DNA from: an uncultured virus (IMG/VR IMGVR_UViG_3300034073_003178) | Lineage: Duplodnaviria; Heunggongvirae; Uroviricota; Caudoviricetes | Strand: one strand, 5' to 3' | DNA length: 64,000 nt | Virus record (IMG/VR): IMGVR_UViG_3300034073_003178 | Coordinates: 1-64,000 of that record | Shown here: in pieces, positions 1 through 64,000 of the stretch | How positions within the stretch are numbered: the first letter of the stretch is position 1 | Layout: every line of letters starts with the position of its first letter | The notes under the pieces: model-generated | Seen by the model: only the letters and a program-made list of their open reading frames with translations | Database searches by the model: none | Told to the model about the DNA's origin: nothing | Position numbers and translations under genes: made by a program

Positions 1-318
1 ATCGTCAATTCTAACGAAATCGTTTTCAAATAGGTGAATACCTTTAGGCAGGTTCTCTTTAAGAACATCCCAAGTTCCTTCGTAATTATATCCGTATGCT
101 TCGTGATTTCCCGTAACATACAATACTTGGTCAAAGTTGTCGGCACACTTCGTTAGAAAGTCTTGATAGACCTTGCGGAGGGCACCATCTTTCTTGAAAT
201 GACGAGCACAGAGAATGTCCCCACCCAGAATGAGAACATCACCTTCTCCCAAGTCAGGAACTCCGTGCCCCTGTTCGCAACACTCAAGGTGTAGGTCTGA
301 TACTACTTTGACTTTCAT
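1..318 (-). CDS. Calcineurin-like metallophosphoesterase, 3' end outside the window
   Basis: Not in the ORF track. Manual translation from ATG at 318 gives MKVKVVSDLHLECC...LILGGDIL...VLYVTGNHEAY, with the DxH, GD and GNHE metallophosphoesterase motifs. Confidence 0.85.
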   Translation of the reverse strand, partial: MKVKVVSDLHLECCEQGHGVPDLGEGDVLILGGDILCARHFKKDGALRKVYQDFLTKCADNFDQVLYVTGNHEAYGYNYEGTWDVLKENLPKGIHLFENDFVRIDD

Positions 319-454
319 TAATCTCTTTGATTTTTACAATCTTATTATACAGCAGCTTGGCGAAGATTTGGTGAGGTGGTGTGCCACTTTCTAGACTGGA
401 ATTCGTAGCAATATCCCACATTATATTCAGTTTTTCATCGTTTAAAACATTCAT
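284..454 (-). CDS. Small hypothetical protein (about 56 aa)
   Basis: ORF track 284..472. The likely start is ATG at 454, which overlaps the RlpA-like stop (ATGA). Confidence 0.5.
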   Translation of the reverse strand: MNVLNDEKLNIMWDIATNSSLESGTPPHQIFAKLLYNKIVKIKEINESQSSIRPTP

Positions 455-765
455 CCGACCACTCGGTAGCAAACAGTAGTGCTTCCTCTACGAGTAGAAG
501 CAATATGTGCAAAGGCAGCATAAGAAAGATCAATGCTTGCGTGAGAATAAGGGCCCCTATCATTTACCCGAACAATTACCTGCTTTCCGTTTTCCTGATT
601 GGTCACACGAAGTTTGGTTCCCATTGGAAGAGTAGGATGAGCAGCAGTCCAGCGATAAGCATCAAATTGCTCACCATTTGCAGTGATTTGTCCATGAAGA
701 CCGTCACCAACTCCGTAGAAAGTAGCGACACCACAAGCAAGACCAGCAACAATCGTTTCAACCAT
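451..765 (-). CDS. rlpA: RlpA-like double-psi beta-barrel protein (septal lytic transglycosylase family)
   Basis: Motifs TANGEQFD, TAAHPTLPMGT, VRVNDRGPY and IDLSYAAF are typical of RlpA/DPBB_1. Confidence 0.88.
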   Translation of the reverse strand: MVETIVAGLACGVATFYGVGDGLHGQITANGEQFDAYRWTAAHPTLPMGTKLRVTNQENGKQVIVRVNDRGPYSHASIDLSYAAFAHIASTRRGSTTVCYRVVG

Positions 766-771
766 TTTGAA

Positions 772-972
772 TCACTCCTGATATTCTTTCATTACATTTA
801 GACAAACTTTAAATTGTTCCCATTCCTTATCTGAGAAATTATCGCTCGCATAAGGAATGCCAACCATATCGGCACAGACCCTATTAATGTTAATTCGGTA
901 GATTTCTTGTGCTGATACTGGAGTTACACCCAGAGTAATGAGTGACAGTAAAATAAGATTTTTAAATTTCAT
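772..972 (-). CDS. Hypothetical protein with signal-peptide-like N-terminus
   Basis: MKFKNLILLSLITLGVTPVSAQ resembles a Sec signal; packed tightly between neighbours. Confidence 0.65.
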   Translation of the reverse strand: MKFKNLILLSLITLGVTPVSAQEIYRININRVCADMVGIPYASDNFSDKEWEQFKVCLNVMKEYQE

Positions 973-974
973 AA

Positions 975-1190
975 TTAGTTTTCAACTTTCCAATGTTCGT
1001 TGCCATTTTTCTGAACCCAAAAAGAATACTCTTTGTTCAATGAAACAAGAAAGATCATGTTTCCTGTTTCTTTAATGACTTCGCAAGCATGAAACCGATT
1101 CATAAAATGAATGAATCTATCATTTGCGATTTTACTCAAGGGAGTAACATTTACGAATTTCTTTTTGGGTTTGATCATGTTTCGTTTCAT
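975..1190 (-). CDS. Hypothetical protein
   Basis: 71-aa ORF directly downstream of a promoter-like TGCTATAAT. Confidence 0.65.
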   Translation of the reverse strand: MKRNMIKPKKKFVNVTPLSKIANDRFIHFMNRFHACEVIKETGNMIFLVSLNKEYSFWVQKNGNEHWKVEN

Positions 1191-1198
1191 ACCTTTGT

Positions 1199-1227
1199 AT
1201 TATAGCAGGTCAAAGAAAATTATCCAA
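1199..1227 (-). promoter_or_regulatory. Sigma70-like promoter
   Basis: Minus strand reads TTGGAT-N17-TATAAT with an extended -10 (TGC TATAAT), just upstream of the ATG at 1190. Confidence 0.55.
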
Positions 1228-1402
1228 GGAACTTTGTGACACCTTGCTGACTGTCCTCACGATGCTTTTTGATAAAAGTGTTTGCTTGGCGAACGGTGCT
1301 CACATCCTCTAGTTGCTTTCCATCAAAAATAATCACAAGTCTTTTTCCCCATGGAACAACCGCATATCCATCGGGAGTTTCAAATCCTTCAGTTTTGCTC
1401 AC
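1220..1402 (-). CDS. Hypothetical protein
   Basis: 60-aa ORF that overlaps the end of the upstream gene, in operon-like packing. Confidence 0.65.
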   Translation of the reverse strand: MSKTEGFETPDGYAVVPWGKRLVIIFDGKQLEDVSTVRQANTFIKKHREDSQQGVTKFLG

Positions 1403-1976
1403 AATAGTACTCCAAATCTTCTTTGTATCGCTTGAGAATCATTACACAGACTTCATTGAAGTATTCCATGTTTTCTTGCAGTTGTTCCTCAGAACTATCA
1501 AAATTATTGGTGAGTAGTTCAATGGTTCTTTGAGAAGGAATATCTGCAAAGAGTAGAGTCAGTCCAGCGACAATATAGGATGCAGTATGATGCCCAGGAG
1601 AAATATCTGGCATCGTAATAATCTCTTCAAATGGTTTCGGTTCAATCTCCTCATATCCAGGAAGATTATCGCCATACCAAGAGATTGCACCAAGTCCACA
1701 CATGTAAACGCAATCTTTGATCAGATAGTCCTGTGCCTCCATGGACATTCGGGCAACATCCTCCTTCTTGGGAAGTTCACCCTTTCGGAGTGCTTCAACA
1801 ACTTCATCTGGTGTCTCGTCAAATTCACAATCCTCATGGAGAATATTCGCTAGGTCGTGCCTCTTCAAAAGGCACTCCAGATACTCCATCGTAAATTCAG
1901 TGGTCTCTTCAGTTTCTTGTTTAATTTCGGCAATCCGAGACTGAAGTGCCTTAATGTCAAATTTGTCTTCCATCAT
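1389..1976 (-). CDS. Acidic hypothetical protein
   Basis: 195-aa ORF; ATGA overlap with the upstream gene. Confidence 0.75.
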   Translation of the reverse strand: MMEDKFDIKALQSRIAEIKQETEETTEFTMEYLECLLKRHDLANILHEDCEFDETPDEVVEALRKGELPKKEDVARMSMEAQDYLIKDCVYMCGLGAISWYGDNLPGYEEIEPKPFEEIITMPDISPGHHTASYIVAGLTLLFADIPSQRTIELLTNNFDSSEEQLQENMEYFNEVCVMILKRYKEDLEYYCEQN

Positions 1977-2542
1977 TCAGTAAGAAATTGTTTTTCGTAG
2001 TCTAAGAGTTCTTTTGGGGTTTGAAGGTAGTTGCTCACGGGGTCTGCTGGTTTCTGATGCCAGTTTCTTCCATAGTTTCGTTTTACCAACTGAATATCTA
2101 GGTGTTGGTATTTTTTATCAGTTGGTACATATATCTTGAAGTTTCCCTTTTGATTTGAAGTCAAAAGAGAAAGTGCCCGATTTTCTTCTGGAGTAATGTC
2201 AATGGTACTACAGGAAATATAAAAGAGTTTTTTGAACTTTTCATAGTCCTCCAGATAAATGTCAGCATGATCCATGATCATTCTACCAATAAACTGAGGA
2301 GAATAGCAATGATCTCTACATAAGATCCAATTACTATCCTTTTGTTTTTCTTGAAGGGCTTTGATTGTAATGTACCCTGTAGGAATGGAGAGTGAATGAA
2401 CTAGATCATAATAAGGTCTGGTGACACCACGAAGAACATCCTTGTCATTTGGTCTTGATCTCCATAAATCCAGATTTGCCTTCATGGAATTGAAGGCAAT
2501 CAGGCAATAAGTATCAATGCGATATTGAGTTGTAAGTTTCAT
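1973..2542 (-). CDS. Hypothetical protein
   Basis: 189-aa ORF starting 3 nt after the helicase stop. A DH motif (CRDHCYSP) and ITPEENR weakly recall HNH-like folds. Confidence 0.75.
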   Translation of the reverse strand: MKLTTQYRIDTYCLIAFNSMKANLDLWRSRPNDKDVLRGVTRPYYDLVHSLSIPTGYITIKALQEKQKDSNWILCRDHCYSPQFIGRMIMDHADIYLEDYEKFKKLFYISCSTIDITPEENRALSLLTSNQKGNFKIYVPTDKKYQHLDIQLVKRNYGRNWHQKPADPVSNYLQTPKELLDYEKQFLTE

Positions 2543-2545
2543 AGA

Positions 2546-3781
2546 TTACTTTTTAATAACATCGGCAACAAAGTTACCCTTGACAAACACCTCGTCAATG
2601 ACATTCTGAACACGACGAGCAGTTGCAATGCCAACCTTGTTATTGTACACGGGAATGACCACTTTGCCAAATTGCTTTTGGTAATTGGCAAAGTCTCCAG
2701 GTTGAAGTTCGCCAGACTTCATGCGAGCAGTGTCCTCAGGATGAACCCGAATGCACCGACCAATGCTCTGAACAGTGGAAATGAAGTTCTGTTGGCGAAG
2801 GAAGATGCAGGACTGAATGCCAGGAACACTGATACCCTCGGTCAGAATGCCAATATGCAGAACGACAAACTTACGATCTGCATCAGCACCATAATTCGCA
2901 AGAGTATCCAGAAACTCACTACGAGAAACCCTACGCTGATTGATGAAAGCACCATACTTAGAAGTAATGTGCAGTACATCATAACCATTCTCGTTCATTT
3001 CTTCCATGAAGGAAGTTTGAGACAGCATGTTCATCATGACTTTGGTGTTGGGAGCAACCACCAAAACCTTGTCCATGTCATCTTCATTGAAAATAGTATC
3101 ACACAGAGTAAAGAAGTCACGCTCATGAGCATTCTCCTTGTCACGGGAAGAACCAACTTCCATCACAGAAGTCACAGGAGGAAGAATACTACCATTCTTC
3201 AGCAGTTCAGGTGCCTTGACATTGTGAATCTTAGAACCAAACACTTCCGAGTTGTTGTTACCGGGTTTGGAGATCACATTACTAAACTTAGGAGTAGCAG
3301 TCAAAGAATAGAAGTTCTTTGCAGTCTTGCTGATCTGCTCCACAGCATCAAAGAACTTTTTATTGACAGCATTGTGACACTCATCAAGATACACAGTATC
3401 TAGATCAAGTTCTGCCTTGACAATTTTATCCAGAGAATGATAGGTGCTGAAGATCAGTTTGTTACCCTGATGCTTCTCACACCAGTAAGAAAGTTCAAGA
3501 AAATCAGTGGTACGGAAATGATCCGTGTCACCACTATGCACATGGGCAATGGAAACATCACTGATGAACTTCTCAAACTCTTCGCTCAGTTGTTGAGCAA
3601 GAAGAATCTTAGGAGCAACCACAAGAATGGTCTTACTACTTTCACCTTCGGTGAAACGATGCTTCGCATCGGAAATCATCATGATGCTCTTGCCTGCACT
3701 CGTAGGAGCAACAGTCAGCATCCTGGAGTGCTGACGCATCAGGGAGAAAACTTCTTCTTGGTGGGGACGGAGTTGAATCAT
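2546..3781 (-). CDS. Superfamily 2 DExH helicase (ResIII-like)
   Basis: Q motif LRPHQ, Walker A APTSAGKS, DECH, TAT, ILTEGISVP and QSIGRCIR. Confidence 0.9.
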   Translation of the reverse strand: MIQLRPHQEEVFSLMRQHSRMLTVAPTSAGKSIMMISDAKHRFTEGESSKTILVVAPKILLAQQLSEEFEKFISDVSIAHVHSGDTDHFRTTDFLELSYWCEKHQGNKLIFSTYHSLDKIVKAELDLDTVYLDECHNAVNKKFFDAVEQISKTAKNFYSLTATPKFSNVISKPGNNNSEVFGSKIHNVKAPELLKNGSILPPVTSVMEVGSSRDKENAHERDFFTLCDTIFNEDDMDKVLVVAPNTKVMMNMLSQTSFMEEMNENGYDVLHITSKYGAFINQRRVSRSEFLDTLANYGADADRKFVVLHIGILTEGISVPGIQSCIFLRQQNFISTVQSIGRCIRVHPEDTARMKSGELQPGDFANYQKQFGKVVIPVYNNKVGIATARRVQNVIDEVFVKGNFVADVIKK

Positions 3782-3803
3782 TGACCTCGTTGTGTATGGA
3801 AAT

Positions 3804-3860
3804 ATTATAGTGCATGAAAAGACCTCATGGAGATCTCAGTGGACAGTTCTGAAAGTGTCC
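3804..3860 (-). promoter_or_regulatory. Early-type promoter: palindromic GGACA..TGTCC box plus TATAAT
   Basis: Minus strand GGACACTTTCAGAACTGTCCAC (3839-3860), then 29 nt, then TATAAT (3804-3809), upstream of the helicase. Confidence 0.7.
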
Positions 3861-3905
3861 TGATCTCTATGAGGCCTCAATCCCATCTTCAAAGGGGACA
3901 AACCT

Positions 3906-3935
3906 ATTATAGTCAGATTCTTATGGGTGTGTCAA
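3906..3935 (-). promoter_or_regulatory. Consensus sigma70 promoter
   Basis: TTGACA (3930-3935), 18-nt spacer, TATAAT (3906-3911) on the minus strand. Confidence 0.7.
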
Positions 3936-4352
3936 GTTCTTATCTTTTAGATACTCCTGGTAAAGAATCTTTTCATTCCAATAAGCAAAGATCTCATGAG
4001 GTTGTTGCCAATACTCAAGATCTTCAATACATTCTCCTTTAAAGTATCTTTTAGAAGATTTGATTCTAAGTTCACCAGTAACAAATTGCAGAACATGATA
4101 CAGTTCATGAATCAAAGTTCTTACATAGGTTTTCTTATCCATATGAGTATGGAGTTCAATTAGAAAACATCGGGGATTATAGGTTTCTCCAATTATGTCA
4201 CACCAACCAAGAGCTTTTTCTCGTTTGAGACCACGATGAACAATCTCAAGGTCAAGTTTATACCGAGCAAGATGCTTAGATACAAACCAACAAACTACAT
4301 CTTCACATAGTTTCTTGGAATATCCATATCCAGTGGTTTCTAGAAGAATCAT
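3921..4352 (-). CDS. Putative zinc metallopeptidase-like protein (HExxH)
   Basis: TLIHELYHVLQ motif followed by a downstream PHEIFA glutamate. Confidence 0.7.
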   Translation of the reverse strand: MILLETTGYGYSKKLCEDVVCWFVSKHLARYKLDLEIVHRGLKREKALGWCDIIGETYNPRCFLIELHTHMDKKTYVRTLIHELYHVLQFVTGELRIKSSKRYFKGECIEDLEYWQQPHEIFAYWNEKILYQEYLKDKNLTHP

Positions 4353-4453
4353 TGAAAGTAATTCAAAACGACATTGAAAAGACGAACACCCCAGTTCATA
4401 AGAACCATGAAAGATGCCATGAAAACCAGTTTATCAAGCGTTGAATAGGACAT
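4349..4453 (-). CDS. Small membrane protein (34 aa)
   Basis: Manual translation MSYSTLDKLVFMASFMVLMNWGVRLFNVVLNYFQ. It follows a promoter and its stop overlaps the next ATG (ATGA). Confidence 0.65.
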   Translation of the reverse strand: MSYSTLDKLVFMASFMVLMNWGVRLFNVVLNYFQ

Positions 4454-4476
4454 GAATGCTCTTAGGGTACTCAGAT

Positions 4477-4533
4477 ACTATAAAACCCTACAAGGGGTCT
4501 TGTAGGGTCTTGTGGACGGTTCTCAGAGTGTCC
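4477..4533 (-). promoter_or_regulatory. Early-type promoter: palindromic GGACA..CGTCC box plus TATAGT
   Basis: Minus strand GGACACTCTGAGAACCGTCCAC (4512-4533), then 29 nt, then TATAGT (4477-4482). Same spacing as the copy at 3804-3860. Confidence 0.7.
4481..4508 (-). terminator. Probable intrinsic terminator of the glycan island
   Basis: Perfect 10-bp stem ACCCTACAAG-ACCC-CTTGTAGGGT followed by TTTA, about 30 nt after the stop of 4536..7631. Confidence 0.5.
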
Positions 4534-4535
4534 TA

Positions 4536-7500
4536 TCAGTATCCATCTTCTGCCCAACACTCTCCATATCCATTCTTCTGATCATCATATGGATAGTTTA
4601 ACCAACCTTTTCTTGTCCACTCAAGATCAATTCCATATCTTGGGAAAGATTTAAATGCTCTTTTTATAACATTTTGACTGATCTGATGTGAGTGATTCCA
4701 TTCTGGACAATTATCATAGAGATATTTTTCTGGATCAAGAATCATGAGATTAATTCTCTCATCAAATTTACTACAATATCTTGAACCAATGTAAGTTTCA
4801 GTCCTTGCGAAGAATGGGTAATACTTATGAAGATTTTCTTTTGTAACCTTAATCTTATCAATAAGACCACCAAACTCAAGAGGAATATCAAACAATTCTT
4901 TCAGATCGCAAGTTCTTCCCCAGAAGATGTGATCTCTTGGATGGAACAGTAGATTTGGATAAATTCCTGCTACGAAAATTTGATCCTCATATTCTCTACG
5001 ATTCATCATGTAATCATACATCTTACACATGCTTTCAATAGAATATTTTTGATCAGTTCTCATTTTTGCAGAGTATTCTGTCTTTACGAAATTTAATCCG
5101 CTAAGAGAACCTACAATTTGTAGATTTCTATTATCAGTTCCTGGAGATGAAGGATATTCATTTCTTATGTATTTTACTCTAGTTGAATGATAAGAATTTG
5201 TCCTATCCATATTCCAACAAGAAACAATTACATTATTCACAAAAGGAATTTTCAAGTATTGATCAATAATTTCATTTGTATATTCATCATATCTTCCTTG
5301 AAGAACAATGTCCATCTTTCCAATTTCAGGAACAATTGTAAATGGTATATTATATTCTTCTTGAATTTTTTCTATAGAATCTAAACAATTTATTTCTTGA
5401 AGTTCTGAAGGTTGATTTTTATTTGAATCTAAAAGATCGGGAAAATATTTTTGAAGATTATCAAGAACTGAATTTTTATATTCTTCTGGCATTTGATAAT
5501 TTTCATATAAATCCTTAAGAAGTTTTCCAGACTCTTCATTTTTTCCCCACCACCATCCAGAAACTGCTTTTTCAAATAATAATCCAAAAGTTCCTGGGTA
5601 TCCTACATTAGTTCTTAATGGAGGAGAATTTAGATCTGCAAAATTTAATGCATTATCAGCATAAATGTAGCAGTCTTGCCAAGACTGTCTTTTTTCCGAA
5701 AAATTTGAAAGTAAAAAATATGCTTCTGGGCGAGTGGGAAGCAGACACAGCGCCTGCTGAAGTAGTCCTTTAGAAGATACATCTCTTGTTCCTTGCCTTT
5801 CATAGCAAATTGATCCGTGAATCAGTGCTTCATAGGCAAGAAGATCATCTGCTCTTTCTGCACATCTCAGAAAATAAGAAAGTGCTGGTGCTGTATGCCC
5901 TTCTCTTTCATACCAAAGACCAAGAGCAAAATTATACTCTGGATTTTCAGTATCTGCTGAGTATTGTGTAAGAAGATTTTCTAGTTCATTCTTTACTGTC
6001 ATTTCTTGCAATCCAAATAATTGATTTAATGAGGTATGTTGTGTTTTCCACCAATTAGATACGAAATCATAACTTTCCTTATGATATTCTTTATGACCAC
6101 CTTCAATTTGATTGAAGGTAGTTGATAAATGATTGTTTTCTACAAACAATTCTACTACATAAACTTTTCCAAGACCATAAAATAAAACATTTTCTGGCAT
6201 CGGGTAGAAATTTGTGCCAGGAATAGTCAAATCATATTCATCATCAAAAACATGCCTTTCTAAAACTTTTCTGGCATAATCCCGAGTCATTATATATGCA
6301 GTGACAGACCAATCATACATGGATCTTTCACGAAAATGAACTGATTCAAATGATGGACGAACAGTTGTTAACTGAACACATTCAGTATCATCTGGTAGTT
6401 TTTCAATAAATTGATTCCAAGTGAAATTCCAGTTTTCTACAGTCTCTAAACTTAGATCATCTTCACAAAAGAAAGCATAATCATCATCTTTCTTTTCATA
6501 CCATTTTTGAATTGCTTTTAGATGAGAAATTGTACATCCAATTGTTCCTCCGTCTAAAATATGTAACATTTCTCCTTTAACTTTATCATTACATTCAGCA
6601 AATCTTTTTGAAAGTATTGGAGTGATGTCATCTATTCCATACCTAGAGAATTGTTCATGTAATGATTTTTGCCTTTCCACACTTTCTTCTAAACTTACAT
6701 AATAAGAATATGGAAAATTTTCAAGATTATTTTTTATAGTATCTTCAATCATTGTACCTATAAAGTTTCTTTTCTTATCGCTTTTAATTATACTCCATTT
6801 AGTGCTATTATTTACATAATAATCTTTTACTTCACCAACCAATTCTTTATTAGCATTTGTATGAGATATTGCCATCACATAATCAGTTTGCCATTCAAGT
6901 TCAATGTTTTCATCAAACATTCCTGTTAGATTATTTTTAATAAGAACTCTATTTTCTTCGCTGTATCCTTCAAAGTTTTCTACTCTTTTTTGATCTTGGT
7001 GTGGTATATGAATTAAGAAATAGTCACAACTTATTTTTTTATGAGTTAGACCAAAAAGTTCCAATCTTTGATATAATTCATCATCTTCATATGAATAATG
7101 TTTTTTTAAATTTTCATTGTATCCACCAACCTTTATGAAATTTTCTTTTGTAATATACAAAAGACCAGTTAGATATTTGAAATATGGACTGTAAGAATTA
7201 CAATATTCTCTAATCTCATCAATATGCATTGTTGTAAAATCTAAAACATATGCATCTTGCTCTTCTGAATAGACTTCTGGACTTTGATAACTATTTTTTC
7301 CAGAAACAAAAGAATTATCATCTATAGTATACTTTTTAAAAAAATTATAATATGGATTGAGAATATAATCTGAATCAACTTTTAAGATATACTTATTTTT
7401 TGCAATACTTACTGCAAGATTTAAAGGTTGAGGTTGATTGAAATATTGTTGATTTTCTACTGTAATTACATTAATTCTTTCATCTAATTCTGTTAAATGA

Positions 7501-7631
7501 GAAATAGATTCATCAGATGACCAATCAACAATAATAATTTCAGATATTTCTTTAAAGGATAACCAAGAACTTAAGGATACGCGAAGTGCTTCATAGCGAT
7601 TTTTGCAAGCACAAATTAAAGATACACTCAT
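4536..7631 (-). CDS. Multidomain glycosyltransferase fusion: GT-A (GT2/GT7-like) + GT25-like + TPR + WavE-like
   Basis: N-terminal IIIVDWSS, KVDSD and GGYNE..YSYEDDE; central GCTISHLKAI, FCEDD and AYIMTR; TPR-like RPEAYFLL; C-terminal IVLQG..VIVSCW..NRNLQI..KMRTDQ..FHPRDHIFWG. Confidence 0.8.
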   Translation of the reverse strand: MSVSLICACKNRYEALRVSLSSWLSFKEISEIIIVDWSSDESISHLTELDERINVITVENQQYFNQPQPLNLAVSIAKNKYILKVDSDYILNPYYNFFKKYTIDDNSFVSGKNSYQSPEVYSEEQDAYVLDFTTMHIDEIREYCNSYSPYFKYLTGLLYITKENFIKVGGYNENLKKHYSYEDDELYQRLELFGLTHKKISCDYFLIHIPHQDQKRVENFEGYSEENRVLIKNNLTGMFDENIELEWQTDYVMAISHTNANKELVGEVKDYYVNNSTKWSIIKSDKKRNFIGTMIEDTIKNNLENFPYSYYVSLEESVERQKSLHEQFSRYGIDDITPILSKRFAECNDKVKGEMLHILDGGTIGCTISHLKAIQKWYEKKDDDYAFFCEDDLSLETVENWNFTWNQFIEKLPDDTECVQLTTVRPSFESVHFRERSMYDWSVTAYIMTRDYARKVLERHVFDDEYDLTIPGTNFYPMPENVLFYGLGKVYVVELFVENNHLSTTFNQIEGGHKEYHKESYDFVSNWWKTQHTSLNQLFGLQEMTVKNELENLLTQYSADTENPEYNFALGLWYEREGHTAPALSYFLRCAERADDLLAYEALIHGSICYERQGTRDVSSKGLLQQALCLLPTRPEAYFLLSNFSEKRQSWQDCYIYADNALNFADLNSPPLRTNVGYPGTFGLLFEKAVSGWWWGKNEESGKLLKDLYENYQMPEEYKNSVLDNLQKYFPDLLDSNKNQPSELQEINCLDSIEKIQEEYNIPFTIVPEIGKMDIVLQGRYDEYTNEIIDQYLKIPFVNNVIVSCWNMDRTNSYHSTRVKYIRNEYPSSPGTDNRNLQIVGSLSGLNFVKTEYSAKMRTDQKYSIESMCKMYDYMMNRREYEDQIFVAGIYPNLLFHPRDHIFWGRTCDLKELFDIPLEFGGLIDKIKVTKENLHKYYPFFARTETYIGSRYCSKFDERINLMILDPEKYLYDNCPEWNHSHQISQNVIKRAFKSFPRYGIDLEWTRKGWLNYPYDDQKNGYGECWAEDGY

Positions 7632-7646
7632 AATGAATAATCTATT

Positions 7647-8276
7647 TTATTTTTTCCAGGCAAAACCAATTCCCCAATCTTCAGGGCAGTTGACCTCAAT
7701 ATTCCACTTTGTTTTATCTAAAGAATTTATAAAATTATAAGGCCCAGGATGGCATGAAACATCATGAAATCCTACTATGCCATCATCAGAAAGAAGGTTT
7801 GTATATTCCCAATCTCTTAGTACTTGGTTGATACTATGCCATCCATCAATAAAAATAAAATCAAATTTTTCTACACCCAATTCTTTAAACTTTAAAACAT
7901 TTTCTTGATAGTTTGAACTATCATTTACTATGGTGTAAATATTTTTTTCCGAATCATTTAAAAATGATCTATCTTCAACATCTAGACCAATGTAAAAAGT
8001 TTCTTGTTTTTTACTGTTGAAGAATACATATGCAAACGATTCCTCAGCATTTCTTCCTATACCAATTTCAAGAATAGATTTTGCATTTTCTCTAACTTTC
8101 ATAAACTGTTGCAAAAGAGCAAATCTATTGCAATAGGTAACTTCTTTTGGATAGATTGCTTCACCATATTCATTAAAAGTATGACCATATCCAAGAGGAT
8201 GTGGAACACCACCATCAGCATCATCAAAATCAGTTCCAGTTCTAATATCTCTAATTAAATCAGTTTCCCACTTCAT
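7647..8276 (-). CDS. Class I SAM-dependent methyltransferase (Methyltransf_24-like)
   Basis: ILEIGIG, FDFIFIDGWHS and GIVGFHD motifs. Confidence 0.8.
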   Translation of the reverse strand: MKWETDLIRDIRTGTDFDDADGGVPHPLGYGHTFNEYGEAIYPKEVTYCNRFALLQQFMKVRENAKSILEIGIGRNAEESFAYVFFNSKKQETFYIGLDVEDRSFLNDSEKNIYTIVNDSSNYQENVLKFKELGVEKFDFIFIDGWHSINQVLRDWEYTNLLSDDGIVGFHDVSCHPGPYNFINSLDKTKWNIEVNCPEDWGIGFAWKK

Positions 8277-8279
8277 TGT

Positions 8280-8750
8280 TCAACTCCAATTGTTCTTATA
8301 AAATAATGGTTTGTCTGTGCAGATGCCATAACTTCTTTCTATATATTCTGGATTTGAAAGGTATAAATCAGTATTTTCTGGTAAAACAATAACTGATTTA
8401 GAAAAGGGAATTTCCCCCACCAAAACCCATCCAATTCCTTTACTAGTCAAAGTATATTTGTCTACATCATGCCAAAAATAATGAAAATTTATTGGAGCAC
8501 TTGATAATTTTTCAAGTGCTTCTCTATTTTTACAATGAATCCAAAGTACATCTTTATACTTTCTTAACCATTCCATAGTGATAAAATATTGGGGACGATC
8601 ATGCCCAAGATAGCATTGATCATCCCCAATAACCCATAAATCAATTTCAACATCAAATCCTTCAGAGATTGCTTCTTCAATATACTCAGTACTATTTTCT
8701 CTGAGTGGATTTGGTTCAGTTAAATTTCCCCGATGTGCAATAATTTTCAT
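8280..8750 (-). CDS. Short glycerophosphodiester phosphodiesterase (GDPD)/PI-PLC-like protein
   Basis: IIAHRGN, ENS, DVEIDLW, LGHD, WIHCKN and GICTD motifs. Confidence 0.8.
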   Translation of the reverse strand: MKIIAHRGNLTEPNPLRENSTEYIEEAISEGFDVEIDLWVIGDDQCYLGHDRPQYFITMEWLRKYKDVLWIHCKNREALEKLSSAPINFHYFWHDVDKYTLTSKGIGWVLVGEIPFSKSVIVLPENTDLYLSNPEYIERSYGICTDKPLFYKNNWS

Positions 8751-8758
8751 TTAAATAA

Positions 8759-9526
8759 TCATCCAAATAAAACTCTTCTAAAATCTATGTTATTATTAAT
8801 TCTAACAACAAAATTAAATCTTTTTAAAGGGACATTTGTAACCTTAAGATATTCACTAAGCATGATTTCTGGTTGAAATGGGCAATCATGCAATTTTAGT
8901 AAATTATTATACAGGTTTGAATATATGTCCATTGAAAAAGAAGATCCTAATGCGAATTGATCATTTATTCCTCCACACCAATCCTCACCATCTGGAATGT
9001 AAAGAGCATCTGTCATTTCACTGACATCTAATGTTTTACCCTCAAAATCACTATCAAATCTCATTCTTATTACACAATCAAAAAGCATATTGTTTTCAGT
9101 TTCATATTGTCTTTTTAATTCATTCGCTTTAAATATAGAATAATGCATACTTAATGGCCCAATATCTTTTCTTGGGTATATTAATTCATGTGTATCTACA
9201 TTTTTATTGTACCATTTCCTAGTTATTAAAGATTTTGGAGGTAATCTATTGTAGATTAGTTCAAAATCACTCTTTTTTGTATCATAATTTTCTATCAATA
9301 TTTTTTCATAATCAAATAAATCTATAATATTTGGAGATGTTTCTATGATTTTATCTAATTCTTTATGTTGGTATCCAAAAACAGTATTTAAGAATCCATC
9401 AAAATTTTTTATTTTCCAAGTATGAATAAAAATTTTGATATCATCATTTGGTATAATATTTTCAATACTTTTAACTGCTATATGGGGATATCGCACACCA
9501 CCAGAAATACATAATGCTATTTTCAT
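8759..9526 (-). CDS. Putative glycosyltransferase-like protein, paralog of 13132..13845
   Basis: KIALCISG, IFIHTW, SMHYSI, VIRMRFD, INDQFA and PE motifs; glycan-cluster context. Confidence 0.6.
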   Translation of the reverse strand: MKIALCISGGVRYPHIAVKSIENIIPNDDIKIFIHTWKIKNFDGFLNTVFGYQHKELDKIIETSPNIIDLFDYEKILIENYDTKKSDFELIYNRLPPKSLITRKWYNKNVDTHELIYPRKDIGPLSMHYSIFKANELKRQYETENNMLFDCVIRMRFDSDFEGKTLDVSEMTDALYIPDGEDWCGGINDQFALGSSFSMDIYSNLYNNLLKLHDCPFQPEIMLSEYLKVTNVPLKRFNFVVRINNNIDFRRVLFG

Positions 9527-9596
9527 ATAATGCTTCTATAAAAAGGTTTTCTCATAACATTTAGTTCAGTTAAATTTCTCCAGATGTATAAGAATT

Positions 9597-10802
9597 TTAA
9601 TATTCATTTCTAGTTAATATTAATATCCAACTATTTGGATAAATTCCATTTCCCATGATATGATGAGTATTAATTTTTTTTATTGAATCATAAAACTTAT
9701 TATGCCCATATAGATTGATTTCTTCCATATAAGATTCAAAAGAATCCTCAGAAAGTAAACCTTCAATTATCAATATTCCACCGGGATTTAGATACTTATA
9801 AGCATTTCTAATAATTTTAATTCTAGACCAAAATGTATGATCAGAATCATCTATTAAGATATCAAATTTGGAATTGGATTTTTCAAATGCTTCACAAATT
9901 GATACTTCACTAGTTGCATCCATATAATCATATGAAGTATCTGGAAGATTATCTTCTTTTGCGCTTTGAAGTAAACTACTATCATTATCCCATCCATAAA
10001 GATGAGCATTAGAGAAGTATTCTCTCCAAATTTTCATTGATGAGTTTTTGTATATTCCAATTTCTCCAAAATTAATCTGTTTGTATTTGAATGGAGAAAA
10101 TAGAAGATTATAAAATGATGTGCAATAATTGGAATCTTTTTTAAATGAAAGTGTAGCGATGTATAGATTTACATTTTCCTGATAAAAACCTTGATGATGA
10201 GGTTGCTCGTATTCTTTTCTATACCTACTTGTTAACTTTAGTCCTGAAGATTCTACGATTTTAATTATATTTTCAGGTGAAATAAATTCACCAGGATCTG
10301 GAGATAAGGTGACATCAGTGGAAATAAGTAATCTTCCGTTTGGTTTTAAGACTCTATGAACTTCATCTGCAACATTTTTCCATCCCCAATTTTCAATACC
10401 ATCTCCCCATGTAGGATTGAAACAGTGTACTGAGCAAGAATCAATTATAACATCTACACTCTCCGGTTCCATTTGCTTTAGTTCATATAAAGCATCACCA
10501 AGAACCATTTTTGCTAATCCTTTTGGACACCAATGATCAACACTCATAAGATCTATTCCAGTCACATCATTGCCCCAACTTGCAATGATGTGAGGAATTA
10601 CTCCATTTGCAGATCCTAAGTCAATTACGGTTAAATTATTTTTTCCGATTGACTTGAATTCTTGTAATAATGACACCCATTTGACAATGGCTGCATCCTT
10701 GTCCCAAAATTCTCCCCGAAAACCTTTTTCAGGCCATTTTTCTTTTTTTAGTATATCCTTACAGATAGAAACATCCTTAGATGTAATTAACTTATTGTAC
10801 AT
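9597..10802 (-). CDS. Tandem two-domain class I SAM methyltransferase
   Basis: Domain 1: VIDLGSANG and VHRVLKPNG. Domain 2: FGEIGI, YGWD, FDILIDDSDH and LNPGGILIIE. Confidence 0.8.
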   Translation of the reverse strand: MYNKLITSKDVSICKDILKKEKWPEKGFRGEFWDKDAAIVKWVSLLQEFKSIGKNNLTVIDLGSANGVIPHIIASWGNDVTGIDLMSVDHWCPKGLAKMVLGDALYELKQMEPESVDVIIDSCSVHCFNPTWGDGIENWGWKNVADEVHRVLKPNGRLLISTDVTLSPDPGEFISPENIIKIVESSGLKLTSRYRKEYEQPHHQGFYQENVNLYIATLSFKKDSNYCTSFYNLLFSPFKYKQINFGEIGIYKNSSMKIWREYFSNAHLYGWDNDSSLLQSAKEDNLPDTSYDYMDATSEVSICEAFEKSNSKFDILIDDSDHTFWSRIKIIRNAYKYLNPGGILIIEGLLSEDSFESYMEEINLYGHNKFYDSIKKINTHHIMGNGIYPNSWILILTRNEY

Positions 10803-10813
10803 TTTTTAATAGA

Positions 10814-12052
10814 TCAAAAATCAAGAACCCATTCAGGAAGAGAACCGCCGCCAGTTTCATATCCCCACTTATCTATGGCATCACGAAACTCTTTACCTGG
10901 AGTCTTATCAATTGCCTGACGCATTGCTAAAGCACCCGATAAAGTGCCTCCTGGATGACCATGAACCGCTCCACCACAATTAGCAAGAAAGTCAGTGCCA
11001 AACTTTTCTGCTGTAGTATTTACAATACCAGGATGCATACCACAACTTAGTGCGGGAAGCACATTTCTCTTATGTAGTGTTGCCATTGTCTGACGAAGTT
11101 CATCTTCATCATCACTTAAGTATCCACCCCACATTCCTGCATGAATTGTATCTACACCGCAAAGTCCTGCAAGATCACAGAGAACATCCCAATCAATACC
11201 AAATGCATGTCTCTTATCGGTAAGAATCTTATCACCACTCTTTTGATAATGAACAAATAAAGGTAGATCCATTTTTCTTACAGAATTATAAACTCCTAGA
11301 CCACTCCAGAAGTTAATATGAATACCATTACCACCATTTTCTGCAACAAACTTAGCACGATCAAGAATTGTATGATGATCTCCATTAATACAGAAGCAAT
11401 AGATCACTCCCCTTCCACAATTATTGACAATGTTGGAAATCAATTCTACACGATCCTCAAGACGGCAAAATGAAGGATTGGCAAGAATCTCATCTTCTTT
11501 AATGAAATCAACTCCACCATCCAGAAGTTCTTTGACCATTTCTGATAGAGTTTGTGGAGAAATGCCTGTTTTTGGTTTTACGATTGCCCCAGAAAGTGGT
11601 TTGTCATAGCGATTAACAAACTTACGAATTCCATCAATACCATTCTTAGGCCCTAGGAATTGTGCTTCCACATCGGCAGGAAATTCAAGTTTACGAAGAC
11701 GGCAAACTTTAAATACATCAATATCTAATTGACCTCCCATCAATTGACAAAGAAGATGTGAGATACCATCACCTTCCCAATCAGTATTTACTTTAGGAAA
11801 TCCAATTTTAACTTCCCCTTCAGTCAACTGAGAAAGTTCATTTTCATCAGCATAGATGACACAAGATGAAAGTTCAAAAAGTTCATCATTTTCCCAGCGA
11901 TTACGAACTTTTGGATTCCCTACACTTTGTCCAATTGCGAGATTCCAAGCCGCATCTTTTAATGTGCCAATATTTGAATATGATTCAATATAATAAGTTG
12001 CAATTACACAACGATTTTTTTCATATTCAGTTAGTTCTCTAAAGAATTTCAT
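10814..12052 (-). CDS. RuBisCO-like protein (form IV RLP)
   Basis: RuBisCO large-subunit signatures: GPKNGIDGIR, GAIVKPKTG, GGVDFIKEDEIL, GVDTIHAG, LPALSCG and GGAVHGHPGG..GALAMRQA. Confidence 0.92.
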   Translation of the reverse strand: MKFFRELTEYEKNRCVIATYYIESYSNIGTLKDAAWNLAIGQSVGNPKVRNRWENDELFELSSCVIYADENELSQLTEGEVKIGFPKVNTDWEGDGISHLLCQLMGGQLDIDVFKVCRLRKLEFPADVEAQFLGPKNGIDGIRKFVNRYDKPLSGAIVKPKTGISPQTLSEMVKELLDGGVDFIKEDEILANPSFCRLEDRVELISNIVNNCGRGVIYCFCINGDHHTILDRAKFVAENGGNGIHINFWSGLGVYNSVRKMDLPLFVHYQKSGDKILTDKRHAFGIDWDVLCDLAGLCGVDTIHAGMWGGYLSDDEDELRQTMATLHKRNVLPALSCGMHPGIVNTTAEKFGTDFLANCGGAVHGHPGGTLSGALAMRQAIDKTPGKEFRDAIDKWGYETGGGSLPEWVLDF

Positions 12053-12375
12053 GATTCAACCTCAAATTTATCAGATGGAATAGACGGAATTTTAACTACC
12101 ACTAAGGTACAATCTTCAAGAAAAATTGGATCAGCAACTTCTCCTTTTTCAAATACAAATACATCCCCACTATTTAACTCATTTCCCTGAATGATCATTT
12201 TACCGGAAATAAGAACATTATATTCTATACTTTCCTTATGATAGTGAGGAGACCAATATTCATCCTTTTTATGTTGTAGAATACCAACCTCAAAATCTTT
12301 GGTTTTAAACAGAGATGGTTCAAAATCTCCAATGAACCATCCACGAACATAATCAGTAATTTTTGTTATATTCAT
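12049..12375 (-). CDS. Cupin-fold protein
   Basis: GWFIGDFEPS, PHYHKESIEYNVLISG and GDVFVFEKGE (cupin metal motifs). ATGA-coupled to the RLP. Confidence 0.8.
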   Translation of the reverse strand: MNITKITDYVRGWFIGDFEPSLFKTKDFEVGILQHKKDEYWSPHYHKESIEYNVLISGKMIIQGNELNSGDVFVFEKGEVADPIFLEDCTLVVVKIPSIPSDKFEVES

Positions 12376-13087
12376 ATTTTTTTAAATAATAATTTAAATC
12401 TTCTGGGACACCGACAGGATTATGTTGCCAAGTTGGGATTTGATGTATTCCAACTTTTCGGCCAAAATGTTTAATCATATAATTGTATGTTGGTCCAACA
12501 TAGTATTCGCCATTAGGTGCTGTATCTTCAAACTGAATCATTTCTTGAGCACTTTCAACAAAGTAAAATCCTTTTCTCCAATAATGAATTCCGTTAAGAG
12601 ATATGTTGCTAATGACCTCCTTCTCTTTCACCTCCAATACTAACCCATCTCTATCAATTTTGCAATAGCTGTTTTTGGGCGTGTCCGTTTCATAGGTGAC
12701 TATGACTCCATCATACTTATAGTATCTTGCCGTTTGCAGAAATAATCCAGAATCCCACCACATTATTTGATCACAATTCGCAATAACCAATTCAGTATTA
12801 TTATTAATTTCAGTTTCAAATAATAATGCACTACATGCTGGTCCTTTTGTAGTCTCATCAACTGTGATTATCTTACAATCTGGAACTATTTTTTTAAGCA
12901 ATTCGTATATTTGAAAATAAAATGAATCTTGCCGAATTACAAAATGATATTTACCATCAAGATTCATAGATTCAATTGCACATTGAATCATTGGTTTACC
13001 TTCAATTTCAATCAGTGGTTTAGGTAGATGGTATTTGTCTCTTGGAAATCTAGTTCCTTCTCCAGCCATCGGTATGACAATGTTCAT
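12353..13087 (-). CDS. Sugar-phosphate nucleotidyltransferase (NTP_transferase family)
   Basis: MNIVIPMAGEGTRF..PKPLI, TKGPACS, IANCDQ, EKEVIS, NGEYYV and GVPEDL motifs. Confidence 0.88.
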   Translation of the reverse strand: MNIVIPMAGEGTRFPRDKYHLPKPLIEIEGKPMIQCAIESMNLDGKYHFVIRQDSFYFQIYELLKKIVPDCKIITVDETTKGPACSALLFETEINNNTELVIANCDQIMWWDSGLFLQTARYYKYDGVIVTYETDTPKNSYCKIDRDGLVLEVKEKEVISNISLNGIHYWRKGFYFVESAQEMIQFEDTAPNGEYYVGPTYNYMIKHFGRKVGIHQIPTWQHNPVGVPEDLNYYLKKYEYNKNY

Positions 13088-13131
13088 AAAACCTCATTTA
13101 TTTTGTGTAAAATTTAATATCTAATAAAGTC

Positions 13132-13845
13132 TCATCTATTATTAATAACAACTCTAAAATCAAATCTATTTACTGCTATGTTGTACATTTCAAAGTATTT
13201 GCGAAGCATAGTTTCTGGATGATATTGAACATCTCTAATTTTATCAATATGATTATATAAATTAGAATACAAATTCATTGCATCTGAAGATCCTACAGCA
13301 AACTGATCATTAATGCCACCACACCAATCTTCTCCTCTTGGAATATTGATTCCATTTGGAATGTTGTTTAGATGTAATTCATTTCCTCCAAAGTTACTAT
13401 CAAATCTCATTCTAATCACTTTATCAAATATCATATTATTTTCTTTTTCATAATCACATTTTAATTGATTGCTTTTATAAATTGAATAGTGCATACTAAT
13501 TGGTCCAACATCATGCCTTGGAACTATACATGCCCCTTGCTGAAATGGGAGAAGATTTATAGAATTATGAATTGCTTCAAATTCAGAATGCTTAGATTCA
13601 TCATAATCTTCTATTAAAAGTTTTTCGTAATTGTAATGTTCTAAAAAATTAAATTGAGTTTCAAAAATGTTATCTGGTTCTTTACTTTGTAATCCAAAAA
13701 TAGTTTTTAAAAAACTTTCTGTATCTACAATTTTCCAAGTATGAATAAAGATTTTGATACAATCATTAGGAACTATTTTTTTAATACTTTCTAGACCTAT
13801 ATGAGGATATCTTATATTTCCTGAAATGCAAATTGCTACTTTCAT
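13132..13845 (-). CDS. Putative glycosyltransferase-like protein, paralog of 8759..9526
   Basis: Shares KVAICISG, IFIHTWKI, GPxSMHYSI, VIRMRFDS and GEDWCGGINDQFA with 8759..9526. Confidence 0.6.
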   Translation of the reverse strand: MKVAICISGNIRYPHIGLESIKKIVPNDCIKIFIHTWKIVDTESFLKTIFGLQSKEPDNIFETQFNFLEHYNYEKLLIEDYDESKHSEFEAIHNSINLLPFQQGACIVPRHDVGPISMHYSIYKSNQLKCDYEKENNMIFDKVIRMRFDSNFGGNELHLNNIPNGINIPRGEDWCGGINDQFAVGSSDAMNLYSNLYNHIDKIRDVQYHPETMLRKYFEMYNIAVNRFDFRVVINNR

Positions 13846-14834
13846 TTAAAAATAAAATCTCTTATAAAATTTTTAGATGCTTTAACCAAATATGCGGCAT
13901 TATCTTGATATCCAAAGGTTATTAGATAATCATTTTTATATTCTGCCATTCCTACAGCAAATTCAATTTCTGCATTTATAAAAGAAAATTGTTTAGACAC
14001 TTTTACGATATTCCAATCTTTGTCCCATACAACAAAACGATGACGATAAACTCCATCTTTTCTACCTGCAGGACTTTTTGTAAGATATGTTTCATGAGTT
14101 AAGCAAAATCTATAATCATCTCCAAGAGGAATAATCTGAGAACCACCTCTTAAATCAATAGTTCCAAAATCTTTCCAATCTTTTTTTATAATACTGGTAG
14201 TAGTGTTACTTTCAATGTCATATTTTACGATTTCAGTTCCATTTGTCCATTTTACATAATGATATGGCATGTCAAGAATAGGCATCCAATTCTTATTGCA
14301 ATATTCTTCGTCTGGAGGTGGAGCAGGAATGCGATGTTGATTAATTTCTTTTACACCATTCTCCGTAATTTCTAGTTCGGAAAGTTCCATTCTTCCCGTT
14401 CCAATTGTATCTAAATCTCTTCTCACTCCAGTTATGTAAAGTTTGTCGTTCCAACGGACAATACGACAGTCTTCTAATCCAACAAAATCCCACAACTCTT
14501 TATCTGGGAACTTTGAAGTATCAATATAATGATATTTTTTAATTCTCATATCATCATCCATTTCGCACATAATATTCCATGTGCGGAGATGCATATCATT
14601 TTCTGGATGAATATAAACTAAAGGTCCCCAAGGGTGTTCAAATTTTTTCTTTTCTGAATGATATAGTGTATAATTGATATTTCTGAGATTTACTAAAATC
14701 TTATCTCCATCAATGTAAACCGAAGGATTTGTAAGTGCCGGCCCTTTTAGTTCATTTGATGGAATAATTAAAGGATAAATGCTTCCTCCATTTTGGAGAG
14801 CAATTTTGACGAAGTTCATTTCATCTGCTGTCAT
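13842..14834 (-). CDS. Beta-propeller glycoside hydrolase/phosphorylase-like protein (GH130-like)
   Basis: NPSV, GLEDCRI, KNWMP, LRGGSQ, YRHRF, IEFAVG and FGYQD motifs. Confidence 0.65.
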   Translation of the reverse strand: MTADEMNFVKIALQNGGSIYPLIIPSNELKGPALTNPSVYIDGDKILVNLRNINYTLYHSEKKKFEHPWGPLVYIHPENDMHLRTWNIMCEMDDDMRIKKYHYIDTSKFPDKELWDFVGLEDCRIVRWNDKLYITGVRRDLDTIGTGRMELSELEITENGVKEINQHRIPAPPPDEEYCNKNWMPILDMPYHYVKWTNGTEIVKYDIESNTTTSIIKKDWKDFGTIDLRGGSQIIPLGDDYRFCLTHETYLTKSPAGRKDGVYRHRFVVWDKDWNIVKVSKQFSFINAEIEFAVGMAEYKNDYLITFGYQDNAAYLVKASKNFIRDFIFK

Positions 14835-14856
14835 AAAAAATATGAATAATTTTAGA

Positions 14857-14878
14857 TATTTATTTTCCTATTATAGCA
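14857..14878 (-). promoter_or_regulatory. Tandem promoter elements for the glycan island: extended -10 plus T4-like late motif
   Basis: TGCTATAAT (14870-14878) and ATAAATA (14857-14863) upstream of the ATG at 14834. Confidence 0.55.
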
Positions 14879-14883
14879 CGGTT

Positions 14884-15618
14884 TTAAAATAATGTAGAAA
14901 ATGAGTATCCAGCAGCAGGAGGCCTCGGGCCGCCAAAAGATGCAACAATCAAAGAATGACGAGCATTAATCGCAGAAGTCGTAGCGTCAAAACCACCAGT
15001 AGGATCTCCTAACACATTAGTTCTAGCAACGGCAATAGAACCGTCAGCACCTGAAGTAGATGTTTGCTCACCAATTTCAGTCATCGCAGTTGGACCAGTT
15101 GTATAATCCTGAGAACTCCAAGTAACTTCCTGACCACCAATACATAACATAATTTCCAAATAATCATCAGGAGTATCAGTTAAAAAACTCCTAGTATATC
15201 CACCAGTAGTCACATTTCCCGATGCACCAGTCGCAAGAGTGTTCACAGAACTTCCTGCTACAGGATTTATAAGGTCTTGTCCCGTGATTCTCACTACATA
15301 ACCAAAAGCAAGGTCGGGAAATTGTTCTCCAGTTACTGCGCCAAATATAAAACTTGGGTTTGTTGCACCCCTTTTAATCCACGCCATTAAACCAGAACCA
15401 ATTGCCTGGTTGTTTGTATTCTCATTTCCAGTTACAAGGGTCCTTTCTATAATCTGCCAATCAGCAGGAAGTGAAGGTGTTGTTGCTCCACGAAATGATA
15501 TACAAGCAACTAAAAGGTCATCAGTTGTTAATCCAGCAGGAGCATTAAGTGTTAGAGAACCATTAGTTGTGGTTGTCTTTGTTGCTACTGTAGATATTGC
15601 TTGATATGCGATTGCCAT
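14884..15618 (-). CDS. Putative virion or tail-fibre accessory protein (beta-rich)
   Basis: T/G/A/S-rich 244-aa ORF at the end of the fibre cluster. Confidence 0.6.
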   Translation of the reverse strand: MAIAYQAISTVATKTTTTNGSLTLNAPAGLTTDDLLVACISFRGATTPSLPADWQIIERTLVTGNENTNNQAIGSGLMAWIKRGATNPSFIFGAVTGEQFPDLAFGYVVRITGQDLINPVAGSSVNTLATGASGNVTTGGYTRSFLTDTPDDYLEIMLCIGGQEVTWSSQDYTTGPTAMTEIGEQTSTSGADGSIAVARTNVLGDPTGGFDATTSAINARHSLIVASFGGPRPPAAGYSFSTLF

Positions 15619-15622
15619 AATA

Positions 15623-17011
15623 TTATCTTGGTACTAAACGAAGTGCTACCGTAACTCTTGTAACTGTGGTTGCACTATCAACTTGAAATTCTAACACGTC
15701 TCTAGCAGAAAGTGTAGTCGTCCAAGAAGATAAAGTAAGGTCTTCTGCTTTTTGTGCTGAAGATAGTGTTGGAAGTTCTGTTCCTGCGATAGAAGCAGTT
15801 GTTGGGAAGTTTGTATAAGTTGCTCTGTTTACATCAACCACAATACTTCCTGATTGGTCGGCAATAATAGTCCAACCCGTAACTGTATAATCACCATCTA
15901 ATACAATATGTCCCTTAATACCTGTAGTAATTGCAGAACCACCACCATCAATTACAAAATTCAGAGTTCTTGTATTAGAAACAAATGAGGCATTTTGCGA
16001 AGCATCAAATTGTAAAACTTCATCAGCGGCACCATTTGCAGCAGGAAGAGTGATAGTGTAGTTTGATGTGATTGATGCCGGAGCAGTAATGGCAGCAAAG
16101 TTAGAATTATCTGCATCCATAAAATGTAATGGGGCATCATCAAGAATTCTTACAAATCCAGTTCCGTTTGGATTTAAATCAATATTTCCATTTGTGTTTG
16201 TAGATGAAACCTCGTTACCATTGATGTTAATGTTATCAACCTGTAAAGAACCTAAAGTTCCTACAGAAGTCAAGGAAGAATTGACAACTCCACTTCCTAA
16301 AGTTGTTGCAGTTAAAACTGGAGTACCATTAATTTCATAATCCCCTCCAGTTGCTACATTAACTCCACCCGTAACGGAAAGAATATCAGTAGTCTTATTA
16401 TAAGTTAATCCAGCATCACCACCAAATACTCCAGCATCATTAAACTGAACTTGAGTATCAGAACCACCAGGATTTCCACTAGTTCCTGAATTATCATCTG
16501 CCCAAGTTAAAGAAGCAGTATTTGCCGTTGGTGTTGGGGAAGAAGCAATTTTAAGAACCTGTCCTGCTGTTCCAACTGTATCGGGAAGAATATAAGAACG
16601 ATTGCCAGCAACGGTAGAAGATGCCGCAAACCCAACATAGTTAGAATTATCACTATCTCCAAATCTTAATGCTGCGGCAGAAGAAACATAAAGATTAGTT
16701 CCGTCAGTTGTTACGGCAGCACCAGCAAAAGCACCACCGTTATTATACTGAATTTGATTTGTAGAACCACCAGGAGAAGCAGAAACTGCTGCCCAACTTG
16801 TGGTTCCTGAACCATCAGTTTTTAAATAATAATCAGGTGTTCCATCATCTGCTGGTAGTGTGAATGTATAAGCAGTTCCTACAGTATCAGGAACCTTAAT
16901 ATCAATATGTGAATTCTCATCAGCATCTAATAATCTTATTTTTGCTCCTGTGTTTCCTACACCAAGAACTTCTGGATTTTTAAGTATTTGACCTCTTGAT
17001 AATTCCGCCAT
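15623..17011 (-). CDS. Tail fibre protein
   Basis: Repeated fibre motifs (FTLPADDG..LKTDGSG..W, PGGSxxQxQxN..F.G, VVNSSLTSVGTL). The probable start MAELS at 17011 has a TAATG overlap. Confidence 0.75.
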   Translation of the reverse strand: MAELSRGQILKNPEVLGVGNTGAKIRLLDADENSHIDIKVPDTVGTAYTFTLPADDGTPDYYLKTDGSGTTSWAAVSASPGGSTNQIQYNNGGAFAGAAVTTDGTNLYVSSAAALRFGDSDNSNYVGFAASSTVAGNRSYILPDTVGTAGQVLKIASSPTPTANTASLTWADDNSGTSGNPGGSDTQVQFNDAGVFGGDAGLTYNKTTDILSVTGGVNVATGGDYEINGTPVLTATTLGSGVVNSSLTSVGTLGSLQVDNININGNEVSSTNTNGNIDLNPNGTGFVRILDDAPLHFMDADNSNFAAITAPASITSNYTITLPAANGAADEVLQFDASQNASFVSNTRTLNFVIDGGGSAITTGIKGHIVLDGDYTVTGWTIIADQSGSIVVDVNRATYTNFPTTASIAGTELPTLSSAQKAEDLTLSSWTTTLSARDVLEFQVDSATTVTRVTVALRLVPR

Positions 17012-19893
17012 TATGCTTGTGCCTCCGTCCATCTAAGAACTAAATCAACTGATGCAGACTGTGAGTTATTGTTAGTTACATAAAAAACAATAACTTCAGG
17101 TCCATCTGGATAAGTATTATTTCCTCCAATAACTGAGTTTTGTACTTCTTTAATTGCACTTAAATCATATACTGTAGTTCCAGAAGAAGACAAATACCTA
17201 AACAGAACTTCCCCATCAACTGGTGCAGTTCCTCCAAGAATTGTTCCTCCTGAAGTTGCATATTGTGCAAAAGATGGTTGGAATACATTTGAAACACCTA
17301 CAGTTGTGGTGTTTGCATTCAACCAAGTTGCAGCACCTACATTACTTGGATTGAGAATAGCAGAAATTTCAAGGTTTCTAGCAGAGTTATTATTTAATCC
17401 AAGTTCTCTAAGAGTAATTTGAGAACGATTGATAACTTCTCTTTCTCCAAGAAGTCCTGGAATTGTATTTGAAACTGATGGTGCTGGACGGAAAAGGAGA
17501 ATTGCGGTAGAAGAGTTGCCAGCAACAGAGACATTCGTTCTTGATAGGTTAAATAGATATCCACTATCTTGGTCAAAACCACCATCCATAATGACCGCAG
17601 AACCCCAGTGTGAGATAGTAGGAGCACAAGTATTATTGAGTAGAATAACACTTGAACCTGCTGGATGATTATAGGAATTTGTTGAACCACTAAAAGTTCT
17701 GTTTGCCCCAGAAAGATATTGAATATAAGATGTTGCTGTTGTAACTCCAGTAAGAGTGTTACCCGATTTACCAGTATAAGACATCAGTTCATGATAAATT
17801 GTTCCTGATTGATTACTTGTTACCATTACAATATTAGAAGAAATTCCAACTGGAGGAACTGGGAATCTTGAAGCATCTGATAAAGTTAAAGATGTGGTTG
17901 TTATTCCTGTTGCCACTGCTAACTTATCAATTGCAGAAGTATTTGAAACCTCATAACGACAAGGGAGGTTTCCACTTCTCATGTATGCTTCATCATTAAT
18001 ATTGTTGTTCTTCATACGATGAGCAGTAATAAATTCACCAGCAGGCCCACGAAGCATAAAGTCAATAAATCCAGCACCATACCAAGAATATTGAATTCCA
18101 AGCATCTGCATTTTTGCTAAGTCAACATGATAACCTGATGGTGTATCAGTCCCATCAATACGATCTATATTGAATTGACTTTGTGGAACTCTGAGTTCTC
18201 TTACAATCGTTGGTTTAACTCCTGATGCAGTTGCTCCACGATTTTCTGGTGAAATTGAAAGTGAAGTATTACTTGTAATCGTTGAGACTAAGTATGTTTG
18301 CCCGCGAATTGTAATCAGGTCTCCTACCTTAAGTTGCTCTGTAAATCTTGTGTTTGTTCCTGTGACTGTTTGAGAACCATTAGTGACTGCAACAGTTCCC
18401 GCAAGTTGGAAAGTAGAAGACCTCCTTACAACGGCAAGTTCTTGTCCATCATACTCCCAGAACATTCCGTTTGAGTCATCAAAAAGCCCACAACGAATTG
18501 ATGCACCTACCCATTTAATTACAGCAATTCTTGGTTGCGCTTCTAATACTGCAGTGGCATCCGTTGGCGCTGGACTTCCCGCTGCTACAGTAAATGTAAA
18601 TTCATTTGTAATTGATTTTACCTCATACTCTCCATTATAATTTACCGAAGTAATACCATAAAGTCTTACAGTTGCACCTCTTTGAAGACCATGAGGAACC
18701 TGTGTTGTTACACTAATATCTGGAGCAGAATAAGTAACTGTTTGAATATCAAAAACTGGATTAAAAAGTGTTCCTGTAGAGAATAAGACTCCTTTACCAG
18801 ACTGATAACGGAAATATCTTTTTGACTGCCTCTTTGCTTCTAGTCCATGAATTGGTAGTGATGGTCCCATCAAAACTCCACCATCAAATGGACGATGAAT
18901 AAAGAAACTATCATTAATCGCATAAACAGAAACATTAGTTGTTGTAATAGAACCATTTGTTACTGTTTGCCCAGCATCATAAGAAATCTGTGTTCCATTT
19001 ATAACTGTATTGACGAAAAATCTACCTTCATGTGCTTGCGTTCCTGCAGTTGTATCGACGATATAAATTGGAGAACCAGGAACAAGACCATGAGGACTTC
19101 CAAAGGTAACAGTAACAATTCCTCCTGCACCATTACCACTCATGGTGGATAAATCCATCGGTGTTCCTGCATAAACACCACCTTCCTTAACAACTGTGTA
19201 AGGATTACTTAGACTTCCAGTAGCAATACTACCTTTTGCTAGATAATCAAAAGTTGTGGTTCCGTTGGTTGCAATTACAACAAACAAACCATCAGCAAGA
19301 GTATTCGTAGTTCCAGTTACGGCAAATGGAGTTCCAACAGGAAGTGCTTGTCCACTTTCCACAGTAACACGAACTGTTGAATAAGTTGCAGCACCTAGAG
19401 AAGAAACATCAGTAACTGTAAGTGCAGGACCAGGAAGTTCAAAGAATGATGGAATATTACGATTGAGACCTAATGACTGCCATTTAGTATTCTGTAATCC
19501 ATATTCAAAGTCAGCATCAATCAGTGATTGGGGTTGTGCAATTCTTATTCTTTCAATCGCATCAATGGCAAACTCGTAAGGACGAACTTTTAATCCGTGC
19601 TGTTCATCATCAATAAAAATTGAAAGTTCATCACTATCAGACATTCCAGTTGTATCATATTCTAATATGATATCAGTATATCCATCAGTAGAATTTTCAA
19701 AATCAGTATCAGTTGTTGGTAGAGGATAATAAGTCGCAGTAAATCCTTTACCTGGGTCTAGTTGACTTGCAATTACAATTCCATCAGTTGCATTCACAAT
19801 CAGTAAGATATCATTAACAGTATGTCTATCTGAAATTCTTATCTTCTTTTCAGAAGCATAAAAACGATATCTTTCTTCTCTTCTTCTTGCCAT
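17011..19893 (-). CDS. Virion structural protein (tail or baseplate associated)
   Basis: 960 aa; QSLIDADFEYG, RQSKRYFRYQSGKG and YSWYGAG motifs recognised from cyanophage structural proteins. Confidence 0.7.
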   Translation of the reverse strand: MARRREERYRFYASEKKIRISDRHTVNDILLIVNATDGIVIASQLDPGKGFTATYYPLPTTDTDFENSTDGYTDIILEYDTTGMSDSDELSIFIDDEQHGLKVRPYEFAIDAIERIRIAQPQSLIDADFEYGLQNTKWQSLGLNRNIPSFFELPGPALTVTDVSSLGAATYSTVRVTVESGQALPVGTPFAVTGTTNTLADGLFVVIATNGTTTFDYLAKGSIATGSLSNPYTVVKEGGVYAGTPMDLSTMSGNGAGGIVTVTFGSPHGLVPGSPIYIVDTTAGTQAHEGRFFVNTVINGTQISYDAGQTVTNGSITTTNVSVYAINDSFFIHRPFDGGVLMGPSLPIHGLEAKRQSKRYFRYQSGKGVLFSTGTLFNPVFDIQTVTYSAPDISVTTQVPHGLQRGATVRLYGITSVNYNGEYEVKSITNEFTFTVAAGSPAPTDATAVLEAQPRIAVIKWVGASIRCGLFDDSNGMFWEYDGQELAVVRRSSTFQLAGTVAVTNGSQTVTGTNTRFTEQLKVGDLITIRGQTYLVSTITSNTSLSISPENRGATASGVKPTIVRELRVPQSQFNIDRIDGTDTPSGYHVDLAKMQMLGIQYSWYGAGFIDFMLRGPAGEFITAHRMKNNNINDEAYMRSGNLPCRYEVSNTSAIDKLAVATGITTTSLTLSDASRFPVPPVGISSNIVMVTSNQSGTIYHELMSYTGKSGNTLTGVTTATSYIQYLSGANRTFSGSTNSYNHPAGSSVILLNNTCAPTISHWGSAVIMDGGFDQDSGYLFNLSRTNVSVAGNSSTAILLFRPAPSVSNTIPGLLGEREVINRSQITLRELGLNNNSARNLEISAILNPSNVGAATWLNANTTTVGVSNVFQPSFAQYATSGGTILGGTAPVDGEVLFRYLSSSGTTVYDLSAIKEVQNSVIGGNNTYPDGPEVIVFYVTNNNSQSASVDLVLRWTEAQA

Positions 19894-19899
19894 CTTTAG

Positions 19900-21918
19900 T
19901 TAAACTCCGAATACGATGCTGTATGAAATGGATTGTTCCGCTGTTACAAATGAAGTTGTTGGAGAACTGGTAGATTTAATTGCAACTCCAAAGAATACTT
20001 GTCCTGCTTTAGGTGCCTCAACAAAATTAATTTTGATTGGGTCAGTTGTTCTATTTGTACCACCACTAATATAAAAACCTGCAGTTTGTGATGGGTCTGG
20101 TTGTTGAACTATTCCTCCTACAGAAATAAGTAGTCGTGCTGCACTATCTATCTCACTATTTATGAAATTACCTGAATTATCGGAAATGATAAATTGAGTT
20201 GTTGAACCATTAAAGAGTGAAGAAATATCATTCAAAATTACGGATTGATCAGGAACAGATGCTGTTGACCCAACAGCACCTTGTAGACCTTGTAGACCCT
20301 GCGATCCTTGAAGACCTTGAACACTGCCAGCAAGACCTTGAACACCTTGATTTGCTAACCCTTGAAGACCTTGGAGACCTTGAGATCCTGATATACCTTG
20401 ATTGCTAAGACCTTGAACACCTTGAGAACCTTGTGATCCTGAAGTTCCCTGAGAACCTGAAGTACCTTGAGAACCAACACCTTGAGTTCCTTGTAATCCT
20501 TGAGATCCTTGAGATCCTTGAGATCCTGAAGTACCTTGAGAACCAACACCTTGAGTTCCTTGTAGTCCTTGAGAACCTTGAGAACCAGAAATACCTTGAT
20601 TACTTAAACCCTGAGTACCCTGTAATCCTTGAGAACCTTGAGATCCTGATGTTCCTTGAGAACCAGAAATACCTTGATTACTTAAACCTTGAGTTCCTTG
20701 TAGTCCCTGTGAACCCTGAGAACCTGAAGTACCTTGTGATCCAGAAGTTCCTTGATTACTTAAACCTTGCGTTCCTTGTCTACCCTGAAGTCCTTGAGCA
20801 CCTTGAGATCCAGATGTTCCTTGAGATCCAGAAGTTCCCTGAGAACCTGAAGTACCTTGAGAACCAACACCTTGAGTTCCTTGTAGTCCTTGAGAACCTT
20901 GAGAACCAGAAATACCTTGATTACTTAAACCTTGAGTTCCTTGCAGTCCTTGAGATCCTGATGTACCTTGAGAACCAGAAATGCCTTGATTACTTAGACC
21001 TTGTGTACCTTGTAGTCCCTGAGAACCTTGCGATCCAGAAGTACCTTGGGAACCAGATGTTCCTTGAGATCCTGCTATACCTTGATTACTTAAACCTTGA
21101 GTTCCTTGTCTACCCTGAAGACCTTGAGAACCTTGAGATCCTGATGTACCTTGAGAACCAGAAATACCTTGATTACTTAAACCCTGAGTTCCTTGTAGTC
21201 CCTGTGAACCCTGAGATCCTGATACACCTTGATTACTTAATCCTTGATTACCTTGAACACCTTGTCTACCCTGAAGACCTTGAGAACCTTGTGATCCTGA
21301 TGTTCCCTGAGATCCAGAAATACCTTGATTACTTAAACCTTGAATACCCTGTAATCCTTGAAAACCTTGAGATCCAGAAATACCTTGATTACTTAAACCT
21401 TGAGTACCTTGATTTCCTTGTAATCCCTGTGATCCCTGAGATCCTGATGTACCTTGGGAACCAGAAATACCTTGATTACTTAAACCTTGAGTTCCTTGTC
21501 TTCCCTGTAATCCTTGAAACCCTTGAGAACCTAAAGTACCTTGATTACCTTGTACTCCTTGACTTCCTGAAGAACCTTGAAGTCCTTGATCTCCACGAAT
21601 TTGTCCTACATTATCCCAGTCAGTTCCCGTATAAACCCACAAATCACCAGTATTTTCCTCAATAACACCATCACCTGCAAAGGGAGGATACCAAGAAAAT
21701 TGAGTATCGTCGTTAGTTAATGTAGTATGGGGTTCCGATGTAGTAACACTAGTAACAACACCAACAATAGTTACAGAAGTTCCATCAGTACCAGATTTTC
21801 CCTGAACACCTTGATTTGAAAAACCTTGGATTCCCTGTTCACCGATTATTCCTTGAACACCTTGAGCGCCTTGATCGCCTTTAAATGTTCCTCCAATAAT
21901 AGTACTTAGAAATGCCAC
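19900..21918 (-). CDS. Collagen-like (Gly-X-Gln) tail fibre protein
   Basis: About 440-aa GXQ run; C-terminal globular region LNDISSLFNG..LLISVGGIVQQP; GTG start. Confidence 0.85.
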   Translation of the reverse strand: MAFLSTIIGGTFKGDQGAQGVQGIIGEQGIQGFSNQGVQGKSGTDGTSVTIVGVVTSVTTSEPHTTLTNDDTQFSWYPPFAGDGVIEENTGDLWVYTGTDWDNVGQIRGDQGLQGSSGSQGVQGNQGTLGSQGFQGLQGRQGTQGLSNQGISGSQGTSGSQGSQGLQGNQGTQGLSNQGISGSQGFQGLQGIQGLSNQGISGSQGTSGSQGSQGLQGRQGVQGNQGLSNQGVSGSQGSQGLQGTQGLSNQGISGSQGTSGSQGSQGLQGRQGTQGLSNQGIAGSQGTSGSQGTSGSQGSQGLQGTQGLSNQGISGSQGTSGSQGLQGTQGLSNQGISGSQGSQGLQGTQGVGSQGTSGSQGTSGSQGTSGSQGAQGLQGRQGTQGLSNQGTSGSQGTSGSQGSQGLQGTQGLSNQGISGSQGTSGSQGSQGLQGTQGLSNQGISGSQGSQGLQGTQGVGSQGTSGSQGSQGSQGLQGTQGVGSQGTSGSQGTSGSQGSQGVQGLSNQGISGSQGLQGLQGLANQGVQGLAGSVQGLQGSQGLQGLQGAVGSTASVPDQSVILNDISSLFNGSTTQFIISDNSGNFINSEIDSAARLLISVGGIVQQPDPSQTAGFYISGGTNRTTDPIKINFVEAPKAGQVFFGVAIKSTSSPTTSFVTAEQSISYSIVFGV
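20275..21600 (-). repeat. Coding 9-nt-period repeat (GXQ collagen-like)
   Basis: Recurrent ccttga every 9 nt, with 15-nt GLSNQ units. Confidence 0.9.
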
Positions 21919-21989
21919 GGTTTATCTTTTTATTTTTTATTATTTATTTAATAATTATAATAATGAATTATAATAATGTTGTTGTTCAG

Positions 21990-24146
21990 TCATCCTTTCA
22001 ATTCATTCAGTTGATTTTCAAGATTATTTATCTGCTTTTGTTGTTCTTTAATTGCTTCAATTAGAAGTGAAGTTAAGTTTCCGTAAGCAACTGACTTAAT
22101 ACCTGTGCTATCTTCCATAACAATTTCAGGAAGTACTTTTTCAACTTCTTGTGCAATTACACCAACATATCTTCTTTCTTTATCTTCTTGGTCATTTCTA
22201 TTAAATGTAACACCACGAATTTGAGAAACTTTATCTAATGCATTTGTAATGGTTTCAATATTTTCTTTGAGTTTGATATCAGAGTTTGCAGTGACTGTTC
22301 CAGATGCAGTTATATTTCCATTAGAACCTAAAGTAATAACTGCTGATCCACTTCTATTTCCACCATAAATTTGTGTTCCACTTGAAAATCTCATTGCACA
22401 ATAACCTGTATTCAGGTCTACAATATCACCATCATCTGCAAGAATAATTCCTCCACCAGTTGCATTACCAGTTGATACTGTTAAATTTCCCGATAAACTT
22501 ATATTAGAGGCATTGAAGTTTCCACCAATAGTAAGATCACTTGTACTTGGATTAAAACTAAATGCAGTTGTCGCCGTTCTTACTGATGGAGTTTGGTTAG
22601 TACCTGCAGCAGCGACAAATACTGGGAAAAACGATGCATTTGTGGTTACTGCTGTTGCATTTATTGCAGTAGAAGGGCCTGCAGTACCTACAGTTCCTTG
22701 AGCACCTGAAGTTCCTTGAGAACCAGATGTTCCTTGAGAACCTGATGTACCTTGATTACTTAAACCTTGAGTACCTTGTCTACCCTGAAGACCTTGAGCA
22801 CCTTGAGAACCTGCTGCACCTTGAGTACCTGATGTACCTTGAGCACCTGATGTACCTTGAGCACCTGATGTACCTTGGAAACCTGCTGTACCTTGAGCAC
22901 CTGAAGTTCCTTGAGAACCTGCTACACCTTGATTACTTAAACCCTGAGTACCTTGTCTACCCTGAAGTCCTTGAGCACCTTGAGATCCTGCTATACCTTG
23001 ATTACTTAAACCCTGAGTACCTTGTCTACCCTGAAGTCCTTGAGCACCTTGAGATCCTGCTATACCTTGATTGCTTAAACCTTGAACCCCTTGATTGCCT
23101 TGTAATCCTTGAGAACCTTGGGATCCTGATGTACCTTGAGAACCAGAAATACCTTGATTACTTAAACCTTGAGTTCCTTGTCTTCCCTGAAGTCCCTGAG
23201 CACCTTGAGAACCAGAAATACCTTGATTACTTAAACCTTGAGCACCTTGAGATCCTTGAGTACCTGATGCGCCTTGAGTACCTGATGTACCTTGAGAACC
23301 TGCTACACCTTGATTACTTAAACCTTGAGTACCTTGTCTACCCTGAAGACCTTGAGCACCTTGAGAACCTGCTGCACCTTGAGTACCTGATGTACCTTGA
23401 GCACCTGATGTACCTTGAGCACCTGATGTACCTTGGAAACCTGCTACACCTTGATTACTTAAACCTTGAGCACCTTGATTTCCCTGCAATCCTTGAGATC
23501 CTTGAGAACCTGCTATACCTTGATTACTTAAACCTTGAGTTCCTTGTCTTCCCTGGAGACCTTGAGCGCCTTGGGATCCAGAAATACCTTGATTGCTTAA
23601 ACCTTGAACCCCTTGATTGCCTTGTAATCCTTGAGAACCTTGGGATCCTGATGTACCTTGATTACTTAAACCTTGAACCCCTTGATTGCCTTGTAATCCT
23701 TGATTTCCCTGAGAACCTATTGTTCCCTGATTTCCCTGTAATCCTTGAGATCCTTGAGAACCTGCTATACCTTGATTACTTAAACCTTGAGTTCCTTGTC
23801 TACCCTGAAGACCTTGATTACCTTGAACACCTTGATTGCTTAAACCTTGAACACCTTGATTACCCTGAAGACCTTGAACACCCTGATTTGATAATCCCTG
23901 TAGACCTTGATTTCCTTGTAATCCCTGAGAACCTTGAGATCCAGAAATGCCTTGAGATCCTTGATTACTTAAACCTTGTGTTCCTTGAGTACCTTGAGTA
24001 CCTTGAAGACCTTGAGAACCAGAAGTGCCTTGAACACCTTCAGAAGGCATTAAATCCCATGCTTCTCCATTAAACTTCCAGGTTCTACCCCCAAGAGAAT
24101 ATGTGGTTACATTTGCAATAGGGTTAATTGGAAAATCTAAAGGCAT
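21990..24146 (-). CDS. Collagen-like tail fibre with C-terminal intramolecular chaperone (peptidase S74)
   Basis: GXQ run, then NSDIKLKENI..GVIAQEVEKVLPE..VAYGNLTSLLIEAIKEQQ coiled coil. Confidence 0.88.
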   Translation of the reverse strand: MPLDFPINPIANVTTYSLGGRTWKFNGEAWDLMPSEGVQGTSGSQGLQGTQGTQGTQGLSNQGSQGISGSQGSQGLQGNQGLQGLSNQGVQGLQGNQGVQGLSNQGVQGNQGLQGRQGTQGLSNQGIAGSQGSQGLQGNQGTIGSQGNQGLQGNQGVQGLSNQGTSGSQGSQGLQGNQGVQGLSNQGISGSQGAQGLQGRQGTQGLSNQGIAGSQGSQGLQGNQGAQGLSNQGVAGFQGTSGAQGTSGAQGTSGTQGAAGSQGAQGLQGRQGTQGLSNQGVAGSQGTSGTQGASGTQGSQGAQGLSNQGISGSQGAQGLQGRQGTQGLSNQGISGSQGTSGSQGSQGLQGNQGVQGLSNQGIAGSQGAQGLQGRQGTQGLSNQGIAGSQGAQGLQGRQGTQGLSNQGVAGSQGTSGAQGTAGFQGTSGAQGTSGAQGTSGTQGAAGSQGAQGLQGRQGTQGLSNQGTSGSQGTSGSQGTSGAQGTVGTAGPSTAINATAVTTNASFFPVFVAAAGTNQTPSVRTATTAFSFNPSTSDLTIGGNFNASNISLSGNLTVSTGNATGGGIILADDGDIVDLNTGYCAMRFSSGTQIYGGNRSGSAVITLGSNGNITASGTVTANSDIKLKENIETITNALDKVSQIRGVTFNRNDQEDKERRYVGVIAQEVEKVLPEIVMEDSTGIKSVAYGNLTSLLIEAIKEQQKQINNLENQLNELKG
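22680..24045 (-). repeat. Coding GXQ collagen-like repeat
   Basis: 9-nt periodic ccttga motif. Confidence 0.9.
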
Positions 24147-24198
24147 TTATTTATATTGAATTACTAAATTCTTATTAAAAATATTTATTATCATAATC

Positions 24199-25035
24199 TT
24201 ATACATCTCCAGTATTTGTGCTTGGAAAAGACCTTCCTGGACCCCAAATAATTCTAAGTGCTCCAACATCACCATTACCACCGTTACCATTATCCATACC
24301 ACCTCCACCTCCACCATAATCTCCACCATCTCTTACTACACCAGAAGTTCCTCCAGAACCACCCCCACCTGGGTTAGCAGCACCACCAGTACCTCCAGTT
24401 CCACTAGAACCTTCGCCAAGTATTCCGGTTCCACCGCCACCGCCACCACCAGCGGCAGAAGAACCGCCACCACCGCCACCACCGCCATCACCATTTCCAC
24501 CAGCACCATTCGCAGTTCCTCCTACTCCACCATTTCCAGAATATCCACCAGCACCGCCACCACCACCATTTTGAGATGCAGTTTCTTCACCACCATTGCC
24601 ACCATCACCACCACCAATATCTCCACCAGTTGCCGTTCCTGTTCCACCAATACCTGCTGTGGTTGTAGTTCCTTCACCTCCCCCATCGGCTTGAAGTAAA
24701 ATAGTTCCTCCTCTAGAAATTGATGTATTTCCTCCAGGTTGTCCAGAAGTATTGTTAGAAGTTGCTCCAGTTCCACCAGCACCCACTGTGACTGTAAGTT
24801 CCTCAAAGGGAGTTACTGGAATATTATTATAATATCTCAATCCTCCTCCACCACCACCAGCAACTTCTGTGTTGTTTTGTCCACGAGCGCCGCCACCTCC
24901 ACCACCTATAGCGACAACTGAAATTTGAGTAATTCCAGCCGGAACTGTAAATGTAAAAGTTCCTGGAGTTGTATATGCTTCTTGACCTGGAGCAGATGGA
25001 TTGATAAATCCAAGTAAAATAGATGCTATTGTCAT
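24199..25035 (-). CDS. Glycine-rich tail-fibre-tip or receptor-binding-like protein
   Basis: YTTPGTFTFTVPAG..VVAIGGGGGG and long poly-Gly runs. Confidence 0.75.
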   Translation of the reverse strand: MTIASILLGFINPSAPGQEAYTTPGTFTFTVPAGITQISVVAIGGGGGGARGQNNTEVAGGGGGGLRYYNNIPVTPFEELTVTVGAGGTGATSNNTSGQPGGNTSISRGGTILLQADGGGEGTTTTAGIGGTGTATGGDIGGGDGGNGGEETASQNGGGGGAGGYSGNGGVGGTANGAGGNGDGGGGGGGGSSAAGGGGGGGTGILGEGSSGTGGTGGAANPGGGGSGGTSGVVRDGGDYGGGGGGMDNGNGGNGDVGALRIIWGPGRSFPSTNTGDV

Positions 25036-25036
25036 A

Positions 25037-28000
25037 TTAAGTTAATCCTGCTCCCGAAATGATGAACACATCAGCATTATTTACATCAGCAACACAAAGA
25101 ACGGTACAAACACCATAAGCACCAAGAGTTCTATTTCCTGTTTGAGTTGTACCAGCATATCTTAAAGTCACATTAGAACCTTGAGTAATTGTTTGTGCAA
25201 CTGCAGAGTCATTATAAATCACCACATTTTCTCCTACTTGGAATACATTGACGGGAACTGTTACACCACCAGTAGTAATATCAATATGTTTTCCATTATC
25301 TGATGCTTGAAGAACATATGATGTTGTTTGAACATTTTGCGGAATTGTTGCAGGACCAAATGTTCCTTGGTTTCCTTGAAGTCCTTGTGTACTTTGAATA
25401 CCTTGAAGACCTTGAACACCCTGAACACCCTGATCTCCTTGTAATCCTTGAACCCCTTGATTGCCTTGTAATCCTTGATTTCCCTGAGAACCTATTGTTC
25501 CTTGATTTCCCTGTAGTCCTTGAGAACCTTGAGAACCAGAAATACCTTGATTACTTAAACCTTGAGTTCCTTGTCTACCCTGAAGACCTTGAGATCCTTG
25601 ATTACTTAAACCTTGAACCCCTTGATTTCCTTGTAATCCTTGAGAACCTTGAGATCCTATTGTTCCTTGATTTCCCTGTAGTCCTTGGGAACCTTGAGAA
25701 CCAGAAATACCTTGATTACTTAAACCTTGAGTTCCTTGTCTTCCCTGCAATCCTTGAGAACCTTGATTACTTAAACCTTGAACACCTTGATTGCCCTGAA
25801 GACCTGTTGGGCCTGTTGGTTCTGGTCCAAACTCAACCCATTGTTGACTATTTCCATCATTATAATAACGATATGTAACCCCGGTATTTTCATTAATCCA
25901 AATATCCCCAACAACTGAAGATATTCCTGCAGATGATGGTTGGATATAAGTTCTCGGTGCCCATCTAGTTGCTCCAGATGCTGTAGATACTATTATTGAA
26001 CCTGCAATTCCTACATTATTGAAACTATCATAAACAGAACCTCTAATTCTAATATTTCCATTTACATCCAAACTTTGTGTTGGAATAGAAGTTCCGATTC
26101 CTACAGAACCTAATCCACTTACTACAAGAGAAGGTGAAGCAAAAAGTGCTGTAGTCAGTCCAGAATTTACTGTTGAGAGACCTATGTAATAAGGTTTAGT
26201 TTCTACTGAAGAAATATTATAAAAAGTAGAAATACCTGATCCACCTTCACTAGCATTTCCTGCGGGGCCTTGAACACCTTGAACACCTTGATTTGATAAT
26301 CCTTGAGTACCTTGTCTACCTTGAAGACCTTGAGAACCTTGATTACTTAAACCTTGAACCCCTTGATTGCCTTGAAGACCTTGAGCACCTGAAGTTCCTT
26401 GAGAACCTGAAGTTCCTTGAGAACCTGAAGTTCCTTGAGAACCTGAAGTTCCTTGAGAACCTGAAGTTCCTTGATTACTTAAACCTTGAGTTCCTTGTCT
26501 GCCTTGGAGACCTTGAGCACCTTGAGAACCTGAAGTTCCTTGAGAACCTGAAGTTCCTTGAGAACCTGAAGTTCCTTGAGAACCTGAAGTTCCTTGATTA
26601 CTTAAACCTTGAGCACCTTGATTTCCCTGCAATCCCTGTGAACCTTGAGCACCTGAAGTTCCTTGAGATCCAGATGTTCCTTGAGCACCTGAAGTTCCTT
26701 GAGATCCAGATGTTCCTTGAGCGCCTGAAGTTCCCTGAGAACCAAATGTTCCTTGAGAACCTGCTATACCTTGATTACTTAAACCTTGAGTTCCTTGTCT
26801 TCCCTGGAGACCTTGAGCACCTTGAGATCCAGAAATACCTTGATTGCTTAAACCTTGATTACCTTGTAATCCCTGCGAACCTTGAGAACCAGAGATACCT
26901 TGATTACTTAATCCTTGAACTCCTTGATTTCCCTGAAGACCCTGAGCACCTTGATTTCCTTGTAACCCTTGAGAACCTTGAGATCCTAATGTACCTTGAG
27001 CACCTGAAGTTCCTTGAGATCCTATTGTTCCCTGCAAACCTTGAGTTCCTTGATTACCTTGTAATCCTTGAAGACCTTGAGTTCCTTGATTACCTTGTAA
27101 TCCTTGAAGACCTTGAGATCCTGAAGTACCTTGATTACCCTGAACACCTTGATTACTTAAACCTTGAGTTCCTTGTCTGCCTTGGAGACCTTGGGAACCT
27201 TGATTACTTAAACCCTGAACACCCTGCAATCCTTGAGAACCTTGAGATCCAGAAGTACCTTGTGAACCTGATATACCTTGAGAACCAGTATCTCCTTTAT
27301 CTCCTGTTCTAGCGAAAGTGATGATAATATCTTCGTTAGAACTAAATGAAGTTGCACTACCGGAAACATATGAACAATCAACTTCAAAATATCCAGTTTG
27401 TTCTATAATTCCGGAAATAGTGAAAAGTGCAAAATCAGAAGAATCAAACTTATTTGAAATTCTAAAATGACCTTTAATAGTTGATGTAGAATCATCAATT
27501 GTTCTTAGGAATGATTGGATATCAGTTGTTCCATCGTTTTGATCATCAATATAAAGTTTATTTGCAAGAGTTATATTAGAATTATTAAACTTAAGATTTC
27601 CAGTTCCTGGATCAATATTTGTAGTATCAGTATTAAAAGTATAATCAAAAGTAGCACCACCAAAGTTTCCATCTTTACCAGAAAGTCCTTGCAAACCTTG
27701 AGAACCAGAAGTACCCTGTGTTCCTTGATTACCTTGGACACCTTGATTGCTTAAACCTTGAACACCTTGATTTCCTTGTAGTCCCTGTGATCCCTGAGAT
27801 CCTGAAGTTCCTTGAGTTCCTTGTAGTCCCTGTGATCCTTGTGTTCCTTGATTACCTTGAACACCTTGATTGCTTAGACCTTGGACACCTTGAGAACCTT
27901 GAGATCCTGATGTACCCTGTAATCCTTGAGTTCCCTGATTACCTTGTAAACCTTGCAATCCTTGAATTCCTTGATTGCCTTGTAATCCTTGAAGACCTTG

Positions 28001-29425
28001 AGAACCTTGAGCGCCTGAAGTTCCCTGAGAACCAAATGTTCCTTGAGAACCTGCTACACCTTGATTACTTAAACCTTGAGTACCTTGATTTCCCTGAAGA
28101 CCTTGAGCACCTTGGGAACCTGAAGTGCCTTGAGAACCTGAAGTGCCTTGAAATCCAGATGAACCTTGAGTACCTTGATTTCCCTGAGCACCTTGATTAC
28201 TTAAACCTTGAACACCTTGATTTCCTTGAAATCCTGATGAACCTTGAGCGCCAGAAACACCTTGATTACTTAAACCCTGAATACCTTGACCCCCTTGAGC
28301 ACCTTCTGGGCCTACAGAAGCATAAACTTCCCAAGTAGTTCCATCATAAATTAAATCAACTTTTACTCCAGGAATATCAAGAATTAAATCCTCATCAAAT
28401 CCTTCAATTGTTGAACCGTTTCTTGCAACTGTTAAGTTATTTGTTTCCCAGTTATTACCATCTGCAATAGTTATAAAATTTCCATTTAAAGGAGTTGCTG
28501 GAAGTGTAATAGTAAAAGAACCACCAGAAGTATCGGCAATAATTTGTTCGCCATTTATTGCTGTATAATTTTCAGTTTTTCTAGTCCATAATCCACCAAA
28601 AGCACCTGATAAACCTTGAACACCTTGAATAGATTCTCCTTGCAATCCCTGCAAACCTTGAAGTCCTTGAGAACCTGTTCCTTGTGATCCTTGAGTTCCT
28701 TGAGTTCCTTGAGCACCTTGGCCTCCTTGTGATTCTAATAATTCCCAAGATGCACCATTCCAACCATAAAAACTACCAGACTCATACTTAATTTTATCTT
28801 CCGTTAGGGTTCCGGTAATATAACCAGAACCATTATTTTCATCAACACGAAATACAATTCCTAAAAATTGAATAAAAGTTCCACTAGCAGTGGGTGGAAC
28901 ATTGGTATATCCACCAGCAATACCAAGATATACTTTATCTCCTACATTAAACTGAGAAGTATCTACACCCTTAATCTCACCCAAGACCAACATTCGGCCT
29001 TCTGCTTCGTCTGCTATGGTTTCATCCATAACACCGATAGCAATCTTATTTGTATCATCTGCACGAGCAGGTGCTACAGTTATAGTATTTCCAGAAATTC
29101 CAACCTGATAAACAGGAGTTCCTTTAGGGATAGTTGAACCTGAAACATTCTTTGCAGTTTCATAGATGGTTTTTGCATTAACTCTATCAGTCCAATCTAC
29201 TCCAGTACCAGTAGATATAAGAATTTCATCAGGACTTCCTGGGTTATTATTACTATCATATAAAATACCACGAACTCTTATATCTCCAGCAATATCTAAA
29301 TCTGCAGTTGCATTTGTAGTTCCTATGCCAACTTTACCAGTAACCTCAAGTACTGTTTTATTTTCGGTATAAGAACTAATACCGACTTTAAGATTTTTTT
29401 GACGATTACTGAGATACTTTGCCAT
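25037..29425 (-). CDS. Long modular collagen-like tail fibre protein
   Basis: Four GXQ segments separated by globular modules (ADTSGGSFTITLPATP, FGGATFDY, VGIGT and a C-terminal YVLQASDNGK module). Confidence 0.85.
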   Translation of the reverse strand: MAKYLSNRQKNLKVGISSYTENKTVLEVTGKVGIGTTNATADLDIAGDIRVRGILYDSNNNPGSPDEILISTGTGVDWTDRVNAKTIYETAKNVSGSTIPKGTPVYQVGISGNTITVAPARADDTNKIAIGVMDETIADEAEGRMLVLGEIKGVDTSQFNVGDKVYLGIAGGYTNVPPTASGTFIQFLGIVFRVDENNGSGYITGTLTEDKIKYESGSFYGWNGASWELLESQGGQGAQGTQGTQGSQGTGSQGLQGLQGLQGESIQGVQGLSGAFGGLWTRKTENYTAINGEQIIADTSGGSFTITLPATPLNGNFITIADGNNWETNNLTVARNGSTIEGFDEDLILDIPGVKVDLIYDGTTWEVYASVGPEGAQGGQGIQGLSNQGVSGAQGSSGFQGNQGVQGLSNQGAQGNQGTQGSSGFQGTSGSQGTSGSQGAQGLQGNQGTQGLSNQGVAGSQGTFGSQGTSGAQGSQGLQGLQGNQGIQGLQGLQGNQGTQGLQGTSGSQGSQGVQGLSNQGVQGNQGTQGSQGLQGTQGTSGSQGSQGLQGNQGVQGLSNQGVQGNQGTQGTSGSQGLQGLSGKDGNFGGATFDYTFNTDTTNIDPGTGNLKFNNSNITLANKLYIDDQNDGTTDIQSFLRTIDDSTSTIKGHFRISNKFDSSDFALFTISGIIEQTGYFEVDCSYVSGSATSFSSNEDIIITFARTGDKGDTGSQGISGSQGTSGSQGSQGLQGVQGLSNQGSQGLQGRQGTQGLSNQGVQGNQGTSGSQGLQGLQGNQGTQGLQGLQGNQGTQGLQGTIGSQGTSGAQGTLGSQGSQGLQGNQGAQGLQGNQGVQGLSNQGISGSQGSQGLQGNQGLSNQGISGSQGAQGLQGRQGTQGLSNQGIAGSQGTFGSQGTSGAQGTSGSQGTSGAQGTSGSQGTSGAQGSQGLQGNQGAQGLSNQGTSGSQGTSGSQGTSGSQGTSGSQGAQGLQGRQGTQGLSNQGTSGSQGTSGSQGTSGSQGTSGSQGTSGAQGLQGNQGVQGLSNQGSQGLQGRQGTQGLSNQGVQGVQGPAGNASEGGSGISTFYNISSVETKPYYIGLSTVNSGLTTALFASPSLVVSGLGSVGIGTSIPTQSLDVNGNIRIRGSVYDSFNNVGIAGSIIVSTASGATRWAPRTYIQPSSAGISSVVGDIWINENTGVTYRYYNDGNSQQWVEFGPEPTGPTGLQGNQGVQGLSNQGSQGLQGRQGTQGLSNQGISGSQGSQGLQGNQGTIGSQGSQGLQGNQGVQGLSNQGSQGLQGRQGTQGLSNQGISGSQGSQGLQGNQGTIGSQGNQGLQGNQGVQGLQGDQGVQGVQGLQGIQSTQGLQGNQGTFGPATIPQNVQTTSYVLQASDNGKHIDITTGGVTVPVNVFQVGENVVIYNDSAVAQTITQGSNVTLRYAGTTQTGNRTLGAYGVCTVLCVADVNNADVFIISGAGLT

Positions 29426-29434
29426 TTGAAGATA

Positions 29435-29764
29435 TTAATTGAGGGTTTCTAAGATGCTTGCGACAAATTTTAAATTGCTGGCATTACTACCTGATAATAC
29501 TAATTTATCTCCACTTTCAAGAACCAATTTTCCAGAAAGAAGATTCGCAGTATCATTTGCTGAAATTGGAAATTCTTTTAACATTTCAGTATCAGTTGAT
29601 GATCTGCGATGAGTTAGAGAAACATCTTCATTTGTTGATCCGATGTTTGCAACTTGCGCTAAAAGAACAACACCTGTATATCCAACAGGAGCAGTATAAA
29701 TTGAAGTTGCACTTGTGCCTACAACTGAAGTAACTGTTTTAAAAACATTAAGTGCTAATGCCAT
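29435..29764 (-). CDS. Small structural protein, paralog of 38844..39203
   Basis: ALNxFxT, IYTxPxG, VxLxQVxN, GxLxLE and SxLET are shared with 38844..39203. Confidence 0.8.
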   Translation of the reverse strand: MALALNVFKTVTSVVGTSATSIYTAPVGYTGVVLLAQVANIGSTNEDVSLTHRRSSTDTEMLKEFPISANDTANLLSGKLVLESGDKLVLSGSNASNLKFVASILETLN

Positions 29765-29768
29765 TGTA

Positions 29769-32657
29769 TTAATCTCCTCCTAATGCGAGTATGAATGGTG
29801 TCACTGTTGAGAATAAACTCTTAGAATAAAATGTTCCTGAAATAGTTCCAGTTTGCTGATTAATAACTACTCCATCGCCAATTCTGAAATTTCCAGATTG
29901 ATCAGTAGAAGTGAAAACGACCAGTCCTCCATTAAGAGCACTAGTTTCATTTTCTTGAATAGGAACACCTCCTACAGAAGGAAGGGCCGTATTAATGTTT
30001 GTTCCAGAACCAATATATTCAAGAGAATGTCCTGATGCTAATATTCTACTTTGCTTAAAGAATGGAACAGCAGTTCCTACTCCAACAGCATAAGGAACAT
30101 TATCACTTAAAGTTATTGTGCAAATTCCTGCAGATACTGGAGTTGATTTTTCAATTATATAATAAGTAGGAAATATATTTGCAGTACCAGTTGCAGTATT
30201 AATACCCACATTCGGAGAATCAAAAGTTACTTTTGGAGTGGTAGTATATCCTCTTCCATTAGAGATCATTTCAACTGAAACTATAGACCCATCTCTTACT
30301 TCTGCTACAGCAGTTGCAGGAATACCCCAAGAAGTTTCTGGATCTTCAATAGTAAGTTCTACAGTTCCAGTGTAACCACTTCCACCTGAAGTAATACTAA
30401 TACCATTTATACTATAAAAAAGTCTATCAAAATAAACCACTTGACCATCAAAAGGACGAACTACATTAATTTTTACAGTTCCTCCAGAATTATAAGTATG
30501 CGGTAAAGTAGATGTTCCAACATAAACACTAAATGTAGTACTAGCAGCAGAAACAGCAGGAAGAGCATTTGCACCGCTAATGTTACCAGCATTCAATCTT
30601 GAAGTAACAATTCCTACAAGATTATCAATAAATGATTGAACATCTGCACAAGAAGATGGATCTGTATTAGAATTAGTTAATGGATCTGCGGCAATTGTTA
30701 AATCTTTATTATTCAAATTATTTGTAATGGCAAGTTTCATCAATTCTCTTGCCGTAGTAAATCCAACAATTGTTTGAGGAATTTCACTTGAAATTCCAAC
30801 AATTAATGACGATCCATCATAACTGAAATAAGATCTAGTAGTTTCAATGATATTCTTAGAAGTAAAATCTCTTACATCTGTAGAAACAGCATCAACAATA
30901 TAACCAATATCTCTTAAACATTTTGATCCTCCTTCAGTCAAAGTTCCATAATTATCCTCACTTGAAATAGAACTTAACGAACCTTGAGAAATAACTGATG
31001 TTACAATTCCAACTAAGTTATCAATATTACTTTGAACATCTGCACAAGAATTTGGATCAGTATTACTACCAGTCAATGGATCTGCAGTAATTGTTAAATC
31101 AGTGTATACTGCACCAGAAAGAGTATTTGTAATCGCATCTTTCATCAATTCTTTTGCTTCCGAGAAAGCATAAATTGATTCTGTTTCTTCACCAACTAAT
31201 CCATTCGTAATTGGTACTCCAGCACCATCAAAATATTGCCTTACGAATTGTCTTGAATATCTATTGCCTCCAGTAAATACATCTGTGGCGATTGCATCTA
31301 CAAAATATCCAAGGTCTCTTTTACACTTGTTTATTGTAGTGGATATGCCAGGATAAGCATTACTAGTATTAGTCCATGCAGTATCAACAATAACACTCTT
31401 GTTTTTTATAATCAAACGATATGCATCATAATATCTTGATCTGGTATTTGTTTGACTATCACCTCTAAAATAAAAATCTGGATATTCTACTGCAATGGCT
31501 GCCAATGATTTATCTTGTATTTCTCTTCTATTTGCCTGAATTAAATTATAAGAATCTACATACCTACCTGGAGCAACCGTAACAGTTTGAAAAACATATC
31601 CTTTATTTCCTGAAGGATAAGTTACAATTCCTGGGCCAGAAGGACAAGTAAATGCCAATCCTACAATTGACACACCCATTCCAACTGAGAAATTATGAGC
31701 AGAGTCTGTAGTTGCAGTTAAAATACCAGTAGCATTATCATAAGTTGCTGATGTTATGTTTAAAGTTGGAGTGTTTAAATCTATGGCAAACTCAAATGCA
31801 TTTGCATCTTCTGCTTGTGCAACAGAACCTGTATATTTTAAAGGGCCTACTCCGTCAGAAACTAAAGCAAAATTGCCAAAAGAAGAGTTAGAATTAGTTA
31901 GATCACAAGCAGCTCCAGTTCCACAAAAAACTGCAATATCATTACAAATTGTAAACATGGATACCAATTGAGCATAACCTTCATTGGTAATTGAACAACC
32001 AATCCCACCTTGATTATATTGAGTATATGAATCAAGAACCATAGATTTAAGAGGCCCTATTGCTTTAGAACCATCAATTTTTAATCCAATTGAATTTGGA
32101 ATAAAGTTAGTGCAGTTCTGTATATAAGGTGATTGATTAAAATATCCAATTTGATTTGGATTAAAAGCAAAAATTGCCTTACCTGGATTTAAAGTTCCAG
32201 TATAAGACATTTCTGCCACATAATTTCCATTTGAAACATAAAATAAATCTTCATTTGCATTTTGTGGAGAAACTGATACTTCTCTTAAACTTTCTCCAAC
32301 AATAGATACCTGTTCGGGAATAACAAGAGGGTTATTTTCTACATAAGATCCAGCACTAACTTTAATAATTGTTCCTGTTCTTGCTTCTGTAAGTGCTGCT
32401 CCGATTGTTCTTTTTGCGTCTCCGAGTTTTTTTCCTGTGTTTGTGTCAGTTCCATCTTGAGTTACATAGAGAATATTAGTAACAGTTATACCTGCACCAA
32501 TGGAAACAATATCAGTTCCTATTCCCGCTCTTTCTCTTGCAATAAAAAGCTCGCCATCATTTGTATTTAAAGCTAACTCCCCCAAAGGCAACTGATCTAC
32601 CGTGGGTTTTTTTCCAGGAACTGATGACCGCTTTATGCGGATAATAGGTGCCGCCAT
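29769..32657 (-). CDS. Large virion structural protein with nested phycobiliprotein-like helical domains
   Basis: N-terminal IRIKRS..GELALN; beta-helix-like SPYIQNCTNF..DSYTQYNQGG; KCKRDLGY and KCLRDIGY helical repeats; paralog of 39205..43194. Confidence 0.75.
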   Translation of the reverse strand: MAAPIIRIKRSSVPGKKPTVDQLPLGELALNTNDGELFIARERAGIGTDIVSIGAGITVTNILYVTQDGTDTNTGKKLGDAKRTIGAALTEARTGTIIKVSAGSYVENNPLVIPEQVSIVGESLREVSVSPQNANEDLFYVSNGNYVAEMSYTGTLNPGKAIFAFNPNQIGYFNQSPYIQNCTNFIPNSIGLKIDGSKAIGPLKSMVLDSYTQYNQGGIGCSITNEGYAQLVSMFTICNDIAVFCGTGAACDLTNSNSSFGNFALVSDGVGPLKYTGSVAQAEDANAFEFAIDLNTPTLNITSATYDNATGILTATTDSAHNFSVGMGVSIVGLAFTCPSGPGIVTYPSGNKGYVFQTVTVAPGRYVDSYNLIQANRREIQDKSLAAIAVEYPDFYFRGDSQTNTRSRYYDAYRLIIKNKSVIVDTAWTNTSNAYPGISTTINKCKRDLGYFVDAIATDVFTGGNRYSRQFVRQYFDGAGVPITNGLVGEETESIYAFSEAKELMKDAITNTLSGAVYTDLTITADPLTGSNTDPNSCADVQSNIDNLVGIVTSVISQGSLSSISSEDNYGTLTEGGSKCLRDIGYIVDAVSTDVRDFTSKNIIETTRSYFSYDGSSLIVGISSEIPQTIVGFTTARELMKLAITNNLNNKDLTIAADPLTNSNTDPSSCADVQSFIDNLVGIVTSRLNAGNISGANALPAVSAASTTFSVYVGTSTLPHTYNSGGTVKINVVRPFDGQVVYFDRLFYSINGISITSGGSGYTGTVELTIEDPETSWGIPATAVAEVRDGSIVSVEMISNGRGYTTTPKVTFDSPNVGINTATGTANIFPTYYIIEKSTPVSAGICTITLSDNVPYAVGVGTAVPFFKQSRILASGHSLEYIGSGTNINTALPSVGGVPIQENETSALNGGLVVFTSTDQSGNFRIGDGVVINQQTGTISGTFYSKSLFSTVTPFILALGGD

Positions 32658-32682
32658 ATTATCTTATTGGTATTTACCTTCA

Positions 32683-32706
32683 AAAAACTCTTATGTAAGA
32701 GTTTTT
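32683..32706. terminator. Hairpin, possible terminator
   Basis: AAAAACTCTT-ATGT-AAGAGTTTTT inverted repeat with T runs on both strands, between genes. Confidence 0.45.
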
Positions 32707-32711
32707 ATTAT

Positions 32712-32921
32712 TTATGAAAAATCTTCTTCTATCTTTGATACCTTTTTAGACTTCTTCATTTTTTCAATTTCTTCATTTAAATCATTAATTTTTCTATTTA
32801 ATGCTTCAATTAGTTGATTTGAATTCATTAATCTTGCTTCAAGTGCAATTGTTTGTGCGGTTAAATCACTTACCTTTTGTTGGTATACTGAGAGAAGATT
32901 TTTAATTTCTTGTTCGTTCAT
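32712..32921 (-). CDS. Small coiled-coil protein
   Basis: Probable start MNEQEIK at 32921, downstream of a terminator and a CTAAATA late motif (32942-32948). Confidence 0.7.
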   Translation of the reverse strand: MNEQEIKNLLSVYQQKVSDLTAQTIALEARLMNSNQLIEALNRKINDLNEEIEKMKKSKKVSKIEEDFS

Positions 32922-32954
32922 TTCAATTAAAATTTCTATCCTATTTAGAGACAT

Positions 32955-32980
32955 AAAAAAGAGGAGGATTTCTCCTCCTC
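32955..32980 (-). terminator. Rho-independent terminator
   Basis: GAGGAGGA-GAAA-TCCTCCTC followed by TTTTTT, after the stop of 33005..34936. Confidence 0.85.
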
Positions 32981-33004
32981 GTATAAAGACTTAAATATTA
33001 ATTA

Positions 33005-34936
33005 TTAAAAAGTACCACCATCAATTATAGCATTAGTAATAGTAACTTCACTATTTACACAACCAATGACTTCTACTGGATTTGCACCACAACCAGCAAC
33101 ATAAAGTCCACCAATTTCAAGAGAACCATTAGTAACAGCAGTAAGAATACTACTTGCTTCAGTTACTTCACTAGCAACCTTGATTCTTCCAACACTATCA
33201 TCCCAATATACTGCTGCTTTTTTAGCAGAAGTATCAAAGTAGTGGAATATTAAACCAGCATCAATGTTAGCATCGCTTGATGGAGGAACAAGATTACCAC
33301 TGTTATCTACAAGACCTACTTCAATTAGAGAATCCTTGACAAGAAGGGTCTCTGTATTTACAGTAGTTGTAGCACCATTTACAAAAAGATCACCTTGAAC
33401 AGTAAGATTATTGGAAACAGTAAGATTGGTTGAAACACCTACATTGCTACTTGAATCAATAGTTATTGCATTAGATCCAGGAGATATTCCATCATAGTGA
33501 GCAATGGCGTCAACATATAAAGTACCAGTAACATATGAAGATCCATCTACATATGAATCATTGATAACAGTAAGATCATTTGCAAGAGTAACATCTCCAG
33601 TTGTATCAGTAAGAGTTATTGCAGAAGCTCCATCAGAAGCATAAATCTCATTTCCACCAACTGTTAATGTTCCAGCAACTGTCACATCAGTTGCAAGTCC
33701 AACAGTAACTGTTTGTCCTGATACTGAAGTTCTTATTTCATTTGCAGTACCTGCAATAGTAAGACTTTGGGTATCAAGATCAATTGTTCCTGTTCCACTA
33801 TCACCAGCAATACCTAGATCATCATCTTGATCTATAGCATTGATTTGTGTTGCAACATAATCAATAACTGCAGATGAAGTTGGAACTGAAGAAGTTGAAG
33901 TTCCTGTAGAAACTGATGCAGAAAATTGAGTAATACCTACTCCAGTTCCCACTGTAAGAGAAGTGCCATCAAAAGTTAGATTTGCACTATCTTCAAGTTC
34001 TCCACCAGTACCAGCAAGAACTACTCTGCCAGAAGTTAAATCACTAACAGTAGCACTTGCGAAAGTTGCAGCAACAGAAACATTAACAGTATCTAATTCT
34101 GCAAGTCCAGTAACATCTAAACCACCATCAGCATTAAGAAGACCGCCAATGGTGCCGATACCTGTTACATTAAGGGTATCAAAATCGTTAGGATCTAATG
34201 AAAGAAGATCTTCAAGAGTTGCTATTGTAGTAGCATCAACGGTTTGAATACCTGCAAGAGTAATTAAACCGCCATTGTCATAAAGAACTTGAGTTGTTCC
34301 AATATAAAGTTCGCCTACGGTAGAAATACCAGAGGTTGTTGAATTATCGTAAGCAAGTTCTGTGAAAGTACCTGCAGCAGCTGAAGAAGCACCAATTACA
34401 GTGCCATCAATATTACCACCGTTAATGTCGGCAGTAGCAATAGTGCCTACACCAGAAACATTGATATCATCAAATTCTGCATTTCCAGTAACATCAATAC
34501 CTCCATCGGCCTCAATAAGACCACTGAAGGTTGAAATGCCTGTAAAAGTGGAGTTACTGATTGTAACACTATCAAAAGATGCTCCACTGGTAACTGATGC
34601 CCACTCAAGAACACCAGCTGAACCTAATTTGAGGAAGTGTCCTGTAGTACCTCCACCCTGAGGAAGAGTATAAGTTACAGGAGTGGATACTGTTGCTGGA
34701 GCGCGAAGTGAAACTCCGCTAGTACCATCCTTATCTACAAGCTTAAATTGTGCTGCATCAGTTCCATTTTCACGAGTCCAATAACGAGCAGAACCGAAGA
34801 ATTGGTTTGTTTCTGTGGATGATGAAAGACCTACATAAAGGTCGTACTTGTCTGTTGTAAAACCTGGCTCTCCAGCACGAAGACCAGGAAGATTTACAAA
34901 CAGACCTCTCTTAAACTGAAGTGTTGGAGATGCCAT
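33005..34936 (-). CDS. Tail fibre or structural protein
   Basis: N-terminal LQFKRG..LRAGEPGFTTD; T/G/V/S-rich beta repeats; C-terminal IDGGTF. Confidence 0.75.
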   Translation of the reverse strand: MASPTLQFKRGLFVNLPGLRAGEPGFTTDKYDLYVGLSSSTETNQFFGSARYWTRENGTDAAQFKLVDKDGTSGVSLRAPATVSTPVTYTLPQGGGTTGHFLKLGSAGVLEWASVTSGASFDSVTISNSTFTGISTFSGLIEADGGIDVTGNAEFDDINVSGVGTIATADINGGNIDGTVIGASSAAAGTFTELAYDNSTTSGISTVGELYIGTTQVLYDNGGLITLAGIQTVDATTIATLEDLLSLDPNDFDTLNVTGIGTIGGLLNADGGLDVTGLAELDTVNVSVAATFASATVSDLTSGRVVLAGTGGELEDSANLTFDGTSLTVGTGVGITQFSASVSTGTSTSSVPTSSAVIDYVATQINAIDQDDDLGIAGDSGTGTIDLDTQSLTIAGTANEIRTSVSGQTVTVGLATDVTVAGTLTVGGNEIYASDGASAITLTDTTGDVTLANDLTVINDSYVDGSSYVTGTLYVDAIAHYDGISPGSNAITIDSSSNVGVSTNLTVSNNLTVQGDLFVNGATTTVNTETLLVKDSLIEVGLVDNSGNLVPPSSDANIDAGLIFHYFDTSAKKAAVYWDDSVGRIKVASEVTEASSILTAVTNGSLEIGGLYVAGCGANPVEVIGCVNSEVTITNAIIDGGTF

Positions 34937-35034
34937 ATTTTCCTTTGATTGATAATTTGACTAGCTAGTACAAAAATTCACATCAAATTATTAATATGAG
35001 CAAATTAAAAAACATCATTACTAATATTTATTTC

Positions 35035-35340
35035 TTAAAATTCTCCAGCATCAACATCAATTTTATTATCTAAATCAATATCTAGTTGATTAGTAAAATT
35101 AGCAGGCAATCCTGGTTGAATCGGTTCACTTGTAGCTGCAGAAAGAACTTCATCTGGATTTACTAATTTATATAATCCAGTTGAGGAATCATACATAACA
35201 ACATACTTATCCTTCTTATCAGTTTCTGTAATGCCAACATCAATAAGATCTTGCAGTTTTGCAGGCACTTGAAGACCTCCTATAGTTGATACTACTTTAA
35301 AGGAATTTTGAGAACTTAATCTTACATTAAAATCGGTCAT
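35035..35340 (-). CDS. Hypothetical structural-region protein
   Basis: 101-aa ORF ending in DAGEF; ATGA-coupled to the upstream gene. Confidence 0.7.
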   Translation of the reverse strand: MTDFNVRLSSQNSFKVVSTIGGLQVPAKLQDLIDVGITETDKKDKYVVMYDSSTGLYKLVNPDEVLSAATSEPIQPGLPANFTNQLDIDLDNKIDVDAGEF

Positions 35341-35699
35341 AATGATGCGGTGTCAGAAACAATAATTGATCCTTCAACGACCTTTCTAGTTAAAAATGTA
35401 ACTCCAATTCCATTTGGATTTTGAGTTGGCCCAGTAACTAAAATATCAAAATAATTTCTTCCAGATTCTAATAGTTCTGTCGTAGTTTTTGCCATAGAAA
35501 TTACAACTTCTCCAGTGGCACCAATAATCTCAACTGTAAACTCTTGAAATTTTGGAGAAGATGGATATTTTCTTATCTTTGCTTTCCCAGAATAATACTG
35601 AGAAAAAACATAATTTGATGAATCCGACTGAAGAACTTTAAATTTTGCATCAAAGTCAGTTCCTTTTTCAAGTACTAAATTGACTACAGCAACTGCCAT
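35337..35699 (-). CDS. Hypothetical structural protein (adaptor-like)
   Basis: NLVLEKGTDF..KIRKYP..GRNYFDIL..KVVEG; preceded by a CTAAATA late motif (35719-35725). Confidence 0.7.
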   Translation of the reverse strand: MAVAVVNLVLEKGTDFDAKFKVLQSDSSNYVFSQYYSGKAKIRKYPSSPKFQEFTVEIIGATGEVVISMAKTTTELLESGRNYFDILVTGPTQNPNGIGVTFLTRKVVEGSIIVSDTASL

Positions 35700-35727
35700 A
35701 AGAACCGGGATTTTTAATTATTTAGTA

Positions 35728-38700
35728 TTAGATCTTATTTTCTAAATTTTCAATTCTTACTTGCTGTTCTTTAATTGCTTCAATTAAAACTCCTACTAAG
35801 TTTCCATAAGAAACTGATCTTAATCCATTTGAATTCACTTGTACAACTTCTGGAATAACCTTTTCCAATTCTTGAGCAACAACACCAATTGAAGGTAAAT
35901 TATTATCTATCCAATTGTATCTAACTCCTCTTAATTGTTTTACAATGTCAATGGAATTTTCAATGGTTTTTATGTTTGTTTTCTGAGTTTCATCTGACAA
36001 TGAATTAAAGATAGTTGCGGATAGAGTGCCAGTTGAAGGATTGAAAAATAGTTTTGAAGATGATACATTTGCTTGAGTTATAACTCCAGAAGTAGCATCA
36101 TCAAAAATTAAATACCTTGATGCAGCAGTAGTAGTATCATCTGAAATTGTAAGACCTCCATTATTGGATCCTTGAACACCCTGATTTGCTATTCCTTGAA
36201 CACCTTGATTTCCTTGAGTACCTATTATTCCTTGAGAACCTTGAGTACCTTGAGAACCTTGAAATCCAAAAGATCCGACTACACCTTGATTTCCTTGAGT
36301 ACCAAAAGTTCCTTGAATACCTTGAGTGCCTTGAGAACCTTGAGAACCATTAGAACCTGATGTTCCGATTGTTCCTTGTGCTCCTGAGGTTCCTTGTGCT
36401 CCTGAGGTTCCTTGTCTTCCTTGAGTACCTTGAATACCTTGAGAACCTACTGCACCTTGAAGGCCTGTAGATCCTACAGATCCAGATAGTCCTTGATTTC
36501 CTTGAGTTCCTTGTGTTTGACCAGCTAATCCTTGAGATCCTTGATTACTCAAACCTTGAGTACCTTGTCTACCTTGAATTCCTATTGTTCCTTGAGAACC
36601 TTGAGTACCTTGACCACCAACTGCACCAAATAGACCTTGGATTCCTTGAGAACCTATTGTTCCTTGAGAACCTTGAGTACCTTGACCACCAACAGCACCA
36701 ACAGCACCAAATAAACCTTGTGTTCCCTGAGTACCTATTGTTCCTTGAACACCTTGAGTACCTTGACCGCCAACGGCACCAAATAAACCTTGAGTGCCTT
36801 GTCTACCTTGAATACCTATTGTTCCTTGAGAACCTTGAGTACCTTGACCACCAACAGCACCAAATAAACCTTGATTTCCTTGAGAACCAATTGTTCCCTG
36901 AACACCTTGAGCACCTTGACCACCAACGGCACCAAATAAACCTTGAGTGCCTTGTCTACCTTGAATACCTATTGTTCCTTGAGAACCTTGAGTACCTTGA
37001 CCGCCAACGGCACCAAATAGACCTTGATTTCCTTGAGTACCTTGATTACCCTGCAATCCTTGAGCACCTTGACCACCAACAGCACCAAATAAACCTTGAG
37101 TGCCTTGTCTACCTTGAGAACCAATTGTTCCTTGAACACCTTGATCTCCTTGACCACCAACTGCGCCAAATAGACCTTGATTTCCTTGAGTACCAATTGT
37201 TCCTTGAACACCTTGATTACTTAGTCCTTGAGAACCTTGATTTCCTAATAGGCCTTGAAGACCTTGATTGCCCTGATTACCTTGAATACCTTGAGCACCT
37301 TGCCCACCAACGGCACCAAATAAACCTTGCGTTCCCTGAGTACCTTGAGCACCTTGATTACTTAAACCTTGCGTTCCCTGAGTACCTTGAGCACCTTGAT
37401 TACTTAAACCTTGTGTTCCCTGAGTACCTTGAGATCCTTGAGTACCTTGTCCACCTACACCACCAAATAATCCTTGAGTACCTTGTAAACCTTGAGATCC
37501 TGATGTACCTTGATTACCTTGAACACCTTGATTACTTAAACCTTGAACACCTTGTCTACCTTGAGTTCCTTGTGTCCCTTGTCCTCCTTGCAATCCTTGT
37601 GTTCCCTGATCTCCCCGACTCCCTTGTAAACCTTGATTACCTTGAACACCTTGATTACCTTGTAATCCTTGAGTTCCTTGTAATCCTTGAGTTCCTTGTA
37701 AACCTTGATTTCCTTGAATACCTTGATTTGATAATCCCTGAACACCTTGAAAACCTTGAGAACCTATTGTCCCTTGAGATCCTGTTGTTCCTTGATTTGA
37801 TAATCCTTGAGTACCTTGAGTACCTTGTGATCCTTGAGTACCTTGAGTACCTTGAACACCTTGATTTGATAATCCTTGAGTACCTTGTCTCCCTTGCAAT
37901 CCTTGAGACCCTTGGGATCCTTGCAGACCTTGAGTACCTTGTAATCCTTGTGTACCCTGAGTTCCTTGTAATCCCTGAACACCTTGATTTGCTAAACCTT
38001 GTGTACCTTGAGTTCCTTGGGGGCCACTAATGTTTCCGACATTAATCCAAGTTCCACCACCACTATAAACCCAAAGTTCATTTAAAGCATCATCTAAAAC
38101 AGCATTTCCAATTTCTGCACTAGGAAATTCTGTATTTAATAATATTTGAGGGTCGTTTGGAGGATCAACATTCGCATCTTCAACATATCCTATAATTACT
38201 GTTGCTTGTCCTGCTGATCCTTGAATTCCTTGTCCAATAATCCCTTGAGTACCTTGAAGCCCTTGAGTACCTTGAACACCTTGATTACTTAAACCTTGTG
38301 TTCCCTGAGTGCCTTGTGTTCCCTGAGTACCTTGAGTACCTTGAGTACCTTGATTTGATAATCCTTGAGTACCTTGATTTCCCTGAAGACCTTGTGTTCC
38401 CTGAACACCTTGATTTGCTAAACCTTGTGTACCTTGAGTTCCTTGAGATCCCTGAACACCTTGATTTGCTAAACCTTGTGTACCTTGTAAACCTTGTGTT
38501 CCTTGTAATCCTTGTGTTCCTTGTAATCCTTGTGTTCCTTGAACACCTTGGAATCCTTGAAGACCTTGAGTTCCTTGAGTTCCTTGAATTCCCTGAGTCG
38601 TAATGTCTAATGAAGGAACCCAAAATCTTTCACCAGTATATCCTTCAGCTGCAATTAAAACATAATGTTCTACAGGAACAGGTTGTCCTGGGGTAAATGG

Positions 38701-38841
38701 ATTATTTCCTATAGAGGAAACTCCAACAAGAGGATCGCCTAAGTCTGGTTCTGCTTGTTCTAACCCAAGATATTCGTATCTATCAGTTGTTATTCCTGAT
38801 TGATCAAATCTTTTAACTCTTCCTGAAATGTACTTTGTCAT
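35728..38841 (-). CDS. Collagen-like tail fibre with C-terminal peptidase S74 chaperone
   Basis: GXQ runs including repeated GLFGAVGGQ; C-terminal SLSDETQKTNI..GVVAQELE..VSYGNLVGVLIEAIKEQQ. Confidence 0.88.
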   Translation of the reverse strand: MTKYISGRVKRFDQSGITTDRYEYLGLEQAEPDLGDPLVGVSSIGNNPFTPGQPVPVEHYVLIAAEGYTGERFWVPSLDITTQGIQGTQGTQGLQGFQGVQGTQGLQGTQGLQGTQGLQGTQGLANQGVQGSQGTQGTQGLANQGVQGTQGLQGNQGTQGLSNQGTQGTQGTQGTQGTQGTQGLSNQGVQGTQGLQGTQGIIGQGIQGSAGQATVIIGYVEDANVDPPNDPQILLNTEFPSAEIGNAVLDDALNELWVYSGGGTWINVGNISGPQGTQGTQGLANQGVQGLQGTQGTQGLQGTQGLQGSQGSQGLQGRQGTQGLSNQGVQGTQGTQGSQGTQGTQGLSNQGTTGSQGTIGSQGFQGVQGLSNQGIQGNQGLQGTQGLQGTQGLQGNQGVQGNQGLQGSRGDQGTQGLQGGQGTQGTQGRQGVQGLSNQGVQGNQGTSGSQGLQGTQGLFGGVGGQGTQGSQGTQGTQGLSNQGAQGTQGTQGLSNQGAQGTQGTQGLFGAVGGQGAQGIQGNQGNQGLQGLLGNQGSQGLSNQGVQGTIGTQGNQGLFGAVGGQGDQGVQGTIGSQGRQGTQGLFGAVGGQGAQGLQGNQGTQGNQGLFGAVGGQGTQGSQGTIGIQGRQGTQGLFGAVGGQGAQGVQGTIGSQGNQGLFGAVGGQGTQGSQGTIGIQGRQGTQGLFGAVGGQGTQGVQGTIGTQGTQGLFGAVGAVGGQGTQGSQGTIGSQGIQGLFGAVGGQGTQGSQGTIGIQGRQGTQGLSNQGSQGLAGQTQGTQGNQGLSGSVGSTGLQGAVGSQGIQGTQGRQGTSGAQGTSGAQGTIGTSGSNGSQGSQGTQGIQGTFGTQGNQGVVGSFGFQGSQGTQGSQGIIGTQGNQGVQGIANQGVQGSNNGGLTISDDTTTAASRYLIFDDATSGVITQANVSSSKLFFNPSTGTLSATIFNSLSDETQKTNIKTIENSIDIVKQLRGVRYNWIDNNLPSIGVVAQELEKVIPEVVQVNSNGLRSVSYGNLVGVLIEAIKEQQVRIENLENKI
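36165..38595 (-). repeat. Coding GXQ collagen-like repeats
   Basis: 9-nt periodicity, interrupted by one globular insert at about 38030-38210. Confidence 0.9.
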
Positions 38842-38843
38842 TT

Positions 38844-39203
38844 TTACTGCTTAGCTGTTTCTAAAACACTCAAAACTAGTTCTAATGTATTATTCTGATT
38901 TGCTTTTATTTTAATTACATCATTTGTTTCCAATGCTAATCTACCATCAGGAATGAGATTTATTCCATCATTTGGAGGAATTGAAATTTCATTTGCAAAT
39001 TTATAATCAGCAGGACTTTCAACTGATCTAGAATGAACTGCAGTTACTTTATAAGAACCTAGTGAAGCACCGGAAGAAACATTTGTAACTTGCGAGAGTA
39101 TCACAATAGATGCTACTCCAATAGGACAGGTATAGATTCCTACCATTTCGGTAGTTATTCCTACTCTTATTGTCCTAAATTTATTTAATGCAATTTTTGC
39201 CAT
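38844..39203 (-). CDS. Small structural protein, paralog of 29435..29764
   Basis: Shared motifs and the same position within the repeated module. Confidence 0.8.
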   Translation of the reverse strand: MAKIALNKFRTIRVGITTEMVGIYTCPIGVASIVILSQVTNVSSGASLGSYKVTAVHSRSVESPADYKFANEISIPPNDGINLIPDGRLALETNDVIKIKANQNNTLELVLSVLETAKQ

Positions 39204-39204
39204 T

Positions 39205-42200
39205 TTACTTACTTATTCCTAGGATTAATGGTGTTACTGTATTTAACAAACTTTGACTAAATGCTCTACCACTAATAGTTCCAGTAATCTGGTTAATAAC
39301 AATATCATCACCAATTTTAAAGTTACCTGCCTGATCAGTACTGGTATAAACAACTTCACCACCATTGAGTTTTACAACCTCATTTTCTGGAATTAATACA
39401 CCACCTAAAGCAGGTTTTGCGGTGTTGATATTATTTCCAGTTCCAACCCATTCAAATGAGTGAGAAGATGTGATTTGTAAACTTAAACGACTAAAGTAAA
39501 CTGTTGTTCCTGCACTTACTGTATTATTTAGATTTTGTTGAAGAACTACTGTAGAGACTCCCGCAGAAGGTAATGTGGCACTTTCAATTGTATAATATGT
39601 TGGATATACTGTAGCCTGAGCAGTTGCTTGAACTGCATTTGGTCCTGGTGGAGGTGGAGCAATTGTAATAGAAGGAGCAGTTCTATACTGACTTCCAGTA
39701 GCAATTACATCAATAGAAACTACCTTTCCATTTACAACATTAGGAGATGCTTCTGCACGAATTCCAAATGCATCAGGAGGAGGTGCATCTATTGTTACCA
39801 ATGGTGGATTTAAATCAGAATATCCTCCTCCTGGATTATCTACTTCAATTGTTTGAACAATATAGAATAATTCTCCAAAATAAAGTGCCTGACCATCATA
39901 AGGACGATAAGAACCTATTCCAGATATAATTACAGTATCTTGTTCAACAGCAGCATTTTGTTCTACTACACCAGTATATCTGTAAATTGATTTTGAAGTA
40001 TTATCACCAACACCATCAGCAACTAATCCAAGTCTTCCGAAAGATGAGTTGGAGTTTGTAATATCACACTGACCACCAGAACCAGTAAAGATTGCAATAT
40101 CATTACAGATGGTAAAAATTGAAACTAACTGGGAGTAAGCACCATTTGTAATAGAAACTCCAATACCACCTTGATTATACTGAGTATAAGAGTCAACACT
40201 CATAGAACCAGTAACACCAATATCAATTTGATCTCCAGGTTCTGCTTCAAATCCATTAACCTTCATTCCAATACTACCTGGAACAAAGTTAGTGCAGTTT
40301 CTTACATAAGGGCCTTGAGTAATTGGTCCAACTCCAGGTGAATAAGGTGGTTTTACATATCCTCCATCAACATAAGTATGAGGAATAGTAGAAGGCCCAA
40401 CTTTTACCACAAAAGTTGTTCCTGCACCTATAACATCAGTGACTCTGAATTTATAACCTTCATTTCCAGTTGGATATATTGTAGTTGTTCCAGCACCACT
40501 TGTGCAACTAAATTCCAGATCTCTCAAAGTAACTACATCACCAACTCTTACATATGCACCTGGAGCAGTAATTGTAGTAATTCCTGATGTGTGATCATAA
40601 ATTGCATTATCAACAGAAACTGAACGATTTACTACATACCCTGTTCCAGATACATATTGGCGAGCAATTGTTGATATTCCAATATTGATAACGATAGAAT
40701 TATCCTCGTTCATTCTATCAACATAATAATCATAACCAAGTTGATCAGTAGTATAGGATTTAATAACCGGAGTATCAAGTAAATAAGTATAAAGCAAATC
40801 TCTTACTTCAATTATATCACCTTTTTTAACATTTAATGGTGATGCTGGTATAATAGTTATTTCTCCAGTTTGTTCATCATAAGGAGCATCAGTAATTTGA
40901 ATCTTTCCAGTAAAACCGATTCCACTGTTTCCAGGATAAGAAGTTGTAATTCCAGATTCAGATCCAAGTCCAACAATCGTGGTAACAACTCCTACACAAG
41001 AACGAATTGCAGAAACTACATTTGAACATCCATTGATTGCATTGTTAAATCCTGTTTCAAAATCAGGTTGCATTCCCAAATCTTTTACTTGATAGAATTC
41101 ATTTTGGAAACTTGTGTACTTTTGTACAGTTCCTCCAGAAACATAAGTGTGAGGTAATGTTGATTGACCTACAACAACTTCAAAACTGTCAGAGTCTATT
41201 ACATCTAAAACATTAAATACATATCCATAAGCACCAGTTGGATAAGTTAAAGTAAGAACTCCTCCATCGGAAGGGCAAGTAAAACCTAATCCAACAATTT
41301 TTACTGCATCATTTTGATTAAGATTATGATTTTCTGCTGTAATTGTTGCAACTCCAGTAACATTATCATAATCAGCAAATATTACATCAGTAGCAACTCC
41401 TACAGGATAACCTCCCCAAGTGCAGTTATTAACTACTGAACGAGCAACATTGAAGGAATAGTCTAAAGTTGCAATAGTTTGCTCAACTTCTCCAGGATTC
41501 TTTAAAATTTGAGGTATTAAATTCCAATCCTCATCATAGTAAATTTCTCCTGCTCTCACACAACGAAAATTACCTCCTCTTGTAATGTCAAAACAGATTG
41601 CTCTCCAAATATCTTTTACATCATCTGCACAGTCTTGACTTTCAAGAGTAACACCAAATTCAATTGAAGGTGCCTGTTCAGTTCCTAATCCAACAATACT
41701 AGTAACAATTCCTGCAAGAGTTTCAATTCTTACAATTGTATCTCCACAACCACCAGGAACTAGAATTGGAGAATAACTACTAATATCTTGAGTTAAAGAA
41801 GTATATTGATCTGGATAAGACTCATTATTAATTACGAAGGTTACAATACCAACTGCATGTTCAATAGCATCTATAGTTGCCTGACGAACACTATAACCAT
41901 TTACATCAGTCCCTGTAATATGCTGAAGTGCTCCGGCATTATCATAGTAAGATAATCCAGCACCAACAGATTTCTTATTACTTCCTGCCTTTAAATCATA
42001 AGAAATTGAACGAAGAATATCTTTAATATCATCCTCACAATCTCCAGGAACAGTAGGTACTACAAATGCTGGAGACTTATAATCTGTAGAAGTGAGAAAT
42101 CCAATAGTTTCTGATGCAATATAATCTAGATTTAAGTCTATAAGTCTTGCAGCATCTTGTTCTCTATGATTTCCTGCAAATCCACTAAATCCACTTGTTA

Positions 42201-43194
42201 AAAATCCAACTGATTCTTTTGCAATATAATCAAGATTCAAACGAATCATTCTTGCACCATCAAAAAATCTATCTACTTGAACACCTTCAAGAGGTTCAAA
42301 TGAAACGATAGCAGATCCATTGGTCATTTCAGGCCCAATGAAACTCATGTCAGTAATATGACATCCATTATTTACATAGAATAAATCTAGATCTGGAAAT
42401 CTTGGAGTTACTACACAATTTCTTAATTCTGTTCCTTCAACAGAAACTGTCTTTTTCAAAACTATGGGGTTTTCTTCTACATAGACACCAGGATATACTT
42501 TAATAGTATCACCAAAGTTTGCTATTTGAGCTGCGGCTTTAATCGTTCTTTTTGAATGATTTTCAGACAATCCTGTATTAGTATCATCACCATTTTGAGT
42601 AACAAATATAGTTTTTCCAGTAGGTTTATATGCATCTACAGTAACTATTCCCTTTCCAGGATCTTGTGATGCATCAATTTGAACACCTATTCCAGGAACA
42701 ATCTGAGTTACAATTCCTGCTAAATTTATACCATCTCCAAAATATTCAAGAGCAGATACACTTCCGCCAAATAAACCTGTAGTAGAAACTTCAAGAGATC
42801 CTTCAACTACAGCATTATTTTGTACAAAAATATCACTTCCAACAGTAACACTATTTCCTACGGAAATATTACTTGCAACTGTAGCATCATTTGCTACAGT
42901 AAGATCATTTCCAATACTAGCAGATCCAGATGCATTTAAATTTCCATCTAGTCCTATACCACCACCAACTACTAAAGATCCAGTAGTTGTTGAAGTTGAT
43001 TGTTGAGTGTTAGAGAAATTTACTAATCCTTCAACATCTAAATCACCTTCAAATATACCATCACCCGCAACATCTAAAGTACTTTGGGGATTAGTGGTTC
43101 CTATACCAACTCTATCCGCAACCCCATCGGCATAAATTAGATTTTCGTCAACTTCAAGACCATTTTTTACGACAAAATTCTTGTTTATACCCAT
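39205..43194 (-). CDS. Large virion structural protein with nested phycobiliprotein-like helical domains
   Basis: MGINKNFVVKNGLEV N-terminus; CEDDIKDILRSISYDLKAG and CADDVKDIWRAICFDITRGG helical repeats; PYVRNCTNF..DSYTQYNQGG; paralog of 29769..32657. Confidence 0.75.
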   Translation of the reverse strand: MGINKNFVVKNGLEVDENLIYADGVADRVGIGTTNPQSTLDVAGDGIFEGDLDVEGLVNFSNTQQSTSTTTGSLVVGGGIGLDGNLNASGSASIGNDLTVANDATVASNISVGNSVTVGSDIFVQNNAVVEGSLEVSTTGLFGGSVSALEYFGDGINLAGIVTQIVPGIGVQIDASQDPGKGIVTVDAYKPTGKTIFVTQNGDDTNTGLSENHSKRTIKAAAQIANFGDTIKVYPGVYVEENPIVLKKTVSVEGTELRNCVVTPRFPDLDLFYVNNGCHITDMSFIGPEMTNGSAIVSFEPLEGVQVDRFFDGARMIRLNLDYIAKESVGFLTSGFSGFAGNHREQDAARLIDLNLDYIASETIGFLTSTDYKSPAFVVPTVPGDCEDDIKDILRSISYDLKAGSNKKSVGAGLSYYDNAGALQHITGTDVNGYSVRQATIDAIEHAVGIVTFVINNESYPDQYTSLTQDISSYSPILVPGGCGDTIVRIETLAGIVTSIVGLGTEQAPSIEFGVTLESQDCADDVKDIWRAICFDITRGGNFRCVRAGEIYYDEDWNLIPQILKNPGEVEQTIATLDYSFNVARSVVNNCTWGGYPVGVATDVIFADYDNVTGVATITAENHNLNQNDAVKIVGLGFTCPSDGGVLTLTYPTGAYGYVFNVLDVIDSDSFEVVVGQSTLPHTYVSGGTVQKYTSFQNEFYQVKDLGMQPDFETGFNNAINGCSNVVSAIRSCVGVVTTIVGLGSESGITTSYPGNSGIGFTGKIQITDAPYDEQTGEITIIPASPLNVKKGDIIEVRDLLYTYLLDTPVIKSYTTDQLGYDYYVDRMNEDNSIVINIGISTIARQYVSGTGYVVNRSVSVDNAIYDHTSGITTITAPGAYVRVGDVVTLRDLEFSCTSGAGTTTIYPTGNEGYKFRVTDVIGAGTTFVVKVGPSTIPHTYVDGGYVKPPYSPGVGPITQGPYVRNCTNFVPGSIGMKVNGFEAEPGDQIDIGVTGSMSVDSYTQYNQGGIGVSITNGAYSQLVSIFTICNDIAIFTGSGGQCDITNSNSSFGRLGLVADGVGDNTSKSIYRYTGVVEQNAAVEQDTVIISGIGSYRPYDGQALYFGELFYIVQTIEVDNPGGGYSDLNPPLVTIDAPPPDAFGIRAEASPNVVNGKVVSIDVIATGSQYRTAPSITIAPPPPGPNAVQATAQATVYPTYYTIESATLPSAGVSTVVLQQNLNNTVSAGTTVYFSRLSLQITSSHSFEWVGTGNNINTAKPALGGVLIPENEVVKLNGGEVVYTSTDQAGNFKIGDDIVINQITGTISGRAFSQSLLNTVTPLILGISK

Positions 43195-43225
43195 TTTACT
43201 TAAGGTTCACTATCCCCTTTTTTAT

Positions 43226-43232
43226 TATTTAG
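43226..43232 (-). promoter_or_regulatory. T4-like late promoter motif
   Basis: CTAAATA about 30 nt upstream of the ATG at 43194. Similar (A/C)TAAATA motifs occur at 21941, 24182, 32709, 32942, 35025, 35719, 49799 and 50408. Confidence 0.6.
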
Positions 43233-43253
43233 ATGATTTTTATTTTTATATGA

Positions 43254-46200
43254 TTAACCACAATATAAAACTGCAGTGACTAAGAATGATCCATCATCAT
43301 ATACTCTTTGCGGAATAGTGCTAGTAACTTTACCAACTGTTTTTGATCTAATAATATCATCATCTTGAACTCTTCCACAACCATTACCATCAGATTCAAT
43401 AAGATCGCCAATTTCTAAAGTTTGTCCAGATGCAATACGAATAAAATAGTTACCAATAGCAGCACAATTCATATCATTCCAAGTATTAACCATTTTTTCA
43501 GGAATGTCATTATCATCCCATCCCAGAAATACACCAAAGACCTTCTTAGATGCTGGAGTGTCACTAATTTTTACACAAACATGTTTATTTAAATCATAAG
43601 GAATTTCTTCTTCATTTTTAATAATTGCATCATAAATATTTCCTTCATATCCAATTTGTATAGTATCTCCTGCTTTTAATGACCCCTCATATGCCGAGAT
43701 TTTTTCTTCTCCATTTACATTAAATACTGCAACTTTCCATTCAATCAACTTATTTACCGTTTCTAAAATAGTTCCCGGCAAAACATCAGGTTTACTTCCA
43801 TCTTCAAAACGACCCCAGTGAGTACCTAAGAAAGTTCCATAAGATATAGTTCCTCCTGCATTACTAATAGTACCCTCATTATTCCCATTTCTAAACCACC
43901 AAATTAAAGCTCCATTATTACTTCTACCAATACGAACTGGAACCTCATCAATTCGGTTAATAGAAAATACCCCATCTCCTAATCTTGATGCGTTGGTATT
44001 ACCTGCATTTGCAGCTGGATCACCAACATCTGTCCCTACAAATAAATCATTGACAGTTAGAATTCCATTGATACTCTGATCTCCTACTGTATAAACTCCA
44101 TTAGTAACAGAACCAGCATTACCAGTAATACTACCAGAAATTGTGCTAGTGAAAGTTTTAACTCCACCAATAGTTTGGGGTCCAGAATCTCTTACAACAG
44201 TTGAATCTACTTGAATAGAATCAGCATTAACAGTAATACCACTACCCTGACCAATATTCAAAGTTACATCTTGACCATTTAAAATTCCCCCACCAGTTAA
44301 TCCATTACCAGCAATTACTGATCTATTAAGATTAGTGGAAGTAGTTGATGTAGATGCATTTATTGCATTAGTTATTGTACCTTGAATTGTATTAGTAAAA
44401 GTTTTAATTCCACTAATACTTTGATTATCAGATCTTGTGACAACTACATCAGTATTAATACCAACAGTAGTACCACTCACAGTAATACCACTACCTTGAC
44501 CAACACTTAAAGTTACATTTTGATTATTTAAAATTCCTCCACCAGTTAATCCAACACCAGCGATTACTGATCTAGTAAGATTAATTGCAGTAGTTGCAGT
44601 AGTTGCATTTCCATTAACATCACCATTTAGTACACCTATAATTCCATTAGAAACTGTAAGTTGTCCAGATCCGCTCAAGGACATTAATTCAACTTGTCCT
44701 CCATACCATTTAAAGGAGAATCCACTTTCATTTTTTGGAATAGAATTCCATAGAATATTACTACCAATACCAACAGCATAATCAACATTATTAGTATCTA
44801 AAGAATCATAATATACTATTCTGGTTCCGTTACTTCTAGTAGTAAATGTTGGAGCATTTGTTCCTAAAGTGCTGGTTCCAAAATTAATAATATCAATTGG
44901 ATTTCGGAGAACAATAGTTCCAAATCCAACTGTTGGATCTATTTCAATATCAACATCAATACCAAATCCGTTAGGATCTCCAACAAATTTTAGTTTGTCT
45001 ACAACTCCTTCAAGAATGTTTGATCCATTTTCTACACCTGAATAAATTGATATTTGAGTTCCTAAATCTCCAACATATCCCCAAGTTTTCCAACGATCAT
45101 TTGTCGTATAAACCCAACCAATATTTTCGCCTTCATTTGGAGAAGCACGATAAATTATATCACCATAATTTCCTGAAATAGATGGTTCTTCATTAGAAAT
45201 AGAATATCTTCTAGAAATTTCTTGATCACCCTGTAAGAATATAGAAGGTACTTCAATTCCTTCAGGAGAATAAGAAGTTAATTTTTCATTCAGAACAATT
45301 GGGCCATTAAATTCTGATACCACATTGTTATTTTTTCCACCACCAACTCTAATAGATCTATCAATTACAACATCATTTGTTTTTACAATTTCATTTGTAG
45401 AACTTTCATCCCCGGCAAAAGTTTGAATTGGAGTATCAAAAACTTCTTCTTTTCCAGTTGCAGAAGTAGTTTTCTTATTTCCAGCATAAAAATCTCCAGA
45501 ATCATCTGTTCCAGAATAGTAAACAACACCACCATTATATTTTAAAGATTGTGATAATATTTTTTCAGTATCAGATAATTTTCTATCTTGTCTTTCGGGG
45601 AATGCAGTTGAATAATTACCAGGGCCAAATCCGACATATTCAAAGGTGTGCCCAGAAGCACGAATAATTGTATTTCTTCTAAATTCAATTGGAATAGGTT
45701 TAATTCTTTGAATTACAGATCCAGATGAGTGACTTGATCTAACAGTTCCAAATTGTGCTCTATAAACAGAAACATTACTATTGACAACTGGAGATTTTAC
45801 TCTTAATACTTCTTGATTAATCTTGAGGTAATCCCCTATTTTTAGTCCAGTATTTTGAGCATTTGTAATTGAAATTATATCAGAACTAGATGATACTAAA
45901 CTATTGTTTGTTAAAATAAGTTTATCATAGATATATCTACCTCTATCATTACCTCTTTGAGAAGTATTATAACCATATGGATGTACAATTCTAGTTCCAG
46001 TTGTTGCTGGAGTTGTAGTTGAAGTTCCAATTCCTACAATTTCAAATGATGTTGATGAGAGAATTTTACTGACTGATACATCTTTATTATAAAAAGATTG
46101 TGTAAATCCATCAAGTCTAATTTTTTGATTTAGATTTAAATCATGAGAAGATAAAGTCGTAACAGTTGCAATTCCAACTATTCTATCATAAGTAAAATTA

Positions 46201-49200
46201 GAAACTGTAAGTGCTATTCCAGTTACAACTGCTGTAGAATCACTTGATACTAAAGATGTACTAAAATTAGTAACTATTCCAGCAGATGAAACTACTATTC
46301 TATTATTTGCAGGAATAGATGTAATTCTATAAAGATTATTATATCCAGTATTAATTCCAGTGTATCCAGAAAGACTTACTACTTCATTAATATTATTACT
46401 AATAGAAGTTACAGATATCGTTGCTGGTACAAATCCTGTAGTTGTTCCAATACCAGATCTAGGAAGAATTGATAATGTATTACCAACTGCATAGCAACTT
46501 CCACCATCCATAATTTGAACGGAAGAAATATTTCCAGTTGAATTTACATCAATTGCTACTTTAGCACCAATTCCAGTAGCAGATCCCTGTAAATCCACAC
46601 CATAATAAGTTCCAGGAACATAACTTGATCCAGCACTTACTATGCTAAAGGAATTAATCTGTGAAAGACCATGATCTATAGTTGTGTAAATTGTATGAGA
46701 AGTTCCTACTGAATCTGAAACTATTGCAGTTACTCCAAATCCAACATTAAAGTCGCTAATGAATTTGGTTAAAGTTTCTTTTGTAATGCTATTTTCTGAA
46801 CTATCAAGAGTTACTTCACCAATAATATCCAACTTAGCAAATGAAACTGCTTCTTTTGGATCTGATGATGGATTATCTCTATCAGTTTGAGGATAAAGAT
46901 TTTTAATTGGTTGAGATAATTTAATATTATTGAAAGGTGATGCAATAGGAGAGACTGAATTATTTAAAATGATCAATTCATAAATTCCGTCTTGCTTTTC
47001 TGGAATATATTCTTGAATAGTTTCAATTGTATAGAGTTTGTAAGTATTTACAGTTTCTTTTGGTTGGAAATATGGAAGATTTAAATCTCTTGTTGTAGTA
47101 TTGTTAGAAAATAAACCAGGATTAATTATAATATCAACTACAAATTGCTTAGAATTAGTAATTCTCTTTACAGTGTAAGTTCCATTATATCCATCGGGAA
47201 CTACATTTTCTATTTTTACTTTTGATCCAACAAGCAGTTCATGATCTAATTCACTAGTTATTATCGCTTCACCCGCATTCCAAGTTGCATTTGAAATATA
47301 TTTTGGACTTCTTAAATCGTTTACATTCTGTAAAGATTCATCTCCAAAGTAAATATCAATTTCATTTTCTCCAAGTAGATTCTTATTACTTTTTTGTAAA
47401 ACATATCCATCAACAGGAGGTCTTGCTACAACAGAGGAATCTTTTGGAATAACATATTCAAATTTATAAATGGTATCTTCTATATTTCTTCTATCTGGAA
47501 TTCTTTCAATATAAGTTTTGTTGGTAGTTTCTACTCCAGTTTTAGATAAGAGATGAGTATATAAAGTACTATTTGGTGCAACTGTTATATACCAATTAGA
47601 CTTAATAGAATCCCACTGAACAGGATGACCTATTTCTCCAACATTTTTATCAGAAACTCTACTAACAACTCTTAGGTTTCCACCTTTTGTATTGAGATTT
47701 ACAAATACATTATTCAAAGCAGAATCAAATGTTTCTGCTAACCTAATTTGATTATTTCCTCCAGTAGTTACATCAATAGCATAATAAATTTTATCCTCAA
47801 TTCCATCAGGAAGATACCCATTATCAGAAACTACTCTTACTTTTTCCCCGGTTTGGAAAGTGTCAGTTTGAGTAAAGTTTATTATTCCTGAAGAGATACT
47901 ATTTTCAGTATTATTGTTGATTCTTGCAACATTAAATGATTTTTCATAAGAAGTAGTTGTATCTGGAATTACAACAGATGCTGTTGAATTTTCCAAATAA
48001 AGAGTTTCATTTTTGGCAGCGCCTACTCTATATCCATCTAATAATGTTCTTGGAGGATTGTTAAAGTCCTTCTCATCGTATAAGTATAATCTTGTAGTTG
48101 TAGCAGCTCCAGCCGCACTAGTTGTAGTTAATCCAACATCAATAGAATTAAACTCAACAGTTATTTTTTGGGACTCTATATCTCTAGGAGGAATTATTTT
48201 AGTGATAAATCCTACATCATCTCTAGGAAAAGCATCTCTACTAAATCCATCAGATACGAGTGCTTTAGATCCAAAGTTTGAGTTAGAGTTTGTGATTGAA
48301 TAGTCTCCACCACTTTCCGCAAGGAATTGGTTAGCAAATCCAATAGCAAAGATACTTACAAGTTGACAGAAACCACCTTCAGATACCTTGATGTGATAGT
48401 TTTCATATTCAGGTTTAAATCTTGCTCTTGAGTTTTTGTAGAGATTTGGAACTGCAACAGAATCTCTATATACCCCAGTATTTTTATCATATAAAACAAA
48501 AGCATTATCATCCTTTTGAATACCAATTCCAGTGAATTGGGCAACAACCATACTCTTAAATCCATCTGCCTTACTTCCATCAGCATGAAGTCCGCACATT
48601 CCATAAACGGATCTCAATGATACATTGAAGACATATGGAGAAGCAGAAGATACTGTATCGGTTACAATACTAATGTTTGCTCCAAATATTTCAGGGGAAG
48701 CAACTTGAGGTACAATACTTGACTTATACTGGAATTGATTTGTTCCTAATACTCTAAAAACAGTAAATTGTCCAGAATATCCAGACTCATTAATTCCAGA
48801 AACCTGGATTGAAGTATCAACACTGATTCCTTCAAGAGGTTCTGTAGTTGTTACTGTGATTATATTGGTTGGAGTGAATCCATTTCCTGCTCTTATCTCG
48901 GAGATTTGGAAATCTTTTCCTCTTGATCCTACAATTCTAAATTCATCTACAACTGGTTGAATATCTACTGCAGCGCCAGTTGAATATATTACATCATCAA
49001 TTGGTCTACCAGAAGAATCTCCATATACTAGAGATATTTTTTCATAGTACATTTCAAGATCAGTTCTTGATGTTGATATGGACTGATTAAAAATATCAGT
49101 GATAGCAACATCATTAACCCCATCAGCATATTCAAAACAAGTTAACTTGTGATGTGAAAATGTTGGTGTATGCTTTAATGTTGTATAATCTTTATATGCA

Positions 49201-49769
49201 AGTCCATTTGGATCTGCATCAAGAACTGAAAATCCATATAAAAATGATGCTCCAGTAAGTCTAAAAATAGCAGATCTTTCTATAGCATTATTAGTTGGAT
49301 CTGGAACATATAAGGGTCTGATTACAGTTTTTCTAAGATCCTTTGCTACAATACTTACACCACGAGGAAGAATCAAACCACCATGAACAGAATTTAATTT
49401 ATAAAGATCATTAGTTGCAGATGTTATATCATAAACAGTATCTAAAGACCATGGTGTTATTGTAGTATTTGCTCCACTTCTGAGTTTTATACTTCCAGTA
49501 TCATCTATGAATGCTCCAGGGCGATTATCAACAAGATGTTGTCCTGGATATATTAATATTGTTGTTCTACCAAATCTATCATTATCTAAACCTGCCTGAT
49601 ATGAGAATCTCGCTGCTTCTGCTAGTGCCCTGTTTAAAGTTTTAAACGGAACCATTTGACTGCTTCCGTCATTCTCAATGCTATCTGTAGAATCTAAAGC
49701 ATTTGGATCAACATGAAGTAGGTTGCCACGAACAGACTTCAAAAATGCTTCTAATCTGGAAAGACCCAT
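43254..49769 (-). CDS. Very large tail or baseplate-associated structural protein
   Basis: 2171 aa; MGLSRLEAFLKS..PFKTLNRAL, FKSMVVAQFTG, SITNSNSNFG and RASGHTFEYVG motifs typical of cyanophage giant structural proteins. Confidence 0.8.
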   Translation of the reverse strand: MGLSRLEAFLKSVRGNLLHVDPNALDSTDSIENDGSSQMVPFKTLNRALAEAARFSYQAGLDNDRFGRTTILIYPGQHLVDNRPGAFIDDTGSIKLRSGANTTITPWSLDTVYDITSATNDLYKLNSVHGGLILPRGVSIVAKDLRKTVIRPLYVPDPTNNAIERSAIFRLTGASFLYGFSVLDADPNGLAYKDYTTLKHTPTFSHHKLTCFEYADGVNDVAITDIFNQSISTSRTDLEMYYEKISLVYGDSSGRPIDDVIYSTGAAVDIQPVVDEFRIVGSRGKDFQISEIRAGNGFTPTNIITVTTTEPLEGISVDTSIQVSGINESGYSGQFTVFRVLGTNQFQYKSSIVPQVASPEIFGANISIVTDTVSSASPYVFNVSLRSVYGMCGLHADGSKADGFKSMVVAQFTGIGIQKDDNAFVLYDKNTGVYRDSVAVPNLYKNSRARFKPEYENYHIKVSEGGFCQLVSIFAIGFANQFLAESGGDYSITNSNSNFGSKALVSDGFSRDAFPRDDVGFITKIIPPRDIESQKITVEFNSIDVGLTTTSAAGAATTTRLYLYDEKDFNNPPRTLLDGYRVGAAKNETLYLENSTASVVIPDTTTSYEKSFNVARINNNTENSISSGIINFTQTDTFQTGEKVRVVSDNGYLPDGIEDKIYYAIDVTTGGNNQIRLAETFDSALNNVFVNLNTKGGNLRVVSRVSDKNVGEIGHPVQWDSIKSNWYITVAPNSTLYTHLLSKTGVETTNKTYIERIPDRRNIEDTIYKFEYVIPKDSSVVARPPVDGYVLQKSNKNLLGENEIDIYFGDESLQNVNDLRSPKYISNATWNAGEAIITSELDHELLVGSKVKIENVVPDGYNGTYTVKRITNSKQFVVDIIINPGLFSNNTTTRDLNLPYFQPKETVNTYKLYTIETIQEYIPEKQDGIYELIILNNSVSPIASPFNNIKLSQPIKNLYPQTDRDNPSSDPKEAVSFAKLDIIGEVTLDSSENSITKETLTKFISDFNVGFGVTAIVSDSVGTSHTIYTTIDHGLSQINSFSIVSAGSSYVPGTYYGVDLQGSATGIGAKVAIDVNSTGNISSVQIMDGGSCYAVGNTLSILPRSGIGTTTGFVPATISVTSISNNINEVVSLSGYTGINTGYNNLYRITSIPANNRIVVSSAGIVTNFSTSLVSSDSTAVVTGIALTVSNFTYDRIVGIATVTTLSSHDLNLNQKIRLDGFTQSFYNKDVSVSKILSSTSFEIVGIGTSTTTPATTGTRIVHPYGYNTSQRGNDRGRYIYDKLILTNNSLVSSSSDIISITNAQNTGLKIGDYLKINQEVLRVKSPVVNSNVSVYRAQFGTVRSSHSSGSVIQRIKPIPIEFRRNTIIRASGHTFEYVGFGPGNYSTAFPERQDRKLSDTEKILSQSLKYNGGVVYYSGTDDSGDFYAGNKKTTSATGKEEVFDTPIQTFAGDESSTNEIVKTNDVVIDRSIRVGGGKNNNVVSEFNGPIVLNEKLTSYSPEGIEVPSIFLQGDQEISRRYSISNEEPSISGNYGDIIYRASPNEGENIGWVYTTNDRWKTWGYVGDLGTQISIYSGVENGSNILEGVVDKLKFVGDPNGFGIDVDIEIDPTVGFGTIVLRNPIDIINFGTSTLGTNAPTFTTRSNGTRIVYYDSLDTNNVDYAVGIGSNILWNSIPKNESGFSFKWYGGQVELMSLSGSGQLTVSNGIIGVLNGDVNGNATTATTAINLTRSVIAGVGLTGGGILNNQNVTLSVGQGSGITVSGTTVGINTDVVVTRSDNQSISGIKTFTNTIQGTITNAINASTSTTSTNLNRSVIAGNGLTGGGILNGQDVTLNIGQGSGITVNADSIQVDSTVVRDSGPQTIGGVKTFTSTISGSITGNAGSVTNGVYTVGDQSINGILTVNDLFVGTDVGDPAANAGNTNASRLGDGVFSINRIDEVPVRIGRSNNGALIWWFRNGNNEGTISNAGGTISYGTFLGTHWGRFEDGSKPDVLPGTILETVNKLIEWKVAVFNVNGEEKISAYEGSLKAGDTIQIGYEGNIYDAIIKNEEEIPYDLNKHVCVKISDTPASKKVFGVFLGWDDNDIPEKMVNTWNDMNCAAIGNYFIRIASGQTLEIGDLIESDGNGCGRVQDDDIIRSKTVGKVTSTIPQRVYDDGSFLVTAVLYCG

Positions 49770-49798
49770 CTTTATTACACTATAAGTTCCTTATCATT

Positions 49799-49805
49799 TA
49801 TTTAT
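49799..49805 (-). promoter_or_regulatory. T4-like late promoter motif
   Basis: ATAAATA about 30 nt upstream of the ATG at 49769. Confidence 0.6.
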
Positions 49806-49828
49806 TCATAAGAAACTTCCCCTTCAAT

Positions 49829-49996
49829 TTATATTTTGTTCTGAATAAGATACTCTACAGTATTTGCAATATCATTCATAGCATCCCTCAGTTCAGGTCT
49901 TTGTCCAGATTCCTGTCGTATAATTGGTCTATGATCATCAGTCAATGTCCATCTCCACTGCTTCATAGACTCGCACCACCAGAGATTGATTTTCAT
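49829..49996 (-). CDS. Small hypothetical protein (55 aa)
   Basis: Not in the ORF track. Manual translation: MKINLWWCESMKQWRWTLTDDHRPIIRQESGQRPELRDAMNDIANTVEYLIQNKI. Confidence 0.75.
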   Translation of the reverse strand: MKINLWWCESMKQWRWTLTDDHRPIIRQESGQRPELRDAMNDIANTVEYLIQNKI

Positions 49997-50014
49997 AATC
50001 TTTTTATGAACTTA

Positions 50015-50086
50015 AGCCACTTGTCAGATTTGAACTGACGACCGCTCGCTTACAAGGCGAGTGCTCTACCACTGAGCTAAAGGGGC
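50015..50086 (-). tRNA. tRNA-Thr(UGU)
   Basis: Cloverleaf GCCCCTT-TAGCTCAGTGGTAGAGC..CTCGC-CT TGT AA-GCGAG..GTTCAAATC. One C:U mismatch in the acceptor stem; no encoded CCA. Confidence 0.92.
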
Positions 50087-50108
50087 GAATAAAATCATTA
50101 TAAGGTAT

Positions 50109-50387
50109 TTAGAGAATTTCGTCAAGCACTTCTGGATTCTCAAGTTCAACAGGAAATAAACATGGATGCACTTCTTCGTCTATAAGATAGAAAGATTTTT
50201 GATAAAAGATTTCAGGAGTCATTGTAAGTTGTTGATTTGCTTTTTCAATTATTTCAGGATCATTCTGAGCAATTTCAGGAATATCATCAAATGTAAAAGG
50301 AATGTTATTAATGTAGTATGTCTTTATAATATATTTTCCATCTTGAGTATTATACCAATTATAAGAAAAGGTGATTAGATACTTCAT
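50109..50387 (-). CDS. Hypothetical protein
   Basis: 92-aa ORF between tRNAs, preceded by ATAAATA at 50408-50414. Confidence 0.7.
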   Translation of the reverse strand: MKYLITFSYNWYNTQDGKYIIKTYYINNIPFTFDDIPEIAQNDPEIIEKANQQLTMTPEIFYQKSFYLIDEEVHPCLFPVELENPEVLDEIL

Positions 50388-50449
50388 TAGAATTCATCAG
50401 TATCTTATATTTATTTTTTATTTTTACCTCTAGAATTTTACCTTAAAAG

Positions 50450-50535
50450 TAGGCGAGGCGAGACTTGAACTCGCATGGGCACAATGCCCGTCAGATTTTA
50501 AGTCTGAGATGTCTAACCAATTCCATCACTCGCCC
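50450..50535 (-). tRNA. tRNA-Leu(UAA)
   Basis: GGGCGAG acceptor, TCAGA-CT TAA AA-TCTGA anticodon arm, long variable arm GGGCA-TTG-TGCCC, GTTCAAGTC; no intron. Confidence 0.92.
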
Positions 50536-50557
50536 AATAAGATCCTTAAGGATCTAG

Positions 50558-50631
50558 TGGAAATGCTGGGGATTGAACCCAGAACCTCACGCTTATAAGG
50601 CGTGTGCTCTAACCAGTTGAGCTACATTTCC
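50558..50631 (-). tRNA. tRNA-Ile(UAU)
   Basis: GGAAATG/CATTTCC acceptor, CACGC-CT TAT AA-GCGTG anticodon arm, GGTTCAATCCC T arm. Confidence 0.9.
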
Positions 50632-50642
50632 GAAGTGAGACA

Positions 50643-50671
50643 ATCATAAGGTATAAACCCCAGATTGTCAA
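50643..50671 (-). promoter_or_regulatory. Sigma70 promoter for tRNA-Ile
   Basis: TTGACA-N17-TATGAT. Confidence 0.75.
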
Positions 50672-50672
50672 G

Positions 50673-50754
50673 TGCCCCTAGTCAGATTTGAACTGACAAG
50701 CCTCGTAGGCGGTTGATTTTGAGTCAACTGTGTTTACCGTTTCACCACAGGGGC
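50673..50754 (-). tRNA. tRNA-Leu(CAA)
   Basis: GCCCCTG/TAGGGGC acceptor, GTTGA-CT CAA AA-TCAAC anticodon arm, variable arm GCCT-ACG-AGGC, GTTCAAATC. Confidence 0.9.
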
Positions 50755-50762
50755 ATGAGACA

Positions 50763-50791
50763 ATCATAAGACCTAAATCTCAGATTGTCAA
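50763..50791 (-). promoter_or_regulatory. Sigma70 promoter for tRNA-Leu(CAA)
   Basis: TTGACA-N17-TATGAT; near copy of 50643-50671, 120 nt away. Confidence 0.75.
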
Positions 50792-50799
50792 GTGAGTCT

Positions 50800-51006
50800 T
50801 CAAGATTCGTATGTAGGAGGATTATACTTCAGATATTCAAAGAATGTCAACCTCATTTCCTTATGTGACATTCCGCAATGTTCGGCAGCTTGAGGTAAAT
50901 TCATCTTTGAATGAAACAAACCTTCATTCGCTTCTCTTACATTTTCTGGTGTTGTTTTTACTCGTTCTAGTTTCAAATCGTTGTATGTTATTTTGTATGG
51001 ATTCAT
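50800..51006 (-). CDS. Small hypothetical protein, possibly HTH-like
   Basis: MNLPQAAEHCGMS resembles a helix-turn-helix. Confidence 0.7.
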   Translation of the reverse strand: MNPYKITYNDLKLERVKTTPENVREANEGLFHSKMNLPQAAEHCGMSHKEMRLTFFEYLKYNPPTYES

Positions 51007-51034
51007 TGTATCTTAGCAAATTTTGTCTAAGGTG

Positions 51035-51331
51035 TCAAGACTGTAAACTTGTTTGAATTGCTCCGATTTCGGTTTGTAGTGCCCCAATAGCAGCATTTAA
51101 ATCTTCAATTGCTTGTAAGATATCCACCCCTTGAACAGTTAATATACCATCAATTGTAACATCATCATCAAACTTTGCTCTTTTTTTTACATCTAGTTTA
51201 CCACTTAAATCTAAATCAACAGTTCCATCCTCATTAAAAACGAATGGATCATTGCTTTCTGGCATTTCAGGTGGTTCCTGGGGAGTAAACTCAGGACCAA
51301 TAATTTCAGTTGTAGCTGCACCAACGGCCAT
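51035..51331 (-). CDS. Hypothetical structural-region protein
   Basis: 98 aa; preceded by AGGAG; C-terminal coiled coil. Confidence 0.7.
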   Translation of the reverse strand: MAVGAATTEIIGPEFTPQEPPEMPESNDPFVFNEDGTVDLDLSGKLDVKKRAKFDDDVTIDGILTVQGVDILQAIEDLNAAIGALQTEIGAIQTSLQS

Positions 51332-51341
51332 TTTTAATCTC

Positions 51342-52010
51342 CTATAATGATAACCAAAGACTTGGATGAGGCATAGATTGATGATGTAGATTATATTCTG
51401 GTTTTAAACATAATTTAACATCACCAGCAATTACATATCTATCACTTAAATTTTCTTTTTTCAAAGTAGAGTGTGATAGATTACTTGGGAATATAACAAC
51501 TGTTCCTTCATGAGGTGTTATTGTATAATTCCCGCAATTATACTTATTAAACTTTTTAATCAAATTATATTTATTACTTGGTTCAAAAATATTTCCTGAT
51601 ACTTCATTTAGATTATTTGAACTATGAACGCAAAACTTATCTGAAGTATCATCAGAAGACAAATAATAGCAAAAAGAAATATCTGATCCATTATGTATGT
51701 GAGGTTGTAATTGGGGAATATCTTTATTATGATATCCAACCCACGATTTTATAAAGTTAATATTTAATTTATTATGGTCTATTTCTAATAAATCCAAGTA
51801 ATTACATATACTTTCTTTTAAAGATTTGAAAAGAATGTGATAATTAGAATTTAAATGTAAAGAACATCTTCCAGAATTTTCTGGAGTTTCATTCTCATAA
51901 CCATTAAACCATAAAGTTTTTAATTCGTCAAAGTATTGATCTTTAAATTCTTGATGTACTTTTACTGTATCTTGAGCAACTAATATTGGAAAGACCTCAT
52001 GAATTCTCAT
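51342..52010 (-). CDS. Putative 2OG-Fe(II) oxygenase (TIGR02466-like)
   Basis: KSWV, PHIH..SDISFCYY, PHEGTVVIFPSNLSH and RYVIAG motifs. Confidence 0.78.
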   Translation of the reverse strand: MRIHEVFPILVAQDTVKVHQEFKDQYFDELKTLWFNGYENETPENSGRCSLHLNSNYHILFKSLKESICNYLDLLEIDHNKLNINFIKSWVGYHNKDIPQLQPHIHNGSDISFCYYLSSDDTSDKFCVHSSNNLNEVSGNIFEPSNKYNLIKKFNKYNCGNYTITPHEGTVVIFPSNLSHSTLKKENLSDRYVIAGDVKLCLKPEYNLHHQSMPHPSLWLSL

Positions 52011-52011
52011 A

Positions 52012-52803
52012 TTATGTGTTTATGTTATACTCACTATTATCGCCTGGATAGTCGTCTGGTGTCAAGCCTTGATATTCTGGAATCAGATCTTCACCATCAG
52101 TTCTTGTTCCATAAACATGATAAAAACAATCAATGGGCATTCCACCTTTTGCTTGAAGGTGAATTTGAGTTTTATCAATTCTTTTTACAATTACATCCTG
52201 ATGAGCACCAACAGGAGTTAACGACACTGTAATTGATTGAGTATCTACAAATGTTTTCCAATATTCTGGAAGTTGAATGACAGTTTTATTTGTAACTCTT
52301 CCGCGAACATATACATCATTGGATGGAGATTCTGGACAGGTATGCCTCAATCTCCATCCTTCTTTTGTTGGGTGAGGAATATCAAAGTTCTTCTTTGCGG
52401 ATAATCTGTGAGCACCACAAAAAGCCCAAACATCTCCTTGAGATGCAACTAACACCCCTGCTCTTACGGAAAGACCAGCATTGACACTTAGATTAACATC
52501 TAAGTTATCAAAAATAGCTGCATCTCCTATTACCGCAAGAGAATATGGAGAATTATTTATAGGAATACATGTTTGAAGAATTCCAGGAATAAATGGAAGA
52601 GGAGACTCGCTATTTGTTAGAGGAGCAATCATACATGTTGCCCAAACATTTGGAAAAGTTACATGATTTCCAATAAGTGCTGGACCTTGTGTATATGAAG
52701 AACCTCGTATTCTTAATGGGCCTCTTCCCAAAATTTCAGGACCTACAGGATCTTTTACATTAAAAAATTGACCTTTTACATAAATGTTATCAAAACTTGC
52801 CAT
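52012..52803 (-). CDS. Hypothetical baseplate-region protein
   Basis: KNFDIPHP..LRHTCPESP..VYVRG C-terminal module; lies downstream of the gp5-like gene. Confidence 0.7.
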   Translation of the reverse strand: MASFDNIYVKGQFFNVKDPVGPEILGRGPLRIRGSSYTQGPALIGNHVTFPNVWATCMIAPLTNSESPLPFIPGILQTCIPINNSPYSLAVIGDAAIFDNLDVNLSVNAGLSVRAGVLVASQGDVWAFCGAHRLSAKKNFDIPHPTKEGWRLRHTCPESPSNDVYVRGRVTNKTVIQLPEYWKTFVDTQSITVSLTPVGAHQDVIVKRIDKTQIHLQAKGGMPIDCFYHVYGTRTDGEDLIPEYQGLTPDDYPGDNSEYNINT

Positions 52804-52814
52804 AAATATTCTCT

Positions 52815-53408
52815 CTATGCGATTAAATTAAAGAAACCTAATAATGCTCTTTGCCAAAACTGCCCATTTCCAATATCAAAATCAATTGGAGGTTTAATTG
52901 CACTCATAGAAGTTACATTTTGCATCTCTCCAGCATACATTCTCATTATATTTGTAGCAGTCATTTGCATTGAACCATTTGTATACAAACTTGTGGATTG
53001 TTTTCCATTAAGTTCTATTTGTTTAGCCTCCATATTTAGTTCTTGGGAAGCAACTAAATTTATGTTACCATTATTATTATCAGGGCCATATGCAATTATA
53101 TCAATATTTTCTGCCTCCATTCGGATTCTACCACGAGTGGTAATTACTATATCACCACTTGCAGAATCTAACCAAAATGCAGGTTGACCTTTTTGAACAT
53201 TATCACCACATTTAATTTGATATCTTCCCCTACATCTATTTGTAATCCATCCAGGCCTTGGATCAGTTTGATCTATAGTAATATATTCAAGACCACCTTG
53301 CCCTTGAAGAAGAATTGATGATTTAACTTGATCTAAATGAATGTGACCAAATCTTAAGGCACCATCTTTAGTTCTTATATCTTTAGTTTCATAATTTTTT
53401 GATGTCAT
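52815..53408 (-). CDS. Baseplate spike-associated protein (gp5 C-terminal beta-helix-like)
   Basis: Alternating beta-strand pattern (GDIVIT..GRIRMEAENIDI); adjacent to the gp5-like gene. Confidence 0.55.
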   Translation of the reverse strand: MTSKNYETKDIRTKDGALRFGHIHLDQVKSSILLQGQGGLEYITIDQTDPRPGWITNRCRGRYQIKCGDNVQKGQPAFWLDSASGDIVITTRGRIRMEAENIDIIAYGPDNNNGNINLVASQELNMEAKQIELNGKQSTSLYTNGSMQMTATNIMRMYAGEMQNVTSMSAIKPPIDFDIGNGQFWQRALLGFFNLIA

Positions 53409-53417
53409 TTTTTATAA

Positions 53418-56345
53418 TTACCTCCTACATTTTATACAACCAGTACAATCAACTACATTAATAACCTTTGAATCCTTTGGAACATCAAATTCTCCATTTT
53501 CACATATTCTCTTAACTGTGATTATTGGTACAAGTAAAGCATTGAATCCAGTAGGAGAATTTGTTTTAATTTCCGGAATGTCGTCAAAACCGCAACCACC
53601 ACTTAAGACTTTAACTTCTGTAATTTGACCAAATTCATTAATTATTGGTTTTACTACCATACCATTACTAGGAGTAATAACAATCTCATCTTCAGGTCTA
53701 TATGCAAATCCTGTTTGAATAACTTGTATTTCTTCTACGCATAACACTGCTTTGTAACATAATCTTTCTTGATCTTGAATAGTTTGATCATTTTGTGCAT
53801 TTTGGTTTACTATAGCAAAATCATCAACAACAGGTATATTTATTGGATTTACTGGGAGAAGCGGAAGTTCTATAATTCGGGTATCCTCAGATTCTGGATC
53901 AGATAGATTTTCATTTGGAATAGTAGTACCAGAACCAGTAGTAGTTCCAATACCAGGGCCACCTGGAGTAGTAGTTCCGATACCAGCAGTAGTAGTGGTT
54001 CCAATACCAGCGGCAGCAGTGGTTCCAATTCCTGTTTGATTTATATCAAGAACTATAATTGTACCTTCAGCAATGTTTAAACCCTCAACTGAAGATCCAC
54101 CTTTTACAATATTATTTGGAATAGTATTTAAAGATAAAGTATCGTTATTAATAAATCCATAATATTTTCTAGATCTTCCTTGTGTGTTAGTTATAGTTAT
54201 TTTAGCAGGACAATTTTTTGATGATACATTTTGAGGTATATTTACTTTATATTTTGTGTATTTTACGGAAAGAGTTTCTGGTTTACCATTTGGGGGATAA
54301 TAAGTTTCTCCAGGATTTAGTTCTACTGGTTTATTGATTCTGACAACTTTAAATTCCCCATTGCAACTCCTAATATAACCCTCATCTGGTTCCTTCCAAA
54401 CAAATCCATCTCCTCCCATACTACCATTGGGTTTTTGTAAATAACCCGTACCAGGAGATTTTACCAAAATATTTTTTATTTTGAGTTTTCCAGGATTATT
54501 TTCATCAGGTTCCATTATAGCTTCAAATGCTCCACCAGATCCATTTCCACAAGGATCCTCAAGAGTAACGATTGGCGCAGATGTATACGATCCTGGATTT
54601 ACAATATCAAAACCAATAATTGATGAACTATTACTAACTATTGGATTTGCTTGTCCTCCAGAACCATTTCCCCCAAAGAAATTAACTTTAGGAGGACCAC
54701 AAAAAACAGGTTCAACATTACAATTAATTCTAGAACCACTTCCTGTTGTTCCTCCTCTATTTGCTTGATTAAGACTATTAAGAATTCCTGAAGAAAAATT
54801 TCCTATTGCTATTGCTGGTTTAGCTGGTCCTGCTAAATCTATCTGATCGTAACCTGGACATTGTTGCTGCTCATCACATTTGAAAAAATTCAAAATTCCA
54901 CTTAATAAAGAAAATGCACTTGCAACTAAACCTGCAATATTTCCAATAGTACCCAAAACTGATGATAGTGCAGAACTTATTTGTCCGAGAATAGGGTTTA
55001 AAAAGTCAGAGATAAGTTGCTGAACCGCACAAATTGGACCACTAACTAAATTTGCTAACAAGTCAGTAAGAAGTTTTACAAATGTTGGTACGAGAGCTTG
55101 CATTATATTTCTAAACAAGCAAGAAAGAATTTCAAGCGCCTCAGAAACTATATTATTATAAGTTGGAATTTCGCTAGGAAAAAGATTTGGTATTACCCTC
55201 TTTTGCAATTCTTCTGTTATTAAAATTTGCAATTCTTCTAATACACGAGTTAATATATTAATCATGTATGAAGATGCAAATTGAGCAGCTGTTTGAATTA
55301 AACTTGAAGTTTGAGATTGAATTGAACTTGCCGCTACAGATACTTCTCCTGCTATTTTTGCTATATTATTAGAATCTTTAATTAAATTATTAAGAACTTT
55401 TGCAATTCCTTGAACATCAGAATCAACTTTCTTACATGCATTTCTTAGAGGTCTTTGTACTCTTTTATCTTGATCCTGAATATCCCATGCTAATGTCTTT
55501 AAATGAAGTCCTTCTGTAATTTGAAGAGGAATATTATAAACATTTAAGTTATCTGGAACATATGCTGGCGCTTTATTTGAGTCACTAAAAGTGTCATTAA
55601 ATTGTTGATAACCTTGATTGCAGAGAAATGGAACTGGTGAAGATGCTCCAGGAAGTCTTGATGCTTTTACTGTAGCAATTAATACTTGTCTTTCAATTTC
55701 TGGTAAGGGAAGACCTTTTAATTTTGCTTCAGATCTTGCCTTTGAAGCTGCAGAAAATTCTTCTCTACTTGGAGTTCTTGCTGGATTGAGAAGTTTTTTT
55801 AATTGATCTGAACTTAATTGATCTACATTTGGTGGCAATGGTAAATTAGCCAGACTGCCTGGGCCAATAGATGGAGCAGGAGGATTTGAAAGTATAGGTC
55901 CAGATAAAGAAGGTGCTACTGCAGTTTGGTTTGGTGCAGCTGCTCCTCTTACCTTTGGTACATTATTATTTGAATTGCCAAGAACTCCTACAATATATCC
56001 TTCTTGACCCGCCATTCCATCCATGAAGAATCCAAATACTACGGATCCAGATTCTATAGATGGAGTTACTGATGCACCACCATGACCAGATCCTGCAGTA
56101 ACGGGCATAATGACTTGACAAAAAGCCATTTGATCTGGAGGAAGTGTAGCTAAATCTCCAGTATGCCAATTAAAAACTCTTACTTTATAGCGATACCCCC
56201 ACCCTTCAATTCCGGCAATATTAGTAAATGTTTGTGCTTCTATATTATCTTGCCAAGTCTCTTTAGATTCTACTCTCCCTAACCACCAGGGAGGACTCAT
56301 AAAAGTACCGGATTCAAACAATCCACCAGTTAATTGATCAGACAT
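53418..56345 (-). CDS. Baseplate hub or spike protein, T4 gp5-like (cyanophage type)
   Basis: N-terminal OB-fold motifs WWLGRV..YRYKVRVFNWH..MPVTAGSG..VFGFFMDG..IVGVL; no T4-lysozyme domain recognised. Confidence 0.8.
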   Translation of the reverse strand: MSDQLTGGLFESGTFMSPPWWLGRVESKETWQDNIEAQTFTNIAGIEGWGYRYKVRVFNWHTGDLATLPPDQMAFCQVIMPVTAGSGHGGASVTPSIESGSVVFGFFMDGMAGQEGYIVGVLGNSNNNVPKVRGAAAPNQTAVAPSLSGPILSNPPAPSIGPGSLANLPLPPNVDQLSSDQLKKLLNPARTPSREEFSAASKARSEAKLKGLPLPEIERQVLIATVKASRLPGASSPVPFLCNQGYQQFNDTFSDSNKAPAYVPDNLNVYNIPLQITEGLHLKTLAWDIQDQDKRVQRPLRNACKKVDSDVQGIAKVLNNLIKDSNNIAKIAGEVSVAASSIQSQTSSLIQTAAQFASSYMINILTRVLEELQILITEELQKRVIPNLFPSEIPTYNNIVSEALEILSCLFRNIMQALVPTFVKLLTDLLANLVSGPICAVQQLISDFLNPILGQISSALSSVLGTIGNIAGLVASAFSLLSGILNFFKCDEQQQCPGYDQIDLAGPAKPAIAIGNFSSGILNSLNQANRGGTTGSGSRINCNVEPVFCGPPKVNFFGGNGSGGQANPIVSNSSSIIGFDIVNPGSYTSAPIVTLEDPCGNGSGGAFEAIMEPDENNPGKLKIKNILVKSPGTGYLQKPNGSMGGDGFVWKEPDEGYIRSCNGEFKVVRINKPVELNPGETYYPPNGKPETLSVKYTKYKVNIPQNVSSKNCPAKITITNTQGRSRKYYGFINNDTLSLNTIPNNIVKGGSSVEGLNIAEGTIIVLDINQTGIGTTAAAGIGTTTTAGIGTTTPGGPGIGTTTGSGTTIPNENLSDPESEDTRIIELPLLPVNPINIPVVDDFAIVNQNAQNDQTIQDQERLCYKAVLCVEEIQVIQTGFAYRPEDEIVITPSNGMVVKPIINEFGQITEVKVLSGGCGFDDIPEIKTNSPTGFNALLVPIITVKRICENGEFDVPKDSKVINVVDCTGCIKCRR

Positions 56346-56347
56346 AA

Positions 56348-56563
56348 TTAATCATCATACATTCTACACTCTAGGGCATCTGGATGTGAATCACAGTAAA
56401 GTTCCAAAGCAGTTGGATCATGATTATCATTTGGATGATTTTCCTGATATCTTTCAAGATCATGCAATTCACCTTCCAAGTGACGACGACGCTGACCACT
56501 GATAGTAGGACTATCTAATTCATTATAATCATCATTAATATGTTGTTGAAGTGTCCTGTCCAT
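56348..56563 (-). CDS. cp12: CP12 Calvin-cycle inhibitor (phage type)
   Basis: C-terminal LELYCDSHPDALECRMYDD with a Cys pair; phage-type N-terminus (QRRRHLEGEL) lacking the first Cys pair. Confidence 0.92.
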   Translation of the reverse strand: MDRTLQQHINDDYNELDSPTISGQRRRHLEGELHDLERYQENHPNDNHDPTALELYCDSHPDALECRMYDD

Positions 56564-56585
56564 ATACGAACAAAAATATTGTTAA

Positions 56586-57887
56586 TTATTTAGGTTTTCT
56601 TCCGTAAGAATCTCTTACAAGTTCTAAAGAAGTAATAGTTTCTTTAGGATCTCTATTTATATGATGACATAAAGCTGAAATCATATATAATCCACTTAAT
56701 CTAGTATTTGGTATTGGTGTTTTCTTTGAAGATATTTCTTGAAAATCGCAATAAATTAAGTCTCCAGCCTGTAATGAAAAATCTCCAGCGATTTTAATTT
56801 TTAATGTGACTTTAAAAACTTGATTGTATCTTGAATTTGATTGCGCTGTTATTTTTTCTTTTTCTATTACAGGTTCTTTTGATTGACCAATAGGAAACAT
56901 ACTTCCAATATTCATGTTAGTCTGAAAAATTCTAGTATATGGAACATTGGTAAACATTTGATTAATGTCACTTCCATAATCTACACCTAAAGACTTAACT
57001 ACACCAGCTTGATCAAACCAACTTAAATTATTACAAATATAAGAACTTTCAAATGGATTAAAAAGATCTGTAGTTGAACTATATGCACCTATCTTAAGTT
57101 GCTCCTTTAAATCTCCATTATCAGTATCATCATATTCTAAAATTTTTCCATCATATCCAACAGGAATTTCTATAGACGCTGTATTATTATAAATTAATCT
57201 TTTATATAATTTGCTATCAAATAAGGTATCTATAGACTTATACTTAAATCCTGTTCTGGTTTCAAAAAAGAAATATCCTGCAGTTTTTCCATAAGCACCT
57301 CCAATATTAGGAACAGATTGTTTTGCCAACCAAGTAATTACCCAAAATGGTTTTTTGTTTGTTCCTATGAATGAAAAAAGATTTTGTGTAGGTTCAACAT
57401 CTATTGCTTTTTTAGTTTTTAATACAGTTTGAAATATCGCTGATACTGAGTCTGATATTGGGCCATCATATCTTTGAAGCACTCTTGATGATTCATTTGT
57501 CAAATATTCTTCAGAAACTAAGTCCATAATATATGGAGCAGCCTTTGCAGTTTCTGGTAATTTATAGTTATGATTCAATCTCAAACATCTATCATCTGAT
57601 GCAAAAGATATTTTTTGTTCTAATCCATCTTCAAATTCAAAAAAAACTTTTTCTCCTGCTCCAGATTTTATCTTATCTGCAAAATTGATTTTTGCTCCAG
57701 CACCATCATCAGCATCAAATCCAGTTGTTACGACTGCAATTTGAACATTAATTGTTGGAGACAAAACATTTTCATAATAATAGATTTCAGTTATACCTCT
57801 GAGCAATGAAATGGATTCGCCTCCATCATTTGGAAATATATCAAGTTTTGTAATATTATTATTACTTCTTTTAATTCTTTCTAACAT
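56586..57887 (-). CDS. Putative baseplate hub protein (gp27-like)
   Basis: YYENVLSP, GYFFFET..GFKYKSIDTL and IAGDFSLQAGD..SGLYMISALCH..LVRDS; located upstream of the gp5-like gene. Confidence 0.7.
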   Translation of the reverse strand: MLERIKRSNNNITKLDIFPNDGGESISLLRGITEIYYYENVLSPTINVQIAVVTTGFDADDGAGAKINFADKIKSGAGEKVFFEFEDGLEQKISFASDDRCLRLNHNYKLPETAKAAPYIMDLVSEEYLTNESSRVLQRYDGPISDSVSAIFQTVLKTKKAIDVEPTQNLFSFIGTNKKPFWVITWLAKQSVPNIGGAYGKTAGYFFFETRTGFKYKSIDTLFDSKLYKRLIYNNTASIEIPVGYDGKILEYDDTDNGDLKEQLKIGAYSSTTDLFNPFESSYICNNLSWFDQAGVVKSLGVDYGSDINQMFTNVPYTRIFQTNMNIGSMFPIGQSKEPVIEKEKITAQSNSRYNQVFKVTLKIKIAGDFSLQAGDLIYCDFQEISSKKTPIPNTRLSGLYMISALCHHINRDPKETITSLELVRDSYGRKPK

Positions 57888-57890
57888 TTT

Positions 57891-60800
57891 TTAAACATAG
57901 TCCCAAATGTAAGATAATCCATCTTCTTTGGAAGAAGACATTAAAATAGTTTCTTTATTTACTATGTATGTATTATTTGTAGATGGTTCATCAACAAATA
58001 CATTCACAAAAGTTGTACGAGGTCTTTGATCTTCATAATCAAGCATACTCATAATTGTATCTATATTACTTTTTAGTTGACTTTTACTTTCTATTTGATT
58101 GATCAATTTTATAAATTCAAACCCAAAAGCATCAACTGAATCTTTATCAATTACATATTCTCCATCGTGAGTTTTAATGAGTTGTGATTCATTTTCGGTA
58201 ATATATCTTCCATGGAATGCATAAAAATCAGGAGCACCTGAATTCAATACTAATTTTTGTTGTGGAGCAAGAGTTCCATCCGGTTTATATCTACCATGCC
58301 CGACAAAAGCATTTGTTCCAACAATATCAGCAGATACACCATATCCATCTGTTGCGCTATATTTCATATTTTTAAGAGCCAAAGGAAAAGCAACTTTATT
58401 TCCAGCACCAGTTCCGCCAATTTGAAGATCTAGTTCTGTTTGTCTATGTGCTGCTTGACCTCTTGCAATATATCCTTTTATTTGTTGATCATTTGCTCCT
58501 GTAGGGATAGTTTCTCCAGATCTACCAACATAAATTGACTTTTTTCCTAAGAAATGTTTAACTACATTTAATCCTGCAGTTGCAACACCAGAACCATCTC
58601 CAGGATTGTTTGTACCAATATGAAAATGAACACCTCCAGATCTTCCAGAATTACCTTGAATAAATTTACCATCTCCAGGTGAAATTGCTCCTTCAGAAAC
58701 TTTAGTTGATTCTAATCTTTCTTTAAGTTCTCCATATCCAGCAGGAGAACCTTGAAGACCTAATTCTTTATCTCCACTTGCATCATGTCCTCCATAAAAA
58801 TAAGCACCATATTGACCTGCAAGTTGTTGAAGTTTTGAATTAACTTGACCTCCACCTTTACTAAAATCCCACTGCTTTCCTACACCAAGTAATCTAACTC
58901 TTGCCCCCATTGATTGAAGATACTTTAATTGCTCTTCAACTGTTGACCAATCATCTTTTGAATGTGCAATACCAGTTGATAAATCAACCAGTTTTCCTTT
59001 AAGAGCATCACCTTTTGATTTAAGAATTGCTAAGACTTCTGCGGGTTTTCTTCCTTTCTTAGTGTCACCAGTATCAGAACCATCTCCAGTTCTTCCTGCA
59101 AATCCATGAGCGATATTATCACCAATTACAAAATCTGCTTGACCTTGGAACTGTGCATTTGGATCAGTTTGTTGTGTTGCACCTCCTCCCCCAGGAGGAG
59201 CTGGACTTGGGCCACCACTACCAGAAACTGGTTTTAATAATAATTGTTTCATTAAATCATTAATAATTTGATTAATTCTTGGATTAACTGTATTTTGAAT
59301 ATTAATTGCTAACCAATTTCTTAAATCTTGATTTGTAGATTCATCTGTTACTAAACCACCATTTGCATATCCAAAGGTCAATTTATCCAAAATATAATTA
59401 ATCCAGGAATTTAATCCAGCAGAAACATTCATGTAATCAATTGGAGATGGTTTATCCCCAAAAATAGTTTTAGTAACTAAACCAAACAAAGAACCAAGAT
59501 AAGAAATTTTACTTAAAGTTTGATGTGACGATTTTAAATAACTGTATGGTTTAACTTCATTCTTACCAGTATTATTTGGATAATAAGTTTCAATTAATGT
59601 TTTTGATGGATCAGATTCAGATTTAATGTTTCCAGATACACTTCTTCCAGGTTGTAATGAAGTTGGTTGTGGGGTTATAGTTCTTGTTACCTTTTTTACC
59701 TTTAGTTTTCTTTCGGGTTCAGATGAAATATATTTTCCACCTCTAGTTGTTGCTCCACCTCCTGCATATTTTTCAATTTTTTCAGATGATTGAGTTGGTG
59801 TTTTACTAGATTTATTTTCAAAAAACAAATCATATAATGCTCCACCAGCCCAATCTCCAAGTGCAGCTCCTGCTATTCCTCCAATGATATTTCCAGCAAC
59901 TGGTATTACAGAACCAACAGCAGTTCCAATTGCACCAAGAAGACCAGCACCAATTGCCTTAAATGCGGCCCTACCAATAGATTCTCCAAGAGCAATTGAC
60001 AATCCAAAGTCAAGTAATGCTCCAATAATTGGAAGTCGTTTTGTAAAAGGACGAACAAATTTAAGAACTTGCTTTGCTCCACCTTTTCCTAGAACTCCAG
60101 TAAATGCACTACGAGCACCTCTTTGAAGTGCTCCTCTTTGCATTCCTCCTGGTAATCTCTTTAAACCTTCTTGACCAAATCTTTGAACAAATGCATCTCT
60201 TCCATATCTTTGGAAGTATCGTTTTAATACATCATTTTGTGGTTTTTTTATTCCCTTATCTAATCCTCCTTTTCTTAAATCAATATCTGGTTTACCTTTA
60301 CCAAAACCACCTATAATACTATCACCAGTGTCAGCAATTAACATTGCTGCGATTAATGAATAGTTGATTATATCATTAAACTTATTTGAAAAATCATCAA
60401 ATGCCTTTGCACCACTTTCACCAAAAACATTAGATACAAATGTTCTACTTGCATCTACTGCTTTATATCCCCAATCAATAAAAGTAACTAATCCATCTAA
60501 AAGTTTTCCTCCCCAATCAATAATAAAATCCATTACTCCATTGATTATTGGAATCAACTTAGCAAGTTGAGGAAGTTGATCTATCAATCTAACAGCAATA
60601 AACCCTAATATTACATTTGATATAAAATTTTTAATCCAATCAAACAATCCTAATTTAGGTGTGGGTAATTTTGGCAGTTTAACTCCAGATGGTTTTTTGA
60701 CTTTTTTCTCTAACTCATTTTCTTTATCTTCACGAGTCTTTTTTTCTTGATTCCTTGATCTTATTTTAAATTTATTTCTTTCAATTAAAAGAAAGTCTTT

Positions 60801-60974
60801 TAATAATTTGTCAATTGTAATAACTTTTTTTTCAATAGTAATTAAACGATTGTCAATTTTAACTTTATTTGGATTGTTTAGTTTTTCTTTTGGGGATTCA
60901 AATATTTTACTGACAGTAAGAGAAGATGATCTAGATGGAGGTAATGCTAGAAGTTTGCTGCTATTAATTGCCAT
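57891..60974 (-). CDS. Tail-associated (tape-measure or hub-like) protein with SGNH-like and M23-like domains
   Basis: Helical and G/A-rich hydrophobic N-terminal half; VIGDNIAHG; GNSGRSGGVHFH; C-terminal HDGEYVIDKDS. Confidence 0.7.
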   Translation of the reverse strand: MAINSSKLLALPPSRSSSLTVSKIFESPKEKLNNPNKVKIDNRLITIEKKVITIDKLLKDFLLIERNKFKIRSRNQEKKTREDKENELEKKVKKPSGVKLPKLPTPKLGLFDWIKNFISNVILGFIAVRLIDQLPQLAKLIPIINGVMDFIIDWGGKLLDGLVTFIDWGYKAVDASRTFVSNVFGESGAKAFDDFSNKFNDIINYSLIAAMLIADTGDSIIGGFGKGKPDIDLRKGGLDKGIKKPQNDVLKRYFQRYGRDAFVQRFGQEGLKRLPGGMQRGALQRGARSAFTGVLGKGGAKQVLKFVRPFTKRLPIIGALLDFGLSIALGESIGRAAFKAIGAGLLGAIGTAVGSVIPVAGNIIGGIAGAALGDWAGGALYDLFFENKSSKTPTQSSEKIEKYAGGGATTRGGKYISSEPERKLKVKKVTRTITPQPTSLQPGRSVSGNIKSESDPSKTLIETYYPNNTGKNEVKPYSYLKSSHQTLSKISYLGSLFGLVTKTIFGDKPSPIDYMNVSAGLNSWINYILDKLTFGYANGGLVTDESTNQDLRNWLAINIQNTVNPRINQIINDLMKQLLLKPVSGSGGPSPAPPGGGGATQQTDPNAQFQGQADFVIGDNIAHGFAGRTGDGSDTGDTKKGRKPAEVLAILKSKGDALKGKLVDLSTGIAHSKDDWSTVEEQLKYLQSMGARVRLLGVGKQWDFSKGGGQVNSKLQQLAGQYGAYFYGGHDASGDKELGLQGSPAGYGELKERLESTKVSEGAISPGDGKFIQGNSGRSGGVHFHIGTNNPGDGSGVATAGLNVVKHFLGKKSIYVGRSGETIPTGANDQQIKGYIARGQAAHRQTELDLQIGGTGAGNKVAFPLALKNMKYSATDGYGVSADIVGTNAFVGHGRYKPDGTLAPQQKLVLNSGAPDFYAFHGRYITENESQLIKTHDGEYVIDKDSVDAFGFEFIKLINQIESKSQLKSNIDTIMSMLDYEDQRPRTTFVNVFVDEPSTNNTYIVNKETILMSSSKEDGLSYIWDYV

Positions 60975-60980
60975 TTTCTT

Positions 60981-63900
60981 TTACCCCACAGACAATAAAT
61001 CTATAACCGGATTACCGTAAGATTTTTTAGAAGGCATATTAATTATACTCGTAGATTTTTGAACAACATTCATTCCACCTGAAGAAGGTCTAGGAATATA
61101 ATTGTAAACTACTTTATCAGGAGCATTTTCAGAATATTCAGGTACAATTTCTTCCAGTATTTTAATTAATGATTGTTTTGCATTTGACAACTGAGACTTG
61201 TTTTCCACTTCATTGATAATATCCATAAAATTTATTCCAAAAGTGTCTACAGAGTCTTTATCAATTATAAATTCTCCTGGATGTACTTTTGTTAGTCCTT
61301 CATTAACTGGACCTCCACCAAACTTACCAGCAGATCCCATTTTTTGTTTAATCATATTACGCATTTTATCACCACCACTTCCAGGTGAATCACCTTGTCT
61401 TAACTTAAATAAATCCCATCTAGATCCATCGCCACCCCAAGCAACAGGTCCGTGATTATCAGGATCTGACTTAGCACCTTGAGACCATAATGCTGGACTA
61501 TTTTTTATTCCATCTTTCATTGAACCCACTTCAGCATGAGTTGCAACATTTCTAACATTAACCATTGATGGCGACCATCCCCAGGCTTTTGCAAGATTAG
61601 CAGCTTCTTGTGCCATTGCTTCATATTGCCTTTGAGTTGGAGTCTGTGATCCATAATTATTGAGATCAACACCCGCGCCTCCCATTCCTGCTACAGCCAA
61701 TCCAACTCCTAAACTATTCCTATATGCAGTGTGTCCTTCTGGTGTATTAAATTGACTATATGGTGTTCTTTGATATTTTTTTCCATCCTCAGTAAAAATA
61801 GCATGATATTTTCTTTCATATCCATATGGATTATTTCTAGCCGCAGCATTCCAGTGTAAATAGATTTTACCTTTTTTACCAACGGGACCTAATGCTTCTG
61901 GATTTGTTGGAGTGTTTATTCCATTAGGATCCGGAATATTATCATCATCACAAGAACAATCAGATACACTTCCTGCGGGAGAGGATGATGCTAAAGTTGT
62001 TGGAGATGCATTAGAAGGACTTGACGATGCTCCAAAATTAGGAACTGGAGCAACCTTAGTTCCTTTATAATTATAATGCCATCCAAAAACATTTGATCTA
62101 GAACTTCTGCTAATTCCAGAAACTCCTTGACCTTGCGCCTTAAAATCTGTTCTTCCTTGAATAAAACTTCTAGCACTAGCTTGTCTAGATGGATTTAACA
62201 ATGTAGCAGCGACACTTTTCATAGTTTCTACCGATAACCCAGATGCAGCAGCTGCAGAAGCAGCATCTGTAATTGTAAACCACTGTCTATTTGGTCTACC
62301 TCTAGAACCCATACTCGGATATCGCCATGTTGGTTCATATTGCCATGCTGCAGTAATTAAATCCTTTATAGTTCTTCCCGAGTATGCCCCAGAAGCAACA
62401 CGATTATAAATTGACTGTGCAACATCAGCAGATCCTTGTGGATCTGCATCTTCCCTTGAAGCAACAGCAACAAGTGTCCAAAAATCTGCACTGCCTCCTT
62501 GAATATTTGCAGATCCTCCAGTGTCCTCGGGACAAATACAATCATCACCCTCAGTTTTTGTACTACCACCAGTAGATTTTATTTTTTCCAACATCAACTG
62601 TTGCATAAGATCTGATCTGATCTTAGACATTTCTTTTGTCGTAAGTTCTTCAACAGATTTTGAAACTATTTTTTCAATGTCAAATTTTTCTATCTTAAAG
62701 TCATCAGAAAATGCACCTTCATCATAAGCTTTATTTAAAAATGAATCAAATCCTTGACCAATACTTTTATAATAACCATAATCTACAGTATCACCCATCA
62801 TTACTTTCAATGGCATTGCCAATAATGGACCAATGAAAGGAACACTCGCAAAACGATAGTAACTATGAGACAAAAATCCAAAAGAATTCATTGTCTCTTC
62901 TTTTTTCTGTGGTCCAGTTCCTTCAGGAGATCTTATGTCTGATGGTTCTGGAAAAACTTTTTTAATTTGTTTAGTACCTCCAGTAATACTTCCCTGCCTT
63001 AATTTTGCAGGTTTTGGTATTACTCTTCTTTTTGGTTTTTTAATTTTTAGTTCTCTTTTTGGTATCTCACTTTGATATTGACCCCCACGAGTTGTTCCAC
63101 CACTTACATAACCTCTAATTACTCCTCCACTATTCCATCCAAATAAACCTTTAGATTTATTTTGAGAAGAACTTTTTGTTCCTTTATTTTTAAATAGAGC
63201 ATCATATAATGCGCCACCGGCTTGATCTCCTAACCAACCACCGGCAAATCCAGTTAATAGTGCAAAAGGTCCTCCCAATGCTGCACCAACTGCACCTAAT
63301 AGTGTAGCACCTATTGCCTTAAATGCCGCTCTACCTGGATCTTCACCTAAAGCAACAGAGAGTCCAAAGTCCAATAAACCACCAATAATTGGAAGTTTCT
63401 TAGTAAATGGTTTTAAAAACTTAAGAGTTGTTTTTGCTCCACCTTTTCCCGCAAGACCAACAAATGCATTTCTTGCTAAATTAGTAGCACCAGATCTTGC
63501 ATACTTACCACCTAAAGAACGAACTCCTTCTCTACCAAATCTTTTTATTGCAGCATCTTTTCCAAATCTTTGAGCATATCTTCTTGCTGCTTGATTAGAT
63601 GTACTAGGTACACCACTTGGTTTTCCTTTAATGCCTTGAGGAATATCAGTATCATAACCTCCCACACCACCACTTAATGCAAGATCAGCGAACAACATAC
63701 CCGCAATAAGGGTATATTGTATCATATCTTGGAATTTACCCATAAAATCTTCAAACTTTTTGGCAGTATCTTTACCACCAATTTTTTCAAAGACTTTTAC
63801 AGTATTATCGTATGCTGAATATCCCCAATCAATAAAAGTAACTAATCCATCTAAGAGTTTTCCACCCCAATCAATAATACCATCCATTACTCCATTGATT

Positions 63901-64000
63901 ATTGGAATCAACTTAGCAAGTGTTGGTAAGTTATCAATTAGACGAACAAAAATAAATCCAAGAACAACATTAGTAATGAAATTAGTCAACCATCCAAATA
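60981..64000 (-). CDS. Tail-associated protein with SleB-like and amidase-like domains, 5' end outside the window
   Basis: The frame stays open to the window edge (FGWLTNF matches the paralog's LFDWIKNF). VASRE..VAQSIYNRV..QYEP is Hydrolase_2-like; IYLHW..YHA..HTAYRNS..THAE is Amidase_2-like. Confidence 0.75.
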   Translation of the reverse strand, partial: FGWLTNFITNVVLGFIFVRLIDNLPTLAKLIPIINGVMDGIIDWGGKLLDGLVTFIDWGYSAYDNTVKVFEKIGGKDTAKKFEDFMGKFQDMIQYTLIAGMLFADLALSGGVGGYDTDIPQGIKGKPSGVPSTSNQAARRYAQRFGKDAAIKRFGREGVRSLGGKYARSGATNLARNAFVGLAGKGGAKTTLKFLKPFTKKLPIIGGLLDFGLSVALGEDPGRAAFKAIGATLLGAVGAALGGPFALLTGFAGGWLGDQAGGALYDALFKNKGTKSSSQNKSKGLFGWNSGGVIRGYVSGGTTRGGQYQSEIPKRELKIKKPKRRVIPKPAKLRQGSITGGTKQIKKVFPEPSDIRSPEGTGPQKKEETMNSFGFLSHSYYRFASVPFIGPLLAMPLKVMMGDTVDYGYYKSIGQGFDSFLNKAYDEGAFSDDFKIEKFDIEKIVSKSVEELTTKEMSKIRSDLMQQLMLEKIKSTGGSTKTEGDDCICPEDTGGSANIQGGSADFWTLVAVASREDADPQGSADVAQSIYNRVASGAYSGRTIKDLITAAWQYEPTWRYPSMGSRGRPNRQWFTITDAASAAAASGLSVETMKSVAATLLNPSRQASARSFIQGRTDFKAQGQGVSGISRSSRSNVFGWHYNYKGTKVAPVPNFGASSSPSNASPTTLASSSPAGSVSDCSCDDDNIPDPNGINTPTNPEALGPVGKKGKIYLHWNAAARNNPYGYERKYHAIFTEDGKKYQRTPYSQFNTPEGHTAYRNSLGVGLAVAGMGGAGVDLNNYGSQTPTQRQYEAMAQEAANLAKAWGWSPSMVNVRNVATHAEVGSMKDGIKNSPALWSQGAKSDPDNHGPVAWGGDGSRWDLFKLRQGDSPGSGGDKMRNMIKQKMGSAGKFGGGPVNEGLTKVHPGEFIIDKDSVDTFGINFMDIINEVENKSQLSNAKQSLIKILEEIVPEYSENAPDKVVYNYIPRPSSGGMNVVQKSTSIINMPSKKSYGNPVIDLLSVG

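Follow-up and report, generated by a model that had tools for sequence, protein, structure and literature searches.

To our knowledge, every RuBisCO-like protein (RLP) whose function is known acts in a salvage or catabolic pathway. MtnW/YkrW, the 2,3-diketo-5-methylthiopentyl-1-phosphate enolase, is also non-carboxylating, with the metal triad and a glycine at the position of E60, and its pathway also uses a cupin. The DeepYkr RLP of Rhodospirillum rubrum, a 5-methylthioribulose-1-phosphate isomerase, is followed by a small cupin methylsulfurylase and acts upstream of a cytidylyltransferase step. A further RLP lineage, IV-GOS, was reportedly named by Tabita et al. in 2007. The accessible text of the Global Ocean Sampling paper reports new groups of RuBisCO homologues. 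Phage-borne 'Form IV-like' RLPs have already been published without a function: as far as the accessible text goes, Jaffe, Castelle, Dupont and Banfield (2019, Mol Biol Evol, PMC6389311) describe about 80 such phage sequences, largely from IMG/VR and some on Myoviridae, together with Beckwithbacteria members, and leave the function open. Their key residues are unlike those of known form IV, as in the clade described here. Two of the seven metagenome IDs that we checked recur among the phage names of that paper (3300000116, our locus L022, and 3300005805, our locus L041), an overlap by ID and not by sequence. In the accessible parts of the paper, the main text makes no mention of a nucleotidyltransferase or of neighbouring genes, and the supplement text makes none of a nucleotidyltransferase, cupin, pyrophosphorylase or 'glycosyl-' term, although its Figure S1 does present the genomic surroundings of two curated genomes. 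Carriers among SAR11, Legionella and DPANN are likewise absent from the description given there. A literature search, with subscription journals outside its range, found no description of a cassette combining an RLP with a nucleotidyltransferase.

We analysed an RLP gene and its surroundings in a stretch of 64,000 nucleotides (hereafter the window), positions 1 to 64,000 of a 72,347 b IMG/VR virus record (IMGVR_UViG_3300034073_003178) encoding tail-fibre, baseplate-hub and tail proteins. The window derives from a T4-like myovirus of groundwater or freshwater. An earlier note on this DNA, made from the sequence alone, had proposed read mapping as a check for a chimeric contig; in run X2, a single contig of 6,387 bases spans positions 7848-14234 with zero differences, and the read depth is about 153 over the cassette, compared with 81-225 in the flanking bins. 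The term 'cyanophage' used there is not borne out for the window: psbA was found in one of the five related records searched (one of three among the records at least 90% complete), and the window helicase is 44-48% identical to cyanomyovirus helicases. Positions 1-20000 gave zero megablast matches to phages. A scan of positions 4000-17500 found 63 promoter-like sites, against 67.5 expected, and four terminator-like sites, against 5.1. The genes of the island are as follows.

4536..7631, minus strand, multi-domain glycosyltransferase of 1031 aa with GT2, GT7C, GT25 and WavE-like parts (Pfam)
7647..8276, minus strand, Methyltransf_24-type methyltransferase of 209 aa (Pfam, 5e-6)
8280..8750, minus strand, mini-GDPD-like phosphodiesterase of 156 aa (alignment and profile against PDB)
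8759..9526, minus strand, DUF7796-like protein, copy a, of 255 aa (Pfam DUF7796 at 1.1e-5, below the cut-off)
9597..10802, minus strand, protein of 401 aa with two methyltransferase domains, Methyltransf_11 (61-160) and Methyltransf_31 (259-350)
10814..12052, minus strand, RLP of 412 aa with an ATG start (Pfam, PDB, NCBIfam, alignment, tree and model)
12049..12375, minus strand, small cupin of 108 aa (weak Pfam Cupin_7/Cupin_2)
12353..13087, minus strand, sugar-phosphate nucleotidyltransferase of the RmlA/GMPP fold, 244 aa (profile against PDB)
13132..13845, minus strand, DUF7796-like protein, copy b, of 237 aa (Pfam and comparison with copy a)
13842..14834, minus strand, protein of an unknown family at the island's upstream edge, 330 aa (no Pfam match)

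The RLP reading frame lies exactly where the earlier note had placed it. Its product matches Pfam RuBisCO_large with an E-value of 1.8e-42 (146 bits, cut-off 30.1) and 99 distinct RuBisCO or RLP sequences of the PDB at E ≤ 0.001, the best match being the form III enzyme 2cwx (3.3e-39). An AlphaFold model from a 77-row alignment, used in place of a single-sequence model that was discarded at a mean pLDDT of 37.8, reached a pLDDT of 95.6 and a pTM of 0.92, with form III RuBisCO as its nearest structural match (TM 0.86 over about 420-440 aligned columns, 27% identity). With a catalytic-domain match as well as the N-terminal domain and the eight-stranded barrel fold, the RLP is a full-length protein of the RuBisCO large-subunit superfamily (PF00016). 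Two further curated models, NF010002 and NF003252, were matched below their cut-offs (106.3 against 489 and 186.3 against 438, respectively).

We then mapped the active-site residues with MAFFT, using NCBIfam-labelled sequences for reference: six of form III, six of MtnW and five of the OiaX-like group. The positions and motif identities follow spinach RuBisCO, with the alignment columns anchored by the form III rows. The metal/carbamate triad is kept as K185, D187 and E188 (K201, D203 and E204); these residues align with the K-D-D-E of form III, and at least 90% of the clade rows share them. K185 is therefore the predicted carbamylatable lysine, and D187 and E188 are the predicted Mg2+ ligands. 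K159/K161 (K175/K177), H304 (H327), S336 (S379), G360/G361 (G403/G404) and the G381 equivalent are also kept, and the phosphate-site motifs are preserved at both sites. The archaeal form III enzymes of Thermococcus kodakarensis (3a12) and Pyrococcus horikoshii (2cwx) have the same triad and phosphate-site motifs. In contrast to these enzymes, the RLP falls in a separate clade and has G41 at the E60 equivalent (the 'GQSVGNP' region), G107 at N123 ('GGQ'), Q270 at H294 and Y311 at K334 ('GGY'), none of which varies across the 52 clade rows. Altogether 11 positions, including H245, N247, Q270 and Y311, are invariant in all 52 rows yet unlike form III, and C337 is 98% conserved in the clade. The 'H-A-H-R' of form III aligns with H268-Y269-Q270-K271, such that the R295 position stays basic (K271; K or R among the clade rows listed), while H268 corresponds to H292 and varies in the clade (H/F/M/Y). 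The earlier note had equated H268 with H294 and Y269 with R295, two residues off. Its other assignments agree with the alignment, both for the kept sites (K175/K177, K201/D203/E204, H327, S379 and G403/G404) and for the changed E60, N123 and K334. The kept residues of the P2 type (K/R271 and H304) hint at a substrate that is anionic at both ends. Such a substrate does not correspond in a simple way to the mono-phosphate needed by an RmlA-type transferase.

These replacements and the scores below the equivalog cut-offs set the protein apart from bona fide RuBisCO (forms I-III); as a superfamily member without the residues essential for carboxylation, it is a form IV RLP, broadly defined. It is hardly credible that the gene encodes a genuine or residual CO2-fixing RuBisCO or a decaying, functionless remnant. 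Form III is indeed the nearest group in both sequence and fold, but the equivalents of E60, N123, H294 and K334 are all replaced, the score against the form III model TIGR03326 is 194.4 bits with a cut-off of 497.45, and strong purifying selection and the clade-invariant new residues argue against decay. In comparisons with the window RLP, dN/dS has a median of 0.064 and a maximum of 0.282 (49 usable of 70 pairs), values that are rough because dS (0.9-1.6) is near saturation. By this measure the RLP is under strong purifying selection. The low median and the 11 clade-invariant, non-form-III positions indicate that it is very probably an active enzyme, as the earlier note had supposed, and we expect with little reservation that it is an active non-carboxylase.

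In the phylogenetic tree, the RLP belongs to a clade of 53 rows (SH-aLRT 99) separate from the form III, MtnW and OiaX-like groups; the MtnW and OiaX-like clades, each with an SH-aLRT of 100, both exclude it. All 21 representatives from within the clade score below the curated NCBIfam cut-offs, and for 19 there is no NCBIfam match at E ≤ 1e-60. By tree and profile scores, the RLP is thus a member of a large, well-supported and functionally uncharacterised clade. The earlier note had anticipated a non-carboxylating member of such a clade and had named a phylogeny and a search of viral databases as ways to check it. The latter revealed relatives on 228 IMG/VR stretches, and 2,742 clusters (90% identity) match the RLP at E ≤ 1e-10. 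On the other hand, no relative was found in the 50,697 INPHARED records of deposited phages, and no RuBisCO fold in BFVD. The supposed rarity of these genes in phages therefore holds for deposited phages and fails for metagenomic ones.

The cupin gene stands between the genes for the RLP and the nucleotidyltransferase, themselves separated by 297 bases; the end of the cupin gene overlaps the start of the RLP gene by 4 bases, and the nucleotidyltransferase gene overlaps the cupin gene by 23 bases. The nucleotidyltransferase profile matches 4evw in the PDB at 5.6e-36, GDP-mannose pyrophosphorylases and RmlA at about 1e-11 to 1e-7, and IspD far more weakly than 4evw, at 5e-6; its Pfam similarity to IspD/NTP_transf_3 is weak. 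Of 119 loci, 111 have a nucleotidyltransferase no more than 1.5 kb from the RLP (75/80 viral and 36/39 cellular); after de-replication at 85%, 50 of 55 do. The pairing is near-obligate, and the window itself carries the cassette, defined as a clade RLP with an RmlA-fold nucleotidyltransferase within 1.5 kb. A natural fusion of an RLP with an NTP_transferase domain (P0122) is the only fusion of this kind among the 150 representatives listed; in a scan of viral contigs with P0122, its nucleotidyltransferase part alone was matched, at seven loci. In one viral locus with ample flank (L078), the cupin is present and a nucleotidyltransferase was not detected. A predicted complex of the RLP and the nucleotidyltransferase scored 0.00 against a mark of 0.32, which counts neither for nor against contact.

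The carriers of the cassette include T4-like phages, SAR11, Legionella, Francisellaceae, DPANN archaea (Woesearchaeota) and the cultivable Azospirillum oleiclasticum (locus L110). SAR11 is described, in the accessible text of the literature, as the most abundant of the heterotrophic bacteria in surface seawater. In these carriers, the RLP cassette sits inside glycan-biosynthesis islands. LicD is present at the Legionella locus; Bac_transf, GT2 and GtrA genes are found at the Francisellaceae locus, GT2, GDPD, FkbM and WavE at that of Woesearchaeota, and GT17, GT61 and RmlD at that of SAR11. A complete Pelagibacter genome has the cassette beside the rRNA operon, together with GT9, a HAD-NTP fusion and CTP_transf_3. 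SDR epimerases, a DegT aminotransferase, a C-methyltransferase, GT11 and GT25 are recurrent neighbours. The earlier note had framed the function as catabolic or salvage, and the conserved context points instead to nucleotide-sugar and glycan biosynthesis. The position of the RLP beside a nucleotidyltransferase inside surface-sugar clusters across the carriers suggests that it probably prepares an unusual sugar phosphate, and we consider it fairly likely, from the circumstantial evidence of gene content, that the RLP and the nucleotidyltransferase work as a coupled pair in making glycans or nucleotide sugars.

Two roles of the familiar kind can be weighed against this context. The RLP might be of the methionine-salvage or MTA type, an MtnW enolase or a Rhodospirillum-type MTRu-1P isomerase that works with a cupin dioxygenase or methylsulfurylase to recycle sulphur during infection. 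Pairs of an RLP and a cupin are known from methionine salvage and from the R. rubrum MTA-isoprenoid shunt (accessible text of PMC5893883 and PMC4958253), the nucleotidyltransferase has its weak IspD/NTP_transf_3 similarity, and G41 at the E60 position is common to the MtnW rows. However, the RLP lies outside the MtnW clade and scores 167.6 and 125.6 bits against the MtnW models NF007095 and TIGR03332, with cut-offs of 409 and 513.6, respectively. The MtnW rows have K at N123, P at R295 and L at H327, where the window clade has G, K/R and H; no Mtn-type kinase, isomerase or dehydratase occurs among the annotated members of the 22 most recurrent neighbour clusters; and the nucleotidyltransferase profile favours sugar-1-phosphate enzymes over IspD. 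Unlike MtnW/YkrW, the window RLP loci have no methionine-salvage context, and unlike DeepYkr, of which the tree contains no labelled sequence, the window RLP stands in a context of glycan synthesis rather than isoprenoid or sulphur salvage. We thus regard this role as highly improbable.

It also seems improbable that the RLP is catabolic, like those for apiose/OiaX or tetronate, and supplies the infected cell with energy from an unusual sugar acid. RLPs of these kinds act on phosphorylated keto-acids, and the window RLP does show weak similarity to NF042437, the model for OiaX (3-oxo-isoapionate-4-phosphate decarboxylase); however, it scores 151.1 bits where the cut-off is 700, and the OiaX-like group forms its own clade. 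Moreover, the annotated recurrent neighbours include no transporter, sugar-acid kinase or dehydrogenase of such pathways, and the genes beside the RLP encode biosynthetic transferases.

We also investigated the other genes of the island. The cupin has invariant H44 and E51 residues, and its profile matches YxaG (3.4e-5) and 113-aa cupins in the PDB. A methylsulfurylase of the R. rubrum type was considered for this protein and set aside, since the profile matched no protein of that type in the PDB at E ≤ 1. The mini-GDPD has invariant H6-R7, E35-x-D37, H50, H72-x-K74 and D97 residues; it has no Pfam match, and its profile matches the catalytic N-terminal part alone of GDPD enzymes in the PDB (2.2e-5). 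Among the 80 viral loci, 66 have the cupin together with the RLP and 68 have the mini-GDPD within 5 kb of the RLP; among the 39 cellular loci, the corresponding numbers are 9 and 16. Given these cellular counts, neither is an obligate partner. The double-methyltransferase gene is directly downstream of the RLP gene and has relatives in 15 of the 80 viral loci, while those of the Methyltransf_24-type protein are found in 32 and those of the 330-aa protein in 13. The two DUF7796-like proteins are 55% identical to each other, and their family is present in 37/80 viral loci; the DUF7796 profile found no solved relative in the PDB (best E-value 0.37). The 1031-aa glycosyltransferase matches PHROG 2835, named glucosyltransferase, at 1.6e-42.

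Cultured cyanophages offer an informative comparison. S-SKS1, Bellamy and S-CAM9 have no RLP, but they encode nucleotidyltransferases homologous to that of the window (32-42% identity), with RibB, RpiB or HAD as the upstream sugar-phosphate enzyme. In S-SKS1, the nucleotidyltransferase is fused to DHBP synthase (RibB). In Bellamy, it is fused to RpiB and followed by a cupin, an adjoining DUF7796-like protein, GT61 and a class II aldolase, and in S-CAM9 it is fused to HAD_2. The cupins of Bellamy and SynMITS9220M01 are homologous to the window cupin (46.5% identity), S-SKS1 and Bellamy share DUF7796-like proteins with the window, and glycosyltransferases are found near the fusion in all three phages inspected. 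HAD_2 fusions account for 94 of the best 120 longer forms of the nucleotidyltransferase family. Because RpiB or RibB is fused to the cyanophage nucleotidyltransferase in the place of the RLP, the feedstock of the RLP is, by analogy, probably the pentose-phosphate pool (ribulose-5-phosphate or a close relative, perhaps a bisphosphate). That the RLP acts upstream, on a pentose-derived ketose phosphate, is a tentative extension of the same analogy.

A part in a defence or counter-defence system is very remote. It is brought to mind by a TIR-RLP fusion elsewhere in the superfamily (P0180), in which the TIR portion matches defence models of the Thoeris, Argonaute and SAVED types; however, P0180 is 30% identical to the window RLP and was left out of the tree, and PADLOC matched none of the seven proteins (RLP, cupin, nucleotidyltransferase, mini-GDPD and DUF7796). 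The 401-aa protein gave only a generic methyltransferase-domain match in PADLOC.

Our main reading, to which we assign a probability of roughly 60%, is that the RLP is an active, non-carboxylating enzyme of the RuBisCO superfamily that performs one step of a nucleotide-sugar pathway. Mg2+ binding through a carbamylated lysine and enolisation are common to every characterised member of the superfamily. The window RLP would likewise bind Mg2+ through carbamylated K185, D187 and E188 and take the proton beside the carbonyl of a phosphorylated ketose. Since the RLP lacks K334, E60, N123 and H294, the resulting enediol would remain uncarboxylated and would be reprotonated or rearranged to an isomeric sugar phosphate. 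This product, possibly after a step by the cupin and/or the mini-GDPD, would be joined to a nucleotide by the nucleotidyltransferase. The glycosyltransferases, methyltransferases and DUF7796 proteins of the island would then use the activated sugar to decorate a glycan, most likely on the envelope of the infected cell and less likely on the virion or the phage DNA.

Two variants keep the pathway and change the order or the acceptor: the RLP might act after activation, on an NDP-linked ketose, or the product might decorate virion proteins or phage DNA. In their favour, the motifs of both phosphate sites are kept, which would suit a substrate with a bulkier anionic group; glycosylation of their own DNA is a trait of T4-like phages, and the 1031-aa transferase matches a PHROG named glucosyltransferase. 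On the other hand, known RLP substrates are open-chain ketose phosphates, and the cellular cassettes occur with the lipid-carrier and envelope enzymes Bac_transf, GtrA, GT9 heptosyltransferase and LicD. We consider these variants unlikely.

With the RLP acting ahead of the nucleotidyltransferase, a broader proposal can be made, though not one we would yet bet on. The clade may be the first case in which the RuBisCO fold serves biosynthesis, converting a pentose-phosphate ketose to an undescribed sugar phosphate from which the partner makes a new nucleotide sugar, with phages, SAR11, Legionella and DPANN archaea exchanging the cassette to rewrite surface glycans and thereby phage receptors. If true, the much-studied RuBisCO fold would gain a new class of reaction, and glycobiology would probably gain a new activated sugar. 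With its presence in SAR11 and many T4-like phages, the cassette is common, and it sits in variable surface-glycan islands that are thought to decide which hosts can be infected; it may thus bear on the arms races between phages and their hosts in marine and freshwater environments.

The RLP ORF in the window has exactly the coordinates given in the earlier note:

10814-12052, minus strand, RuBisCO-like protein (RLP; ATG start, 412 aa)

The protein matches Pfam RuBisCO_large (E = 1.8e-42) and 99 distinct RuBisCO/RLP sequences in the PDB (E<=0.001), the top hit being 2cwx, a form III RuBisCO from Pyrococcus horikoshii (3.3e-39), with the RLPs 4nas and 3nwr and the MtnW enolase 2oej next. None of the curated NCBIfam cut-offs was reached by the window RLP, and all were missed by far: it scored 194 bits vs 497 for form III, 168 vs 409 for MtnW and 151 vs 700 for OiaX. 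In an AlphaFold model built on a 77-row alignment (pLDDT 95.6, pTM 0.92), the N-terminal domain and the barrel are both intact. Foldseek ranked a form III RuBisCO first for this model (TM 0.86, 27% identity), followed by MtnW (TM 0.83) and other RLPs (TM 0.77-0.78).

A word-indexed search with the RLP returned 2,742 clusters at E<=1e-10, the top one being 92% identical. The relatives include a protein of a complete Candidatus Pelagibacter genome (66% identity) and one named by a single source as a Crocinitomicaceae MAG protein (68%). We found RLP relatives in 228 IMG/VR stretches and at least 39 loci in species-representative genomes, the carriers being SAR11, Verrucomicrobiota, Elusimicrobiota, Azospirillum, three Legionella species, Francisellaceae, Turneriella, Bacteroidota, Balneola and several DPANN archaea; this list is non-exhaustive, since the scan relies on patterns from the query. 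A search of representative proteins gave 1,443 at E<=1e-3 and 89 at E<=1e-30. Outgroups were labelled by an NCBIfam scan of the 109 near-full-length proteins among the best 150 of the 1,443: three scored above the form III cut-off, seven scored above an MtnW cut-off, and a further group had OiaX as its best model with scores below the OiaX cut-off (OiaX-like). A tree (IQ-TREE quick search, LG+G4) was restricted to 88 rows, with all further hits left out: the window RLP, 20 in-clade representatives, the RLP part of P0122 (a fusion protein), 5 close relatives, 26 diverse locus proteins, 6 form III, 6 MtnW, 5 OiaX-like and 18 unlabelled others. The window RLP belongs to a 53-row clade (SH-aLRT 99) separate from the form III, MtnW and OiaX-like groups, in keeping with the earlier suggestion of a possibly uncharacterised clade. 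Viral and SAR11 rows are interleaved within it. The gene is plainly under purifying selection: of 70 pairings with viral copies, 49 were usable, and their median dN/dS is 0.064 (maximum 0.282). These figures are rough, given the high dS values (0.9-1.6 among the pairs shown).

Some representatives are fused to other domains. P0180 (583 aa), which lies outside the 88-row tree, is a TIR domain fused to a full RLP 30% identical to that of the window; its TIR part hits defence models of the Thoeris, Argonaute and SAVED types, and it is a possible defence-linked RLP. P0161 (726 aa) and P0167 (742 aa) carry an IF-2B-family domain and a form III-type RuBisCO in one chain. The IF-2B family includes ribose-1,5-bisphosphate isomerase, and the fusion joins two archaeal AMP pathway steps.

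Residues were mapped in a MAFFT alignment including the labelled form III, MtnW and OiaX-like rows (RuBisCO residues in brackets). Most of the earlier mapping, with an intact metal site and lost carboxylase residues, holds. K159/K161 (K175/K177), K185/D187/E188 (K201/D203/E204), H304 (H327), S336 (S379) and G360/G361 (G403/G404) are retained, and E60, N123 and K334 are replaced by G41, G107 and Y311. The pairing of H268 with H294 and of Y269 with R295 was wrong: the form III ‘H-A-H-R’ aligns with H268-Y269-Q270-K271, and thus H294 is replaced by Gln (Q270) and R295 remains basic (K271). H268 is equivalent to H292 and is variable inside the clade. Eleven positions (G41, Q42, N46, P47, G107, H245, N247, Q270, S272, G273 and Y311) are invariant in 52 clade rows yet unlike form III, and C337 is conserved at 98% over these rows. 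While the N123, R295 and H327 positions are occupied by K, P and L in the MtnW rows, the RLP clade keeps R295/H327-type residues. In RuBisCO, such residues hold the second phosphate, and their conservation may point to a substrate that is anionic at both ends.

We called ORFs in 119 loci (80 viral and 39 cellular) and compared them with the neighbours of the window RLP, which form a cassette with it:

8280-8750, mini-GDPD (156 aa)
12049-12375, cupin
12353-13087, sugar-phosphate nucleotidyltransferase (244 aa)

In 75 of the 80 viral and 36 of the 39 cellular loci, a nucleotidyltransferase homologue is at most 1.5 kb from the RLP. Among the five viral exceptions, three have the RLP at a contig edge, one has the nucleotidyltransferase 2.6 kb off and one (L078) has only the cupin; the three cellular exceptions all lie on contigs that are short or truncated. 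The cupin is found with the RLP in 66/80 viral and 9/39 cellular loci, and the mini-GDPD in 68/80 and 16/39. De-replication at 85% RLP identity left 55 loci, with the nucleotidyltransferase in 50, the mini-GDPD in 29, the cupin in 27, DUF7796 in 16 and an SDR NDP-sugar epimerase/dehydratase in 14. P0122, 53% identical to the window RLP, is a natural RLP and NTP_transferase fusion. The nucleotidyltransferase profile matches a Vibrio NDP-sugar pyrophosphorylase (4evw, 5.6e-36) and, lower, GDP-mannose pyrophosphorylases, RmlA and GlmU (1e-11 to 1e-7). The 156-aa family has the invariants H-R, E-x-D, H, H-x-K and D, and its profile aligns with GDPD phosphodiesterases over their catalytic N-terminal part alone (2.2e-5); in the ESM Atlas, the 156-aa protein hits mainly viral unnamed clusters, the nearest named one being GDPD at 0.86. 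The cupin has invariant H44 and E51, and its similarity to YxaG and 113-aa cupins is weak. Ten contigs filed as viral (L048, L051-L053, L055-L059 and L067) show a SAR11-type order (mini-GDPD, nucleotidyltransferase, RLP) without cupin, and their RLPs share 62-66% identity with that of the window; in this they resemble the Pelagibacter loci L084 and L086. These could be pelagiphages or misfiled SAR11 fragments.

Glycan genes surround the RLP in phages and cells. The window has a 1,031-aa GT2/GT25/WavE-type transferase, three methyltransferase domains and two DUF7796 paralogues. The latter (8759-9526 and 13132-13845, 55% identical) flank the cassette; by BLAST, their family occurs in 37 of the 80 viral loci and in none of the 39 cellular ones, and no relative with a solved structure was found. 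The RLP locus of Legionella nautarum has LicD, that of one Francisellaceae genome has Bac_transf, GT2 and GtrA, and that of a Woesearchaeote has GT2, a GHMP-kinase/NTP-transferase fusion, FkbM, a full-length GDPD and WavE. SAR11 loci have GT17, GT61, RmlD and DUF4422. In the complete Pelagibacter genome, the cassette adjoins the rRNA operon, and its neighbours there include GT9, a HAD-NTP fusion, a 2-hydroxyacid dehydrogenase and CTP_transf_3; the hypervariable envelope island of SAR11 is located at this site.

The window covers positions 1 to 64,000 of a linear 72,347-b IMG/VR virus record (CheckV completeness 34%), with PHROGs for tail fibres, baseplate hub/lysozyme, tail protein and helicase, and with tRNA genes:

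50015-50754, minus strand, four tRNA genes (Thr-TGT, Leu-TAA, Ile-TAT, Leu-CAA)

Among the records listed, the tail protein and the helicase are 32-36% and 44-48% identical to those of T4-like cyanomyoviruses. Among five related records searched, psbA is present in one (177 kb, 90% complete, its RLP 88% identical to the window's) and absent from two rated 100% complete; a cyanophage identity is therefore plausible, if unproven. Between 19900 and 49769 lies a series of tail-fibre-like proteins of very large size (672, 718, 1462, 962, 1037, 1329 and 2171 aa), several matching PHROGs annotated as collagen-like minor tail or tail-fibre proteins. The adjacent ~1,000-aa proteins at 57891-60974 and 60981-63989 have the same PHROG matches (35997 and endolysin-like 12490) and look like tandem paralogues.

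Read-level data from four runs and independent IMG/VR contigs gave no sign of a chimera. In one metagenome run (X2), a single 6,387-b contig spans 7848-14234 with zero differences, and depth is ~153 over the cassette vs 81-225 in flanking bins. Independent freshwater runs contain exact pieces within the RLP (11293-11699) and over the RLP/cupin junction (11983-12378). The gene order recurs in independent contigs such as L040 (330-aa protein, DUF7796, nucleotidyltransferase, cupin, RLP, mini-GDPD, methyltransferase, large glycosyltransferase, 143-aa ORF, helicase). The window DNA is present in the subsurface and soil metagenomes of a single study, which is probably its source, and in freshwater metagenomes of two others; no marine run had a large share of it. 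The low-GC glycan island (6000-14000) has a GC content of 0.28-0.29 in the 2-kb bins at 6-10 and 12-14 kb, in a genome with a GC content of 0.30-0.43, and the bin with the RLP gene, at 0.36, is above its surroundings. Contigs of two freshwater runs join 5572 to 14652, omitting 9,079 b (depth 226 and 181), and one contig of the probable source run joins 6480 to 14128. These joined contigs, with joint flanks of only 29-32 letters, are weak evidence that the whole island may be missing or replaced in related phages.

No RLP was found by tblastn in 50,697 deposited phage records, and the highest TM in BFVD was 0.39. Nucleotidyltransferase homologues are found in 20 deposited phage records (27-42% identity), 19 of them Synechococcus phages, and two of those phages (three records) have a homologous cupin (46.5% identity). 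Without any RLP, the nucleotidyltransferase is fused to DHBP synthase (RibB) in S-SKS1, to the ribose-5-P isomerase RpiB in Bellamy and to a HAD_2 enzyme in S-CAM9. Past the Bellamy fusion lie a cupin, a DUF7796 protein, a double NTP_transf_3 protein, GT61 and a class II aldolase. The deposited names, ‘phosphatase’ for the fusion in the Bellamy locus L122 (158651-168953) and merely ‘DHBP synthase’ for that of S-SKS1, conceal the nucleotidyltransferase half. Among the best 120 of 261 longer nucleotidyltransferase-family forms (E<=1e-15), 94 have HAD_2, 24 have nucleotidyltransferase families only (~500 aa) and 2 have Methyltransf_24. RpiB and RibB both use ribose/ribulose-5-phosphate, and RibB proceeds via a Mg2+-bound enediol. 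The fusions and these substrates indicate that the family repeatedly couples a sugar-phosphate-remodelling enzyme to an activating enzyme. By analogy, the RLP looks like another interchangeable upstream module of the nucleotidyltransferase, most likely fed by the pentose-phosphate pool.

In the reaction that we propose, carbamylated K185 with D187 and E188 would bind Mg2+, and a phosphorylated ketose would be enolised. As K334, E60, N123 and H294 are missing, carboxylation would not follow, and the ketose would be isomerised or rearranged in a related way. A new acid/base set may be provided by H245, Q270, Y311 and C337, which are specific to the clade. The product would then be nucleotide-activated and installed on a glycan. 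Our results cover the fold, the site, the selection and the coupling; the chemistry, substrate, step order and acceptor belong to the proposal. That the RLP instead acts after nucleotide activation, or that its product goes to DNA or the virion, seems to us improbable. Methionine salvage, an OiaX-type catabolic role, true carboxylation, gene decay and a defence role were also considered, and each fails on the points tested; a PADLOC scan gave no match for the cassette proteins.

The core claim of the earlier note, a real phage RLP, is right after the one residue correction, and the occurrence of the gene in phages is already published. Jaffe et al. (bioRxiv 2018; MBE 2019, PMC6389311) described a non-redundant set of ~80-90 ‘Form IV-like’ sequences from putative phages, mostly taken from IMG/VR and some of them from Myoviridae; the key residues diverged and the function was unclear. 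Of seven metagenome IDs checked, two are common to our loci and their sequence names, and the RLP clade is thus probably their ‘Form IV-like’ clade. Their text and supplement text do not mention nucleotidyltransferase, cupin or glycosyl genes; their Figure S1, an image of the genomic context of two curated genomes, may bear on that absence. Further literature searching found no paper describing the cassette. So far as such searching reaches, its pathway setting and probable biosynthetic role are not in print, and both are open to direct test.

Follow-up and report, generated by a model that had tools for sequence, protein, structure and literature searches.

The window, a 64,000-nucleotide stretch of DNA from an uncultured Caudoviricetes virus (IMG/VR IMGVR_UViG_3300034073_003178), encodes a 1329-aa virion protein (P0001) for which domains resembling phycobiliproteins (PBPs) had been predicted in the segment 40963-42270 (residues 309-744), with an altered pocket containing CxDD instead of CxRD. 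The locus therefore raises the question of whether this resemblance reflects true kinship and, if so, what such a pocket would do in a phage fibre. Our analysis indicates, with a probability of about 0.9, that residues 304-754 consist of two nested globin-fold domains of the PBP branch, which are genuinely, though distantly, homologous to PBPs. Our literature search found no paper describing a PBP-like module in phage fibres.

Organization of the fibre protein and its inserted array

P0001 matches the PHROG families phrog_3442 (2.6e-292) and phrog_17885 ('tail fiber protein'; 2.6e-263). It comprises an N-terminal fibre-like part, a right-handed beta-helix body split by an insertion of ~650 aa, and a C-terminal domain common to a 962-aa paralogue (P0002), which served both as comparison and as search query. 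BLASTP aligned the two proteins over 231, 125, and 122 aa with 48, 58, and 43% identity, respectively, and the two beta-helix parts separated by the insertion in P0001 are contiguous in the paralogue (Table 1). The N-terminal part of the body gave a weak profile match to the beginning of a xylosidase beta helix (3vst_A, E 0.031), and a precomputed Pfam label, PF22842 (Pel9A-like beta helix), is attached to P0001 and some of its close homologues. Since the module array is itself inserted into the beta-helix body, it must protrude from the fibre in the form of an arm.

Table 1. Coordinates of the fibre protein, the parts of its inserted array, and the paralogue. Residues are those of P0001 unless indicated otherwise.
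Feature	Position	Strand	Evidence or remark
1329-aa ORF P0001, tailspike-/tail-fibre-type virion protein	39205..43194	minus	PHROGs, paralogue BLASTP
Beta-helix body, N-terminal part, residues 190-300	42295..42627	minus	43% identity to paralogue residues 47-167
Outer domain, N-terminal helix A-B hairpin, residues 304-337	42184..42285	minus	AF2 helices, hairpin repeat
Inner PBP-like globin domain, helices A, B, E, F', G, H, residues 339-505	41680..42180	minus	AF2, VIA-align, Foldseek, hhalign
C386-E-D-D, preceded by D385, helix E of inner domain	42028..42039	minus	hhalign, HMMER
Cys483, directly before inner-domain helix H	41746..41748	minus	Conservation, MAC alignment
Outer domain, helices E, F', G, residues 512-593	41416..41661	minus	jackhmmer, part HMMs, model helices
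Outer-domain motif D-C522-A-D-D	41620-41631	minus	Within residues 512-593
Beta-barrel domain in outer G-H loop, residues 596-695	41110..41409	minus	Model strands, VIA-align, Foldseek
Linker and outer helix H, residues 697-754	40933..41106	minus	jackhmmer, part HMM, model helix
Cys723, directly before outer helix H	41026-41028	minus	Cys733 inside the same helix
Beta-helix body, C-terminal part, residues 955-1079	39958..40332	minus	58% identity to paralogue residues 170-281
962-aa paralogue P0002, canonical nested pair (K-C-K-R-D and K-C-L-R-D)	29769..32657	minus	jackhmmer, part HMMs

The five strings on which the original prediction was based, DAARLIDLNLDYIASE (residues 347-362), CEDDIKDILRSISYDLKAG (386-404), GGCGDTIVRIETLAGIVTSIV (481-501, containing C483), CADDVKDIWRAICFDITRGG (522-541), and NGCSNVVSAIRSCVGVVTTIV (721-741, containing C723), are all present at these residues in the translated ORF. 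Two PBP-like domains are indeed encoded, but they are nested rather than arranged as tandem units: the outer domain, assembled from residues 304-337, 512-593, and 697-754, accommodates the inner one in its B-E loop. The A-B hairpins of the two domains are sequence repeats of each other, and the outer one forms helices 7-20 and 22-34 of the AF2 model (m066953f91e19, in its own numbering). For the remainder of the outer domain, jackhmmer identified domains at residues 506-632 (E 1.6e-26) and 682-745 (E 9.6e-13), and HMMs of individual parts placed E at 520-554, G at 567-592, and H at 721-744; the corresponding helices in AF2 model numbering are 220-240, 244-251, and 270-289, followed by 425-448 for helix H. 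When the inner domain and the barrel were cut out, the outer domain aligned to a single-module profile over 150 columns (E 5.9e-29), with its hairpin on the N hairpin of the profile, and its C part alone aligned over 121 columns (E 2.4e-23). The beta-barrel in the G-H loop (strands within 297-395, AF2 model numbering) contains a conserved Cys640 in an FTCPS motif and matched the phage phi92 endosialidase (4hiz_A, Z 9.5, rmsd 2.2, 82 aligned) and the E1 FCCH domain (4p22_B, Z 9.4) in VIA-align and 4hiz_C (probability 1.00) in Foldseek. Nesting is also evident from the order of parts in other proteins, i.e. NNEGHEGH in P0002 and P0003 and NNNN(EGH)4 NNN(EGH)3 in P0125.

Kinship to phycobiliproteins

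The AF2 model of residues 300-760 (pLDDT 87.9, pTM 0.83) was compared with 48,161 PDB representatives using VIA-align, and the top eight were all PBPs, including 5aqd_M (Z 14.5) and 4xxi_A (Z 13.9, rmsd 1.9, 117 aligned). The inner domain folded alone (pLDDT 87.3) again retrieved only PBPs as its top eight (Z 14.2-12.1, rmsd 2.1-3.1 Å), although mostly helical models can reach Z ~14 in VIA-align without known kinship. Residues 1-163 of this model match PBP residues 30/32 to the end, and the domain shares the helix A-H globin fold of the PF00502 proteins (CpcA/B, CpeA/B, ApcA/B, and the ApcE bilin domain). All 37 rows listed by Foldseek for the inner domain were likewise PBPs (best E 1.6e-3, TM 0.57/0.55); none of these rows reached E 1e-3, and Foldseek returned no PBP match for the 461-residue model. 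Non-haem sensor globins (RsbR N-domain, globin-coupled sensors, and the globin domains of photocobilins), which share the general fold, ranked next, with lower Z-scores than all eight PBP representatives (4uiq_A and 4zva_A, 11.3; 3zta_A, 10.9; photocobilins 8j2y_B and 8j2w_B, 10.4).

Profile searches gave a similar result. A profile of 17 modules (A2), in which C47 and D50 are invariant, yielded 152 matches at E<=10 among 177,635 PDB sequences; the best 60 of these were all PBPs, with no sensor globin among them, and 16 fell below 1e-3 (best E 9.7e-5). In the HMMER alignment with this profile, the KCxRD.GY segment of the family falls on KCARDIGY of C-phycocyanin alpha (kCrRD on KCARD), and C-phycocyanin alpha has the same residues where the family conserves Ala, Asn, Pro, Lys-Cys, Arg-Asp, Gly-Tyr, and Gly-Gly; of these, Asn and Pro are conserved columns of the PBP profile as well. 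The profile-profile match that had been proposed as a check proved significant: hhalign aligned 343 non-redundant modules with 215 PBPs from cyanobacterial loci at a probability of 94.6% (E 6.8e-8, score 51.7), compared with scores of 12.4 for the reversed template and <=17.2 for 40 column-shuffled templates. This alignment is collinear across helices A, B, E, G, and H and places Cys on Cys, such that Cys386 corresponds to the bilin-attachment Cys (alpha Cys84, beta Cys82) and Asp389 to the bilin-contacting Asp position of PBPs, with Gly +18 shared as well (offsets are relative to the Cys). Profiles of the acidic lineage itself also placed C386 on Cys82 (E 5.5e-4 and 2.6e-4, the latter for the inner domain against PBPs). 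As in PBP beta subunits, a second Cys directly precedes helix H: Cys483 corresponds in its G-H loop position to beta-type Cys153, both lying immediately before the first aligned helix-H residue, in a low-confidence tail of the MAC alignment. For the outer domain alone, the hhalign match to PBPs was not significant (E 0.32), and the PBP kinship of this domain is transitive via the module family.

The earlier view that the divergent copy supports homology agrees with these data, as the modules of both paralogues belong to one family (jackhmmer domain E-values of 7.8e-48 and 1.6e-26 in P0001 and 1.6e-73 and 1.5e-34 in P0002). The phycocyanin-beta string quoted for comparison, CLRDMEIILRYVTYAIFAG, is real, being present in 15 of the 215 PBPs, and in register it matches the CEDD string at 8 of its 19 positions by hand count. 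An unrelated helical bundle that acquired a C-x-[RD]-D motif by chance or convergence would be compatible with the high Z-scores that helical models may reach without kinship and with the lack of any Pfam PF00502 match to P0001 even at E<=10; a profile built from close homologues (A1) also found no PBP in the PDB. However, sequence profiles and predicted fold independently rank PBPs, and PBPs only, at the top, the hhalign score far exceeds those of all 41 controls, the helices are collinear, and the conserved family residues named above coincide with identical ones in C-phycocyanin alpha. Chance or convergent resemblance is thus already disfavoured, and we consider it very improbable.

The phage domains differ from PBPs in several respects. 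Both lack the X-Y hairpin in structure comparison, identity in structural alignments is ~11-17%, and they are nested within a 1329-aa virion protein with no phycobilisome context, whereas PBPs are free subunits of 160-180 aa. We take the long loop of ApcE to lie in the B-E loop, at the same place as the large phage insert, and the numbering of chain 4xxi_A (147 residues numbered 48..239) is consistent with such a loop.

The module family and its acidic variant

The module family contains 680 clusters at 50% identity. In a tblastn search of the phage collection using a 212-aa stretch that includes the inner domain, all 329 module-bearing records were of Synechococcus, Prochlorococcus, cyanophage, or marine-virus origin, as were all 193 records of the tandem module type; within this collection, the family is therefore specific to cyanophages and marine viruses. 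The same module and PHROG families occur in cyanophage tail fiber, short tail fiber, baseplate wedge, and virion structural proteins, including the long tail fiber protein of S-SCSM1 (BFVD A0A6M2ZHG9, E 1.7e-29) and structural proteins of S-ShM2, S-SSM4, S-RIM2, and MED4-213. Identity to these carriers is at most 55% (S-SCSM1, over 75% of the 212-aa query), and the number of modules and the mixture of CxRD and CxDD vary among the proteins. Among the matches listed, no annotation of a module-bearing phage record mentions a PBP or globin domain. Modules also form arrays in proteins 2,000-7,900 aa long, with as many as 36 domain hits in a single protein.

Most copies in the family carry K-C-x-R-D, as does C-phycocyanin alpha, and the C.RD motif is present in all 215 PBPs. 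Among 1635 modules, 1318 contain CxRD, 207 CxDD, and 43 CxED, and five residues are highly conserved: Cys (98%), Asp +3 (99%), Asp +14 (99%), Asn +20 (85%), and Tyr +30 (99%). Both copies in P0001 retain all five, but contain D-C-x-D-D, so that the predicted change from CxRD to CxDD is real and the loss of Arg +2 is accompanied by that of Lys -1, each being replaced by Asp. The conservation of the Cys residues, which had likewise been put forward as a check, was examined in the query fragment and 60 homologues with 58-94% identity: C483 and C723 are present in 61/61, C522 is invariant, C386 is kept in at least 90%, and C733 in 57/61. At position 386, all forms listed are C-x-[DE]-D (CKED 16, CEDD 14, CADD 13, CSDD 9, and others), and at position 522, CADD (39), CSDD (8), CAKD (5), and others were found. 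The altered pocket is thus a trait of a lineage and not a one-off change. Lys or Arg has been gained at +5 and +9 in the acidic lineage, which is lineage-specific and not a general rule. The second Cys, at the position of Cys483, is kept in 46% of the whole family.

Possible roles of the altered pocket

In PBP structures, Lys -1 and Arg +2 pair with the propionates of the bilin. As both positions are acidic in P0001, canonical bilin binding by its modules would be unlikely. Our tentative preference, at somewhat below an even chance, is for a retained ligand site marked by the near-invariant unpaired Cys and the Asp. Its likeliest ligand would be a linear tetrapyrrole from the infected cell, bound through a Cys thioether as in PBPs; in the acidic variant, the propionates might be held by Lys +5, Arg +9, or via a cation, or a different bilin might be bound. 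Putative bilin binding is suggested solely by homology and conservation. A search of the 72-kb record (~34% complete) for a CpeT-type lyase and a bilin reductase found neither.

The bilin biosynthesis-associated globins (BBAGs), compared here by their published description, are likewise distant PBP paralogues outside light harvesting, but they are small cellular proteins encoded beside haem oxygenase and bilin reductase genes, whereas the phage module is viral, multi-copy, and nested. In the sources consulted, PBPs and BBAG-1/3 are the only proteins for which CXRD, the motif that holds their attachment Cys, is described (Rockwell, Martin and Lagarias 2023, PMC10151467). BBAG-1 and BBAG-3 attach bilins without lyases, and BBAG-2, which lacks CXRD, still binds biliverdin, showing that members of this superfamily can bind bilin even when the Arg is lost.

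A real possibility, though clearly short of even odds, is that the PBP-derived fold serves, ligand-free, as a rigid insertable brick setting the length or shape of the projecting arm. The five conserved residues (Cys, two Asp, Asn, and Tyr) would then cap helices or make up a polar network in the interior, and CxDD and CxRD would be electrostatic flavours of one scaffold. The long arrays in giant proteins fit such a structural role and count against the bilin mechanism; nesting yields runs in which N and C parts match in number, a pattern that a length-setting device would produce; Arg +2 is replaceable in several independent ways (CxDD, C-R-E-D, and CxKD); and the G-G-N at a helix end appears cap-like. 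Against this role, the conserved Cys, Arg, and Asp are chromophore residues of PBPs (PMC10151467), and a lone unpaired Cys in 98% of modules that are otherwise ~20-30% identical would be unusual for an extracellular scaffold, the second Cys being far less conserved.

Binding of a divalent seawater cation or a basic protein surface by the acidic site, with the Cys as a leftover or a metal ligand, seems unlikely. One candidate partner would be a K-C-x-R-D module such as those of the paralogue, by analogy with alpha/beta pairing in PBPs, and the window indeed encodes both P0001 (acidic) and P0002 (basic), in separate fibre cassettes. Positions -1 and +2 switch charge in concert, with K and R in basic modules and D/E/N and D/E in acidic ones. 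A comparison filtered at 50% identity (515 basic modules versus 27 acidic ones, the latter from 21 proteins) shows greater acidity of the acidic type at -34, -28, and +47 as well, but these residue counts are phylogenetically non-independent. Moreover, P0001 and P0002 each contain two modules of the same type, so that pairing would have to occur between proteins. Some giant proteins mix the types in one chain. Still less probable are intradomain disulfides (386-483 and 522-723) stabilizing the virion protein outside the cell, for which the four invariant or nearly invariant cysteines in the 61 sequences and the oxidizing medium that virion proteins face would speak. The second Cys is, however, kept far less often than the first across the family (46 versus 98%), and the matching beta-subunit residues Cys82 and Cys153, each of which carries its own chromophore, lie far apart in the PBP fold.

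Published work on cyanophages is in line with our tentative preference for a bilin ligand: several cyanomyoviruses are described as adsorbing in a light-dependent manner, and it is called unclear what phages gain from their bilin genes (PMC2984593). A cyanophage fibre that carries relatives of PBPs makes pigment on virus particles a testable question.

Two fibre cassettes and their setting

The source record comprises 72,347 bases, of which the window is a part, and is ~34% complete according to CheckV. The ORF for P0001, the 1329-aa fibre/tailspike-type protein, is surrounded by tail and baseplate genes, i.e. those for four collagen-like fibres, a 2171-aa tail fibre, a baseplate hub with lysozyme, and a tail lysin, and was assigned to PHROG tail-fibre families (phrog_17885 at 2.6e-263). 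Because the only DNA-level match to the P0001 gene is in Synechococcus phage S-SKS1 (76.6% over 13% of the gene), and the adjoining tail protein shares ≤36% identity with proteins of Synechococcus phages B23, S-B05, S-SKS1, and others, the record is, as judged from sequence comparison, that of a divergent, uncultured cyanophage-like virus.

Two parallel three-gene cassettes are present on the minus strand, and the two types of phycobiliprotein (PBP)-like module described below are split between them, the acidic type being encoded in one and the basic type in the other. The gene directly upstream of P0001 encodes the 2171-aa tail fibre (phrog_529, E 0), in which a BppL_N motif (lower-baseplate-protein N-terminal motif; residues 1854-1876) suggests a joint at the start of a distal trimeric tip. 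The long open frames found antisense to these collagen-like fibres can most probably be attributed to repetitive Gly-X-Gln coding rather than to genes. A stretch of low G+C content was also observed, with values of 0.28-0.29 in three of its four 2-kb bins and 0.36 in the remaining one (10001-12000), while the remainder of the window is mostly at 0.32-0.43; this stretch contains a glucosyltransferase-like ORF, a methyltransferase-like ORF, and several ORFs without a named function.

Features of the two cassettes and of the surrounding region (window coordinates)
Feature	Coordinates	Strand	Length or residues
Cassette with acidic modules	35728-43194	-	
Beta-helix protein with nested PBP-like modules (P0001)	39205-43194	-	1329 aa
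Originally predicted PBP-like region of P0001	40963-42270	-	residues 309-744
Outer PBP-like domain of P0001			residues 304-337, 512-593, and 697-754
Inner PBP-like domain of P0001			residues 339-505
Beta-barrel of P0001			residues 596-695
Two further barrel-type repeats of P0001	40300-40900	-	residues ~770-950
Small homologous protein	38844-39203	-	119 aa
Long Gly-X-Gln collagen-like fibre			1037 aa
Cassette with basic modules	25037-32657	-	
Beta-helix protein with nested PBP-like modules (P0002)	29769-32657	-	962 aa
Small homologous protein	29435-29764	-	109 aa
Long Gly-X-Gln collagen-like fibre			1462 aa
Tail fibre upstream of P0001	43254-49769	-	2171 aa
Antisense open frame	36513-38030	+	
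Antisense open frame	20433-21665	+	
Antisense open frame	22727-24073	+	
Antisense open frame	26293-27312	+	
Low-G+C stretch	6001-14000		
Glucosyltransferase-like ORF	from 4536		1031 aa

Nested domains within a beta-helix protein

All strings quoted in the original prediction were found in the translation of the 1329-aa ORF at the residues given, and its coordinates fall on the expected residues (Table). BLASTP comparison of P0001 with its 962-aa paralogue (P0002) revealed a common C-terminal domain (48% identity over 231 aa) and two common beta-helix pieces (43 and 58% identity). Since these pieces are contiguous in the paralogue and lie ~650 residues apart in P0001, the nested PBP-like region is an insertion into the beta-helix. 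P0001 and several of its homologues carry a precomputed label for PF22842 (Pel9A-like beta-helix); no match to this family was obtained in our own Pfam scan of P0001 (E ≤ 0.1) or in the six-frame scan (E ≤ 1).

A confident AF2 model of residues 300-760, based on a 61-sequence alignment (pLDDT 87.9, pTM 0.83), contains, in order along the chain, two helical hairpins, four helices, three helices, a beta domain, and a final helix. HMMs were built for individual parts of the module, namely the A-B hairpin (N) and helices E, G, and H. The part order is N N E G H E G H in P0002 and in the module-family protein P0003, which are 94% identical in the queried region, and NEGHEGH in P0001, where the first N is below the HMM threshold and was recognized by eye and by hhalign. 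In two other family members, the nesting is more extensive: P0125 reads NNNN(EGH)4 NNN(EGH)3, and P0122 contains a run of nine N parts. When the inserts were removed, the three segments of the outer domain of P0001 could be aligned collinearly to 150 columns of the single-module profile (E 5.9e-29, score 159.6); its C part alone covered 121 columns with a score of 126.5. The helices upstream of the inner domain are the A-B hairpin of the outer domain. In addition, three haemoglobin rows obtained with VIA-align span model residues 5/6 to 447 (121-129 aligned, Z ~7), which in the model agrees with an outer globin-like domain composed of segments far apart in the chain. From the part order, the cut-out alignment, and the haemoglobin spans, it is therefore concluded that the inner domain is inserted in the B-E loop of the outer domain, a placement based on part order, profile, and residue ranges rather than on contacts. 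The beta-barrel lies in the outer G-H loop and resembles phage endosialidases (4hiz_A, Z 9.5).

Further barrels were noticed in both proteins. Between the nested pair and the resuming beta-helix, P0001 contains two additional barrel-type repeats with the pattern YD..TG..TI ... FSC/FTC ... YP.G ... HTY..GG; the second was seen as BLASTP segments against the paralogue, and the first was read by eye from the translation. In the paralogue, the nested pair itself appears, from its sequence and BLASTP segments, to be inserted inside a barrel of the endosialidase/E1-FCCH type (residues ~298-361 and 702-729), with the N part YDNATG...YVFQTVTV before the pair and the C part FSVYVGTSTLPHTYNSGGTVK after it, so that the split barrel would appear to be one more level of nesting. 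Three giant metagenomic family members of 4799-6382 aa (P0149, P0151, and P0156) exhibit an alternating E-N-E-N order with few G and no H hits; either they have another topology, tandem or otherwise split, or the last helix was missed by the part HMMs.

Kinship with phycobiliproteins and distribution of the module

No match to the PBP family PF00502 (gathering score, 22.2 bits) was obtained with the whole of P0001 (Pfam-A, E ≤ 0.1), with three P0001 fragments and one paralogue fragment (E ≤ 10; weak unrelated rows only), or in a six-frame scan of the entire 72-kb record (E ≤ 10). Searches of PDB with the whole of P0001 using phmmer and with a close-homologue profile (A1) returned no PBP, the former giving two weak acyltransferase-like rows and the latter one beta-helix start (E 0.031). 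When 1.84 billion representatives were searched with the paralogue module, 680 clusters were retrieved at E ≤ 1e-3, with up to 33 matched stretches in a single protein, and jackhmmer on 270 retrieved proteins yielded 1850 domain hits, those in P0001 having E-values of 7.8e-48, 1.6e-26, and 9.6e-13.

Alignment of 343 non-redundant modules with 215 PBPs by hhalign gave a probability of 94.6% (E 6.8e-8, score 51.7), covering helices A/B and E and placing C-x-R-D on C-L-R-D; the scores of the controls were 12.4 for the reversed template and ≤17.2 for 40 column-shuffled templates. MAC realignment was collinear across the whole domain, whereas alignments in global mode were meaningless. Among 177,635 distinct PDB sequences searched by HMMER with a profile of 17 diverse modules (A2), 152 matches were found at E ≤ 10, of which the best 60 are all PBPs and 16 are below 1e-3. 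The lineage of P0001 itself matched PBPs more weakly (hhalign; E 5.5e-4 and 2.6e-4) in the same register, and the E-values for the outer domain and for its C part by itself were 0.32 and 0.62. Modules and PBPs share ~15-20% identity over ~120 columns, which was judged too little for an informative phylogeny with Cpc, Apc, and Cpe subunits. The phycocyanin-beta string cited in the original prediction is a genuine one, as CLRDMEIILRYVTYAIFAG occurs in 15 of the 215 PBPs, which were taken from cyanobacterial loci; CLRDMEIILRYVTYAIFAG and the CEDD string of P0001, CEDDIKDILRSISYDLKAG, have 8 of 19 positions in common in register (manual count).

Similar results were obtained for the fold. When the model of residues 300-760 was compared with 48,161 PDB representatives by VIA-align, the top eight matches were all PBPs, including phycoerythrin beta (5aqd_M, Z 14.5), the bilin domain of ApcE (4xxi_A, Z 13.9, rmsd 1.9 Å over 117 residues), and allophycocyanins; sensor globins ranked below (Z ~11). 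The inner domain folded alone from the A2 alignment (pLDDT 87.3) again had only PBPs among its top eight matches (Z 14.2-12.1, rmsd 2.1-3.1 Å), model residues 1-163 aligning with PBP residues from 30/32 to the end, and the PBP-type globin helices A, B, E, F', G, and H are all present. In Foldseek, all 37 rows listed for this model are PBPs (TM up to 0.60), the best having an E-value of 1.6e-3 (TM 0.57/0.55) and none reaching 1e-3; with the 461-residue model, Foldseek returned no PBP row and matched only the barrel (endosialidase and E1 domains). PBPs possess an N-terminal X-Y hairpin for alpha/beta pairing, whereas the module lacks it.

Fold alone is not decisive, because helical models can reach Z ~14 without known kinship. 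Together with the sequence-profile results, however, it identifies the module as a true, distant homologue of PBPs, as originally predicted and as borne out by both structure prediction and profile-profile alignment; a chance or convergent resemblance is very improbable. No PBP class is singled out as the nearest to the module, C-phycocyanin alpha being nearest by sequence, and phycoerythrin beta, ApcE, and allophycocyanin by fold.

In a tblastn search of 50,697 phage records with a 212-aa stretch containing the inner domain, 329 records were matched (274 Synechococcus, 46 Cyanophage, 8 Prochlorococcus, and 1 Marine); a tandem-type family member matched 193 records of the same groups. Cultured cyanophages with the module include, for example, S-PM2, S-SSM4, S-ShM2, and S-SCSM1. 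Both the module and the cpeT/pebS genes are largely confined to T4-like cyanophages, and their co-occurrence would therefore be confounded by relatedness. Among 301 cyanobacterial genomes, no multi-module protein was found, and the A2 profile gave only weak matches (19.7-32.3 bits) in 64 genomes, in frames of 154-245 aa; the best, and the one match read, is a 162-aa ORF of the C-phycocyanin-alpha type. No PBP- or globin-like domain in phage fibres was found in the full-text literature searched, a coverage outside which most subscription journals fall, and no published name was found for the module family. PMC12801897, considered as an account of such domains, proved unrelated.

The cysteine site, its acidic variant, and their possible role

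The attachment cysteine of PBPs has a counterpart in both domains of P0001. Cys386 of the inner domain is placed on Cys82 by hhalign, as is the first Cys of the family by MAC, and the HMMER alignment with the best A2 match, C-phycocyanin alpha (E 9.7e-5), places the family Cys, C386 in P0001, on the Cys of KCARDIGYY; Cys522 of the outer domain is placed at the attachment position through its homology to the family profile. In 1635 modules spanning helix E, the motif is CxRD in 1318, CxDD in 207, CxED in 43, and CxKD in 12. Numbered from this Cys, conservation across modules is 98% for the Cys itself, 99% for Asp +3, Asp +14, and Tyr +30, 85% for Asn +20, and 81% for Arg +2, and the near-invariant residues are kept in both the inner (C386/D389/D400/N406/Y416) and outer (C522/D525/D536/N542/Y552) copies. 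A second Cys, found directly before helix H in 46% of modules, lies at the place of Cys153 of beta-type PBPs, in a low-confidence stretch of the alignment. The cysteines to which the original prediction drew attention are conserved among homologues, C483 and C723 being present in 61/61 aligned sequences.

The altered pocket was also confirmed. All 215 tool-derived PBP sequences contain C.RD, whereas in P0001 Asp takes the place of Arg +2 (D388 and D524), with Asp +3 (D389 and D525) kept; both copies thus read D-C-x-D-D, and those of P0002 read CKRD and CLRD. In the 61 aligned sequences, +2 is acidic in every form listed for the inner copy and in most sequences for the outer copy (CADD 39, CSDD 8). 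After filtering at 50% identity, which left 27 acidic modules from 21 proteins versus 515 basic modules, tight coupling near the motif persists only between positions -1 and +2 (K and R versus D/E/N and D/E). Other charge differences in the filtered acidic type are more acidic residues at -34, -28, and +47 and a more basic one at -37. An exchange of charges between positions +2 and +9 (R with D versus D with K/R) was rejected as a family rule, as it appears in raw counts only and is lost at the 50% identity filter; Lys/Arg at +5 and +9 is a trait of the P0001 lineage. In another lineage, the Arg is shifted to +1 and the motif is C-R-E-D.

We infer that the acidic site may be a retained ligand site, for which bilin is the leading candidate (probability roughly 0.35-0.4); for the canonical CxRD copies, the odds of a bilin ligand would be somewhat higher. 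A ligand role is argued because a single unpaired Cys is kept in 98% of the highly divergent copies of an extracellular protein, which would point to a covalent or metal ligand and argues against a mere packing residue. The repeated-brick use of the module family fits a structural role, and a purely structural function of the module is about as probable as a bilin ligand. The Cys and the following Asp are the residues by which bilin is bound in PBPs, and P0001 is made inside a bilin-rich cell. In PBPs, two basic residues beside the Cys pair with the bilin propionates, and their replacement by acidic residues in P0001 counts against canonical bilin binding.

According to PMC10151467, BBAG globins that possess CXRD need no lyase to attach bilins, and biliverdin is still bound by BBAG-2, which lacks CXRD. 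BBAG genes have a haem oxygenase gene and a ferredoxin-dependent bilin reductase gene in their neighbourhood. The 72-kb record contains no match to Fe_bilin_red (PF05996), nor to CpeT (PF06206), which counts against a bilin ligand, albeit in a ~34% complete fragment. According to PMC10452541, CpeT is present in 31/153 and PebS in 9/153 cyanophage genomes; PMC2984593 describes the benefit of phage bilin genes as unclear and reports that light is required for the adsorption of several cyanomyoviruses.

It is conceivable, though unlikely, that cyanophage particles carry covalent bilins on their fibres, the modules acquiring them inside the infected cell, either through self-attachment or with the help of a host or phage lyase (e.g. 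phage CpeT), and forming a virion-borne light sensor or pigment array. Bilin-loaded fibres of this kind would explain the light-dependent adsorption of cyanomyoviruses and the retention of pebS, pcyA, ho1, and cpeT by phages whose hosts lack phycobilisomes. In that case, the basic (K-C-x-R-D) type and the acidic (D-C-x-D-D) type would represent two chromophore or tuning classes or, as a more speculative alternative, would pair like alpha and beta subunits, each type being carried by a separate fibre cassette of the phage.

Phycobiliproteins are familiar from cellular light harvesting and have more recently been recognized in bacteria as small bilin-binding globins as well. The module adds a branch of this superfamily that resides in the virion fibres of viruses infecting phycobiliprotein-bearing cells; it retains the residues for pigment attachment, and hundreds of cyanophage genomes encode it. 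Even without pigment, a fibre arm built by recursive self-insertion of a globin fold is architecturally unusual. The new contribution of the window is a natural matched pair, in that the phage encodes a canonical copy in one fibre cassette and a charge-reversed copy in the other. With named residues for tests (Cys386, Cys483, Cys522, and Cys723, and Asp385/Asp388 versus Lys/Arg in the paralogue), two old questions, i.e. why cyanophages carry bilin-synthesis and lyase genes and why some of them adsorb in light only, become testable at the bench.
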